Assembly: GCA_040954595.2 (NCBI GenBank)
Contig: JBECUI020000024.1
Location: 310,001-374,000, forward strand
Direction: 5' to 3'
Source: Balanoglossus misakiensis
Lineage: Eukaryota > Animalia > Hemichordata
Length of the DNA: 64,000 bases
A program made the position numbers and the translations under genes. The notes under the pieces were generated by a model. That model was given only the letters and a program-made list of their open reading frames with translations, was not told the DNA's origin and did not search any database. This document shows, piece after piece, positions 1 through 64,000 of this stretch; position 1 is the first letter of the stretch, and the number at the start of each line of letters is the position of its first letter.

Positions 1-352
1 AGATGCAATCTTATCATCCGTGTTTAGCAATGTAATACGGCGCCAATTTTTCATGTGAAATCTATTCTTGTTGGGTTTCGGGAAAGACCAGTATCTAAGC
101 TTTCTAAAAATATGAGGTTTATGTAATTTCATGGTAGTTTTATTTTTTTAGGAGAGAATATAGTACCCCCTACCCCAACCCATTTTTCGCGGCACATACC
201 ATTCAAAAACCACCCCGGAGGGGTAGTGCAACCCAAAATATTCAATGTTAACATCTTTTTTCTTGTTCAGCACGTTCTAAAGAACAAAAAATACCCAAGT
301 GGTAGGTTTATGGGGGGGGGGTGCCTGGTGGACCCCTTCAGCCCACGGACTA
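1..352. mobile_element. Possible terminus of a DNA transposon (Academ-like end), running off the left edge of the window
   Basis: Sequence unrelated to the macro-repeat stops abruptly at ...GCCCACGGACTA (reverse complement TAGTCCGTGGGC), where the macro-repeat begins. TAG-starting ends are recalled from Academ elements. The other end and any TSD are not visible. Confidence 0.3.
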
Positions 353-606
353 AGAGATATTGACGGAATTCAAGATAAAATAGCCATTTTGGCCATATTT
401 TGACAAAAATGGTAAATTTTTAAAAAATCATAAAAAATTAACTCTTTTCTTCATTTTCGGAAATATTATGGAGCATGAAGTGTCGTTCTCTTGTAAAAAG
501 TGCTGCAAATTCCAGAAAAGGCGGTATAATTTGAATCACCCAAGACAAAATTACCATTTTCGACTTTTTTTTCGAAAAATTGTCTTTTTTACAATATAAA
601 TAAGAA

Positions 607-1762
607 TTAAAGCTGCAAGCAGCGTTGGCGGGGCACAAGCGGTTCCCATGGTAAACAGCAAATGCCAAGGCTGTATCTGCTGTGGATACCAAGATATGGG
701 AAAGTAGGTCAAAGGTCACCTGAGGTCACCCCAAATTTGGGCAAAAAAATCGGAACCCATACTAGTCTAGGTCCAACAAAAACCAGACCCCTAGCTTTAT
801 TGGTTCGCCTAGAATTAGGTATGCGCATAATTAATGAGGTCTAGTGTAAGGCATAAAATTTTGACCCCAGAGTGGGCCATGTCCAACTAAAACCAGACCT
901 CTAGCCCTATTGGTTAGCCTGGAATTATATATGCAGAAAAATGATGTTTCAGAAATAGGTCAAGGGTCATTGCCAAAATTACCAAAATATTTGTGTCATG
1001 TCCTGGCAGCATTGGTACCCATGTCCACAAAATTCATGACTGTGGTGCTTTGACAAGAGGAGGTATGGGGAATATGCATATATAATTAGTTGTTTTAAAA
1101 CCGGGTCAAAGGTCATGTGAAAATTGCCCCGAAAAATTGTGACAACTTCCGGTCATATGATGACTCATATCCGAAAAAAGAATTTTTATGCTGTCAACAT
1201 TTTGGCTACAAAACGGAATTTTCATTTTTCAATGGTTTTCCGAAAATCCAACATGGCCGCCATAATGATCGACCAATCACAGTGCGCTTCGCAAACTTGA
1301 TAGACATAGGTTAGGTGACCACATACCCCGAATCCCGTGACTCGGCAATCGCTGGTTCTGGAGTAGAAGATTTTTAAAGTTTTAAGTAGTGATTCAGAAA
1401 AACAATTGTAGCAAAAAAACTTTGTGTGACGTCATGATTTCAATGGGCTAAAATGATGGACAGAAGGTAGGCTACCTGCACACCAAATTTGAACTCGATC
1501 AGCCCAGTGGTTTTTGAGAAGGACTCGTTTAACGATTTTCAGGAAATCCAATATGGCCGCCAGGTCACGTGACTAATTAAATATTCACGAGCCACTGCAC
1601 GTCTACCCATTGGCCCCTACCACCCTACCAAGTTTCAGCCCCCTAGGTGCTGCAGTTTTCCAGATGTACAATGACATATTTCTCGGAAGAAGAATAATAA
1701 TAAAGAAGAAATATTCCAACAATACCAATAGGGGCACAAGCCCGATAGGCTTGTGCCCCTAA
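607..1762 (-). mobile_element. Non-autonomous Helentron/Helitron2-type element (HINE)
   Basis: Absent from the other macro-repeat units (empty site ATAAGAA|TAAATTCT, an AA/TT target with no TSD). On the minus strand the 5' end is TTAGGGGCACAAGC-CTATCGG-GCTTGTGCCCCTA (subTIR plus adjacent inverted copy). The 3' end is GCTTGTGCCCC followed by the hairpin GCTGC-TT-GCAGC. This is the diagnostic HINE/DINE-1 layout. Confidence 0.85.
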
Positions 1763-1829
1763 TAAATTCTTTTCTTAGTTTCAAACGGGTAGAGATACTT
1801 TCCACACGGGTTTTCTAACATTGAATTCC

Positions 1830-2930
1830 CGTTCATCAACTCAGATTTCCTACAGCATAAGTCGGCTAAAACCCTGACACTCTAGAGCAGAAACAGTTGC
1901 ACACTGGTAACGTTGAACAAGTCGATTTTTCTACGGCCTGGCTCGGCTAAATCTCCGTCACAATATGACAGACACTAGCGTAGGTTAGCAACGTTGATCA
2001 AGTCAGATTTTCTACGGCATGGCTTGGATAAAGCCCCGGCACTCTAGAGCAGAAACACGCGTACAGAGACCACGTTGATCAAGTCTGATCTCCTACGGCT
2101 TGGCTCGACTAAAACCCCGGCACACTATGACAGACACTAGCGTTCCGTAGCAACGTTGATCAAGTCAGATTTCCTACGGCATGGCTTGGCTAAAGCCCTG
2201 GCATTCTAGAGCAGAAACACGCGTACAGAGACCACGTTGATCTACTCACATTTCCTTCGGCCTGGCACGGCTGATGCCCCCGCACTATATATAGGACACA
2301 GACTGGCGTAAGTTAACAACTGTAATCACGTCGGGTTTCCTACGGCCTGGCTCAGCTGAAGCCCCGGCACTCTAGAGCAGAAACAGGCGTACACTGACCA
2401 CGTTGATCAAGTCAGATTTCCTACGGCGTGACTCGGCTGGTGCACCGGCTCAGGCGTACATTGACCACGTTGATCAAGGCTGATCTCCTACGGCTTGGCT
2501 CGACTAAAACCCCGGCACACTATGACAGACACTAGCGTTCGTTAGCAACGTTGATCAAGTCAGATTTCCTACGGCATGGCTTGGCTGAAGCCCTGGCACT
2601 CTAGAGCAGAAACACGCGTACAGAGACCACGTTGATCAAGTCAGATTTCCTACGGCGTGAGTCGGCTGGTGCACCGGCTCTATATGACACAGACTGGCGT
2701 AAGTTATCAACGGTGATTACGTCGGATTTCCTACGGCCTGGTTTAGCTGAAGCCCCGGCACTTTCGAGCGGAAACACGCGTACATTGACCACGATGATCA
2801 AGTCAGATCTCCTATGGCCTGGCTCGACTAAAACCCCGGCACACCATGACAGACACTAGCGTTCGTTAGCAACGGTGATCAAGTCGGATTTCCTTCGGCC
2901 TGGCTATGCAAAAGACCCGACACTCTAGTA
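1830..2930 (+). repeat. ~80-bp subrepeat block in macro-repeat unit 1 (about 14 copies)
   Basis: The core ACGTTGATCAAGTCAGATTTCCTACGGC recurs about every 80-81 bp, with three alternating linker variants. Confidence 0.85.
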
Positions 2931-3985
2931 CAAAGACGTTGGCTAAGTCGGGCAAACTAAGAGGGAAAGTCACAGCGGTTCAACACTTGACATTTGTTCG
3001 GGTAGGACTGCATTATTTCCTGTCAATTTATCGAGAAAGCCCGAATTTAACCAGGGCGTTTCAAACACCGACGTTAGTTGGGGGCACGGCCTGCAGTACT
3101 GCCGGGTAAGCTGACATCGGCGTACCGCATATAATGTAGGGGGGGAACAGAACGGTTCAATACTACATTTATTAGATATCAGCTAATTTTGGACAATCAT
3201 CTAAAATCTAAATCATTTTTTCATATTTGGATATCTGATGATGTATGAAATTTCCATTATATGTAAAAATGGTGCTGATTATAAAAAATGCACTCTGAAT
3301 GAGCTGATTTAATACAAAATTGCGTTTTTTTCGTTTTTGCACCAAAAAGGTCATTTTTAGGCATAACATTCTTTATTTTTTTAATTCGGTGACCTGATCA
3401 TATATAAACAATTGCTTGTATGTTAAAAGTTTTATGACTTTTAAAAGCAGTGACACTGGCGGCATTCAACACGAAAATAACAATTTTAGCCACAATTTGG
3501 TCAAAATGGTAATTTTTTGAAAATTACAAAAAATACCTGTTTTCTACATTTTCGGAAATCTGATGGAGTATAGAATGCTCTTCGTATGTATATATCGATA
3601 CAAATTCCACAAAAGACCGTCTAATTTGGCTCACTGTAGACAAAATGGCGTTTTACCAAATTTTCCTTGAAAATGTCTCATTTTTAGAAAAAACAAATAA
3701 AAAAACCTTTGTTCTTCGAATTTGGTGCCCTGATCATATATGACATGTTGATTGTATGTTAAAACTTTCGACCACTCCAAAAATGCAGAGATATTGACGG
3801 AATTCAAGAAAAAATAGCCATTTTGGCCATATTTTGACAAAAATGGTAATTTTTTAAAAAATCATAAAAAATTAACTCTTTTCTTCATTTTCGGAAATAT
3901 TATGGAGCATGAAGTGTCGTTCTCATGTAATAAGTGCTGCAAATTCCAGAAAAGGCGGTATAATTTAAATCACCCAAGACAAAAT

Positions 3986-4107
3986 GTGTACTTTCTTGAG
4001 GCACGTAGTAGATACAAGAAAGTAATGTTTTGTTGCCATAGAGGGCGCTATCACTAGCGGAACGTCAGTCTACACGTTGCTGGCAAGGTGACTACACGGC
4101 TAATTTT
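3986..4107 (+). repeat. Split direct repeat A1 (122 bp; A2 copy at 8374-8495)
   Basis: GTGTACTTTCTTGAGG...CGGCTAATTTT occurs twice and is identical by eye. It contains the inverted pair TACTTTCTTG/CAAGAAAGTA. Confidence 0.92.
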
Positions 4108-4156
4108 CGCGCTTCGTGTTCGGTCACTTATTTCGGCGATCTTGGTTCCCATCAAC

Positions 4157-4891
4157 ATGGAAGACCAGTCTTCAACCATTTCTGAAGCCATCCAGGCTAA
4201 CAACGGGCAGTTGCTGACTTCTATTAATCAGCTTATCACTCAGAAATTACAAGTTATGAAAAACGAGCTCAGCACCGCGCAAGAAGGAACCGCGCGCGAG
4301 GTCATGGGCGAGTTCAAACGTCTGAAACACAAAGAAGCCCCGACCTTCAAAAAGCAGGCTAATGCGGACCAATATAAGCACAACGACAAGGTGTTGGACA
4401 TCATCGAGGAGACCAAAACGGAGTTGGAAGCTAAAAGATACGAAGGAGCACTAAAGAAGATTGATGAAGGTATTAATGAGATAGGACAGAGACAAAAATT
4501 GATTCTGCTGGCGGAAAATTCAGAATTTGGATGGGCAACAGCGCAGGAATATCGCTCGCATGAGTTGGCTGAGGACAGCGACGATGAGAAGCGTATTTGG
4601 AAAGCTGAGCTGAGAGCAGGCCGTCGTTCCAAAGAGCAGCGCCAAAAGAAACAGAAGTTCAGAGGTCGCGAGCGACAGGGGCAATACACAGACAACGCCG
4701 CCGTTGGTACCCAAGGGCCGTTCTTCAGAGATAGGGATGCGAAGAGAGTACGTAGCGGTCTATGCTTTGCTTGTGGAAAGCCCGGACATTTCAGACATGA
4801 ATGCCGTTCCGTGGGACATTCTAACAGTACTGGGGTACTACAAGGAGTTTTGGCGGGAACCAGCAGCGGCTCAGGAAATGGTCCGATGTGA
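4157..4891 (+). CDS. gag: Gag-like protein of the DIRS/PAT element
   Basis: ATG at 4157, coiled-coil-like N-terminal half, and a CCHC zinc knuckle CFACGKPGHFRHEC. Confidence 0.85.
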   Translation: MEDQSSTISEAIQANNGQLLTSINQLITQKLQVMKNELSTAQEGTAREVMGEFKRLKHKEAPTFKKQANADQYKHNDKVLDIIEETKTELEAKRYEGALKKIDEGINEIGQRQKLILLAENSEFGWATAQEYRSHELAEDSDDEKRIWKAELRAGRRSKEQRQKKQKFRGRERQGQYTDNAAVGTQGPFFRDRDAKRVRSGLCFACGKPGHFRHECRSVGHSNSTGVLQGVLAGTSSGSGNGPM

Positions 4892-4987
4892 CCATTACAA
4901 GGACGACATGACACCCAGGCTGAAAAGTTAAGTATTGGCCAAAATATCAATGTTCCCTGCAATATTTCGGGCTGTAATTGCTCTTTA

Positions 4988-7072
4988 TTGTCATGGGAGG
5001 GAGATTTCTCTGATGCAATTGGGTTTACAAAAGAAGCCTCTATTTTAGGGGAGAGTTTTATTTGTCGTCCTCACGACGACGTCATCGTTAGGGGAGGCTT
5101 GAAGCGTCATCTTGCAAAATGGCGGGAAATTAACGCGCCAAATTGGATTTTGGAGCTTATTGAATATGGTTACAAGTTACCTCTATTTTCATCGCCTCCT
5201 TCATCATTCGCATCAAATAATCGCTCGGCTTGTTCTAATAGTGTTTTTGTTTCTTCGGAAATCGGCAAGCTTTTGCATTCAGGGGCCATAGAGGAGGTCA
5301 ATGAGGTTCCATTTGTGTGCAATCCTCTTTCAGTGGCACTAAATCATGACGGAAAGGAGCGTTTGATTTTAGATTTACGTAAGGTTAATTTGCACATCTT
5401 CAAGCAAAGTTTTCGCTGTGAAGATTTGAGTATTGCAAAAGAGTTTTTGGAACTAGGGAGTTTCATGTTTAAGTTTGACCTAAAGTCAGGTTATCACCAT
5501 GTTGAAATTTTTCCAGCTCATCGCAAATTTCTGGGGTTTTCCTGGGTTTTCAACGGGACAAGAAGGTATTTTATTTTCTGTGTTCTCCCATTTGGGCTGT
5601 CTTCAGGACCATATGTTTTTACTAAGTTACTACGCCCTCTAGTAGCAAAATGGAGAGGGGAAGGTAAGGCAGTAGTTGTTTACCTAGATGACGGGCTTGG
5701 TGCTGGGAGTTCTTTGCAATCTGCCACAGTTGCATCACATGAGGTGGAACATGACTTGGTAGCATTTGGACTTGCAATTAACCAAGGTAAGAGTGTTTGG
5801 GAGCCTGTGCAAAAGCTGGAATGGCTAGGTGTAGAGATTGACCTGGAACAAGGTAAGTTTTTCATACCCATTCGTCGTCTGCAAAGATTGCATGGTTTAC
5901 TGGCCGATTTGCTGTCTAACTGTAGTTCATCAAAAAGCTTCACTCCAGTCCACGCCAGGAAATTGGCCCAGGTAATTGGCCATGTCATTTCCACGAGAAT
6001 TGGCATTGGCAATGTTGTCTTAATGATGACCAGGCATTTAATTTTTGCATTGAATACACGTTCATCGTGGGGTAGTAGAGTAATATTAGGCATGGAAGCG
6101 ATTCAGGAATTGCGGTTTTGGCATGACAACATACCAAATTTAAACGGGGTAGCCATGAGGTTTACATCCAAAGTCACAAGAGTGGTGTACTCAGACGCTT
6201 CTAGCACAGGATACGGTGGCTATGTAGTAGAGTATGGGGATTGTGTTGCACAGGGCAACTGGTCACAGTTCGAAGCAGGTAAGAGCTCTACATGGCGTGA
6301 ACTTGAAGCAGTTCATAGAATTCTTGTCAGTATTACGCACATCATCCAGGGCCACACAGTAAAGTGGTTCACTGATAACCAAAATGTGGTGAGCATTATC
6401 GCAAAAGGCAGCATGAAGCCAGAGTTACAAAAAATAGCACTTCAGATCTACGCTTTTTGTGTAAGCAACGCAGTTTCTCTGCTACCAGAGTGGATTCCCA
6501 GATCACTGAACGAGAAAGCTGATTTTATCAGTAAAGTGGTTGACACAGATGACTGGGGGATTAGTCCAGACATTTTTAACCATCTGAACTGTCTGTGGGG
6601 TCCATTTACAGTGGACAGATTTGCTTGTTCGTATAACACAAAATGTTTACGATTTAACTCAAGGTATTGGTGTCCAAATACCGAAGCAGTTGATGCTTTT
6701 ACCCAGTTGTGGGGATCTGATAATAACTGGTTATTACCACCAGTGTGCTTGATTGGTAAGGCAATGAGGTATCTGAAAGAGTGCAAGGGCAAGGGAACGA
6801 TGGTGGTCCCTGTGTGGAGATCTGCCTATTATTGGCCAGCAGTGTGCCCAGATGGCCTGCACTTCAATGATGGTGTTCACGATTGGCTAGATTTGCCAAA
6901 TGGGGAGAATGTTTTTCACAAGGGCAGGGGGAGAAACTCAGTCTTTGGAGGTAAAGCTCTGAGATTTAGAATCCTAGCACTAAGACTAGACTATACGACA
7001 AAAAACAGAGTACGTAAAGCAGGGTTTTGCACTGCAGCGGCCGGTGGATGCAAATTATGCAGCAATTCATAG
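4988..7072 (+). CDS. pol: Reverse transcriptase - RNase H - DNA N6-adenine methyltransferase-like polyprotein (start uncertain; frame open from 4892)
   Basis: RT motifs RLILDLR, FDLKSGYHH, LPFGL and YLDD; RNase H motifs YSDAS, ELEA, FTDNQ and NEKAD; MT-like motifs VDRFA, VDAF and WLLPP. Confidence 0.93.
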   Translation: MSWEGDFSDAIGFTKEASILGESFICRPHDDVIVRGGLKRHLAKWREINAPNWILELIEYGYKLPLFSSPPSSFASNNRSACSNSVFVSSEIGKLLHSGAIEEVNEVPFVCNPLSVALNHDGKERLILDLRKVNLHIFKQSFRCEDLSIAKEFLELGSFMFKFDLKSGYHHVEIFPAHRKFLGFSWVFNGTRRYFIFCVLPFGLSSGPYVFTKLLRPLVAKWRGEGKAVVVYLDDGLGAGSSLQSATVASHEVEHDLVAFGLAINQGKSVWEPVQKLEWLGVEIDLEQGKFFIPIRRLQRLHGLLADLLSNCSSSKSFTPVHARKLAQVIGHVISTRIGIGNVVLMMTRHLIFALNTRSSWGSRVILGMEAIQELRFWHDNIPNLNGVAMRFTSKVTRVVYSDASSTGYGGYVVEYGDCVAQGNWSQFEAGKSSTWRELEAVHRILVSITHIIQGHTVKWFTDNQNVVSIIAKGSMKPELQKIALQIYAFCVSNAVSLLPEWIPRSLNEKADFISKVVDTDDWGISPDIFNHLNCLWGPFTVDRFACSYNTKCLRFNSRYWCPNTEAVDAFTQLWGSDNNWLLPPVCLIGKAMRYLKECKGKGTMVVPVWRSAYYWPAVCPDGLHFNDGVHDWLDLPNGENVFHKGRGRNSVFGGKALRFRILALRLDYTTKNRVRKAGFCTAAAGGCKLCSNS

Positions 7073-7183
7073 GCTGGCTGGCCGTTATGGCGGACTCTAG
7101 TATTAGACAAATGTTCTAATCATTGTAGTCCAAGCACGTTATGTGCACATGGAACACTAGCATTAGCTATGTAATGACATTTA

Positions 7184-8233
7184 ATGCACTTTTTGTTTAT
7201 TACAGACACTGAGGTATTCAGCACTGGAATATGGAAAGAAATTGACAGCCTAGCACGTGATAGTCCGGAGATCAGTAGATTGGCTATGGCACTGCCAGTT
7301 TTCGCTATGGCTTCCAAAGCTGATTCAACAACCAGAGTTTACGCAGCAGCTTTTCACCGTTGGGCAACTTTTGCCAAGAGTTTTAGCTTTCCTGTTTTTC
7401 CTGCACAGGTTGCGCATGTTTCCCTTTATTTTTCAAATTTAATTCAGTGTGGCTTGGATAAGGGGGCAACTAAGCAATCTGTTGAAGTTGCACATTACGG
7501 TATTCGTTGGGCCCACAATTTGGCAGGGTTACCATCCCCAACAGAGAATCCTTTTGTGCAAAATTTGGTGGCTTCAGCCTGTCGCCTCCTGGGAAAACCG
7601 GTGCAAAAGAAACGACCAGTTACGAGTAATATTTTACAAGACATTACTTCACTGTTTAAGGACTCACGTTTGTTAAAAGATGTTAGAGACGTTTGTTTGA
7701 TCCTGCTAGCATACGCAGGATTTTTTAGATATAGCAATGTTGTCAATATTAAGTTTAAGGATATTTACATTTGTTCTTCCCATGTTGTCATTTGGGTTAG
7801 CCAAAGCAAAACAGATCAGTGTAAACAGGGCAACTCAGTTCATGTAGCTAGAACTGGGGGTCCAGCGTGTCCAGTTGCTAAGCTGGAGCAGTATCTATCC
7901 CTTTTAGGGCCTGTGACAAATCAGGATGCATTCATTTTTAGACCACTTTTTTCATCCGGTGGCAAATGTAGTTTGGTCCACCTAAATAAGAAGTTAAGCT
8001 ATACCCGTGTAAGGGAGATTGTTAGAGAGAAGTTGGGGGCTGTTGTTCCAGACGTTTCGTGTTTTGGGACACATTCTTTTAGGATTGGGGGAACAACTGC
8101 AGCAGCTCACGCTGGAGTCAGTGACCGAGAGCTTAAGAAACATGGTAGGTGGAAATCTGATGCTGCAAAGGATGGGTATATTCAAGACGACGTGGATAGC
8201 TTACTTAAGGTATCAAGGAGTCTGGGTATTTAA
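7184..8233 (+). CDS. Tyrosine recombinase (phage-integrase family) of the DIRS element
   Basis: Catalytic motifs GFFRYS (R), SKTDQ (K), HSFRIGG (HxxR), HGRW and DGY (Y). Confidence 0.92.
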   Translation: MHFLFITDTEVFSTGIWKEIDSLARDSPEISRLAMALPVFAMASKADSTTRVYAAAFHRWATFAKSFSFPVFPAQVAHVSLYFSNLIQCGLDKGATKQSVEVAHYGIRWAHNLAGLPSPTENPFVQNLVASACRLLGKPVQKKRPVTSNILQDITSLFKDSRLLKDVRDVCLILLAYAGFFRYSNVVNIKFKDIYICSSHVVIWVSQSKTDQCKQGNSVHVARTGGPACPVAKLEQYLSLLGPVTNQDAFIFRPLFSSGGKCSLVHLNKKLSYTRVREIVREKLGAVVPDVSCFGTHSFRIGGTTAAAHAGVSDRELKKHGRWKSDAAKDGYIQDDVDSLLKVSRSLGI

Positions 8234-8266
8234 AGCCGTTTCTTCTCTAATTCCCCTTCTGTTTTT

Positions 8267-8373
8267 GGTCTATGGAGGGTAATAAATGTGGACGGCTAGC
8301 AACGTGACCACACACTGTACATATTGTTGTGTCGTGTTTTACTGTGGATAGTGCTAGTGAGTGTAAACAAAAC
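8267..8373 (+). repeat. Split direct repeat B1 (107 bp; B2 copy at 8747-8853)
   Basis: GGTCTATGGAGGG...GTGTAAACAAAAC occurs twice with one visible mismatch (GTGTCGTG vs GTGCCGTG). Confidence 0.92.
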
Positions 8374-8977
8374 GTGTACTTTCTTGAGGCACGTAGTAGA
8401 TACAAGAAAGTAATGTTTTGTTGCCATAGAGGGCGCTATCACTAGCGGAACGTCAGTCTACACGTTGCTGGCAAGGTGACTACACGGCTAATTTTTTCTT
8501 TAGAGTTGTATTATTCTATTGTTCTTAGTGGAGAGTCAGTGTGTCTGAACATCTAACGCTTTTCCAGAGTTTTTGGCCTATTAAATAGATAGGTTTTCTC
8601 TCTGGTTTTTAGTGCGAGATGTATTCAGCACTTGTTTTCGCATTGTACTTTTGTAAAGGTTTTTACTAGCAATTACATGGTACTCTGGCTTTTTCTCTTT
8701 CACGAGTAGTAATTAACTTTCTTGTATTAAACTCAAGACTTATGTAGGTCTATGGAGGGTAATAAATGTGGACGGCTAGCAACGTGACCACACACTGTAC
8801 ATATTGTTGTGCCGTGTTTTACTGTGGATAGTGCTAGTGAGTGTAAACAAAACTACCATTTTCGACTTTTTTTCGAAAAATTGTCTTTTTTACAAAATAA
8901 ATAAGAATAAATTCTTTTCTTAGTTTCAAACGGGTAGAGATACTTTCCACACGGGTTTTCTAACATTGAATTCCCGT

Positions 8978-9680
8978 TCATCAACTCAGATTTCCTACAG
9001 CATAAGTCGGCTAAAACCCTGACACTCTAGAGCAGAAACAGTTGCACACTGGTAACGTTGAACAAGTCGATTTTTCTACTGCCTGGCTCGGCTAAATCTC
9101 CGTCACAATATGACAGACACTAGCGTACGTTAGCAACGGTGATCAAGTCAGATTTTCTACGGCATGGCTTGGATAAAGCCCCGGCACTCCAGAGCAGAAA
9201 CACGCGTACAGAGACCACGTTGATCAAGTCTGATCTCCTAAGGCTTGGCTCGACTAAAACCCAGGCACACTATGACAGACACTAGCGTTCGTTAGCAACG
9301 TTGATCAAGTCAGATTTCCTACGGCATGGCTTGGCTAAAGCCCTGGCACTCTAGAGCAGAAACACGCGTACAGAGACCACGTTGATCTACTCACATTTCC
9401 TTCGGCCTGGCACGGCTGATGCCCCGGCACTATATATAGGACACAGACTGGCGTAAGTTAACAACGGTAATCACGTCGGGTTTCCTACGGCCTGGCTCAG
9501 CTGAAGCCCCGGCACTCTAGAGCAGAAACATGCGTACATTGACCACGTTGATCAAGTCAGATTTCCTACGGCGTGACTCGGCTAAAACCCCGGCACACCA
9601 TGACAGACACTAGCGTTCGTTAGCAACGGTGATCAAGTCGGATTTCCTTCGGCCTGGCTCTGCAAAAGACCCGACACTCC
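8978..9680 (+). repeat. ~80-bp subrepeat block in unit 2 (about 9 copies)
   Basis: Same core as 1830-2930, with fewer copies. Confidence 0.82.
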
Positions 9681-10867
9681 GGTACAAAGACGTTGGCTAA
9701 GTCGGGCAAACCGAAGAGGGAAAGTCACAGCGGGTCAACACTCGACATTTGTTCGGGTAGGACTGCATTATTGCCTGTCAATTTATAGAGAGAGCCCGAA
9801 TTTAACCAGGGCGTTTCAGACACCGACGTTAGTTGGGGCACGGCCTGCAGTACTGCCGGGTAAGCTGACATCGGCGTACCGCATATAATGTAGGGGGGGG
9901 GGACAGAACGGTTCAATACTACATTTATTAGATATCAGCTAATTTTGGACAATCATCTAAAATCTAAATAATTTTTTCATATTTGGATATCTGATGATGT
10001 ATGAAATTTCCATTATATGTAAACATGGTGCTGATTATAAAAAATGCACTCTGAATGAGCTGATTTAATACAAAATTGCGTTTTATTCGTTTTTGCACCA
10101 AAAAGGTCATTTTTAGGCAAAACATTCTTTATTTTATTAATTCGGTGACCTGATCATATATAAACAATTGCTTGTATGTTAAAAGTTTTTATGGCTTTTA
10201 AAAGCAGTGACACTGGCGGCATTCAACACGAAAATAACAATTTTAGCCACAATTTGGACAAAATGGTAAATTTTTGAAAATTACAAAAATACCTGTTTTC
10301 TACATTCTCGGAAATCTGATGGAGTATAGAATGCTCTTCGTATGTATATATCGATACAAATTCCACAAAAGACCGTCTAATTTGGCTCACTGCAGACAAA
10401 ATTGCGTTTTACCAAATTTTCCTTGAAAATGTCATTTTTAGAAAAAAAAATAAAAAAAACCTTTGTTCTTCGAATTTGGTGCCCTGATCATATATGACAT
10501 GTTGATTGTATGTTAAAACTTTCGACCACTCCAAAAATGCAAAGATATTGACGGAATTCAAGTAAAAATAGCCATTTTGGCCATATTTTGACAAAAATGC
10601 TAAATTTTTGAAAAATCCTAAAAAATTAACTCTTTTCTTCATTTTCGGAAATGTTATGGAGCATGAAGTGTCGTTCTCTTGTAAAAAGTGCTGCAAATTC
10701 CAGAAAAGGCGGTATAATTTGAATCACCCAAGAAAAAATTACCATTTTCGACTTTTTTTCTCTCGAAAAATTGTCTTTTTTACAAAATAAATAAGAATAA
10801 ATTCTTTTCTTAGTTTCAAACGGGTAGAGATACTTTCCACACGGGTTTTCTAACATTGAATTCCCGT

Positions 10868-11975
10868 TCATCAACTCAGATTTCCTACAGCATAAGTCGG
10901 CTAAAACACTGACACTCTAGAGCAGAAACAGTTGCACACTGTTAACGTTGAACAAGTCGATTTTTCTACTGCCTGGCTCGGCTAAATCTCCGTCACAATA
11001 TGACAGACACTAGCGTACGTTAGCAACGGTGATCAAGTCAGATTTTCTACGGCATGGCTTGGATAAAGCCCCGGCACTCTAGAGCAGAAACACGCGTACA
11101 GAGAGCACGTTGATCAAGTCTGATCTCCTACGGCTTGGCTCGACTAAAACCCCGGCACACTATGACAGACACTAGCGTTAGTAAGCAACGTTGATCAAGT
11201 CATATTTCCTACGGCATGGCTTGGCTAAAGCCCTGGCACTATAGACCAGAAACACGCGTACAGAGACCACGATGATCTACTCACATTTCCTTCGGCCTGG
11301 CACGGCTGATGCCCCGGCACTACATATAGGACACAGACTGGCGTAAGTTAACAACGGTAATCACGTCGGGTTTCCTACGGCCTGGCTCAGCTGAAGCCCC
11401 GGCACTCTAGAGCAGAAACAGGCGTACATTGACCACGTTGATCAAGTCAGATTTCCTACGGCGTGACTCGGCTGGTGCACCGGCTCTATATGACACAGAC
11501 TGGCGTAAGTTATCAACGGTGATTACGTCGGATTTCCTACGGCCTGGTTTAGCTGAAGCCCCTGCACTCTAGAGCAGAAACAGGCGTACATTGACCACGT
11601 TGATCAAGTCAGATTTCCTACGGCGTGACTCGGCTGGTGCACCGGCTCTATATGACACAGACTGGCGGAAGTTATCAACGGTGATTACGTCGGATTTCCT
11701 ACGGCCTGGTTTAGCTGAAGCCCCGGCACTTTAGAGCGGAAACACGCGTACATTGACCACGATGATCAAGTCAGATCTCCTACGGCCTGGCTCGACTAAA
11801 ACCCCGGCACACCATGACAGACACTAGCGTTCGTTAGCAACGTTGATCAAGTCGGAATTCCTTAGGCCTGGCTCTGCAAAAGACCCGACACTCTAGAGCA
11901 GAAACACGCGTACAGAGACCACGTTGATCTACTCGGATTTCCTTCGGCCTGGCTCTGCAAAAGACCCGACACTCT
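10868..11975 (+). repeat. ~80-bp subrepeat block in unit 3 (about 14 copies)
   Basis: Same core, with a different order of linker variants from unit 1. Confidence 0.82.
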
Positions 11976-12838
11976 AGTACAAAGACGTTGGCTAAGTCGG
12001 GCAAACCGAAGAGGGAAAGTCACAGCGGGTCAACACTCGACATTTGTTCGGGTAGGACTGCATTATTGCCTGTCAATTTATAGAGAGAGCCCGAATTTAA
12101 CCAGGGCGTTTCAAACACCGACGTTAGTTGGGGGCACGGCCTGCAGTACTGCCGGGTAAGCTGACATCGGCGTACCGCATATAATGTAGGGGGGGGGGAC
12201 GGAACGGTTCAATACTACATTTATTAGATATCAGCTAATTTTGGACAATCATCTAAAATCTAAATCATTTTTTCATATTTGGATATCTGATGATGTATGA
12301 AATTTCCATTATATGTAAAAAATGGTGCTGATTATAAAAAATGCACTCTGAATGAGCTGATTTAATACAAAATTGCGTTTTATTCGTTTTTGCACCAAAA
12401 AGGTCATTTTTAGGGAAAACATTCTTTATTTTTTTAATTCGGTGACCTGATCATATATAAACAATTGCTTGTATGTTAAAAGTTTTGATGACTTTTAAAA
12501 GCAGTGACACTGGCGGCATTCAACACGAAAATAACAATTTTAGCCACAATTTGGTCAAAATGGTAAATTTTTGAAAATTACAAAAAATACCTGTTTTCTA
12601 CATTTTCGGAAATCTGATGGAGTATAGAATGCTCTTCGTATGTATATATCGATACAAATTCCACAAAATACAGTCTAATTTGGCTCACTGCAGACGAAAT
12701 TGCGTTTTACCAAATTTTCCTTGAAAATGTCATTTTTAGAAAAAAAATAAAAAAACCTTTGTTCTTCGAATTTGGTGCCCTGATCATATATGACATGTTG
12801 ATTGTATGTTAAAACTTTCGACCACTCCAAAAATGCAG

Positions 12839-12878
12839 CACTGCGGCCCAGAAGTGTGTTCATTTGTCCGCTATTCCG
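12839..12878 (+). repeat. Left terminal inverted repeat (imperfect, bipartite)
   Basis: CACTGCGGCCCAGAAGTGTGTTCATTTGTCCGCTATTCCG. Confidence 0.8.
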
Positions 12879-12943
12879 CGAAGCGGAAATATGTTAATTG
12901 AGGTCATATGCTGGGGTCACGTTCCTAGCATCGTATATACAAA

Positions 12944-13564
12944 ATGGCGGCGTCCATGATCGATGTTTCTAAAACAGTGAAACGTAAGCTGCGTGAGGCC
13001 AAATTTCAGTTATTGAGGACAAATATCGACCGTTCCATCAACCTACATGATTGTTTTGATGATCTCGATGCTGCTGTTGATGTAACAGTTCGCAAACGTA
13101 GTGCAACGATGGTGGAGCTTGCGAAGATGCAGCAGATTCCGGTGTATCCTGTATTCGAACGGGAGATGTGTCACTGGCGCTCAACAATTATGCAGAGAAT
13201 GAAGCCATCACCCTCAGTGCGCAACCCATGGAAGTGCAGTTTTGGTAGGAATGTTCCTATGGAAGTTTTCGATGTATTTCGAAAGTGCGCTACCCGTAAT
13301 TCAATGGGAATTTATGATCGGGAAACTCCATGTATTGCTACCTTTCGATTTACCTGGATCAACAAAGTGAATTACGTGCTGGGTAGAGGTGTCAACTATG
13401 AAAACCAACAACTTCTGGTGAAGACAGTAAAGGGTAAGCGGGTGGAAGTTATCTGCACCGAAGATAAACCTATGATTGTCAGATACAGGAAATCAGCCGA
13501 GACAGTGACAATACATTTCCATTTTGGATGCTGGAACAAACATGGTGTTGCTCAGCATTTGTGA
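12944..13564 (+). CDS. Orphan 206-aa protein, second gene of the RAG1/Transib-like transposon
   Basis: Intact ATG-to-TGA ORF in a good initiation context (AAAATGGCG), 105 bp from the left end, with ATTAAA at 13672. No family recognised; not kelch/PHD (RAG2)-like. Confidence 0.7.
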   Translation: MAASMIDVSKTVKRKLREAKFQLLRTNIDRSINLHDCFDDLDAAVDVTVRKRSATMVELAKMQQIPVYPVFEREMCHWRSTIMQRMKPSPSVRNPWKCSFGRNVPMEVFDVFRKCATRNSMGIYDRETPCIATFRFTWINKVNYVLGRGVNYENQQLLVKTVKGKRVEVICTEDKPMIVRYRKSAETVTIHFHFGCWNKHGVAQHL

Positions 13565-13984
13565 AATCATATTTAGACTGTTGTTGAAATTTTTTTTCAT
13601 GTTCTTGGAACTGACTATATTACTTTTTGTCAGTCCATTTGAATTCATGCATCGTTGCATGTCCAAGCAAAATTAAAAAAGAAAAACATGTTTTATAGGA
13701 ACTGAATAGCTGTGGGTGAATCATTTATCATTCAGTTTTTATTCACTTATTTTGAAACATGGTTATCTACAGAGCTGATATAAGCAGCTAGTTTCAAAGG
13801 ATGATTAAAAAGCTATATACATATTTTGAACAATACAATACAAGCAGCACAAAATCTGTGACATTCATAATGAAAGATTATTTACAACAAACTCTCTTAC
13901 AGTTATATACAAATCTAAAACTATCTGGTACATTTCATGTACAGTAATAATTGTTTTGAATCATGAAATTCAAACTTTCACATT

Positions 13985-16184
13985 TTATTTCATTATTTTT
14001 TTTAGTTTTTTTGAGATCTTACCACTAATTGCAGACTGTTTTATTTCTGACATAAATTCACTGCTGCATATTTCACAGGAATTTGACAACTCTTCCTTTA
14101 CATTCCCACAATAACAGTATGATGGGTCATCAAAGCATTTGTCTGGGATGTACTTTATTACTTTGGAGGCATTTGACCTCCCATCCCCCCTGTAGTTATC
14201 TGAAGCGGGGTCTCGCATGCGTAACCAGTACAACAATACATACTCATGTCTGAAAATTAGTGGCCATCTATTTTGAGGGGTGGAATTATTGCTGTATTCC
14301 AGAAGGCGCTGATATTTTGCCTCCCTGCCCTCCATTGTATTAAGCCCAAGCCCCATTTGGAACTGCTGGTGGATTTGAGATGCATGACACGGAACAACAT
14401 ATCCTATATGCCAAATAGTATTGTTTACGGTCAGAAATAACGCATGCAAATTGAAGTACCATTTGCACTTCTGCCTTAGTACTACAATATCTCTCTCATG
14501 TAGGGTAAACCTGGAACAGAGAGATGTTATATCTCTGAGTAGGACACCAATGTAACCATACAGGGACAATTTCGCTCTCACCTGTGCACTGATACCGGGT
14601 TCCCTAAAACACTCTATCAGTGACATAAAAGACCATGCCAACTTCCTTGATTCTTCCCCTGTAAAGCGGTGAACTCTCACTGATTGGGCATGGGTACTAA
14701 CCTTATTCTCAGCAAAATATTTGACAATTTGATTGTATAGTTTCGCTGCTCTCACTGTATATTTTAGTGTATGCAGGAATTTGTACAGGCATGAATTTGG
14801 TGGTAGCTTTTCTAATTTCACACCATGGTCAATGACTTTTTGGTCAGTCTTAGCCACAGCATCAGTAAGAAGCCTTTGAAAGAAATACTGCCAGGCATTG
14901 TTTTTTAGATGTAGGGGTTCTATCTTGGCACACTGTATATACTTACCCAGGGGTGGAATATATTCCTGTCGGGATTTTCTGGAGGCAATGAAACGTGTGA
15001 CCTTAGAGCGATCTGTCAATGTTTCAGGCTTACCTGTTTTCTTTGTCAAATTTGCTTTGAATTTTGCCACTGCTTATAGCTCCACTCTGACCAAAATTTC
15101 CCTGGCCCTATATCTGCCCCTATTTCATCTATGCTACCTTTTGTTACATTAGCAAAGGAACTGAAATACTCAGCAGCATTAGATAACTCACCAGAAACTG
15201 AGGCTAATCCCTTTTGATCAAATGGCAGCAAAGATACATTAAACTTTACACTCAGGCCATGTAAAGTGTATTGTTTGGCCTCTATGATCTCAAACTCTTT
15301 GGCTAGGTTTTTAGCATAATCTATCAGGACTGGGTCATCTTCCTTCAGATTAGCCCCTAGCAACAAGAAATTATCATCAGGGCTTGCTAATCTGTGGCCC
15401 ACATTGATGAAACTGACAAGCCAGGAAGTTGCCTGACCATATTTTCCAAAAGGAGCCCCATCAGCACCAACAGCAAGTTGGAAAGTGCCCTTCGGTTTGC
15501 CAAACCAATTTAGGATGTTAGGGTAGTGCTCACTCAAGCAAAGATACATGTCAGCAACTTTAAAGAGCATCTGCTCTGTATTTCGCTTCATACCTACTAC
15601 TTTGTTTGCATCTGTTACAATTGGTTCAAGACTTCCTATATCTAAACCACGTGTATATTCAGTGACCTTGTTGTAGGAAAGTAACCTTGGTATGTTACAC
15701 CTAAAGTGAAATTGCAACACTTTTCTAGGTTGTTTTAATTTAGACAGATTCAACTCACTATTACGTAAGGCATTGTATTTGCGTTTTGACAAAACCCCAT
15801 TCTGATACAACACTTGCACACTCCTAGTCAAATTACCTTCACTTTTCTCAAATTCAGATATTGATTTCTTTATCAAAGTTGGTATGACCAATTCATTTAT
15901 TTTCATTGATGATTGAAGGTACTTTTCCATTTGACGTGGAGTGGCACTGTTGATCAAAGTATACCATAGCCCATCAAGAGCTGATTTTGGTGGATTTGCA
16001 CTGACATGTCTCCCTGCAGATTTATCTGTTCCTGATGATGACTGGTGTATGACTGTAGCTGCATGAAGAGTCTGACTTCTGCGTTCATGTTGCTGACTTC
16101 TGGACAGTGTGAGGCATTCACTGTTATTAGCACAAACCTGGCTGCTTTTATGAACCCACTTCTGTTTCTTTGGGGATGTCAAAT
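13985..16184 (-). pseudogene. RAG1/Transib-like DDE transposase main exon, split by a frameshift near 15070
   Basis: ORFs 15046-16182 and 13985-15070 together give motifs in RAG1 core order: LSKRKYNALR (cf. LSCSQYHKMYR), GADGAP (first D, cf. SCDGMG), FDQK (second D, cf. YDEK), EPLHLK (cf. DALHCD), TIWHIGYVVPCH (cf. YFHKTLAHVP) and GLNTMEGREAK (E, cf. GAWASEGNESGNK). Splice acceptor TTGCAG precedes 16184; AATAAA on the minus strand at 13738-13743. Confidence 0.78.
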
Positions 16185-16223
16185 CTGCAATATTTAATAA
16201 ATGAATACAAAACAGATTTTCAT

Positions 16224-16795
16224 TGTCATGCCAAGGTCAAACAGGTAGGCAATGTCACATGAGCAAGCAATACACATGAATGGAAACCCCAGTGTCATGC
16301 CAAGGTCAAACATGGAGGCCATGTCACATGAGCAAGCAATACACATGAATGGAAACCCCAGTGTCATGCCAAGGTCAAACAGAGAGAGAATATCACATGA
16401 TCAAGCAATACACATGAATGGAAATCCCAGTGTCATGCCAAGGTCAAACATGGAGGCCATGTCACATGAGCAAGCAATACACATAAATGGAAACCCCAGT
16501 GTCATGCCAAGGTCAAACATGGAGGCCATGTCACATGAGCAAGCAATACACATAAATGGAAACCCACGTGTCATGCCAAGGTCAAACATGGAGGCCATGT
16601 CACATGAGCAAGCAATACACATGAATGGAAACCCCAGTGTCATGCCAAGGTCAAACAGAGAGAGAATATCACATGATCAAGCAATACACATGAATGGAAA
16701 TCCCAGTGTCATGCCAAGGTCAAACAGAGAGGCAATGTCACATGAGCAAGCAATATGCATAAATGGAAACCCCAGTGTTATGCCAAGGTCAAGCA
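16224..16795. repeat. 69-bp minisatellite (about 8 copies) in the putative transposase intron
   Basis: TGTCATGCCAAGGTCAAAC...AAACCCCAG has period 69 (e.g. 16252 and 16321). Confidence 0.92.
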
Positions 16796-17019
16796 GGGAG
16801 GTGTTTCAAAGCTGTAGTTCAGAATTTAGAAAACAAACACACATAAAATCATATCATATACATTAAACCAAGGTCAAAATGTTTTATGATTCACTTAGTT
16901 GTAATATAATTTAAAGTATACAAACTTTAATTTGGTGGATATTTTCCTATTCTGCTTGTAATCATAAATCTTGTGAAAATCTGAAATGAAGCTAAATTCC
17001 TTCTATATAATTACCTTAC

Positions 17020-17370
17020 CTCCTGATTAAGCTTAACCCTATTTCCAGCTAATCTCCTTTGCTTCTTTGCTAGCCTGTTTAGTTGCTTACTGGCCCTGTC
17101 GACTAGTCTCCTCTTTGCATCTAATTTCTGCATTTTCTCTCTGTACTGAGCTACCTCTTCCTCACGTCTACGCTTTCTCTCTCTTGCCCATGCCCCTAGC
17201 TTGTATCTATTCTCTGACTTGCTCTTAACCTTTTCTGGCAGTGTCTTTGCAGCTAACTCAGCATCTAACAGCTGTTGAAGTTGTATGTCTCTAGCTATTT
17301 CTCTGGCTTTTTTTTGTTGGACTGCATACTGCCCGATGTCAAAATGGTTTGTCCTTTTCCTGTTAGGCAT
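17020..17370 (-). CDS. Probable upstream exon of the transposase gene (basic, coiled-coil-like N-terminus)
   Basis: 117 K/R/E-rich codons ending at CAGGAG|GTAAGG. An acceptor (TTTAG) precedes 17425, and a donor GTAAGT lies near the right TIR (~23401-23406). Direct splicing to 16184 is not in phase, so the joining is unresolved. Confidence 0.5.
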
Positions 17371-18134
17371 GATTTGAGTTATATCCAGAGCACAGCTGGG
17401 ATGGAGTTACACAATGGAGCATTTCCTAAATGTGAATAAATGTGAAAAGTTGTAGAAAACATAAAAGGTCATCTAGAAAGCTGTTTCAGTCAAACAGTTC
17501 CAAACAGACAGTATTTAATGACGCTACAGAAGACCTGATGATATAAAAGACTGTGTATTTTGCGAAGTACTGGCATACTGTTGCAAGTACCGGAACATTG
17601 ATTGAGTATAATCAGCTGCAATCTACGTATATTGCGCGTGGACGCAGTTCCTTCTGTGTGCGTCTGCTTTGCCTAAACGCTGTACGCGCGCGGCGTTCAA
17701 AGCGCTGTCGCAAGAACTCTCTCGTTCAAAATATTTACTCTTACATTTTAGAACGAAAATGATATATCAACATGTTATATAGATATCAAGGAACAATCTG
17801 CTCGTTTTGGTTTTTTAGGTTCACGCTTCAAACTCGAGAAATCTGCCGATATGTTTTGCCTGACGGTCGACATTTGCGTAGCTGTGCCATTGTAATCAAT
17901 GGTAGAGCGACGCGCAGGCAGAACGCGCCAAACTCGATGAATTTCTGCTTGGATCAATTTCTACATATGACCTTTTTGGGGATAGAAAATCAAAACACTG
18001 AGTTACAAACGTCTTAGGAACACTCTCATGGTTTTGAAATTTTGAATAATGCATAAAGATTTGATTTTTTCTGCCGTTTTTCTGTCTTGGTTGTGGTTGC
18101 TATGTTCTTTGTTTACATAGTTACCAATGATAGC

Positions 18135-18322
18135 TGTAATATCCAGACATATAACAAAATATACTTTCAGTATGGCCAGCTGCATTCTGTACATGCCAGG
18201 CGCGGTACGTTACCTGCCCATGCGCAGTAGTTGTGTTGTTGTTAATAAAGTTAACATGGCGAGATGTTAGAAGCCATACAACGGTGAATCAGTCTATTTG
18301 ATTCATAGTCGGGGACATTACA
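18135..18322 (+). repeat. 5' LTR
   Basis: TG...CA termini and AATAAA inside; matches 23074-23261. Confidence 0.95.
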
Positions 18323-18323
18323 A

Positions 18324-18336
18324 TGGCGACGAGGAT
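18324..18336 (+). other. Primer binding site, complementary to the 3' end of tRNA-Ser(GCU)
   Basis: TGGCGACGAGGAT lies one base after the 5' LTR. Confidence 0.75.
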
Positions 18337-18513
18337 CAAACGATCCACAGAACGCAAAGCAGAACAACCATAAATGCATGGTGAGTGACTCAAACCATTT
18401 CCCAGCGAGAGCCGACCCAGAAATTACACATCCGTAACCGCCAGATCTGCCGAACGTGAGTGTGACGTACATATAGTGTCGATCAGTGCTACGTGACTGA
18501 TAGAACTGACAAA

Positions 18514-21500
18514 ATGGCGGCACCCCCAGCAGCAATAACCGTGGTTACAGACACGAGAAACCTCAAATGCCAACCTTTTGTGCACACCGATGATCAGATC
18601 ACAACAGGCAAAGCTTGGGAGGAATGGTTGGAGGGCATCGAACGAGAATTTCGATATTTCAGAATAACAGAACCTACCGATAAGAAAGACGCCATGATAA
18701 TCTATGGAGGAAAAGAGATAGCGAGACTCGAGAAAAGTTTACCTGACCCCACAGAAGGAGCAAACGTCTATGAGAAGTTGAAAACGAAACTAAACGAGTA
18801 CTACACGCCAAAGAAGAATAAACACCACGCAAGGTATTTATTTCTCAAAATGACTCCGACAACAAATGAAAGCACTGTCGCATACGCAGCCAGATTGAGA
18901 GAAAAAGCCAACGAGTGTGAATTCGGCACGAGTTGTGAAGAGAGAATTCTGGAACATATCATCCAGACAATTGACAATTGCACCCTGATACAGAAAGCAA
19001 TAAACAAGAAATGGTCTCTTACTCAGTTACTGACTGAAGCAGCGCAAATGGAGGACACCTCACTACAAATGCGTGATATGAAACAGTCAGGTGAGAGAAG
19101 TGTCGCAAAAGTGAGACAATACAGACAAACCAAGAAACACGGAAAACCCGAGAAAAGAAAACAGACACCTGCACATGATGGTAAACAGTGTACATATTGT
19201 GGACTGACTGGAGTTCATAAAGAAGGACCGAACTGCCCTGCTTTTGGTAAACAATGCAGGAAATGCCAAAAGAGAAACCACTTCGCTTCTGTGTGTAGAG
19301 CAGATCCAGACAGAGGAAGTAAAGACACAGGGTATAGAAGCAGAAAGACACCTAGCAGTGCCCAAGAGAAAAGTGACTATAGAAAACAGCAGAGAAGAAT
19401 AAAGAAAACTTCAACAAAAGAGCAAGACAGCACTACAAGTTCAGATGACGACTATTTTGAACATGCAATCAAACACGTCAAAGGTATCAAAAGAGCACAT
19501 GAAACTTACACAGGAAAAACTGTCACAGTCAGAATAAATGATGTTGATGCACAGATGGAACCTGACACCGGAGCTGAGGTAAATGTCATGGATGAACATC
19601 AGTTCAAAGCATTACAACACAGATCCAGCGATGAGATCAAACTACGGGACAGTCACACAAAGCTAAACACTTTGCAAGATCGATTACCAGTGAAAGGCGA
19701 ATTCTCTACCATAGTGAGAAACAAAACCTGTGGAGTGAAAGCCAAGTTCATCGTAGTCAGAGGTAGGATAAATTCACCACCACTGCTGAGCAGAAATACA
19801 CTAACTGAACTGGGTATGATGCAAATAAAACCAGATGGATCGCTGACAGAGGTCAACAATCTACGAATAAAAGAAAATCAAGACATCAAAACAGTGAAGA
19901 GTGAAATACTGGACAAACAAGTGAAAGAGATAACAGAGAAATACGGAAATGTATTCCAGGGAATTGGAAGAATAAGAGATATGAAGAATGATAGAGAAAT
20001 TTATGCCAAGTTCAGCATGAAGCAAGAAGCAGTACCAGTAGCCCAGAAACCCAGACCTGTGGCATACTACCTGCAGAAACCACTAAAGAAATGGCTGGAG
20101 CACTGTATACAAGAAGAAATCTTTGAAGAAGTTCCACAAGGAGAACCAGTGACATGGTGTTCACCCCTTGTAGTACAACCAAAACCAAGATTCCATGAGA
20201 CCCCAAGGGAAAACCTAGAGCCACACATGATCAGAGCAAGTGTAGACTTGAGAGTACCAAACCAGTACATGGAGAGAAACAGAATCACCCAGAGCCCAAT
20301 AGTGGAAGATTTTGAGCACAAGTTCAACGACTGTGTGATATTCTCCAAGCTTGATATGAGGCAGGGATATCACCAACTCTTGCTAGATCCAGAATCTCGA
20401 GCAGTAGCAACTTTCAGCACACCATGGGGCAACATGAGGCCGAAACGACTGATCTTTGGAGCCAAGTCATCACAAGATTTGTTTGACGAGACAATATACA
20501 GAATATTTGGTGACATACTAAGATGTCTCAACCAGCGCGATGACATCCTCTTGGGAGGCCGTTCAGCAGAAGAACACAACAAAACACTAGAAACAGTCCT
20601 ACAGAGAGCACAGGATTTCGGGATCACATTCAACCTTGACAAATGCAAATTTGGAGTTGAGGAGATTGAATTCTACGGATACCGGTTCACGAAAGATGGA
20701 CTCAAGCCAACACCAGAGAAAGTCCGAGCTGTGAAAGAATGCAAAGCACCAAAATCCAAGGAGGCAGTGAGAAGCTTCCTGGGAATGATCGGATATCTCT
20801 CGAAGTTCATACCACGGTACACATCACTGACAGCACCCCTGAGAGAGCTTACTCACAAAGATGTCCATTTCAGATGGGGACAGAAGGAAAACGCAGCTTT
20901 CCAGAACCTCAAAGACAGTATCACAAATGAAGATACTATGGCTTACTTCAACCCATCGAAACCCATCACAGTAAGAGTAGAAGCTAGTTACCATGAAGGA
21001 CTGTCAGCAGGACTTTTCCAGCAGAGTGAGAAAGGCCTGAGACCAGTTCACTTCATCAGTCGCACTTTGACAAGCGCTGAGAGAAGATACAGCCAGACTG
21101 AGAAAGATGCTTTAGCAGTGAAATGGGCGAAGAACAGAGTCCGCATATATCTGTTGGGAGCACCCAGATTCAGAATCATCACAGCACATAAACCGCTCAT
21201 CCCAATGTTCAACAAAGCTACCATGAAACTACCACCCAGGATAGAGAAATGGGTAATGGAAATGCAAGATGTCGATTATGAGCTACTCTATGAGCCAGGC
21301 AAAGATGCTGCTGACCCACTGGATTTCTTGTCCAGACACCCACTACCTGAAACAGGAAGAGATGGTACAGAGAAAACAATCAAGAAAGTGATAGAAACAG
21401 AATATGCTGTTGTGCTAGACCGTATCAAAGAAGAAACGAAGAAAGACAGTCAACTACAGAAACTGAGCAGAGTCATACGAAGAGGCAACTGGGAGAAGCA

Positions 21501-22701
21501 CAAGAAAGACCCAGACATCAACCCGTTTTACACAGTAAGACAAGAGCTGAGCATGGTAGACGACCTGATACTCAGAATCAACCGCATCGTGATTCCACGC
21601 AGTCTGCAGAGAAAAGTCATCAAATCAGCACACAAGCTAGGTCATTTGGGCATGACGAAGACCAAGCAGATGTTGCGAGAGAAATATTGGTTTCCGATGA
21701 TGAACAGCTACGTCGAGCAGATGATAGGTCAATGCTTCGAATGTCAAGTAACGACGAAGCAACACAAACAAGAACCTGTCAAGATGACACCAATACCAGA
21801 GAAACCATGGGAAGTAATATCAGTGGACTTTGGAGGACCATATCCTGATGGACACTACAACCTGGTAGCCATCGACAAGAGAACAAGATACCCAGAAGTT
21901 GAAACTGTATATTCAACAGCAGCGAAACCCACAAAGAGAAAACTCAAGAAAATGTTCGCTACACATGGCACACCCAGACAGTTGGAGAGTGACAATGGCC
22001 CACCCTTTGATTCAGAAGAATTCACCAACTTCGCAAAGGAAGAGGGATTTCACCACCATAACGTAACACCAGAACATGCGAGAGCCAATGGAGAAGCTGA
22101 AAACTTCATGAAGATGCTGAATAAAACAGAGAGAATCGCACACTTGGAAGGCAAGGACAGAGAAATAGCCATTCAAGATATGCTGACAGGATACCGTTCA
22201 TCACCACACCCAGCTACAAATACAGCACCGTATGAAGCAATGATGAACAGACAAGTCAGAACCAAACTAGACCACCACACAAGAGTTGACCAGAAAACAG
22301 TGAAAGATGATGCAATCAATGAGAGAGACAGAGAATACAAAGAGAAGATCAGACAAGCAACAGAAAAGAGAAATGTGAAGCCACACAATTTCATCGTGGG
22401 AGACTATGTTCTACTGAAACAACAGAAAAGAAACAAATGGTCAACCGCATATGAACCAACATTCTACAGAGTATACAGAATTGATGGTTCAAGCATTGCA
22501 GCGAGACGTATAACAGATGGAAGGGAAGTATATCGTGATGCGAGCAAGTTCAAACTTGTGAACGCAGTAGTACAAGATCTTGAGGAGGAAATGTTCATAT
22601 ATGATGCAACCGGAAAACGAAATGCAAGGGACTGGCGAGAAAATCTACTCCTTAATACCTTAATGGACATATCCTGGAAGACTATGAATAGCAGGCGATA
22701 G
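18514..22701 (+). CDS. Gypsy Gag-Pol polyprotein (gag, protease, RT, RNase H, integrase)
   Basis: Two zinc knuckles (CTYC..H..C; CRKCQKRNHFASVC), protease PDTGA, RT LDMRQGYHQ/QRDD, RNase H RYSQTEKDAL, and integrase HHCC plus VDF/SDNG/EAENF, in PR-RT-RH-IN order. Confidence 0.95.
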   Translation: MAAPPAAITVVTDTRNLKCQPFVHTDDQITTGKAWEEWLEGIEREFRYFRITEPTDKKDAMIIYGGKEIARLEKSLPDPTEGANVYEKLKTKLNEYYTPKKNKHHARYLFLKMTPTTNESTVAYAARLREKANECEFGTSCEERILEHIIQTIDNCTLIQKAINKKWSLTQLLTEAAQMEDTSLQMRDMKQSGERSVAKVRQYRQTKKHGKPEKRKQTPAHDGKQCTYCGLTGVHKEGPNCPAFGKQCRKCQKRNHFASVCRADPDRGSKDTGYRSRKTPSSAQEKSDYRKQQRRIKKTSTKEQDSTTSSDDDYFEHAIKHVKGIKRAHETYTGKTVTVRINDVDAQMEPDTGAEVNVMDEHQFKALQHRSSDEIKLRDSHTKLNTLQDRLPVKGEFSTIVRNKTCGVKAKFIVVRGRINSPPLLSRNTLTELGMMQIKPDGSLTEVNNLRIKENQDIKTVKSEILDKQVKEITEKYGNVFQGIGRIRDMKNDREIYAKFSMKQEAVPVAQKPRPVAYYLQKPLKKWLEHCIQEEIFEEVPQGEPVTWCSPLVVQPKPRFHETPRENLEPHMIRASVDLRVPNQYMERNRITQSPIVEDFEHKFNDCVIFSKLDMRQGYHQLLLDPESRAVATFSTPWGNMRPKRLIFGAKSSQDLFDETIYRIFGDILRCLNQRDDILLGGRSAEEHNKTLETVLQRAQDFGITFNLDKCKFGVEEIEFYGYRFTKDGLKPTPEKVRAVKECKAPKSKEAVRSFLGMIGYLSKFIPRYTSLTAPLRELTHKDVHFRWGQKENAAFQNLKDSITNEDTMAYFNPSKPITVRVEASYHEGLSAGLFQQSEKGLRPVHFISRTLTSAERRYSQTEKDALAVKWAKNRVRIYLLGAPRFRIITAHKPLIPMFNKATMKLPPRIEKWVMEMQDVDYELLYEPGKDAADPLDFLSRHPLPETGRDGTEKTIKKVIETEYAVVLDRIKEETKKDSQLQKLSRVIRRGNWEKHKKDPDINPFYTVRQELSMVDDLILRINRIVIPRSLQRKVIKSAHKLGHLGMTKTKQMLREKYWFPMMNSYVEQMIGQCFECQVTTKQHKQEPVKMTPIPEKPWEVISVDFGGPYPDGHYNLVAIDKRTRYPEVETVYSTAAKPTKRKLKKMFATHGTPRQLESDNGPPFDSEEFTNFAKEEGFHHHNVTPEHARANGEAENFMKMLNKTERIAHLEGKDREIAIQDMLTGYRSSPHPATNTAPYEAMMNRQVRTKLDHHTRVDQKTVKDDAINERDREYKEKIRQATEKRNVKPHNFIVGDYVLLKQQKRNKWSTAYEPTFYRVYRIDGSSIAARRITDGREVYRDASKFKLVNAVVQDLEEEMFIYDATGKRNARDWRENLLLNTLMDISWKTMNSRR

Positions 22702-23073
22702 CTAGGCTATGGAAAACTGACAATGACAAAACAATGTTCGAGTTTATTGTTCCATATTTTATTCTATTTCGAATTCGTATTGAAAGTGAAAATTGCATGA
22801 AAAAAGACAGGAACATTTATACCGATGGACATATCTTTATTCAATTTGATATTTTGAAATTGAAATTAATGTTATTTGTTGAGCAGCTATCAAGGCCAAT
22901 TTATATTTAGAAATTTGGAAACACAAGGATTGTTGAAAACATACATTATATTCATGATCAAACCGCAAACAGGAATACTGACCGTGAACCACAAGAAAAA
23001 TGAGACTCAGTACGAAATGACAATCTTCAAGAGAAATTGAAACAACTCTGCAATCTCAAAAGAAAAGGAGAAA

Positions 23074-23261
23074 TGTAATATCCAGACATATAACAAAATA
23101 TACTTTCAGTATGGCCAGCTGCATTCTGTACATGCCATGCGCGGTACGTTACCTGCCCATGCGCAGTAGTTGTGTTGTTGTTAATAAAGTTAACATGGCG
23201 AGATGTTAGAAGCCATACAACGGTGAATCAGTCTATTTGATTCATAGTCGGGGACATTACA
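23074..23261 (+). repeat. 3' LTR
   Basis: Copy of 18135-18322, followed by the TSD ATAGC. Confidence 0.95.
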
Positions 23262-23496
23262 ATAGCGATTTGAAACCAGGTCAGATTTTCAGTGAAATTA
23301 AATGAATAGAAATCAGAGAATGATGACAATACTAGCTTAAGACCTTAAAGAATATGATAACGTGATGTAAACATTATAAATGCGTTTAATGTCTTGTAAT
23401 ACTTACCGGCATTTTCATGTTGTTGTAACTGGCGAACGTTCCATTGCCGGTAACAAATCGCCTCATACATTATTCATGAGGCCATGAAAGTAGGGA

Positions 23497-23537
23497 CGGA
23501 AATATCGGACAAAGATGGCGCACACTGGGCTGTAGTG
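23497..23537 (-). repeat. Right terminal inverted repeat of the RAG1/Transib-like transposon
   Basis: Reverse complement reads CACTACAGCCCAGTGTGCGCCATCTTTGTCCGATATTTCCG. Confidence 0.8.
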
Positions 23538-26500
23538 CAGAGCTAGTGGTCAGTGTCGTGCCAATCAATTTTGAGTGTTTGGTGGGGTCAACATATGCGT
23601 CAACATTGATTAGTCAGGCCATGCAGAGCTAGTGGCCAGTGTCGTGCCCATCAATTTTGAGTGTTTGGTGGGGTCAACATTTGCGTCAACATTGATTAGC
23701 CAGGCCATGCAGAGCTAGTGGCCAGTGTCGTGCCCATCAATTTTGAGTGTTTGGTGGGGTCAACCTTTGCGTCAACCTTGATTAGCCAGGCCATGCAGAG
23801 CTAGTGGCCAGTGTCGTGCCCATCAATTTTGAGTGTTTGGTGGGGTCAACCTTTGCGTCAACATTGATTAGCCAGGCCAGGCAGAGCTAGTGGCCAGTGT
23901 TGTGCCCATTAATTTTGAGTGTTTGGTGGGGTCAACCTTTGCGTCAACATTGATTAGCCAGCCCAGAGCTAGTGGCCAGTGTCGTGCCCATTAATTTTGA
24001 GTGTTTGGTGGGGTCAACCTTTGCGTCAACATTGATTAGCCAGCCCAGAGCTAGTGGCCAGTGTCGTGCCCATTAATTTTGAGTGTTTGGTGGGGTCAAC
24101 CTTTGCGTCAACATTGATTAGCCAGCCCAGAGCTAGTGGCCAGTGTCGTGCCCATCAATTTTGAGTGTTTGGTGGGGTCAACCCTTGCGTCAACATTGAT
24201 TAGCCAGGCCAGAGCTAGTGGCCAGTGTCGTGCCCATCAATTTTGAGTGTTTGGTGGGGTCAACCCTTGCGTCAACATTGATTAGCCAGGCCAGAGCTAG
24301 TGGCTAGTGTCGTGCCCATCAATTTTGAGTGTTTGGTGGGGTCAACCTTTGCGTCAACATTGATTAACCAGGCCATGCAGAGCTAGTGGCCAGTGTCGTG
24401 CCCATTAATTTTGAGTGTTTGGTGGGGTCAACCTTTGCGTCAACATTGATTAACCAGGCCATGCAGAGCTAGTGGCCAGTGTCGTGCCCATTAATTTTGA
24501 GTGTTTGGTGGGGTCAACCTTTGCGTCAACATTGATTAACCAGGCCATGCAGAGCTAGTGGCCAGTGTCGTGCCCATTAATTTTGAGTGTTTGGTGGCGT
24601 CGACCTTTGCGTCAACATTGATTAACCAGGCCATGCAGAGCTAGTGGCCAGTGTCGTGCCCATTAATTTTGAGTGTTTGGTGGCGTCAACCTCTGCGTCA
24701 ACATCGATTAACCAGGCCATGCAGAGCTAGTGGCCAGTGTCGTGCCCATCAATTTTGAGTGTTTGGTGGGGTCAACCTTTGCGTCAACATTGATTAACCA
24801 GGCCATGCAGAGCTAGTGGCCAGTGTCGTGCCCATCAATTTTGAGTGTTTGGTGGGGTCAACCTTTGCGTCAACATTGATTAACCAGGCCATGCAGAGCT
24901 AGTGGCCAGTGTCGTGCCCATCAATTTTGAGTGTTTGGTGGGGTCAACATTTGCGTCAACATTGATTAGCCAGGCCATGCAGAGCTAGTGGCCAGTGTCG
25001 TGCCCATCAATTTTGAGTGTTTGGTGGGGTCAACATTTGCGTCAACATTGATTAGCCAGGCCATGCAGAGCTAGTGGCCAGTGTCGTGCCCATTAATTTT
25101 GAGTGTTTGGTGGGGTCAACCTTTGCGTCAACATTGATTAGCCAGGCCAGAGCTAGTGGCCAGTGTCGTGCCCATCAATTTTGAGTGTTTGGTGGGGTCA
25201 ACCCTTGCGTCAACATTGATTAGCCAGGCCAGAGCTAGTGGCCAGTGTCGTGCTCATCAATTTTGAGTGTTTGGTGGGGTCAACATTTGCGTCAACATTG
25301 ATTAGCCAGGCCAGAGCTAGTGGCCAGTGTCGTGCCCATCAATTTTGACTGTTTGGTAGGGTCAACCCTTGCGTCAACATTGATTAGCCAGGCCAGAGCT
25401 AGTGGCCAGTGTCGTGCCCATCAATTTTGAGTGTTTGGTGGGGTCAACCTTTGCGTCAACATTGATTAGCCAGGCCAGAGGTTAGTGGCCAGTGTCGTTC
25501 CCATCAATTTTGAGTGTTTGGTGGGGTCAACCCTTGCGTCAACCTTGATTAGCCAGCCAGAGCTAGTGGCCAGTGTCGTGCCCATCAATTATGAGTGTTT
25601 GGTGGTGTCAACCCTTGCGTCAACATTGATTAGCCAGGCCAGAGCTTAGTGGCCAGTGTCGCGCGTATTAATTTTGAGTGTTTGCTGGGGTCAACCCTTG
25701 CGTCAACCTTGATTAGCCAGGCCAGAGCTAGTGGCCAGTGTCGTGCCCATCAATTTTGAGTGTTTGGTGGGGTCAACCCTTGCGTCAACATTGATTAGCC
25801 AGGCCAGAGCTAGTGGCCAGTGTCGTGCCCATCAATTTTGAGTGTTTGGTGGGGTCAACCCTTGCGTCAACATTGATTAGCCAGGCCAGAGCTAGTGGCC
25901 AGTGTCGCGCCCATTAAATTTGAGTGTTTGGTGGGGTCAACCCTTGCGTCAACCTTGATTAGCCAGGCCAGATCTAGTGGCCAGTGTCGCGCCCATTAAT
26001 TTTGAGTGTTTGGTGGGGTCAACCCTTGCGTCAACCTTGATTAGCCAAGCCAGAGCTAGTGGCCAGTGTCGCGCCCATCAATTTTGAGTGTTTGGTGGGG
26101 TCAACCCTTGCGTCAACATTGATTAGCCATGCCAGAGCTTAGTGGCCAGTGTCGCGCCCATTAATTTTGAGTGTTTGGTGGAGTCAACCTTTGCGTCAAC
26201 CTTGATTAGCCAGGCCATGCAGAGCTAGTGGCCAGTGTCGTGCCCATCAATTTTGAGTGTTTGGTGGGGTCAACCTTTGCGTCAACCTTGATTAGCCAGG
26301 CCAGAGCTAGTGGCCAGTGTCGTGCCCATCAATTTTGAGTGTTTGGTGGGGTCAACCTTTGCGTCAACATTGATTAGCCAGCCCAGAGCTAGTGGCCAGT
26401 GTCGTGCCCATCAATTTTGACTGTTTGGTGGGGTCAATCTTTGCGTCAACCTTGATTAGCCAGGCCATGCAGAGCTAGTGGCCAGTGTCGTGCCCATCAA

Positions 26501-29500
26501 TTTTGAGTGTTTGGTGGGGTCAATCTTTGCGTCAACCTTGATTAGCCAGGCCATGCAGAGCTAGTGGCCAGTGTCGTGCCCATCAATTTTGAGTGTTTTT
26601 GTGGGGTCAACCTTTGCGTCAACCTTGATTAGCCAGGCCATGCAGAGCTAGTGGCCAGTGTCATGCCCATCAATTTTGAGTGTTTGGTGGGGTCAACCTT
26701 TGCGTCAACCTTGATTAGCCAGGCCAGAGCTAGTGGCCAGTGTCGTGCCCATCAATTTTGAGTGTTTGGTGGGGTCAACCTTTGCGTCAACCTTGATTAG
26801 CCAGGCCTTGATTAGCCAGGCCATGCAGAGCTAGTGGCCAGTGTCGTGCCCATCAATTTTGAGTGTTTGGTGGAGTCAACCTTTGCGTCAACCTTGATTA
26901 GCCAGGCCATGCAGAGCTAGTGGCCAGTGTCGTGCCCATCAATTTTGAGTGTTTTTGTTGGGTCAACCTTTGCGTCAACCTTGATTAGCCAGGCCATGCA
27001 GAGCTAGTGGCCAGTGTCGTGCCCATCAATTTTGAGTGTTTGGTGGGGTCAACCTTTGCGTCAACCTTGATTAGCCAGGCCATGCAGAGCTAGTGGCCAG
27101 TGTCGTGCCCATCAATTTTGAGTGGTTGGTGGGGTCAACCTTTGCGTCAACCTTGATTAGCCAGGCCATGCAGAGCTAGTGGCCAGTGTCGTGCCCATTA
27201 ATTTTGAGTGTTTGGTGGGGTCAACCTTTGCGTCAACATTGATTAGCCAGCCCAGAGCTAGTGGCCAGTGTCGTGCCCATTAATTTTGAGTGTTTGGTGG
27301 GGTCAACCTTTGCGTCAACATTGATTAGCCAGCCCAGAGCTAGTGGCCAGTGTCGTGCCCATTAATTTTGAGTGTTTGTGGGGTCAACCTTTGCGTCAAC
27401 ATTGATTAGCCAGGCCAGGCAGAGCTAGTGGCCAGTGTCGTGCCCATTAATTTTGAGTGTTTGGTGGGGTCAACCTTTGCGTCAACATTGATTAGCCAGC
27501 CCAGAGCTAGTGGCCAGTGTCGTGCCCATTAATTTTGAGTGTTTGGTGGGGTCAACCTTTGCGTCAACCTTGATTAGCCAGGCCAGAGCTAGTGGCCAGT
27601 GTCGTGCCCATCAATTTTGAGTGTTTGGTGGGGTCAACCTTTGCGTCAACCTTGATTAGCCAGGCCTTGATTAGCCAGGCCATGCAGAGCTAGTGGCCAG
27701 TGTCGTGCCCATCAATTTTGAGTGTTTGGTGAGGTCAACCTTTGCGTCAACATTGATTAACCAGGCCATGCAGAGCTAGTGGCCAGTGTCGTGCCCATCA
27801 ATTTTGAGTGTTTGGTGGGGTCAACCTTTGCGTCAACATTGATTAACCAGGCCATGCAGAGCTAGTGGCCAGTGTCGTGCCCATCAATTTTGAGTGTTTG
27901 GTGGGGTCATTCTTTGCGTCAACATTGATTAACCAGGCCATGCAGAGCTAGTGGCCAGTGTCGTGCCCATCAATTTTGAGTGTTTGGTGGGGTCAACCTT
28001 TGCGTCAACCTTGATTAGCCAGGCCATGCAGAGCTAGTGGCCAGTGTCGTGCCCATCAATTTTGAGTGTTTGGTGGGGTCAACTTTGCGTCAACCCTGAT
28101 TAACCAGGCCATGCAGAGCTAGTGGCCAGTGTCGTGCCCATCAATTTTGAGTGTTTGGTGAGGTCAACCTTTGCGTCAACATTGATTAACCAGGCCATGC
28201 AGAGCTAGTGGCCAGTGTCGTGCCCATCAATTTTGAGTGTTTGGTGGGGTCAACCTTTGCGTCAACATTGATTAACCAGGCCATGCAGAGCTAGTGGCCA
28301 GTGTCGTGCCCATCAATTTTGAGTGTTTGGTGGGGTCAACCTTTGCGTCAACATTGATTAACCAGGCCATGCAGAGGTAGTGGCCAGTGTCGTGCCCATC
28401 AATTTTGAGTGTTTGGTGGGGTCAACCTTTGCGTCAACATTGATTAACCAGGCCATGCAGAGCTAGTGGCCAGTGTCGTGCCCATCAATGTTGAGTGTTT
28501 GGTGGGGTCAACCTTTGCGTCAACATTGATTAACCAGGCCATGCAGAGCTAGTGGCCAGTGTCGTGCCCATCAATTTTGAGTGTTTGGTGGGGTCAACCT
28601 TTGCGTCAACATTGATTAACCAGGCCATGCAGAGCTAGTGGCCAGTGTCGTGCCCATCAATTTTGAGTGTTTGGTGGGGTCAACCTTTGCGTCAACATTG
28701 ATTAACCAGGCCATGCAGAGCTAGTGGCCAGTGTCGTGCCCATCAATTTTGAGTGTTTGGTGGGGTCAACCTTTGCGTCAACATTGATTAACCAGGCCAT
28801 GCAGAGCTAGTGGCCAGTGTCGTGCCCATCAATTTTGAGTGTTTGGTGGGGTCAACCTTTGCGTCAACATTGATTAACCAGGCCATGCAGAGCTAGTGGC
28901 CAGTGTCGTGCCCATCAATTTTGAGTGTTTGGTGGGGTCAACCTTTGCGTCAACATTGATTAACCAGGCCATGCAGAGCTAGTGGCCAGTGTCGTGCCCA
29001 TCAATTTTGAGTGTTTGGTGGGGTCAACCTTTGCGTCAACATTGATTAACCAGGCCATGCAGAGCTAGTGGCCAGTGTCGTGCCCATCAATTTTGAGTGT
29101 TTGGTGGGGTCAACCTTTGCGTCAACATTGATTAACCAGGCCATGCAAAGCTAGTGGCCAGTGTCGTGCCCATCAATTTTGAGTGTTTGGTGGGGTCAAC
29201 CTTTGCGTCAACATTGATTAACCAGGCCATGCAGAGCTAGCGGCCAGTGTCGTGCCCATCAATTTTGAGTGTTTGGTGGGGTCAACCTTTGCGTCAACAT
29301 TGATTAACCAGGCCATGCAGAGCTAGCGGCCAGTGTCGTGCCCATCAATTTTGAGTGTTTGGTGGGGTCAACCTTTGCGTCAACATTGATTAACCAGGCC
29401 ATGCAGAGCTAGCGGCCAGTGTCGTGCCCATTAATTTTGAGTGTTTGGTGGGGTCAACCTTTGCGTCAACATTGATTAACCTGGCCATGCAGAGCTAGTG

Positions 29501-30013
29501 GCCAGTGTCGTGCCCATTAATTTTGAGTGTTTGGTGGGGTCAACCTTTGCGTCAACATTGATTAACCAGGCCATGCAGAGCTAGCGGCCAGTGTCGTGCC
29601 CATCAATTTTGAGTGTTTGGTGGGGTCAACCTTTGCGTCAACATTGATTAACCAGGCCATGCAGAGCTAGCGGCCAGTGTCGTGCCCATCAATTTTGAGT
29701 GTTTGGTGGGGTCAACCTTTGCGTCAACATTGATTAACCAGGCCATGCAGAGCTAGCGGCCAGTGTCGTGCCCATTAATTTTGAGTGTTTGGTGGGGTCA
29801 ACCTTTGCGTCAACATTGATTAACCAGGCCATGCAGAGCTAGTGGCCAGTGTCGTGCCCATTAATTTTGAGTGTTTGGTGGGGTCAACCTTTGCGTCAAC
29901 ATTGATTAACCAGGCCATGCAGAGCTAGTGGCCAGTGTCGTGCCCATTAATTTTGAGTGTTTGGTGGGGTCAACCTTTGCGTCAACATTGATTAACCAGG
30001 CCATGCAGAGCTA
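23538..30013. repeat. Satellite array, 86-bp unit (81-82-bp variants), roughly 75 copies
   Basis: GCCATGCAGAGCTAGTGGCCAGTGTCGTGCCCATCAATTTTGAGTGTTTGGTGGGGTCAACCTTTGCGTCAACATTGATTAACCAG repeated head-to-tail; period 86 between 28981 and 29067. Confidence 0.97.
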
Positions 30014-30614
30014 CATGTATGTTGCCTGTAAGGCACACATCTCCAATTGGTACATTGGGCCTATCATACTGTACATGTACAACTAGGAAAATGTACTTCA
30101 TCATATTTCCATATTCAGCAGCTTCAAGAACATGTTGCCTTCTCTATATGAATGTTTAGACTAAAAAGAAGTATAAGAAGAATAAAGTTGTCCAATTATT
30201 GTTGGCAGGGGTGGGGTGTGTGCTCCCATACAAATGTATATGGGTATGTACTCTTTAAGAAAAACCTTCATATGCAAGAGAAAAATGGTAAATGACAAAG
30301 AAAATTTGACTGGTATTACAATAGGTCGGGTTTTTGGCATTTACACATATTGATGTTATCAACCGGGAAGCACACTACGTGCTGAAAATAATTGGAGACC
30401 TCTCGCCCGGGGTGTCGGCCAGTGGCCACATACATTTCCAGTCCTAAACCTTGCATCAGTTCTGTGGTGCGGATTAAGAAATAAGATTGGCGCTACAATA
30501 TGCCCACTTAGTTTGAAATGGATTCTGCATATACATGTAAACACATTGAAAATGAGATATTACACATATAATCATGGGACAAGAAGGGCAAAAATTAAAT
30601 TATCCAGCAGGTGT

Positions 30615-31290
30615 TCGAATTATGCAAATTAGAACAGTTGTCTAATATTGCCATGTCAACCACGTTGAAATTGTTTTAGGTACCCATATTAATTAAAACC
30701 GTGAAAATGCGATATTACACACCATATAAGACAAACCAGGGAAACTTACATAATAGAGAAGTTTGTCGGCCATTTTGGATTATGCAAATTAGAACAGTTG
30801 TCTAATATTGCCATGTCAACCACGCTGAAATTTTTTTAGTTACCCATATTGATGAAAACCCTGCAAATGCGATTTTAGGCACCATATAAGACAAAACAGG
30901 GAAATTTACATTTAAGAAGAGTTTGGTGGCCATTTTGGATTATGCAAATTAGAACAGCTGTCTAATATTGCCATGTCAACGACGTTGAAATTGTTTTAGG
31001 TACCCATATTGATGAAAACCCTGCAAATGCGATATTACGCTCTATTAAAGACAACCATAGTAAATTTACATGTTAGAGAAGTTTGTCGGCCATTCTAGAT
31101 TATGCAAATTAGAACAGCTGTCTAACATTGCAATGTCAACCACGTTGAAATTGTTTTAGGTACCTATATTGATGAAAACCCTTCAAATGCGATACTACAC
31201 GCTTTTTAAGACGACCATAGGAAATTTACATGTTAGAGGAGTTTGGCGGCCATTTTGGACTATGCAAATGAGAAGAGTTGAACAAAAAAT
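30615..31290. repeat. 160-bp tandem repeat (4-5 copies; inverted shorter copy at ~57820-58045)
   Basis: ATTATGCAAATTAGAACAG(T/C)TGTCTAA at 30619, 30779, 30939 and 31099, with a degenerate copy at ~31260. Confidence 0.85.
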
Positions 31291-34200
31291 GCCATATTTG
31301 CAATGCTGTTGTCTTGTTTTGGGTGCCTATGTTAAGGCTTGAAAATGAAAGCTTATTCACCATTTTGGCACAAACAGTGGCGAGAAGGTGTTCCAATGTA
31401 ACTTAGAAGAGTTGCCATATTTGCAATACAGTTATATTGTTTAAGGTATGAATGCAAATCCTGAATATTAGATTTATAACAATTTCATTGGAAAGAACAT
31501 TTGTAGGTTCATCATTGACCCCATAGGACTGTCAACTCAACTACAGACAGTCTCGATGAACACAAGACATGATCCCAATTTGCAAGCTGAGTTGAAACTG
31601 ACTGCTGCAGTAACTTTAGCTCTGGGAATGTCTTGTGTGATTTAAAGCAATTGATGACCAAATTTAACACAGTTTCTCTGAGGTAACCACTTAGCTTTCG
31701 TGACTGGTTGTTTAAGAATCCAAAAAACATGAATTCTACCCAATGAATTCAACCCATAGAATTTCACAACTGTAACAGAGTTTGCAGTCATGCACAAAAG
31801 TGTGTATCATACACAAAAGAAATTTCTCACATGTATTTTTATGATGGCAATGCATTTGACTGTAAACAAACATTGACATCAGTCAGTAGCGCTATTTTGT
31901 CAGTGAAATGGCTTCATCATCATCCCTCCAACCAAAGTTGAAACTGAGTTGCAAATATTGCACAGCTTGAAATCATAAATTGTTGCAAAATTGAACCAAC
32001 AGTTCGGTCAATGATCAAGTTCTTACAGCTATTATTACAACCAGACAATCTCAGTGAACAAGAGACATGGGCCTTATTTGCAAGTCGAGTTAGAACTGCC
32101 TTTGCCTGCCCACGGACGCCCCAGTTTCAGCAAAAATTATTGCATTAAAATGTGAGTATGGAGAACTATGCTCTGTGTTCCTTTTGTTAGCTTACATAGC
32201 TGTTGTCATTCTAGTTTTTCCTCTGTCCTGTGAACAGAGTTTCAGTTGCGAAAACCGACAGTTCTCAAAGTACAAAAGTACACCTAAATTGCCTCGGTGA
32301 TGAGCATGCAGAATTTATCTGATGCTTTTTACTGGCAGAAGGACCCCACCAGTTGCAGATTGTCAATTCCATGGCACAAGGGAATTTACGCTTTGCGTTC
32401 AAATATAAAAAATTAAAACCTGTTTAATTTTTCTATATGTTCTTTAGTGATGATTCAAAAGTATTATAACTGCTAGTGTGATTAATATTCTATTTTCAAA
32501 ATGTGTTTCTCTTAATGATTATGAATACATCAAAATTTATGCTTTAAAATTATATCATTTTACCTGAAATATTGCAAATATTTGGAGGGTTGCATTTAAT
32601 TTGAAGTTCTCGATCAAAGTTTTAGGCATAAAAAAGGTGCTACACCCCCGAAAAATTGGTAGCTATGAATTCAATTCAAAGAGTGTTGTAATGTCTGTTT
32701 TGCAACAGGGTGCCAGTTCAACAAAGCGCATGAGGATAGTAAATCACCTTTGTGAATTTTGTGCACCACAGTAAGAATTCCCTAGAAACTGCAAACTAAA
32801 TTGCAAAGCAATCAGACAAAAATGGCAGAAATTGCCAAAAAAAAAAAAAACTATATTGTCACTTCCATCACTGGGTTTGTTAAATTGTCATAAAATCACA
32901 CCTAAGAACATGCAAACCAAATTTTAAAAAAAATGTGGGTAGAGGTTTCTGAGTATATGACGACCAAAATCACCCCAAAAATATACTTCAAAAATGAAAA
33001 ACAAAATCTGTATAAAGTCTCAATAACATAAATACACACCAATTTCTAAAGCAATCTGACCAGTACCTTCTTGAGTTTTTGAGTTTAGAACAATTTCACA
33101 TTGGTCCCAATGGTATATTGACATATACGAAATTGGACCTAAAGAGTAAAACACATTTCAAAGATTTTACAATTAAAGCCTCACAAGCTGCCAAATTTTA
33201 CACATCTTTTTCCACAATAACATTTTTCAAATCATCCACCTATCCTTTAAAATCAGCAACATTGAGCCATATTACTTGAATTTGCATGGGGTTTGTCATC
33301 TCTCTGCGATGTGTACCCTCCATATGGAGGCTGATTAAAACAGGTGTGGCGCTCGTTTAATATCTGACTTTTTTAAATGGCAACATACAGGCACATTCAT
33401 TAGTCAATAAAATGTTCATGTATACCTATCAGTCAGATTGTTTAGATGAACAAATCTAAGATGGAAAGTAATATCATGAAAATACTGAAAGATTGGAAAC
33501 TCTGAGTTTGAGTCTAAGGATAACCTCTCTACTATTTGAAGCACCAAAGCTATGAAAAACTTCCTTCTTTCCCTCAAATATTTTTTATGAATATGTTCTA
33601 CTCCGTGATTAAAATTTCCCTTTTACCAAATGTACATATGTAAGAGACGAGATTTTTTCAGGAAAATTTCAAATGGCCTAGGGTGACTTTTTACCTACTT
33701 ACCCATATTGGGTAGCATGAAACACAGAATGGCATACCAGTGGGTTAGAGATACAGCGTTTTATATTAACATGAATTAACATGAAACTAAAAATTTGATG
33801 GTTTACTTAGGACTGCCTTGATCCATGGTAACCTCATTAAATATGTACATATCTAATTCTAGGCTATCCAGTTGCGGTAGAAACCTGGACATGGACAACT
33901 TTGGGGTCAAAATCTTATGACAAAATGTTGGGTGATCTTGGGTAAACTTTGACCTACATTCCTATATCTTGGCATCCGGCACAGATACATCCTTGACACT
34001 TGGAGTGATGGAACTGCATAATGGAGTATTATGTCTCAGCTAGTCACAGTGCTTTTGCTGTGTTTTATGTCTTTTATTCAGCCAAATTAGATGTTTTTCA
34101 TTACACATTGGCTGTGTTTGCCAGTACTTTTTAGCTGGTCACACTGCCTTAACACAATGTATTCTCAAAATACTCTGCAATCTTTATGAAGCATATACAG

Positions 34201-36469
34201 CAGACAAAGTTGTGGTAAGACTGAACTTGCCCTTCTTTGTGATTAAAGCATGACCAGCCTGTCTTAGGTGGCCCCTACCTAGGGGCTTTACCCGTCATTG
34301 GCTCACAGTCTGAGAAATCAGCTCTGCAGGGAAGTTAACGATGTAACCCACCATTAAAGCTTGGATTTCTGCTTTTTGTATTTGATGCCTGGCTGAGGCC
34401 TTCTTAGGATCTACCCAACGCTGAGTAGGCTATCCCGTCATTGGCACACAGTCTCAGGGAGGGAGTCAAAAGTTCAGTATACCATCAAAGCCTTTATATT
34501 GTCCATTCTTTTTAAGAGAAGGCTGGCTGCTGTAGAAAAATGTTGATCTCAAATTTATCATGTCCAAAAAGCCAGACTTCCAGCCCTATTGGTTAGGCTG
34601 GCATTAGGTAAGTACATAATTAATGAGGCAAGACATAATACTCAATCAAATAGTTCCATCACTCCAAGTGTCAAGGTTGTATCTGCTCCGGATGCTAAAA
34701 TATAGGAATGTAGGTCAAAGTTTACCCAAGATCACACAAATGTTTGTCAAAAGATTTTGACCCCGAAGTTGTCCATGTCCAGGTTTCTACTTCAGCTGAA
34801 TAGCCTAGAATTAGATATGCACATATTTAACGAGGTTACCATTGCTCAGGGGGGTCTTAAATTAACCATCAAATTTTAGTTTCATATTAATGCATATTAA
34901 TATAAAACACTGTATCTCTAACCCTACAGGTAAGCCTAGAATTAGGTACATGTACATGCGTAAGTTTTTGACAAGACAGTTAAGCTGTAATATATGTACA
35001 TGAACCTTGACAATTGACTTAAAATAACATAAAGGCAGAACTGATACTGATTGGAGATAGATATTACTAATGACAGTGATGTTAATTACACCAGGAATGT
35101 TTGTCTTAGTATACGGTAGCTTACCGACTGCTTGAGGTTAAGTAATGAAAGTGCCCACTTGCGATTCACCTTCAAATAGCTACTTAGTCTTTGGTACATG
35201 TACATTGTTTTTCCAATGATTAGACAAATGATATACATACGTGTAATTAAGGTTGGGTAGCATTTTCAATGTAATAAGCCCTGCCTTCACTATAATCTTA
35301 CACCAAATCAACACTGTTCAGTAATGTGATAGGCTTCAAAGCGACGCTAGTTACATCATAATTCCCAGCAAGGGGTATTAGTTTATTGGGCAAGTGGCAT
35401 GAGTGAGGCCAGACATTAGTTTTGGAAGCAAAGCGGACAGAACACTGCCGGGCATAGACTAGGTAGTTCTGAATGTGACCAAGGACGTTACCACATTAGA
35501 CTCTGTATTGTAAGTTTCTGAAGAATCGCAAAAAATCATCAACAGTCTACATGTACTTCAACCTTGTGAGAAGTACTGTATAACACACAGGATATACTAG
35601 TCACTGTTGGTCAGGTTATTACACACTGTGGTCCCATCTGGGGATTACACAAAATTAGGTATGTCTGTGTTCATGGGAAAAATCATGTGACATTGGCAAG
35701 CAGATATGACCTACTGTAAGAACATTTCAAAGGAACCAGACAAGTATTTTAGGGAAAACAACATTCAACAATGACAAAAACTGCCTCAAACCACATATAT
35801 CCAACTATCAACAAATTGTATAATATCTACTTCAATCACCACGCCTACCAAAGTTGAAAGCAATCTGACTAGTAGTTTCAAAGAATACAAATTGCAAAAA
35901 TTGCCCCAAGACCACAATATGTAAATTTCACCAAAATGATATACAACATTACTTGGGTTACCTCTTGGAACAAGCATACCAAAATTTGAAAGCAATCTAA
36001 GGAGTTTCTCAGAAAATGAATTTTGACCAAACATGACAGATTACAAATTCTGCGACAATTTAAACAAAACTAACTAAGATCACCTACCGGAAGTGTCATA
36101 CTAAATTCTAAAGAAATCAGCCAATCTCTTTAAGAGGAAAAGATTTTTTTTCAAATGGTAAAACAAGACAAAATAATTGCATAAAAAATAGACAATTCAC
36201 GATATAAACTCAAAGTATATCAGGTATGATGACATTACCTACATGCATACAAATGTGTAAAGCAGTCTAACCAGTTGTTGAGTTTTGATCAATTCCACAT
36301 ATTTCACAGGTTATTTGCGTATTTTTGCAATGACAACTTCATTTAAGCAAAATCCCATCTACACACCAAATATCAAGGTGATACGCGAAGTGGTTTCATG
36401 TTTTGGATCAGGGCAGACATACATCCATATATACATGTAACATGCATACACACATGTACACACACACAC

Positions 36470-36488
36470 AAACACATGCATACATGCA

Positions 36489-36522
<34 letters not shown>

Positions 36523-36552
36523 CATACATACATACATACATACATACATACA
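36470..36552. repeat. (TACA)n microsatellite within a degenerate Helentron-like repeat
   Basis: CATACATACATA run. The flank ACACCAAATATCAAGGTGATACGCG is shared with the element at 42342-43625. Confidence 0.85.
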
Positions 36553-39500
36553 GAGGGAAACGGTCTGGTAATCAATGTTGTGACACTAGCATTAGGCCTT
36601 AAACCCGGGTGCGGAAAGCACTGGGGTTCGGATTAACGTGTGTTTGTACAGTTGTTTATTTGGGAGTGGTCGTCATGCATAATAACTGTGTAATTGATCT
36701 CATGTACATAGAAAATAATTGAACACTTTACACCTCTATGCGATTGACAGCTGTTTGAATGGTGTGGTTATTGTTTCCCAGGGATGCTTCTGAAAAGCAC
36801 TGAAACCAGATTTCTCCCAAAATCATCGTTGTTTCAAAAGCTCGTGTACTTTTTCATCGATAACTTTATGTTGTGTGTGTTTATAAAGCCAACCACTGTC
36901 GTTGTGTGGTGTAATTCTTTATGCTTGGATCTGTTTGGGCCGATTTTCATAGAGCCAAGATCATTGGTGTTGTCTGTTGTCAGTCAAACGGCATTAAGAT
37001 TCGCCACTGATTTGGGTGGTCTTTTATACCACGCATCGGGGTTTAATGTTTACGATATCAGGACAATTTATATCATATGAAGTTTTATGTATTCATAATT
37101 ATTCAGAGAAGCAAATTTTTAAAAATGTGAAATTGTTATCAATAGGATGTGCACTGACAGCATGCTTATATGGAATACAGGTACTCTAACACAATCAGTC
37201 ATAACACTTTTGAATCATCAATAAATAACATATAGAATAATTTTACAGGATTTAATTATTTATATTTGAACGCAAAGCGTAAATTCCCTTGTGCCATGGA
37301 ATTCACAATCTGCAACTGGTGGGGTCCTTCTGCCAGTAAGAAGCATCAGATAAATTCTGCATGCTCATCACCGAGGCAATTTAGGTGTACTTTTGTACTT
37401 TGAGAACTGTCAGTTTTCGCAACTGAAACTCTGCTCACAGGACAGAGGAAAAACTAGAATGACAACAGCTATGTAAGCTAAGAAAAGAAACACAGAGCAT
37501 AGTTCTCCATACTCATATTTTAATGCAATAATTTTTGCTGAAATTGGGGCGTCCGTGGGCAGGCAAAGGCAGTTCTAACTCAACTTGCAAATCAGGCCCA
37601 TGTCTCTTGTTCCCTGAGACTGTCTGGTTCTAATAATTGCTGTAAGAACATAATCGTTGACCAAACGGTTGGTTCAATTTTGCAACATTTTATGATTTCA
37701 AGCTGTGCAATATTTGCAACTCTGTTTCAACTTTGGTTGGAGGGATGATGATGAAGCCATTTCACTGACAAAATAGCACTACTAACTGACATCCATATTT
37801 GTTTACAGTCAAATGCATTGCCATCAGAAAAATGCATACGAAAAAATTCTTATGTGAATAATACACACTTTCTTGCACAACTGCAAACTCTGTCACATTT
37901 GTGAAATTTTAAGGAAATTCATTCATTGGGTAGCTTTATGAATTCTTAAACAAACTTAGTCATGAAACCTAAATGGTTACCTTACACATCTGGCGGCTCG
38001 ACTTCTGTGATATGATAGTCTTCAATTAATTTGTATGTGATTCCATATAAATCCATTTGATTACCTGAACGTACAAAATAAATAAAAAATAAAAAATAAT
38101 TAAAAATAAATAAGTATCTCATACATATGCATAAGTGCTTGTGATAAATATATCCTGTATTTAAATAAACCTGTCATTTATTGACCTCGTTTTCCTATTA
38201 ACCCAAAGGACTAGATTGCACTGTAATATTATTACAGCTTCATTTCAATGCAACAGGTACACTACATCATATTGGAGCAAATATGCCAGCTCAACATTGA
38301 TATAAAGAGTGTCAAAATATTGGTGGCTACAAAAGCTTGTGTCCCTTCAATCCATCCTCGCACTCAGGTGAAAACGAACGTCATTAGTTTTTGGGAAAAA
38401 ACCTCTGAAATCAATTTCGGTGAGGCCAAATGTGTTTCAAAGGCAAACCGTTTCTGGTAAACAAATCAATGGCAAATAATTACTTCGGCGACATACCAAT
38501 CAGTCAACATGGCTGCCTAATCGTTGGATAGCCCAGTTTCATCTCGCGACCATTCTATCTTCCGATATGGCGTTGCATGGTTAAATTCGTCTCTTCTTTG
38601 CCGACATAGTCAGGCGACAACGGTCCAGAAGCATAGGCAGCGACGCCATCTTGTTTACAATGTGAAGTATTGACTGCGCATGCTCAATAATTTTCCGCGT
38701 TTTTTTTTTGCCAACGGCGCGCGCGCGGTGTCTGGTATAGAGAAAATAACATGCAAGTGCGCGATTATTTATTTGTAAAAAATCAGTTATACATTTGTCA
38801 TCAACGTTTGAAAACTTTCAATGATCTTACCTCGGTAAGCATTTCAAATAGGTACATTTTTTATTTAGAACCATCGTATGTGGAAAATAATAAAACACAG
38901 AGTGGGGATTGGCCCTATGTTTGACTTGATCATACCCAGCTCGGTTTGCGTTTTGTCATTGACGAGGGTGTCAGACTTTTGCTGAGAGAGTGAGTTTCTA
39001 TAGCGTAAACGTTTATCGACTGGACTTTCTGTGGCCGGGGAACACGTGCAACTTTTGATGACTGTTTTTCTAGCGCCGTGTTTTTATCTTACGACCTAGA
39101 AGACCTGCTTTCGTCACCATGGTCTGCTCTGCACGTACTATGCTTTCTAGTTTATGTAGCTTGAAGTTGTACCACATTTTGGTTTCCGAGCTGTAGCGAA
39201 CATAAAACCGAAACTAATAGCTACGTGTTGACCGCAGCGACTGCGTGTTTTTTTGTTGAGCTCGCTAAATTCCAAGTATTCCCAACCTACAGTTTATTCT
39301 CATGCAGCTCAGACTGAGGTCGCTTCTAAGAGAAAAAACAACAACATATTTTGGCTGTTGCCAGACCAGGAATGGAAAATCTTGAGTGGCGCTGGGCTGC
39401 ATTTCTCTGTAGGACTGTAGTTGTATTGTGCAAGGGTTCGCCAGCATCGCCTTCAGACTTGTTGTCATAGTCACTGGTGGCGGTTTGTCCTGCACTACTC

Positions 39501-42341
39501 GTCGTTCTATTTGATGTGGTGGTATTATTCTCAGATGTCTGTGCCGAGGATCCTGCCCGTTTTCCGATTCTCTTCGTTTTGTCGGCCATTTGCTTCACTT
39601 TTTCCGTCATTGTTGCGACGTCAGTCTCTGTTGTTGTTCGAAGGAGGCGAAAGTCCATTCACCATTAATAGCCGAATTTCCAAGATCGTCCGTTAATTAC
39701 AATGCGACGTCACGCTACCATGTCCTAAGAAAGACTACAGGGCACATTTTTTTATCTCGTGCGCACGACTGACGTGTGCATGTGATATTTTCTCGTGAAC
39801 ACGAGTGCGCTCGCAATTTTCTCGTGCGCACGAGATATGCACGAGATAGCAAGTTTCTCGTGCACACGAGAAATCATCTCGCTGGAACAAGATACTATCT
39901 CTTGCACAAGAAATAGAATAACTGGCAGCCACTATGATGTCTGCCACAGGCAAATTTAAATATTCCACTCTGGATCTTCTTTCAGCCCTTCGGAAAACAT
40001 GAGCATTTATGAAATCCGGCTCTCAATTTTTCGAGAAGTTCCAGCAGTTGTGGTGTCGCCAAAAACGAATGTATGCCATTCCTGGCGGAAAAAAATATGC
40101 AAGAGACGCTTGCAATACACTGCCATCTACCTGACCGCCCTACATGCCTTAATGTAAGGTAGAAGGTCGGGCGGTAGGAAGAGTTCACCAAAAGAGGGCG
40201 CATTTTATCATCCATTGATTTATACTGTTTACGAGCAGAGAAGCCTCAGTGTTCGCGGTTAGAACCGTATCGGTAAGACAAAGACAGAAGAGTTGACAGA
40301 CAACAAACTTATTCAGTTTATATCATATAATTCTTACTGTAAAACGTTCCCTGAATAAAGCCTTGTGCTCATAAGAACATTGAAGATTGTCGCATACAGA
40401 CCGACACCCTTTTATCTATTGTAGGTATTGAATGGAACGCTAAATACCTGTGTATTTCTTATTCATTAAGCAATGATGTAACACAACAAGTTTCGGACAG
40501 TGTGAAGGAAGGGCCAAAGCACTCTTGCAAGTTAGTGTGGTGTACTCTTTTCCAACACTGCTGCAAGCTGTTCAGCACCTGATGCTGCTTGTATCTCCGA
40601 TGACAAATGGACAGTCTGTGTGCTGTCAAAGTAAATCCATCAATTTTGCGGAGCTGAAAGGAAAATGACAGCTTGTCAAACTTAAATCTGCCAGACGAAA
40701 TAGGGAAAGAAATGCATAACAGGTAATCCACCATACTATGAATTTTAGCCAGCATCCTATGAAATGCGGTGAAACGGAACTGCAATTAATTTTAAATGAA
40801 TTCTGCTCAAATTGTTTTCTTAGTTCTCAACATTGGATTGGAACCGTTAAATATAATGTACCGTATAACATTATCATACAGGTTAGTATGTCAAATATTT
40901 TTCCATTTGGCATTTTCTTCTTGAGGTCATTTCAACAGTATACACACCACAGTTTGTGAGATATGGACAGAAACAAACAGGAATCTATGCAATGTTATAA
41001 TAGTATATTATTGTTAACAAGAAAGCGGCAACTCTCTGCCTGGCAGAGAATAATGATAGTCTTTTTGAAAAAAAAAGGGCGTGCTGAGGATATGGTCCGT
41101 CAAAAACATACATGTATAAGGTATGCCTGAACTAATTTTTAACATGGTGTACATAAATATTTATGCATTGTCACAATGACTGGAGGTCTTTAAATGACCA
41201 AGCTGTATGGACACCTCATTCAATGTTACATATATTTGTTATTACATGTTTTATTGAAATTGCCAGTTGTCTGTTTTAATACTGGCAGTTCTGCTGTGTC
41301 TTTTGTCTTGCCCTGACAGAATGCAGTAATATTTGCAGTAAAAGAGGAGTGTCAGTAAATAGTGGAGCAATATCTTTCTACGAATGTACTCATGCATTGC
41401 TCCAAAGTGAAGTACATTTGCAAAACCAGTTTGGGAAATCGGGACTCTTTTCAAGATAATACCACATTTTTGTGGATGTCACATGACATGGAAACACGCT
41501 AGAATCACGATTGAGATAAGGTTTCGGTTTGATATACCACTTCCTTGTTATTTCAATCTGTATGTTTTCTTAACCCCCTCCCTCGAAAAAAGGTAATTGA
41601 GGTAATTGTAAAATTACCTGAAAACAAACAGGCTACTCTAGCCTCCATTTTATGAGGTTTGTGATGTAACATATTTTGAATTTCGTGAATCGATCAAAAG
41701 TTTCCGTGCACCAACTATCAAAACTACACCAAAAAATAATTTGGGCAATTCATAAGGAGAATCTAGTGGGTCAGCGGCTATAGAACTGACGTAAGTGTAA
41801 GTATCAGAGGATTGTGGGTACGAGGCTGGGAAGAGCAAAACTCGAACACTCATGAAATCTACACGTGACGCCAAATTCTTTGTAATATGAACAGTGGAAA
41901 ACTGCCATGCCATCCCTCTAAGTGCAAACTTCCAAAGATTTCAATCTGGTGATATTTAAAAAAAATATTTTATTCAAATTCATGTGGTGATATTTAAAAA
42001 AAAATATTTATTCAAATTCATGTTATAAATTAATTTTGCATCTATGATATAGAAATGACTCTGTCTTATATAACAAAAATACAAATAACTTGGTTAGATG
42101 ACCAAAGATTTCCCATCTCGAAAAGTTTCTACCAAAATGACTATCTCCAAATCTGCTAAGAGAGCCCTAGCAAATTTAATCACTGCACATTACTCTCGAT
42201 AAAACGAAATATTGCGCATTCATTTTGTCCTTGAATTGAAATGCATGGCCAGTGTTCATAGACTTCACACACACAGGATGTTTAAGGAGTTGAATTGTTA
42301 TTGACAGCGACCAGGTCGGTAGATTCTATAGGATGAAGTAA

Positions 42342-43625
42342 AAATAGCGTCAAGGACACTGTGGTCCCATTTGAGGACATAAAACATAGCAACATAGCAA
42401 TAAGCATATCTGCTCTGGATGCCAAGATATGGAAAAGTAGGTCAAAGGTCACCTGAGGTCATGCAAAATTTGGGCATAAAATTTTGACCTTATACTGGTC
42501 CATGTTCAACAAAAACCAAACCTATAGCCTTATTGGTTAGCCTGGAATTAGGTATGCACATAATTAATGAGATATGCAGGTGTCACAGGTGACCCCCAAT
42601 TTTGGCTTTTCAATGTTAGTCCCAACCCTCCAAACGCGAAGTCTGTACCTGCTCTGGATGCCAAGATATGATAAAGTAGGTCAAAGGTCACCTGAGGTCA
42701 TGCAAAATTTGGGCAAGAAATTTTGACCTTATAATGGTCAATGTTCAATAAAAACCAAACCTATAGCCTTATTGGTTAGCCTGGAATTAGCTTTGCACAT
42801 AATTAATGAGATATGCAGGTGTCACAGGTGACCCATATTTTGGCTTTTCAATTTTAGTCCCAACCGTCCAAACGCCAAGTCTGTACCTGCTCTGGATGCC
42901 GAGATATAGGAAAGTAGGTCAAAGGTCACCTGAGGTCACCCAAAATTTGGGCAAGAAATTTTGACCCTATACTGGTCCATGTCCCACAAGAACGAAACCT
43001 CTAGCGTAAGCCCTATTAGTTAGCCCGGAATTAGGTATGCACATAATTAATGTGTTAAGCAGGTGTTACAGGTGAGCCAAAAATTTGCCTTTTATTTTGG
43101 CCCCATTGTGCTCACTGACCAATAGACAGTCACTGTACAGGACTATTGCACAGACCAGAATTCCACAATAAGACGTGGACATAGCTTAACCATAGAGGTA
43201 TAAGTAAAGGTATAAATTTAATAAAAAGACTAAAAAATTTATAAAAAATAAAACATCCATGATATTAACTTAACACTTACAGGTCGATGTGAGGTTGACA
43301 TAAGGTACATGCATACCAATTTTTAAAGCAATCTGACCAGTAGTTGTTGACTTTCAGAGTTTTGATAAATTTCACATATTACTGGCTAATTTGCATATTT
43401 TTGGGCCTGGCAACTTCGTTTGGACAAACTCCCATCTACAGCCCTGCCTGCATCTGCACACCAAATATCAAGGTGATACGCGCAGCGGTTTTCAAGTTTT
43501 TGATGTGGACGGACATACAGACATACATACATACATACATACATACATCCATACATACATCCATACAGACGCAACCCATCCCATAAGGTCCCATGGTATA
43601 TAGGCCTATACCAATGGGACCTAAA
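42342..43625 (-). mobile_element. Non-autonomous Helentron-type element (HINE) with ~240-bp internal tandem repeats and (TACA)n
   Basis: Terminal palindrome AGGTCCCAT...ATGGGACCT (43586-43622); matching subTIR GGTCCCAT at 42363 next to the small hairpin AGCGTC-AAG-GACACT; A-run (TT) flanks. Three internal repeats (AAGTAGGTCAAAGGTCACCTGAGGTCA) are related to the interior of the 607-1762 element. Confidence 0.75.
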
Positions 43626-44081
43626 AATGAAAAGACAGTCAGTACATAGCTAAATTCTCCTATACAAGGGCGTCTTCAATTGGTACAGTGACTGACTGAA
43701 TGGATGAATGAATGAATGAATGAATGATGAACGGATGAGTCGTAATAATATGCTTCAATCATAGGGGCTTTGAAAATTATTTAAAAAAAATAAAAAATAA
43801 TGTACTCACAACCGACATTTATACAACAGACAGCTCAAGAAACTCCTCCATGTGTACAATACTTTGCCAATTTAGTGACAACATCAGCTTGCAGAGCACG
43901 TGAGCACCGCTTTCGCCAGCCTGTGGTGCCCGCATATCTTTTTTGTTCAGCAGTAACATGCACGACACATGCAGAGACACAAACGTCCATGTTGCAAATT
44001 GTAGATGAAAGCATCAGCTGCGCTGGTTTTATGGTCAGCATCACTGGCTGTTACATGAAAACTGTTTGTCACATACCTTAA

Positions 44082-44876
44082 GATGGGTCCCTGGGATCTT
44101 TTTGCGCGTTGCTATGGGCCTTTATAGGACATTACACCCCGATTTGGACTAAGCCGTTTTCAGAGTCTAACAAGGGGCTGGTAACTAGTTGAAAATCTGC
44201 ACGATTGTGAGCGCGCGCCCCCTGACGCCATTGATATGCAAATTAGCTAGGTCAAATTTCAAAAGCCTAAGGCTTTTTATTCCATGACCTCAAAAACGAA
44301 CTTGATGCGTATTCATTAGTTGCTTGAACCAGGGAAGATCGTGACGGATTTTGTTTTCAAATATTATCGTTGTATCCTACGATTTCAGCATACCCGTACC
44401 ACACCTGAAAAAGTCATCGATTTTGGGTGTTTTTGGACGCACTCTTCCACCGGTATCGCTTCTTAGCACGACGAAAACCGAAAAAACGATCCGTCACACT
44501 ATGCGGAAGTGCGTTCTCAACAAGCAGGTCAAATTTGGCTGGCGTACGTGGCCTATGAAAAAAGCCTTAGGGATTTTCGTGAACGGTACAAAATCTCTGT
44601 GTACAAAACATTGGATTTTTAGCGTTCGATCCAGTTACTGTGGTTACAGGACGCGCACGCTATCGCTGACCGCTGCTTTGCCGTATTAGCGTGGCGGCCT
44701 ATGGCCGGGCGGTAGCTGCCGTAACCATACTCGGACAGGGGGTGTGCACACAATCGTGCGTATTTTTAACTAGTTACAAGCCCCTTGTCGGACGTTCATA
44801 ACGGTTTCGATCAAAATTGAGTGTAGTGTCCTATAAAGGCCCATAGCAACGAGCAAAAAGATCCTAGGGACCCATC
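44082..44876. mobile_element. MITE with ~140-bp imperfect TIRs and TTAA target duplication (Kolobok-like)
   Basis: TTAA|GATGGGTCCCTGGGATCTTTTTGC...GCAAAAAGATCCTAGGGACCCATC|TTAA. Purine-purine termini favour Kolobok over piggyBac. Confidence 0.85.
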
Positions 44877-45419
44877 TTAACCAACATATACGTGTATCTG
44901 TATGGAAAGAAAGTAGGCTCACCCCCGGTACAATATTATTTTTTTTGCATGCACGCAATGGCCTGAATTTGCTAAACTGGGATCATCTGCGCGCATTTCA
45001 AAAAGTGCTCGTTGCTTAACTTCGTGTGCTTTATTACTACTCACAATTATTCCACTTGTGAACGAACACGTCACCCAATTTTACAGTGTAGCCATGTGGA
45101 AAACTGGTGACAAGGTAATATTTCATTCGAAGATCAACCTACGTTCAGAAAGTTTGCATTGTGGTGAATTCTCACTGCTCTCGCAATGCGGTCTGTGGCT
45201 CACTGCCGCTGACCGCATTACACGTAGAAATAAATTCTGTACGTCACAGTTCGTAGGTCGCATAGGTCATGGAGTTAATCCATTATACATTGCGGCTTAC
45301 AATTTCTCGTGACCCTCTTATCATGCAGCTTGTGTGTTACTGACCACTGACGCATGTCAAAACACTCAATATTTTTTTTAAATTTGCAAAATCTTTCATT
45401 TTAAAGTCGTGATACTCAC

Positions 45420-45564
45420 TGCAGATAGCATTCTTTTCAGTAGGAACTATTTCTGCTGCCATTTCAATATTGTCTTTATTCCATGTAAATATATTTCCTC
45501 CAATTGAACAGTCCCCCGCCACAGCTGCAACCTCTTCTGCAGTCAGAACTTTTGACCACATGTA
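45420..45564 (-). pseudogene. Orphan exon fragment encoding the C-terminal part of a pentraxin/LamG-like domain
   Basis: YMWSKVLTAEEVAAVAGDCSIGGNIFTW matches the pentraxin W..VL...EI......C...GN...W pattern and ends at a phase-1 GTGAGT donor. The 5' part is missing. Confidence 0.6.
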
Positions 45565-45604
45565 TGTCATTTAGTCAAGACAATTTGGGAGAACTGTAGT
45601 TTAA

Positions 45605-45969
45605 AGCCTCCAAAGCTGCCACTTTTTGCATTATTTTCATGATTTTATTTTCCAACTTAAATTGGTTCATCAAAATAAGCTTACTGATAGGTATACATAA
45701 ACATATTATCGATGCCCGATTGTGACTGCATGTTGCAATTGGAACATGCTATGTATTAAAACGGTGCCTCACCGATTTAATAAGCCTTCATACAAACAAT
45801 AGCAGCTAAGCAGCTATCGTGAAATGCGACGCCAAGTGATGACAAACCAATGCAAATGCAAGTAATATGGCTTAATGGTCACGGGTGAAGATTTTAGGGA
45901 ATAGGGAATATACATATGAAGTATTTTACTCTGGAAAAAAATATGCCAATTTTAGCAGCTATAGGGTTT
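45605..45969. mobile_element. Degenerate TTAA-flanked MITE (Kolobok-like); related copies at ~33175-33500 and ~52020-52340
   Basis: TTAA|AGCCTCCAAAGCTGC...GCAGCTATAGGGTTT|TTAA. The interior (AAATAAGCTTACTG.TAGGTATACAT, CAAGTAATATGGCTT) is shared with the other copies. Confidence 0.5.
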
Positions 45970-48900
45970 TTAAAGCGCGGGCGAAGTATGAACAGATGCA
46001 GTAAATATCGATACATTGTATTTTGGAGGTTTCTCATAACCATGATTGGTTGGCTAATTATGCGGCGTTTTCTAAATAAAAGGAACAATATTAATTTATT
46101 GTTGGGGCTCACCTCCGTTAACATATTGCCGTCTCTGCTGAGTGTTGGCCTCTTCCAGCGGCACGTGTTTGTCCTTTACGGCATGCTGTAAAATATTTAG
46201 AATAGCGCTGCCATTTGATCAAAGGATAAGCTGGCTTCGCGTCTTAGGGATGTGTGTCTGACGACTATGCCTCGAAGCAAAAGACACAGCCGACCCTGCC
46301 ACGCAGATTCATTTGTTGTGTCACACATTTTCGATCCAAGAAGAGAATATCAACCTTGACGTTGCGAAAATGACAAGAAACTTTCACTCATATAGGTTGT
46401 GTGATTACTTACCCGCAACTTGTTGGGAATTGCTGTCACCAGAGGTGCCCCAGCGTGAAAGCCAGAATGACTGCGACGCCTGCATTGGAGTTCGTCATGA
46501 ATGGAAACATCGATGAACACGTTCGGTCTTCGATGAGGCTAGTGTCCACAGAATAGGCATTCTTTTATAACGCAGCTGGGAGGTGGTAAATCCATTGTGA
46601 TCACCATGCTATTAGTAGCCCAAGCAGTCAAAATTTGCGAAAAATATATCAATATGGAAAAATATATCAATGGGATCAATAGTTATTAAGCACTTTTTAA
46701 AAACAAATGACACCGTAAGATCAATTATCTTGTTTTCCGCGACAAGTTTCAACATGGTATGTCAGCGCTACCAGTGAATAATATTATTAGAAACTATGAC
46801 AGCTGTAACCGTGCGATTAATGATTTGATCAATTTTAATCATATACTTGTAAATATTTGCGCGGGTGCAGGTTTAATAAACTGTGTTGATATATAGGTGG
46901 AAGACTGTTTAGTTTTCCAGTCAATTATGTGATGTATTACGCCTGACGCTTAAATGATTTGGTCCAGGGAGAATAACCGTGTTTGGCCGGTCAAGCGAAC
47001 CCTGGATCTTGCAGGCTCTGCCCACTTTCCAATCAACAACCATTGAGCATGCGCAGTTGATACTTCACATTGTAAACAAGATGGCGTCGCTGTATATGCT
47101 TCTGGACCGTTGTCGCCCGACTATGTCGGCAAAGAAGAGACGAATTTAACCAAGCAACGCCATATCGGAAGATAGAATGATCGCGAGATGAAACCGGGAT
47201 ATCGAACGATTTGGCAGCCATGTTGATTGATTGGTAAGTCGCCGAAGTAACTATTTGCCATTGATTTGTTTACCAGAAACGGTTTGCCTTTGGAACACAT
47301 TTGACCTCACCGAAATTGATTTCAGAGTTTTTTCCCAAGAACTAATGACGTTCGTTTTCACCTTTCTGTCCCGAAGTTGCAAACGTGTTGTCTCTGAGAA
47401 AATAAATGTGATTTGTACCCGCGATAATCATAGTTCGGATTTCAACCCACAACATCAACGCCAGCCATTCACCAACATGTGCCAGATAATGTTTATCAGT
47501 CATATTTTCTCAGTCTGAATTTACAAAAGACTAATTGTATTGTATGTACATTGCAATTTTAATATGTAACACGTTTGACCTGAGTGGGAGGATGGATTGA
47601 AGGGACACAAGCTTTTGTAGCCACTTATATTTTGACACTGTTTATATAAATGTTGAGCTGGCATATTTGTTCCCTTATGATGTAGTGTACCTGTTGCATT
47701 GAAATGAAGCTGTAATATTAAAGTGCAATTTAGTCCTTTGGTTTACTGGGAAAATGAGGTCAATAAATGACAGGTTTATTTAGATATATGATATATTTCT
47801 CACAAGCACTTATGCATATGTATGAGATACTTATTTATTTTTAATTTATGTATTTATTTTTAATTTATTTTGTACGTTCAGGTAATCATATGGATTTGTA
47901 TGGAATCACATACACATTAATTGAAGACTATCATATCACAGAAGTCGAGCCTCCACATGTGTAAGGTAACCATTTAGGTTTCATGACTAAGTTTGTTTAA
48001 GAATTCATAAAGCACGAATTCTACCTAATGAATGAATTTTCTTAGAATTTCACAACTGTGACAGGGTTTGCAGTTATGCGAAAAAGTGTTATTATTCACA
48101 TACGAAACTTTTCGTATACATTTTTCTGATGGCAATGCATTTAACTTTGAACAAATATTGACGTCAGTTAGTAGTGTTATTTTGTCAGTGATATTGCTTC
48201 ATCATCATCCCTCCAACCAAAGTTGAAACTGAGTTGCAAATATTGCACAGCTTGAAATCATAAAATGTTGCAAAATTGAACCAACCGTTCGGTCAACGAT
48301 TATGTTCTTACAGCTATTATTAGAAGCAGACAGTCTCAGGGAACAAGATACATGGGCCTGATTTGCAAACTGAGTTGGAACTAACCTTGCCTGCCCATAG
48401 ATGCGCCAATTCAGTGAATCTTATCGTATTAAAAATGAATATGGAGAACTATTCTCTGTGTTGTGATTGTTAGCCTACATGTATACATATGTACCTTGAG
48501 TGATTCCACTTTCTTCAGTGTCCTGTGAATTCAGTTGCCATAACTTGCGCTTCACATAGCGCATACATGTAGGTCTAATCAATTTGGCAACTGGGTCTTA
48601 CAATATTATCTGATGCCTCTTACTGGCCGAAGGACCACAAGTTGCATTTTCACATCGCATATAAATAGAAAACCCATTAATTTCTACTGTATGATTTTAT
48701 TGACGATTCAATAGTTTCATGACTGTTAGTGTTAATTACAATACCTAAATTTCCAAATGAAAGCATGCTGTCAGTTTTCATGTGATTGATATTAATTTTA
48801 CAATTTCAAAATATGCTTAGCTCTGAATGATTATGAACATATCAAACTTCATGTTAAATAAACTGTCTTGATATTGTATACATTAAGGCCTACTACCAGT

Positions 48901-51900
48901 GTCACAACATTGATTTCCTGCATTTTTACTCATGCCTTCTGACCAGTCAGTTGCCTCTGTATGTGTGTATGTAGTATGTATGGATGTATGTATGTCTGTC
49001 CACATCAAAAACTTGAAAACCCCTTCGCGTATCCCCTTGATGTTTGGTGTGTAGATGCAGGCCAGCCTGTAAATAGGATTTTGTTCATATTAAGAAGGTT
49101 GAAGTATTTTCATGATAGGTTTTATTTGATTACTCCAGAAACATACAATACAGAGTCTGTGTGGTAAGTCTTGATATTGGGTTTTTAGATGCAGGCACGC
49201 CTGTTCAAATGAAATATGCTAATTACCTGGAGCAATGTGAAATTGATCAAAACTCAGAAACTCAACAACTGGTCAGATTGCTTTGAACATTTGTATGCAT
49301 GTAGCTTATGTCACGCCTGATATACTTTCAGCTAATATCGTGAATTGTATCTAGAATTTAGTATGCTATTTCCTATAGGTAATCTTTGTTAGTATTGTTT
49401 AAATTGTGGCAAAATTTGTAATTTTTGGGAAATATAATTTTGTCATTTTTGGTCAAAAATCATTTTCTCTGAAACTCCATGTCAGGTCAGGTTGCATTTA
49501 AATTTTGGTTTGCTTGTTCCATGAGGTAACCCAAGTAATGTTGTATATCATTTTGGTGAAATTTGCATATTTGTGGTCTTGAGGCAATTTTTGCAATTTG
49601 TATTCTTTGAAACCGCATGTCAGATTGCTTTCAATTTTGGTAGGCATGTTCCTTGTGGTGATTGAAGTGAGATATTGTTGGATTTGTTGATATCTGAATT
49701 TTTGTGGTTGAGGCAGTTTTTGTCATTGTTGAAGAAATGTTGTTTTCACTGAAAATACTCCGATTCCTGTGAAATTGTATTAGGTTACCTGGTAGGTCAT
49801 ATCTGCTTGGCAATGTCACAGCGGTGTACACACCTATTTTTGTGTAATCCAAAGTGTGTAATAACCTAGCAAATATTTACTAGTAAATCATGTATGTTCT
49901 ACTTCTTACAAGGTTGAAGTATGTTGATGTCTGGGTTAAATGGGATTCTTCAGAAACATACAATACAGAGTCTGTGGTACAGTTCATGGTCACATTCGAT
50001 TACCTAGTCTATATCCAGCCGTGTTCTGTCCGCTTTGCTTCCAAAAGTATCGTCTAGTGTCATGCATGCCACTTGCCCAATAATCTGACACCCCTTGCTG
50101 GGAAATTTGATGTAACAAGTGTCCCTTAGTGAAGTTATTAACATAAACTGAACAATGTTGATTTGGCGTAAGATTATAGTGAAGGCAGGGCTTATTACAT
50201 TGAAAATGCTATCCAGCCTTAATTACACATTATGAATATCCTTTGTCCAATCATTGGAAAAACAATGTACCATAGACTTGCATAGCACTTTGAAGGTGAA
50301 TCGCAAGTGGTCACTTTAATTACATTACCTCAAGCAGTCTTTTACATGTAGCTATAATAAGACAAACATTCCCGGTGTAATTAACATCACTAGTCTGTTG
50401 TTATTAGTATCTATCTCCGATAAGTATCAAGTCTGCCTTATGTTATTTTAAGTCAATTGTCAGGTTCATGTACATATTTTACAACTTATCTATCTTGTCA
50501 AAAACTTTCGCATGTACCTAATTCTAGGCTTACCAGTAGGGTTATAGATACAGTGTATTATATTAACATGCATTAATATGAAACTAAATGTTGATGGTTA
50601 ATTAAAGACCCCCTTGAGCTATGGTAACCTCATTAAATATGTGCATATGTTATTCTAGTGGATGTGGTAACCTGGACATGGACAACTCTGGGGTCAAAAT
50701 CTTTTGACAAACTTTTGGGTGATCTTGGGTAAACTTTGACCTACATTCCTATATCTTGGCATCCGGCACAGATACATCCTTGACACTTGGAGTGATGGAA
50801 CTATGTAATGGAATATTATGTCTTGCCTCATTAATTATGTACATACCTAATGCCAGCCTAACCAATAGGGCTGGAAGTCTGCCTTTTTTGGACATGATAA
50901 ATTTGAGATCAACATTTTTCTACAGCAGCCAGCCTTCTCTTAAAAAGAATGGACAATATAAAGGCTTTGCTGGTATACTGAACTTTTGACTCCCTCCCTG
51001 AGACTGTGTGCCAATGACGGGATAGCCTACTCAGCGTTGGGTAGATCCTAAGAAGGCCTCAGCCAGGCATCAGATACAAAAAGCGGAAATCCAAGCTTTA
51101 ATGGTGGGTTACATCGTTAACTTCCCTGCAGAGCTGATTTCTCAGACTGTGAGCCAATGACGGGTAAAGCCCCTAGGTAGGGGCCACCTAAGACAGGCCG
51201 GTCATGCTTTAGTCACAAAGAAGGGCAAGTTCAGTCATACCATAACTTTGTCTGCTGTATATGCTTCATAATGATTGCATGGTATTTTGAGAATACATTG
51301 TCTTAAGGCAGTGTGACCAGCTAAAAAGTACTGGCAAACACAGCCAATGTGTAATAAAAAACATCTCATGTGGCTAAATAAAAGACATAAAACACAGCAA
51401 AAGCACTGTGACTAGCTGAGACATAATACTCCATTATGCATTTCCATCACTCCAAGTGTCAAGGTTGCATCTGCTCTGGATGCCAAGATATAGTAATGTT
51501 GGTCAAGGTTTACCCAAAGTCACCCAAAGTTCTGTCAAACAATTTTGACCCCAATGTTGTCCATGTTTAGGTTTCTCCCTCCACTGGATAGCCTACAATT
51601 AGATATGCAAATATTTAATGACGTTACCATAGATTAAGGCGGTCCTAAATAACCATGAAATTATAGTTTCATGTTAATTCTTGTTATTACAAAACACTGT
51701 ATCTATAACCCTTCTGGAAGCCATACTTTGTTTCATGCTACCCAATATGTGAAAGTAGGTAAAAAATCAGCCAAGGTTATTTGAAAATTTGCTGAAAAAA
51801 ATCCGGTCCCTGACATTTGGTAAAGGGGTCAAGACACTTGGCAACAAATTTTTGTCCCAGATTAGAACATATTCATAAAAAACTCAGGGAAAGAAGGAAG

Positions 51901-52480
51901 TTTTTCACAGCTTTGGTGCTTCAAATAGTAGAGAGGTTCCCAAGTTATTTCAATGAAACCTTAATGTCAACATTACATCGTTAGACTCGAACTCATCTGG
52001 CATAAAGCTGCTAGTTAAAGCCCTAAGGGTTGTGCCACTTTTTCATTATTTTCATCTAAGATTTGTCAATCTAAATAAGCTTACTGCTAGGTATACATCT
52101 ACATGAACATCTTGTTGACAGACGATTGTGGCTGTAATTTAAAGAAGTCAGATATTTAACAGGTACCACACCTGTTTAATCTGCCTCTATACAAAGGGTA
52201 CACATCTCTGGTGGTATGCATCACCTAGATATGACAAACATAAGCACTACAAGTAATATGGCTTTATGGTGGCGATTTTGAAGGATGTGGAGAAGATTTG
52301 AAAAACACTCTTGAGGAAAAAGATGTGTTAAATCTTTGAAATGTGTTTTATTCTTTGGTTCCCATTTCGTATATGTCTATCTACCACTGGGACCAATGTG
52401 AAATTGGTGGAAACTGGTCAAATTGCTTTAGAAATTGGTGTGTATTCATTTTGAGACCTCATGGATTTTTTTTCATTTTT

Positions 52481-54835
52481 AGCTCACGTGAAAATCACGT
52501 GAGCTTATGGTTTAGCGATGTCTGTGTGTGTGTGTGTATGTATGTATGTGTGTGTGTGTGTCTGTCTGTATACCCGATATCTCAAGAACCGCTGAACCGA
52601 TTTCAACCAAATTTAGTACACAGGTTCAGATATCATATGGCAAGAACTGAAAAGGTTTTGGTGGGTGTGGCTTTGATATTAATGAAGTTATTTAAGTTTT
52701 AATTTTTCTATTACATGGTTGTCTATGTGAGCTTTCGTTAATGTCGCATATATGACCAGTGGAAACGATAGTTTGAGGAGATCGACTGTTTGAGGGCGCT
52801 GTGAAATGAGACATTCCTGGCGATATTGCCGTTGTTCTGTCCATGCTCAGACGATGTACCCGTCGTTACGAATAACTTCCCTACGTGAATCCAAAAGGAA
52901 GCTAACGTTGTTTAGTTGCTTCATAGAGCGTAAATTGTTAATCTACAGGACCGTCAGACGAATACTCTTTTCAAATGAAGTTTGAAACTACTTACGAGTA
53001 AGTTAGTGGAGACAATATGGCGGATAGTTGGCGTGCAGCCGAATCCGCGTTATGACTATGACGTGACCCATTCATCAAGACAAACCGTAAATGATTCACG
53101 CATATTGTGGTCCTCACGCAGTCAATCTCAAAATGTCACCAGGCTTTCTATTTGTCTATTGTTCAGAGAAAAACAACGTGGCGGTTGATCACACTCAACA
53201 GTTAAATCCGTTTTGTGAGTTTATAGACAGTCTGTTATCGCCAATACTATATAGCGATTGCTAGATGGCTTACCCAATATGTGATCGAGCGAGAATGATA
53301 ACATTGAATGTCTGTTCAGATCTCATTCCGTACGTCATACGTCAACATTTCGATTTCGATTTAATCCATTCATAAAGAATTTAGAGAAAGTCGTCTTGAA
53401 TTGTGACCCCGACTATCAATTTTACGATGATTTTTTGGCGACGGAATACACGAGACGCCATTGCATAACTACGTCAGCTGGACTTCCAAGGTTACCATTT
53501 TGTGTGTATGGAATCTTATCGCAGAGACTACGTACTTTGACAATATGCCATGCTATATCAATGACGCCCCAGAAAATTTGTCGAAGAATGAATTTGTCTT
53601 CTCATGGTGGTGCAATATATTTTAATGTCTATTTTGAGGTTGATTTTGGTTTTTGGCTAACATGTATATCAATGTCAGCTTATAGCATAAGTTGGTGTCC
53701 GTCGTCTATGTATGTCTGTATGTGTGCCTCATACAGAATTATGTATTTTGCGAATGGATCAGTTTCGTCTAAATGTATTGATGTATGTATGTGTATGTCC
53801 ATCAACATCAAAAACTTGAAACTACTGATATTTAGTGTGTACATAGAAATTGTTATTGCGAAAAAATGCATACTGGTATTAATAACTCGAAAAATGTTCA
53901 AATAGTCAAAATTGAAAAACTTAATAACAGCGGATCAGATTCAGTTAAAAATTGGCGTGCATTGGTGTGCAAGTACTATGGGAAGACCTCGTATGATTTT
54001 GTTCAGGTGGAGTCAGTATCTGGCGTTTGCTATTTTTTATGAATTTTTTGGGAGAATTTTCTGTAGTTTTGTTAAAAAAATTTCTTCTCTGAAATTACAT
54101 GTCCAATTGATTGGAAACTTGGTATGGAGGTTCATAGGGCTTACCTGAATCACATTTGTGCAAACGGTGGTGAAATTTGCAAAAATGCATTTTTGGGCAA
54201 TATTTCCTGTTTTTGTCAAAAAATCAAATCCTGTGAAACTGTAAGTGCAATTGTTTTGATACTTTGTATTTGGGTTTCTAGGGGTGATCTCAGTCAGATA
54301 TGATCAAATTGTAAAGAAATTTGCCTAACTGTATTTTTTGGGAATTCTGCAGGGTTTGGCCAAATAGTCTTCAGTAAAACCACAAGTCCAATTGATTGGA
54401 AACTTTGAATGGGAATTCATATCTGTGATATCAGTCAGATTTGTCTGAATTACCTGTTGTTTGCCAAAATGTCTTCCTTATTGAAACTTGTTAAAGAGGT
54501 TCTTAGGCATGAACAGAAATCAGATTTGTTGAAATCTGGTGAAATATTCATACTTTTTGGTATATTTCTTGCCATTTTTGATCAACGAGTTTTAGAATTC
54601 CATAGACTTATCTTTTTATGCAGTTCAGGATGGGGTACATGACTCATAACCCCTTACAAAAATTGACAAGGCAACAATTCCACAAACATGTTTACATTTC
54701 ACAATGGTGCAACACACAACCCTTACACCATATACACTATAAACCAAATTGGTTTAACACTGGTTTTTCTAATCTTGTTATTCTGTCAACCAATCACAGT
54801 ACTGCACGTGAGCATATTCAGTTAATATCTGGTTT
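52481..54835 (+). mobile_element. Non-autonomous Helentron-type element (HINE)
   Basis: Absent from the left arm (empty site TTTCATTTTT|GAAGTATAT). 5' end AGCTCACGTG-AAAAT-CACGTGAGCT followed by a (TG)/(TATG) microsatellite; 3' subTIR CACGTGAGC at ~54806. Inserted in a T-run with no TSD. Confidence 0.8.
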
Positions 54836-56468
54836 GAAGTATATTTTTGGGGTGATTTTGGTCAAATACTCAAAAACCTCTACTCACAGTTCTTTGAAAT
54901 TTGGTTTGCAGGTTCCTAGGTGTGTTATCACGACATTTTAACAAATCCTATGATGGAAGTGTCAATATAGTTTTTGTGGACAATTTTTGCCATTTTTGTT
55001 TGATTGCTTTGCAATTTTTTGTTTTGCAGTTTCCAGGGGATTTTTTTACTGTGATATATCATAAATGTTCTGAAAATGAAAAAATTGTATTTTGGGGGCA
55101 TAAAAAAAATTCTCAGAAAGTGCATGGTTGATCACTTTAAAAGTTTAGTTGTGAGTTAATGATATGTGCTTCTTTAGAATGATAATTGAATCAAATCATA
55201 GCTGAATTAGTTTTTTTGTTTATTTTGTTAGATATTTTTTCCGTATACCTCAAAAATTGTTATTATAAAAGAGAAATTACCATTACATAGTAGTTTGCAA
55301 TTAAGGAGGACCCCCTCCCCCACTGAAAATCGTATACACCTTGATCTCTCTATGTCTGTATTCATGTCTGTATGTATGTTTTACAAATGTATGCTCCCAA
55401 TAAGAGTGAAATGATTTTTTTTATCGTAATACTTCTAAAGTGATTATTTCCTATGAGATATGCAGTCTTATTACCTAATCGTTTCTAAAATTCTACCTCA
55501 TGCTGTGTATGAAAAGTCTAATATATGTCATTGTCAAGATCCCCAAAACAGGCTGATATAGTATCACATAACATTTGATAAAAGTATCCCAAACAGTTTG
55601 GCCATGTCTTCATAACACAAAATGTGAGTGATATACTACTTGAATATTTTTGTCATGTTTTCCACTATAATAGTACTGTTTCTGTAGATATCAGATGTTT
55701 TATGTTATTTAAATAACCGTGATAGACAACACATTTTAATGTAAGCCATCATGTGCAAATGTGATAGCCATGGCCGTGTAAGATACACTCCCCAATTTCA
55801 CGAAATTCACACATGTGCTTTACCATTGTTATGCTATGTGTTGAACTGGCACACTGCAAATTTTGAAACTATGATATTGATCACAATCACACGCACACTC
55901 ACAGCATCCTTTTTTGGAATAGAGGTACTAACACTATCAATTATTATTATACTTTTGAATCCCCAATAAAGAATATATAGAATTTAACAGGATTTATATT
56001 TGCACGCAAAGTATAAAATTCCCTTGTGCCGTAGAAATGAAAATCTGCAACTGGTGGTCCTTCTGCCAGTAAGAAGCATCAGAAAAATTCTGCATGCTCA
56101 TCGTCCAGACAATTTTGGTATACAGAAAAAAAAACACTAGAATGACAACAGCTACATGTATGTAGGCTAGCAATAGGAACACAGATAACAATTCTCCATA
56201 TTCATTTTTAAATACGATAAGATTCGCTGAAATTGGCACATCTGTGTGCAGGCAAAGTCAGTTCCAACTCGGCTTGCAAATCGGACCAATGTCTCTTGTT
56301 CGCTGAGACTGTATGGTTCTAGTAATAGCTGTAAGAACTTGATCATTGACCAAACTCTTGGTTCAATTTTGCAACATTTTATGATTTCAAGCTGTACATA
56401 TTTAACTCCGTTTCAACTATGGTTGGAGGGATAATAATGGAGCCATTTCACTGACAAAATAGCGCTTA

Positions 56469-57290
56469 GGGACCATTCAGTTTTTACGGTGGGGGGAGGC
56501 TGGCAAAATCCAGGGGGTCACTTAAATTTTGAAATCCAAAAGAGGGAGTCATCTTTTTTTCAAACGTTTAGGGGGGAGGTCATATACATGTACCCACCGA
56601 TGCTAACTTTGAGTGGAGTGGCAACAGTAAAATTGGTCCTTTCAAACATTGAGATAATTTGCTTTTGACTTCATTAAAATGTAACTTTGAGCTACATATT
56701 TTACAAAGTTTTCTTATGTGGAAGGGGGACATCCCCTCCCACACCCATCCCCTTATTTCTTCGCCACATATAGTGTACCAGGGCAGAATACTTGCCATTC
56801 CACCCCCACTGATGTTAACTTTGAGTGGCAAAAGTCAAATTTGTCCTCCCCAACATTAAGTTAATTTGCCTATGAGTTCATTAAAATGCATTAATTGTAT
56901 TTTACAAAATTGTCCTACGTACACCCACCCCTTCCACTTTTCTTGTTTTACCAATTCTACCAACTATTGTATTGACGTGTCCTTTTAATTTATCCATAGA
57001 CTTCTTTATTGCAACGCTATACTATTATACACTTCAAATTATAAATTTCTTTAAGAAATTTAGAATTGAGGTGTGAGGAGACCCTTTACCTTTATTGCAT
57101 ACAGTCAGTGTACATAAGATAAGGATGGCGAATGTTTTCAGGGTGGGAGGAGGGTCATCATATTTTGGTCCTGTCAAAGGGGGGGGGGGTCATCATTTTT
57201 TTGGTCCTGGTTGAAGGGGGTGTCGGCCTGATTTTGAAAACCAATGACACAAACTTTTGCCCCCCCCCTCCACCAAAACTGAACAGTCCC
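56469..57290. mobile_element. MITE with short TIRs and TTA duplication (PIF/Harbinger-like)
   Basis: TTA|GGGACCATTCAGTTTT...AAAACTGAACAGTCCC|TTA; absent from the homologous left-arm site (~31885). Confidence 0.8.
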
Positions 57291-60079
57291 TTACTAAAGG
57301 ACGTCAATGTCTGTTTACAGTCAAATGCATTGCCATCAGAAAAAAAATGCAAACAATTTCTTATGTTTGTAGTACACACTTTTTGTATATCTGTAAACTG
57401 TGTCTCAGCTGTGAAATTCTAAGGAAATTTGTTCCTTGGGTAGAATAAAGGATTCTTAAACAAACTTAGTCACGAAAGCTAAATGGTTACCTCAGAGAAA
57501 CTGTGTTAAATTTGGTCATCATTGTTTTAAATCACACAAGACATTCCCACAGCTAAGTTACTGCAGCAGTCAGTTTCAACTCAGCTTGCAAATTGGGATC
57601 ATGTCTTGTGTTCATCGAGACTGTCTGTAGTCGAGTTGACAGTCACTACAACTGTATTGCAAATATGGCAGGGTTGGGCAACTCTTCTAATTTGCATTTG
57701 AACACCTTTTCTGTTTGCGTCAAAATGATGAATAATGTTTCGTTTTCAAGAATGCCTTAATATGGGCACCCAATACAAGACAACTGCATTGCAAATGGCA
57801 TTTTCATTCAACTCTCCTGGGTACCTAAAACAATTTCAACATGGTTGACATGGCAATATTAGACAACTGTTCTAATTTGCATAATCCAAAATGGCCGCCA
57901 AATTTCTCTAACATGTTAATTTCCCATATTTGTTTTAAATGGTGTGTAATATCGAATTTGCAGGGTTTCCATTAATATGGGTACCTAAAACAATTTCAAC
58001 ATGGTTGACATGGCAATATTAGACAACTGCTCTAATTTGCATAATTCAAACACCTGCTGGATAATTTGACTTTTGCCATTCTTGTCCCATGATTGTATGT
58101 ATTATATCTCATAACAGGCAATTAAGTGTGCTAATTGTCAAGCCAATCTTAATTCTTCATCTGCACCACAAATCAGATGCAAGGTTTAGGACTGGGAGTG
58201 TATGTGGGAGCAGCATATAGGGGCCTACAGGTATCTTTAATGGCAAGTCCTCGGTTAAAGCCAGAAGGTTTTCAGGTTGTAGGCCTCTATTGTATCTGCA
58301 ACAGTTTCTATCACCTCCATCCCACTGGCCGGCACCCGAGGGGGGGGGGGGGTACTTGAAATTTTTTCGGATGGTAGTCTGTCGCCCCAGTCGATAACAT
58401 CAACACGTGTAAATGCCCAAAACCCGACCTATTTGTATTATAAGTCAAATTTTCTGGTTATTTACCCCAAGTTTTTCTTAAAGACTACATACCTATACAC
58501 CTTTGTATGGGAGAACACATCCCCCACCCCCCTGCCAACACTAATTGGACAACTTTATTCTTGTTATACTTCTTTATAAGTCTAAATGTTCAGTAAGAAA
58601 AGGCAACAAGTTATTGAAGCTGCTGACCATGGAAACTATGATGAAGTATATTTTTTTCCTAGCTGTACATGTACAGTATAATTGGCCCAATGTACCAATT
58701 GGAGATGTGTGCCTTACAAGCAACACAGGTTGTATATCCAAGCCTTGTCTGTTGGCACTATGAAGGGTATTGGAAGAATGTCTCTGCTGGCCACTTTGGC
58801 CAGCCACTTTTGGCCAGCAGACTATCAAAAGGGTCAAGAAAATAGCCCTAAAAGGTATGGCGCTGTATGCAAATCTAGTGCAGGAGTGGATTGATACATT
58901 TCCCATCACTGTACATGCATCATCCTGTATGGATGATATGTACTCTAGCATTATGCACCAGATAAAAATGGTCAAAATTGCAAAAAAAGGAGATGAAACT
59001 CCCACTGGCCTTTAACGCAATCCATAGATAAAGAGACAACATGTTCAGGCATTGGATCTAAACATGGTGGATACTGACGAGGGTGTGGTGAATGATGGTG
59101 AATCCCTGGATGTTTTGAGGTCGGAATTCTGAAAAGGATTCCCATCGTGAGATTGAGGAACAGGATGATGCAGAGGGGCTGGCTCTTTGTGACTCCTATC
59201 AGTGGGGATAGACATATATTTGGGATACAGAGGTTGCACTTCCTTGCTTCATGATTAGTACGGTAACACTGCCAAATTTGCAACACAGTTGTATTGTTAA
59301 AGGTACCCATATGAATGTGCTAATCCTGAAAATACGATATTGCGCATCATTTTGGGAAACATGGCAAAATTTCACTTTTAGTGGTGATTGGCGGCCATTT
59401 TTGATTATGCAAAATAGAAAAGTTGCCAAACACTGCCATATTTGCAATACATAACCAATATGGATGCAAATCCTGAAATTTTAGATATTACACATAATTT
59501 TGAGAAAAAAGGGCCAAGTTTTATTTTAGAGAAGGTATTTGGCGGCCATTTTTGATCATGCATATTAGAAGAATTGTCCAACATTGCCATTTTGGCAACT
59601 CAGCTGGAATAGGTCTAGGCTCCCATATGAATGCCAATAAGCAAAAAACTTCATAGGAAAGAAAATTTCTTGGTAGGAAAATTTTGACTCAACTTCTGGT
59701 TCTAATAATAGGTGTAAGGATGTGATCGTTTGATTTTGCAACATTTTACAATTTCAAGCTGTGTGTATTTAACTCTGGTGCAATTCTGGTTGGAGAGACA
59801 AATGGCTTAAGCCATTTAATTGAAAATATAGCACAACTTCACCAGGGTTGTGCAGTACCTTTGACAACGCTTTGAACAATGTTGCAAAAAGCTTTGTGTT
59901 GAAGCTTGCTACAAGACTTGGCGTGCTGAAGCCTCTTATACTAGTCTTAGTTGAACCTCAGCTGTAACTACGTTTGTGAAACCTTAACATTCAAATCTTT
60001 GGCCTAAGTTAGGGTTGCAAAGCTTCTTCAAAGTTTTGTGAACCTCAACAATGCTTTTCTATAGAAACCTTTAAACATG

Positions 60080-61510
60080 CGGGGGGGGGGGACACCAACA
60101 TCGTAGTCAGTGAGGTCATCTATGGTGGTGGGCGCGTCTTCCACTCGGCACTCGTGCGCGCACGCTTGGGGGATAAAAAATGCATCAAAACCCCCTGGCG
60201 CGTCCTCGCTCCCCCTGCGTCGATGGATTCTGTGCGACTGCTTCCGCCCCCGTCCTCTCTGGTTGCTGTGTCCGGATTGATGATGTTTTCCGGTGAGGTC
60301 GGATTTCCCGGAATTCTTCCTGTCGTGATTGGGATACCCACCTCAGCAGTATGCTAAGGACACGCCAGTGGATGAGAATCGCTGGTGTGGTGGGGGAGCT
60401 CAGTCGGAACATGTTCGGCACCTCCCACCCCTGGAAGACGCACAGGCGCTTCATCATCACCATGGACTCCGGTGAACAAAAGGATTCCGTAGGGATCCGT
60501 CCAGGTCCGCCCCTGCGGATATAGAAGTCTAGCAGGTCGGGTATTTCATTTCCTGGACCACACAGCCAGTATAGGTGAGTTTCTCTAACGCCTCCACCGC
60601 GTCCCGCTCGCGGAATACTACCGGCTTCTCAGTAAAAATAACTGGAAGGTGGCACTGAAAGGCGTGTTTCTTCAGTTTGCGCGTGGACCTCCGGCCTCCC
60701 GGGAACGGACATGGAGAAGGGCCTGATGAGTAATGTGGAACAGAGGATAGGGGGCTCCTTCGGGCCGGCCTGGCGCTCCTCCAGCGGCGTTCGTCTTCTT
60801 TGGGTGGTTCCGGCGTCGGATACCGGATCGGTGATCGACGTCTGGGGCTGAGATCTCCCCAGCGTGAAAAGGATGGTCGTTCACGGGAAGGTGGGCGGTC
60901 CCGCCTTTCCTCTCGAGAACGCTCCGGTCGCGGCGACCGGGTTGGGGATCTAGACCTAGTATGGCTGCCGGGGTGGCGTCGAAGTTCCCAGGGGATTAGA
61001 TATTCCCCCGCCTCCAACGTCGCTTCCAGCTCCAATGGGTTGATCAGTGACTGCAGCGGCAGCATTTCTTGGCGTGGGGGTGATGGCTCCTGCAGCAGCC
61101 GTTGGTTTCCCCCGTCTCTCGCTACTGCTATTGGGGGTGATACACGGGTGCGGGGTGGGTCTGGCCCTTCCAACACCTCCATCGCCTGGTCCTTGTCGCC
61201 ACCGAGTACCTGTTTTTCCAGCTGCGGATCCCAGAAGATGCTCAAAGTTTCCTCCAGGTCGTCAGCTGCGGTGGTGGTTCTTGTGGGCTCTTGCGGGGAG
61301 ATATGGCCAACGAATCCCCCACGTACGCGGCCTGGATTGAACTCCCGAGGTAGTGTGCGGGTTTTTATGGCTGCGTCGGATGGTACGGGCAGGTTGGCTT
61401 CGGTCTTTTCCTTCCCGTATACATGCATGGCCTCCTCCCGTACCGTGGACATCCATCCTATGTCGCCTAGAACCGTGGCTACTTGACAGTTCTCACGGAG
61501 CATCAGGAAC
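60080..61510 (-). pseudogene. Decayed GC-rich ORF fragment (RS/P-rich region, C2H2-like motif, possible start of a TatD-like domain), probably retroelement-derived
   Basis: Sharp GC shift. Motifs CPFPG(G)RRSTRKLKKHAFQCHLP, SPTTPAILIHWRVLSILL and, after a frameshift, (G)FDAFF...TIDDLTDYDVGVPP resemble N-terminally extended TatD-like ORFs recalled from invertebrate Gypsy elements. Contains stops and frameshifts and is truncated at a G-run. Confidence 0.45.
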
Positions 61511-61527
61511 AGTATTTTATGTCTCAC

Positions 61528-61734
61528 CTCCACTTCAGTTGTCGCTGTTGTATTTAATGTGGACGATGTTTTATATCTGTTGATAACCAATGGGCCTAGT
61601 TTAACTGTGGCACCTACATCCAGTGGCAGCGCTGTTTTCTCACCCCAAAGGTTGACTTCAGCATCTCTTGTGCCATCAGTTATGGTCAGTTTACGTCTCT
61701 TTGTAGAATTCGATGTATGTGTCACTGATTCATA
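61528..61734 (-). CDS. Exon of an RPA70-like OB-fold ssDNA-binding protein (second OB fold)
   Basis: CTACAG|TATGAA...GTGGAG|GTGAGA, 69 codons, phase 0/0. KRRKLTITDGTRDAEVNLWGE resembles the RPA1 KR.I.L.D.S...V..TLWGE motif. Confidence 0.68.
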
Positions 61735-62151
61735 CTGTAGTGGAAATAAAATGGAAAACATTGAATGTTAATAATTACGAGTAGTAAATGTTGTGGAGAA
61801 ATAGTGCAAGAGTGGTTGTTTTTTGTCAGTTGCTTTTTAAAATTTGAACTGCAAAATGATGAATCGATGGCAGTAATTTTGACCCGAGGTGAGTTGACAA
61901 GGCATGGTTGTATCATATAAATGGATTTTCAATGTACGTGATCGCATGGAGGCTGCCATATTGGATTACATCCGAAGACCTTCCCATTGGGCTTCGGTTG
62001 AATTCGGGAAAGGTCTCTAAAATGTAATGGGTCATTCAATTTTGTAGAGTAAATTTCTAAAAATGTAGAAGATGGGAGGTTAAGATACCCAAAATGACTA
62101 CGGCAAAAAAAAAGTCAGGCCCATAAGTTTCGGGGTGCGATTATAACGTAC

Positions 62152-62421
62152 CTTTGCTCTATCATAGAGGCAAATGGTATTATCTCTTCCAGTGGAAAAG
62201 TTGCGGAGCTGTACGTATTCTCCCTTCTGTAATCTGTTCAGCCACTTCGGATTTTCTTTCCAGAATTTAAGTTCCAGAACGTTGCCATCCTGCTGCATAC
62301 AAGGCACGCTAAACAGTTTCCCGTTGGCGGAATTCCGGATCTCGACATCCTCCATGAGGCGCAATTTCAGTGCCACGCCTTGGCTGGTTGGGGATGAGGG
62401 ACCGGGAGCCGGGGATGCCAT
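62152..62421 (-). CDS. First coding exon of the RPA-like OB-fold gene
   Basis: ATG at 62421, 90 codons to GCAAAG|GTACGT. GKLFSV...LELKFW...LQKGEYVQLRNF resembles RPA1 DBD-A (GKLFS...I..T.F....E.GKVY.I). Acceptor TTTCAG precedes 62434; upstream donors at 62705 and ~63640 suggest 5'-UTR exons. Confidence 0.6.
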
Positions 62422-64000
62422 AACGCCGTTAAACCTGAAATATAGATTGAGAGTGGGTATTGTTTTACACAATTTTTGAACATTGAAGTAAAGTATTAGA
62501 ATGATGGAGTCCGATAAAAAAGTGAGTTGGTGATTGCGGCATCCGACTTCGTTATTAAAAATGGAAAGATTTGCGATTTGAGATTCGGTTACCTTTGCAA
62601 GTTTGAAAGGAAATATTTCATTGAAGCACAGTGGCAACTACTGGGTTATGGAGAATCTTTGAAATGTTGTTGAACGGAGACTTATTAGAATCAATGAAAA
62701 CCTACCTTTAACGGCGTTACGGTTACTAAACGTGAGAGACCGCTTGTCTCGTTCATCCGATTCTGAGCTCCTAGCTCTTGTGGAGACATGCGGAGGTACA
62801 GCGGGTTAACGGTTAGAAAGTGTTGATGAAAGAAATAAGTTTATAGGCCAATCAGGAGTTAGATTCGAATGTCCGAAAATGAGAAACCGTAGGCGAACGC
62901 AACAGACAGCAATTTAAATTTGCATAACTAGAGGTTTGGGTGGAAAGATTTCAGAATTTAACGCACATATACAGATATTTTGTAGTGGAAATTTGAGTAT
63001 ATTATAAATAGTACATGTAATAAGACTGTGAATTGATTTTATTTACTGACAATTAAATGCAGTTACCCTTTGAGTATGGGTGTTTATCGAGGGGGGGGGG
63101 GGTCCAAAAAAATGTTAGAAACTGTTGAAGATGAAACCGGAAAGATGTAGCAAATTCGTTAGTTTTCCCTTTTTTGGAAATTATGCTCGAAGCGTGTGAT
63201 TGGTCAATTAGTCAGAAGGGGATTGGTTGGAAATAGTCGAATATGATTGGGCAATAAGTTCGAAGCTGAAATCCCTCAGGCTGTATAAATACGGTGTTTG
63301 TGGCGTGTACTAATGGAGTATGGCTGGGGTGTGTTGTGTCGAGCAGTCTAGTATATCATTTGTGGGGCATTGAATATTTAGAACAAAGTTCTCTATGTCG
63401 GACTTCCTAACATATACTCGATCGTTGATAACAAAACGAGCAGATATTTTTGTGCAAATAGTGTGCGCAAAACAACAACTAAACATGAAGACAACAAGAT
63501 AGTACTGCGTGCGGTGCGACTCGGTTGTAAGCGTCAAGTCAAAAACTGCAAAGACATGCAACAGGTGTAAATATAGTCGACTGAAATGCTGAAAAACCAT
63601 GAATATCGATTGGCTCAAAGTGATGGGAATCGGCTCAACTTACCGGAGGGAATTGGTACATTATATAACGAGTAAACTAGAAAGAAAGAAATCCCAGCGT
63701 TAACACTGGAAATTGTTCATAAATTAATATTTATACATGTATGTGTATATTGCGTAACCTTCGAAAATTCGAATATCATTAGCACTTGGCCTAAAAAGTT
63801 GTGCATTGCGAGTGGGACACTGGGCAATTATTTTTATGGGCCGCCATCGCTATGCAGTTTAGATGTAGTATTTTACTCAACTTTTACCGGCAAGTGAGTG
63901 ATTTGCTTTCAGAAGGTAATGAGACGGAAATAAACTTATGCAATCAGAGTTAATTATTCGTGAGGATACAAACTTTTGTACTAGATTTATTGTAATTTTT

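Follow-up and report, generated by a model that had tools for sequence, protein, structure and literature searches.

A two-gene transposon family of marine invertebrates with a predicted RAG1/Transib-fold transposase and a small convergent partner protein

A stretch of 64,000 nucleotides from the hemichordate Balanoglossus misakiensis (the window) carries an interval that a first-pass annotation described as a transposon of ProtoRAG architecture, and it raises the question of whether an undescribed RAG-related lineage has acquired a second gene of its own. The element, at 12839-23537, is real and is bounded by CAC-ended inverted repeats, as had been proposed. The termini CACTGCGGCCCAG (12839) and CACTACAGCCCAG (23537, reverse complement) match at 11 of 13 positions, and local alignment extends the repeats to ~41 nt with a score of 35, which 0 of 4,974 random window pieces equalled. 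The partner-side imperfect terminal inverted repeat, CACTGCGGCCCAG...TTTGTCCG (12839-12878, plus strand), agrees with the family end CACGCCGGGCCAG at 10 of 13 positions, and the imperfect transposase-side repeat, CACTACAGCCCAG...TTTGTCCG (23497-23537, minus strand), was defined by sequence and alignment score. Between them, the proposed tail-to-tail layout was confirmed, with an intact, intronless partner gene of 206 aa (12944-13564, plus strand) facing transposase ORFs on the minus strand (15046-16236 and 13985-15073). Opposing poly(A)-type hexamers, also part of the earlier description, are present between both stop codons (13672-13743; ATTAAA at 13672 on the plus strand, AATAAA at 13743-13738 on the minus strand) but are no evidence, because 72% of shuffles of this stretch have a hexamer on each strand.

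The trinucleotide CAG adjoins both ends as a putative 3-bp target duplication, at 12836-12838 (plus strand), where a high-copy host repeat ends, and at 23538-23540 (plus strand), where an 82/86-bp satellite starts. Other copies were viewed in contigs of two runs (X1 and X2) of one sample, and the left boundary is independently fixed, since uninterrupted copies of the flanking repeat depart from the window right after 12838. Taken alone, the CAG duplication is weak: the element has an interspersed repeat of high copy number on its left and, on its right, a satellite that also has ATGCAGAG in its unit. The 3-bp length therefore rests on relatives, whose ends read CACGCYGGG and which do uphold it: an exact 3-bp duplication was found at 4 of 8 two-ended loci (p ~4e-6), or 5 of 9 once locus L081 is added. 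The clean duplications were GAT, AGC, TAG, ATT, and ATA, none of the five fitting TWA, and no 4- or 5-bp duplications occurred among two-ended loci. The remaining four of nine had no duplication and are probably chimeric short-read assemblies, as L070 and L074 have a common left flank and different right flanks. Three loci with two nested left-end motifs (L046, L049, and L050; 3, 1, and 2 bp) and the flankless L068 were dropped from this count. The dropped L046 pair reads TTA.

Half of the interval is a nested Gypsy LTR retrotransposon (18135-23261, plus strand; LTRs 97% alike, a 1,411-aa ORF, and an ATAGC duplication), which is foreign to the two-gene family and sits antisense in the inferred 5′ intron of the transposase. 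The joint bypassing this insertion is present in contigs of both X1 and X2. Repeat analysis also placed a 69-bp minisatellite of 8.4 copies (16224-16801) within a transposase intron. On the minus strand, a short putative first exon with a GTAAGT donor, proposed on sequence grounds, adjoins the transposase-side end (23400-23496). A probable first coding exon of 117 codons (17020-17370, minus strand) is coiled-coil like, has the F.IG motif twice, and resembles the N-termini of homologues P0014, P0024, and P0158.

The middle part of the transposase (15074-16184, minus strand) contains NBD/DDBD-like helices, D1 (ADGAP), D2 (PFDQK), and YFSSFAN replacing the C(2)C zinc motif. The 3′ part (13985-15073, minus strand), 59% identical to P0001, a homologue from Ptychodera, contains the LH motif, a helical insertion domain, the catalytic E (EGREAK), and a C-terminal CxC..CxxC. 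The window copy is frameshifted, with a break near 15074 that leaves it ~22 nt short relative to P0001, and X1 contigs branch exactly at 15073. The RAG1-like motif order described earlier held for D, D, LH, and E but not for the H..H pair, whose first His is Tyr in this copy (GYVVPCH). Across 48 relatives, D1, D2, and E are invariant and the LH His is present in 47, while the second His of H(3-4)H is kept in 46 and the first in 23.

Structural similarity to RAG1/Transib-type transposases had been set beforehand as a test. The fold was modelled on P0001, the closest named homologue (~62% identical; model pLDDT 86), rather than on the window protein, and the similarity was found. The best Foldseek match was RAG1 (E 6e-12), and structural comparison aligned the model with RAG1 (Z 22.5, rmsd 3.7, 463 residues), amphioxus BbRAG1L (Z 19.9, rmsd 4.1, 462 residues), and HzTransib (6pqx; Z 19.4, rmsd 4.1, 424 residues), with lower scores for the P element (Z 12.5) and ISCth4 (Z 7.8). 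No EnSpm/CACTA or wider CMCT structure was among the rows of structural matches. Identity over the matches to RAG1, RAG1L, and HzTransib is about 10% (8-13%), and as all three match at this level, the transposase is a distant cousin of all of them rather than an offshoot of RAG. The particular nearness to RAG or ProtoRAG suggested at first found no support, since RAG1L scores about the same as HzTransib taken in the matching state. When the window ORFs and family profiles were searched against PDB, Pfam, PHROGs, and NCBIfam, no relevant match emerged, and RAG1 was not matched by sequence in PDB or Pfam even by profiles. The transposase had no match among viral structures.

The family has also lost the C(2)C motif. 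It is reported for RAG1, Transib, Chapaev, and EnSpm and is said to be common to all named CMCT lineages (Kojima 2025, PMC12730594). In our family, CxxC between D2 and E is missing from 135 of 138 proteins (the other three have it at scattered places), and none of 144 proteins has CxxC near D2; the residues at D+19 and D+22 are Ser and Ala/Gly.

These data bear on the reading that the element is a true ProtoRAG/RAGL offshoot whose RAG2L was swapped for a new gene, which we regard as highly improbable. ProtoRAG/RAGL (BbRAG1L, PDB 6b40; PMC7204232) does resemble the family in its two convergent genes between CAC-starting ends, marine invertebrate hosts, transposase fold as predicted, and D-D-E plus LH order; RAG1 is the top structural score, and in some chains the alignment with RAG1 takes in the N-terminal helices, from ~residue 404 onward. 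However, RAG1-like proteins are ~30% identical to RAG1, far above the identity seen here (~11% to RAG1L), and HzTransib scores equal to RAG1L. The target duplication is 3 bp rather than the 5 bp of ProtoRAG (PMC7204232), and the ends read CACGCYGGG rather than the protostome ProtoRAG consensus of CACTWMCAAA type. At the ZnC2/ZnH2 site the ZnC2 cysteines are absent and the first His is variable, and the Chapa domain, as judged by CxxC, is absent from 18 of 18 long family N-termini. The second gene of ProtoRAG encodes a RAG2-like six-bladed kelch propeller, whereas the partner here is an alpha/beta protein of 205-206 aa. Transib (HzTransib, PDB 6pqx; PMC1131882) shares the predicted fold (compared in the hairpin-forming state), a transposase of ~700-800 aa, and CAC ends, but is a single gene with a 5-bp duplication and C(2)C.

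Retention of the second gene in homologous copies had been named as a check that could refute the two-gene reading. Of 35 related loci whose 3′ flank reached 1.5 kb or more, 30 had the partner (E<1e-5), always downstream on the opposite strand; after clustering at 85% identity, the count was 17 of 22. The full partner was absent from the other five well-flanked loci, two of which retain a C-terminal remnant; together with an end-like motif 129 bp past the transposase at L014/L030, this indicates that copies without the partner exist. The two genes have had a long joint inheritance, with 8 of 14 splits shared between the transposase and partner trees of 17 pairs (null mean 0.23, maximum 4 in 2,000) and correlated distances (Mantel r 0.78, p 1e-4). 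Linkage by itself would produce such shared trees, and they do not demonstrate function. The family is large and unannotated in marine invertebrates: cnidarians, a hemichordate, and a nemertean. No relative was found in viral contigs, and the one match in prokaryote genomes, L081, is flanked by tandem satellites that contain no ORFs and was taken for binned animal DNA.

The partner proved to be unrelated to RAG2, as had been claimed. It is basic (median pI 9.4; at least 9 in 52 of 67), with a helical N-half and an alpha/beta C-half, and its model (pLDDT 94) has four long helices and a mixed sheet, with no propeller. Conserved motifs are W..I.RR...PW and C-terminal G.WN..G.PQH, the latter a short aromatic motif that is the most conserved part of the protein. 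Foldseek returned no match at E≤0.001, and in structural comparison the best Z was 7.3, for the first two helices only, and ~5 for the C-terminal part, which does not by itself establish a new fold. The gene has dN/dS values of 0.26-0.47 (six unsaturated pairs, one clade), and the window partner, kept out of the profile seed, was recovered at E 6.5e-41. A word-indexed search with the partner as sole query gave no matches, and an exhaustive search gave 118; at least three long repetitive proteins (P0048, P0101, and P0138) appeared to be chance matches and were excluded. We rejected an origin of the partner as a fragment split from the transposase (profile probability 0.2%, no protein matched by both profiles).

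Because the partner is basic and has a conserved arginine helix, the G.WN..G.PQH motif, and no conserved acidic triad, we favor a non-enzymatic role in the transpososome. Plant En/Spm also has a second, non-catalytic gene, TnpA, and the partner might likewise be a regulator or protector outside the transpososome, acting through subterminal DNA binding, transposase expression, or anti-silencing. Its charge, its arginine helix, its lack of catalytic residues, and the existence of partner-less copies with an intact-looking end are compatible with such a role. We nevertheless think it unlikely: the partner matched no known DNA-binding or chromatin fold; conservation peaks in its C-terminal aromatic motif; and the window showed no long arrays of subterminal repeats.

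It is similarly doubtful, though conceivable, that the family already stands in Repbase or Dfam as an EnSpm, Chapaev, or Transib entry (for example from Nematostella or coral), with its second ORF noted or not. Near-identical 797-aa copies occur at several loci of Nematostella, a well-annotated genome. Kojima 2025 (PMC12730594) regards CAC ends with a 3-bp duplication as EnSpm-like, a type that belongs to the broader CMCT clade and with which the CAC..GTG ends here are consistent, and Repbase has merged Chapaev and Mirage into EnSpm (PMC4455052). Against this, no relevant Pfam family was found in 28 family members (E 0.05) or in the window ORFs, none of the 120 homologues listed has a precomputed assignment, and their source names are all “uncharacterized” or “hypothetical.” The literature and sequence libraries searched contained no matching described family, and the family's motifs did not occur in the searched text of the supplements of PMC12730594 and PMC4411706. 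Chapaev3, as described in passages of PMC4079192 and PMC4411706, shares CAC..GTG ends, a 3-bp duplication, the LH motif, and animal hosts, but has a Chapa zinc finger, C(2)C, and a TWA target rule, all three lacking here, and those passages describe no second gene. EnSpm/CACTA and the CMCT clade share CA..TG ends, a duplication within 2-5 bp, and a DDE core, going by the passages of PMC12730594; our family differs in lacking C(2)C and any Pfam match, in its variable first His of H(3-4)H, and in a partner with no known domain.

The family thus falls outside ProtoRAG, Transib, and Chapaev3, set apart by their described features rather than by a tree. Its best reading is as an undescribed relative of the CMCT clade with two genes, and it stands no nearer to RAG than to Transib. 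Of the initial proposal, then, the fold, the layout, the partner unrelated to RAG2, the 3-bp duplication, and, in the sources searched, the lack of a matching described family were supported, and the particular link to RAG was not.

On balance, we consider it probable that the element in the window, whose transposase is frameshifted, belongs to a cut-and-paste transposon family of marine invertebrates with two genes, one for a transposase of predicted RAG1/Transib fold and one, tail to tail with the first, for a small non-catalytic protein that likely assists it. If RAG and Transib are a guide, a transposase dimer would bind the short CAC ends, nick and then excise them, probably via a hairpin on the flank, and the excised ends would be joined to the target with a 3-bp stagger. 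The partner, as its sequence suggests, may act in the transpososome through contacts with the transposase, with end or target DNA, or with both. More tentatively, and with less confidence than in the family itself, this lineage might have lost the zinc clamp that RAG1, Transib, and CACTA have in common and independently gained an obligate transposase subunit of new fold, so that a two-subunit recombinase in the style of RAG1-RAG2 would have arisen a second time, by convergence.

The origin of V(D)J recombination includes a step not yet explained, in which a single-gene, Transib-like enzyme became dependent on RAG2. The family offers a natural parallel: its predicted fold and gene layout match, its partner is unrelated, its zinc motif is lost, and its target stagger differs. 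Members that look intact (L003, L074, L079, L081, and the Nematostella copies) are available for assay. Should the partner turn out to be no more than a regulator, the family would still represent a widespread, unannotated transposon group together with a protein family that has no fold match.

The element occupying window positions 12839–23537 carries a 206-aa partner ORF on the plus strand (12944–13564), facing a minus-strand transposase gene. The transposase gene is broken into two ORFs that share 15046–15073, and at this point it is ~22 nt short relative to its closest homologue. Further upstream, a candidate coding exon (17370–17020, minus strand) with a tentative acceptor is similar to the N-termini of full-length homologues, and the putative transposase 5′ intron contains an intact-looking antisense Gypsy element (18135–23261; LTRs 97% identical, 1411-aa ORF, ATAGC duplication). 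The CAC-starting terminal inverted repeats reported in the first-pass annotation were present, as CACTGCGGCCCAG at 12839 and CACTACAGCCCAG read inward from 23537, alike at 11 of 13 positions; their local alignment (41 nt, score 35) was matched by none of 4,974 random window pieces. The opposing poly(A) hexamers were also found between the genes, though at a chance-level frequency that removes their value as evidence.

Both flanks of the element read CAG. Copies of the very high-copy repeat in the left flank, seen in contigs of two sequencing runs from one sample (X1 and X2), diverge from the window sequence immediately past 12838, and this sets the left boundary. On the right lies an 82/86-bp satellite rather than a continuation of the left repeat. 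As ATGCAGAG is common to both flanks, the CAG match at this locus could stem from rearrangement. The element sits at a junction between the interspersed repeat (about 12182–12838) and the satellite (23536–30013), and one X2 contig fuses the two almost directly. The same two runs supplied contig coverage of the locus, and both contained a joint skipping the Gypsy element, so a Gypsy-free form exists and Gypsy is missing from some molecules of the sample. An X1 contig spanning 12809–15073 is unbranched at the element end and breaks exactly at the frameshift, which suggests one insertion site and a second, not necessarily intact, allele that differs at the frameshift.

Elsewhere in the window, a DIRS-type retrotransposon (4058–8233) encodes a zinc knuckle, a reverse transcriptase/RNase H that includes a Dam-like methyltransferase stretch, and a tyrosine recombinase. 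It is flanked by 81/162-bp repeat arrays with higher-order structure (n = 3; 1830–2927, 8975–9679, and 10865–11977). Long ORFs at 53285–53905, 60529–61767, and 62098–62637 had no Pfam match.

Searching with the C-terminal transposase ORF returned 28 longer homologues, and the transposase profile matched 273 proteins at E ≤ 10 among 7,990 candidates. None of the 120 matches listed had a precomputed Pfam domain. Named hosts were Ptychodera, Nematostella, Actinostola, Acropora, Porites, and Lineus, with the window transposase clustering with the Ptychodera protein P0001 (62% identity, 657 columns). Sequence methods gave no link from the family to anything known. The predicted P0001 structure (pLDDT 86, pTM 0.84) had RAG1 as its first match (E 6e-12; Z 22.5, rmsd 3.7, 463 aligned), followed by amphioxus RAG1L (Z 19.9), HzTransib (19.4 in the hairpin-forming state, 14–15 in open states), the P element (12.5), and ISCth4 (7.8). 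The proposed RAG1/Transib-type transposase is therefore borne out at the level of fold, in the model of a homologue of the window protein. A special closeness to RAG or ProtoRAG is not, because RAG1L was not preferred over Transib (Z 19.9 versus 19.4) and identities to the structural matches were 8–13% throughout.

Catalytic residues D1, D2, and E were unvarying in 48 aligned members, and the LH histidine was present in 47; the first His of the H..H pair was variable. Positions D2+19 and D2+22, the RAG1 spacing of the C(2)C zinc motif that is reported for RAG1, Transib, Chapaev, and EnSpm, were Ser and Ala/Gly. No CxxC lay within 35 residues of D2 in any of 144 proteins, nor anywhere from D2 to E in 135 of 138, while a C-terminal CxC..CxxC was found in 126 of 144. 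A Chapa finger was absent from all 18 long N-termini, several of which are near-identical Nematostella copies.

Linkage of the partner was examined in the best 80 of 216 metagenome loci that the transposase retrieved. Window partner matches (tblastn) in this set lay on the opposite strand, downstream of the transposase. A partner profile seeded from 15 of the 80 loci (E < 1e-5) matched 34 of 80, including 30 of the 35 whose 3′ flank was ≥1.5 kb. Among clusters (85% identity, ≥1.4 kb flank), 17 of 22 matched; non-matching loci were mostly short contigs. Two of the five loci that had enough flank but no match, L034 and L043, retain a C-terminal partner remnant. L014 (3164) and L030 (1498) have an end-like motif 129 bp past the transposase stop, too close for a partner to fit between, so partner-less copies exist; these two may represent a single-gene derivative. 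Partner-less loci were nested among partner-bearing ones in the tree. For 17 representative pairs, partner and transposase trees had 8 of 14 splits in common (shuffled mean 0.23, maximum 4), their distances were correlated (r 0.78, p 1e-4), and slower trees agreed in well-supported branches. This shows that the two genes were long jointly inherited, which linkage alone would give and which does not imply binding. dN/dS was 0.26–0.47 for the partner versus 0.11–0.27 for the transposase (six pairs from one clade; other pairs were saturated or near identical).

An exhaustive partner search returned 118 proteins at E ≤ 0.001, mostly of 140–260 aa. In one, P0108 (613 aa), the partner domain lies at residues 466–608 behind a part resembling a microtubule-associated repeat protein; a chimeric gene model and host capture are candidate readings. 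The predicted partner structure (pLDDT 94) has four long helices followed by a mixed sheet with two helices and is not a propeller, in line with the non-RAG2 partner first proposed. Structure searches gave no match above background, and no Pfam or PHROG family recurred. The protein is basic, with conserved W78, R84/R85, P95-W96, F109, and G195-W197-N198-G201-Q204-H205, and lacks a conserved acidic triad.

In 16 representatives, the end on the partner side is CACGCYGGG, 70–153 nt ahead of the partner start. This motif, drawn from these same loci, occurred within 200 nt in 26 of 32, compared with 0.15 per kb in the background. Eight loci had two unambiguous ends and flanks; L046, L049, and L050 (two nested left ends) and L068 (no flank) were left out. 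Four of the eight had an exact 3-bp duplication (GAT, AGC, TAG, and ATT; p about 4e-6) and four had none of ≥2 bp. L081, on a long contig, had an ATA duplication with 14 of 14 end bases matching. The 3-bp duplication claimed for the window element is thus seen in its relatives, and none of 4 or 5 bp occurred in these nine loci. L081 is a complete member (4394–12935) between tandem satellites on a contig from a bacterial genome bin, likely animal DNA within that bin, and bears a duplicated 5′ piece of partner near 4979–5320. In the L045–L050 subfamily, the outer of two nested left-end motifs has variable flanks and the inner, ~850 bp downstream, a fixed flank.

We compared the family with known systems as described in the literature. 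ProtoRAG (PMC7204232) matches it in layout, but membership in RAGL/ProtoRAG was rejected since the partner is not a propeller, the target duplication is 3 bp, and the zinc site is missing. Transib (PMC1131882, PMC4411706) was rejected on the family's two genes and different duplication, and Chapaev3 (PMC4079192) on the absence of a Chapa domain, C(2)C, and a TWA target. EnSpm as Repbase uses the name (PMC12730594, PMC4455052) fits in its CAC ends and 3 bp; the family, however, lacks C(2)C and any profile match, and we therefore call it a putative relative of the CMCT clade (Kojima 2025, PMC12730594), rather than a member. A 2026 preprint (10.64898/2026.08.26.747230) describes a new Transib lineage of single-ORF Drosophila elements. 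The literature searched, with Repbase Reports and subscription journals beyond its scope, contained no description of this group, and the family is possibly already catalogued, for example in Repbase.

RAG and Transib transposases pair the two ends, cut out the intervening DNA, and insert it. By analogy, the element would work like the RAG1/Transib/CMCT group: its transposase would pair two CAC ends, excise, and insert with a 3-bp stagger, with a hairpin route plausible because the LH histidine is retained. Retention of the partner under purifying selection, across transposases mutually only 31–61% identical, argues that it serves the element, and its make-up suggests a role other than catalysis. 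It might be a pure regulator of the element, much like TnpA of plant En/Spm, a reading we favor less than that of a transpososome subunit. Such a subunit could perhaps take the place, on the insertion domain, of the zinc clamp that the family has lost. Collectively, the element is real, family-wide, and apparently undescribed, and its surprises are the loss of the zinc motif and a convergent partner that is conserved, yet without a fold match.
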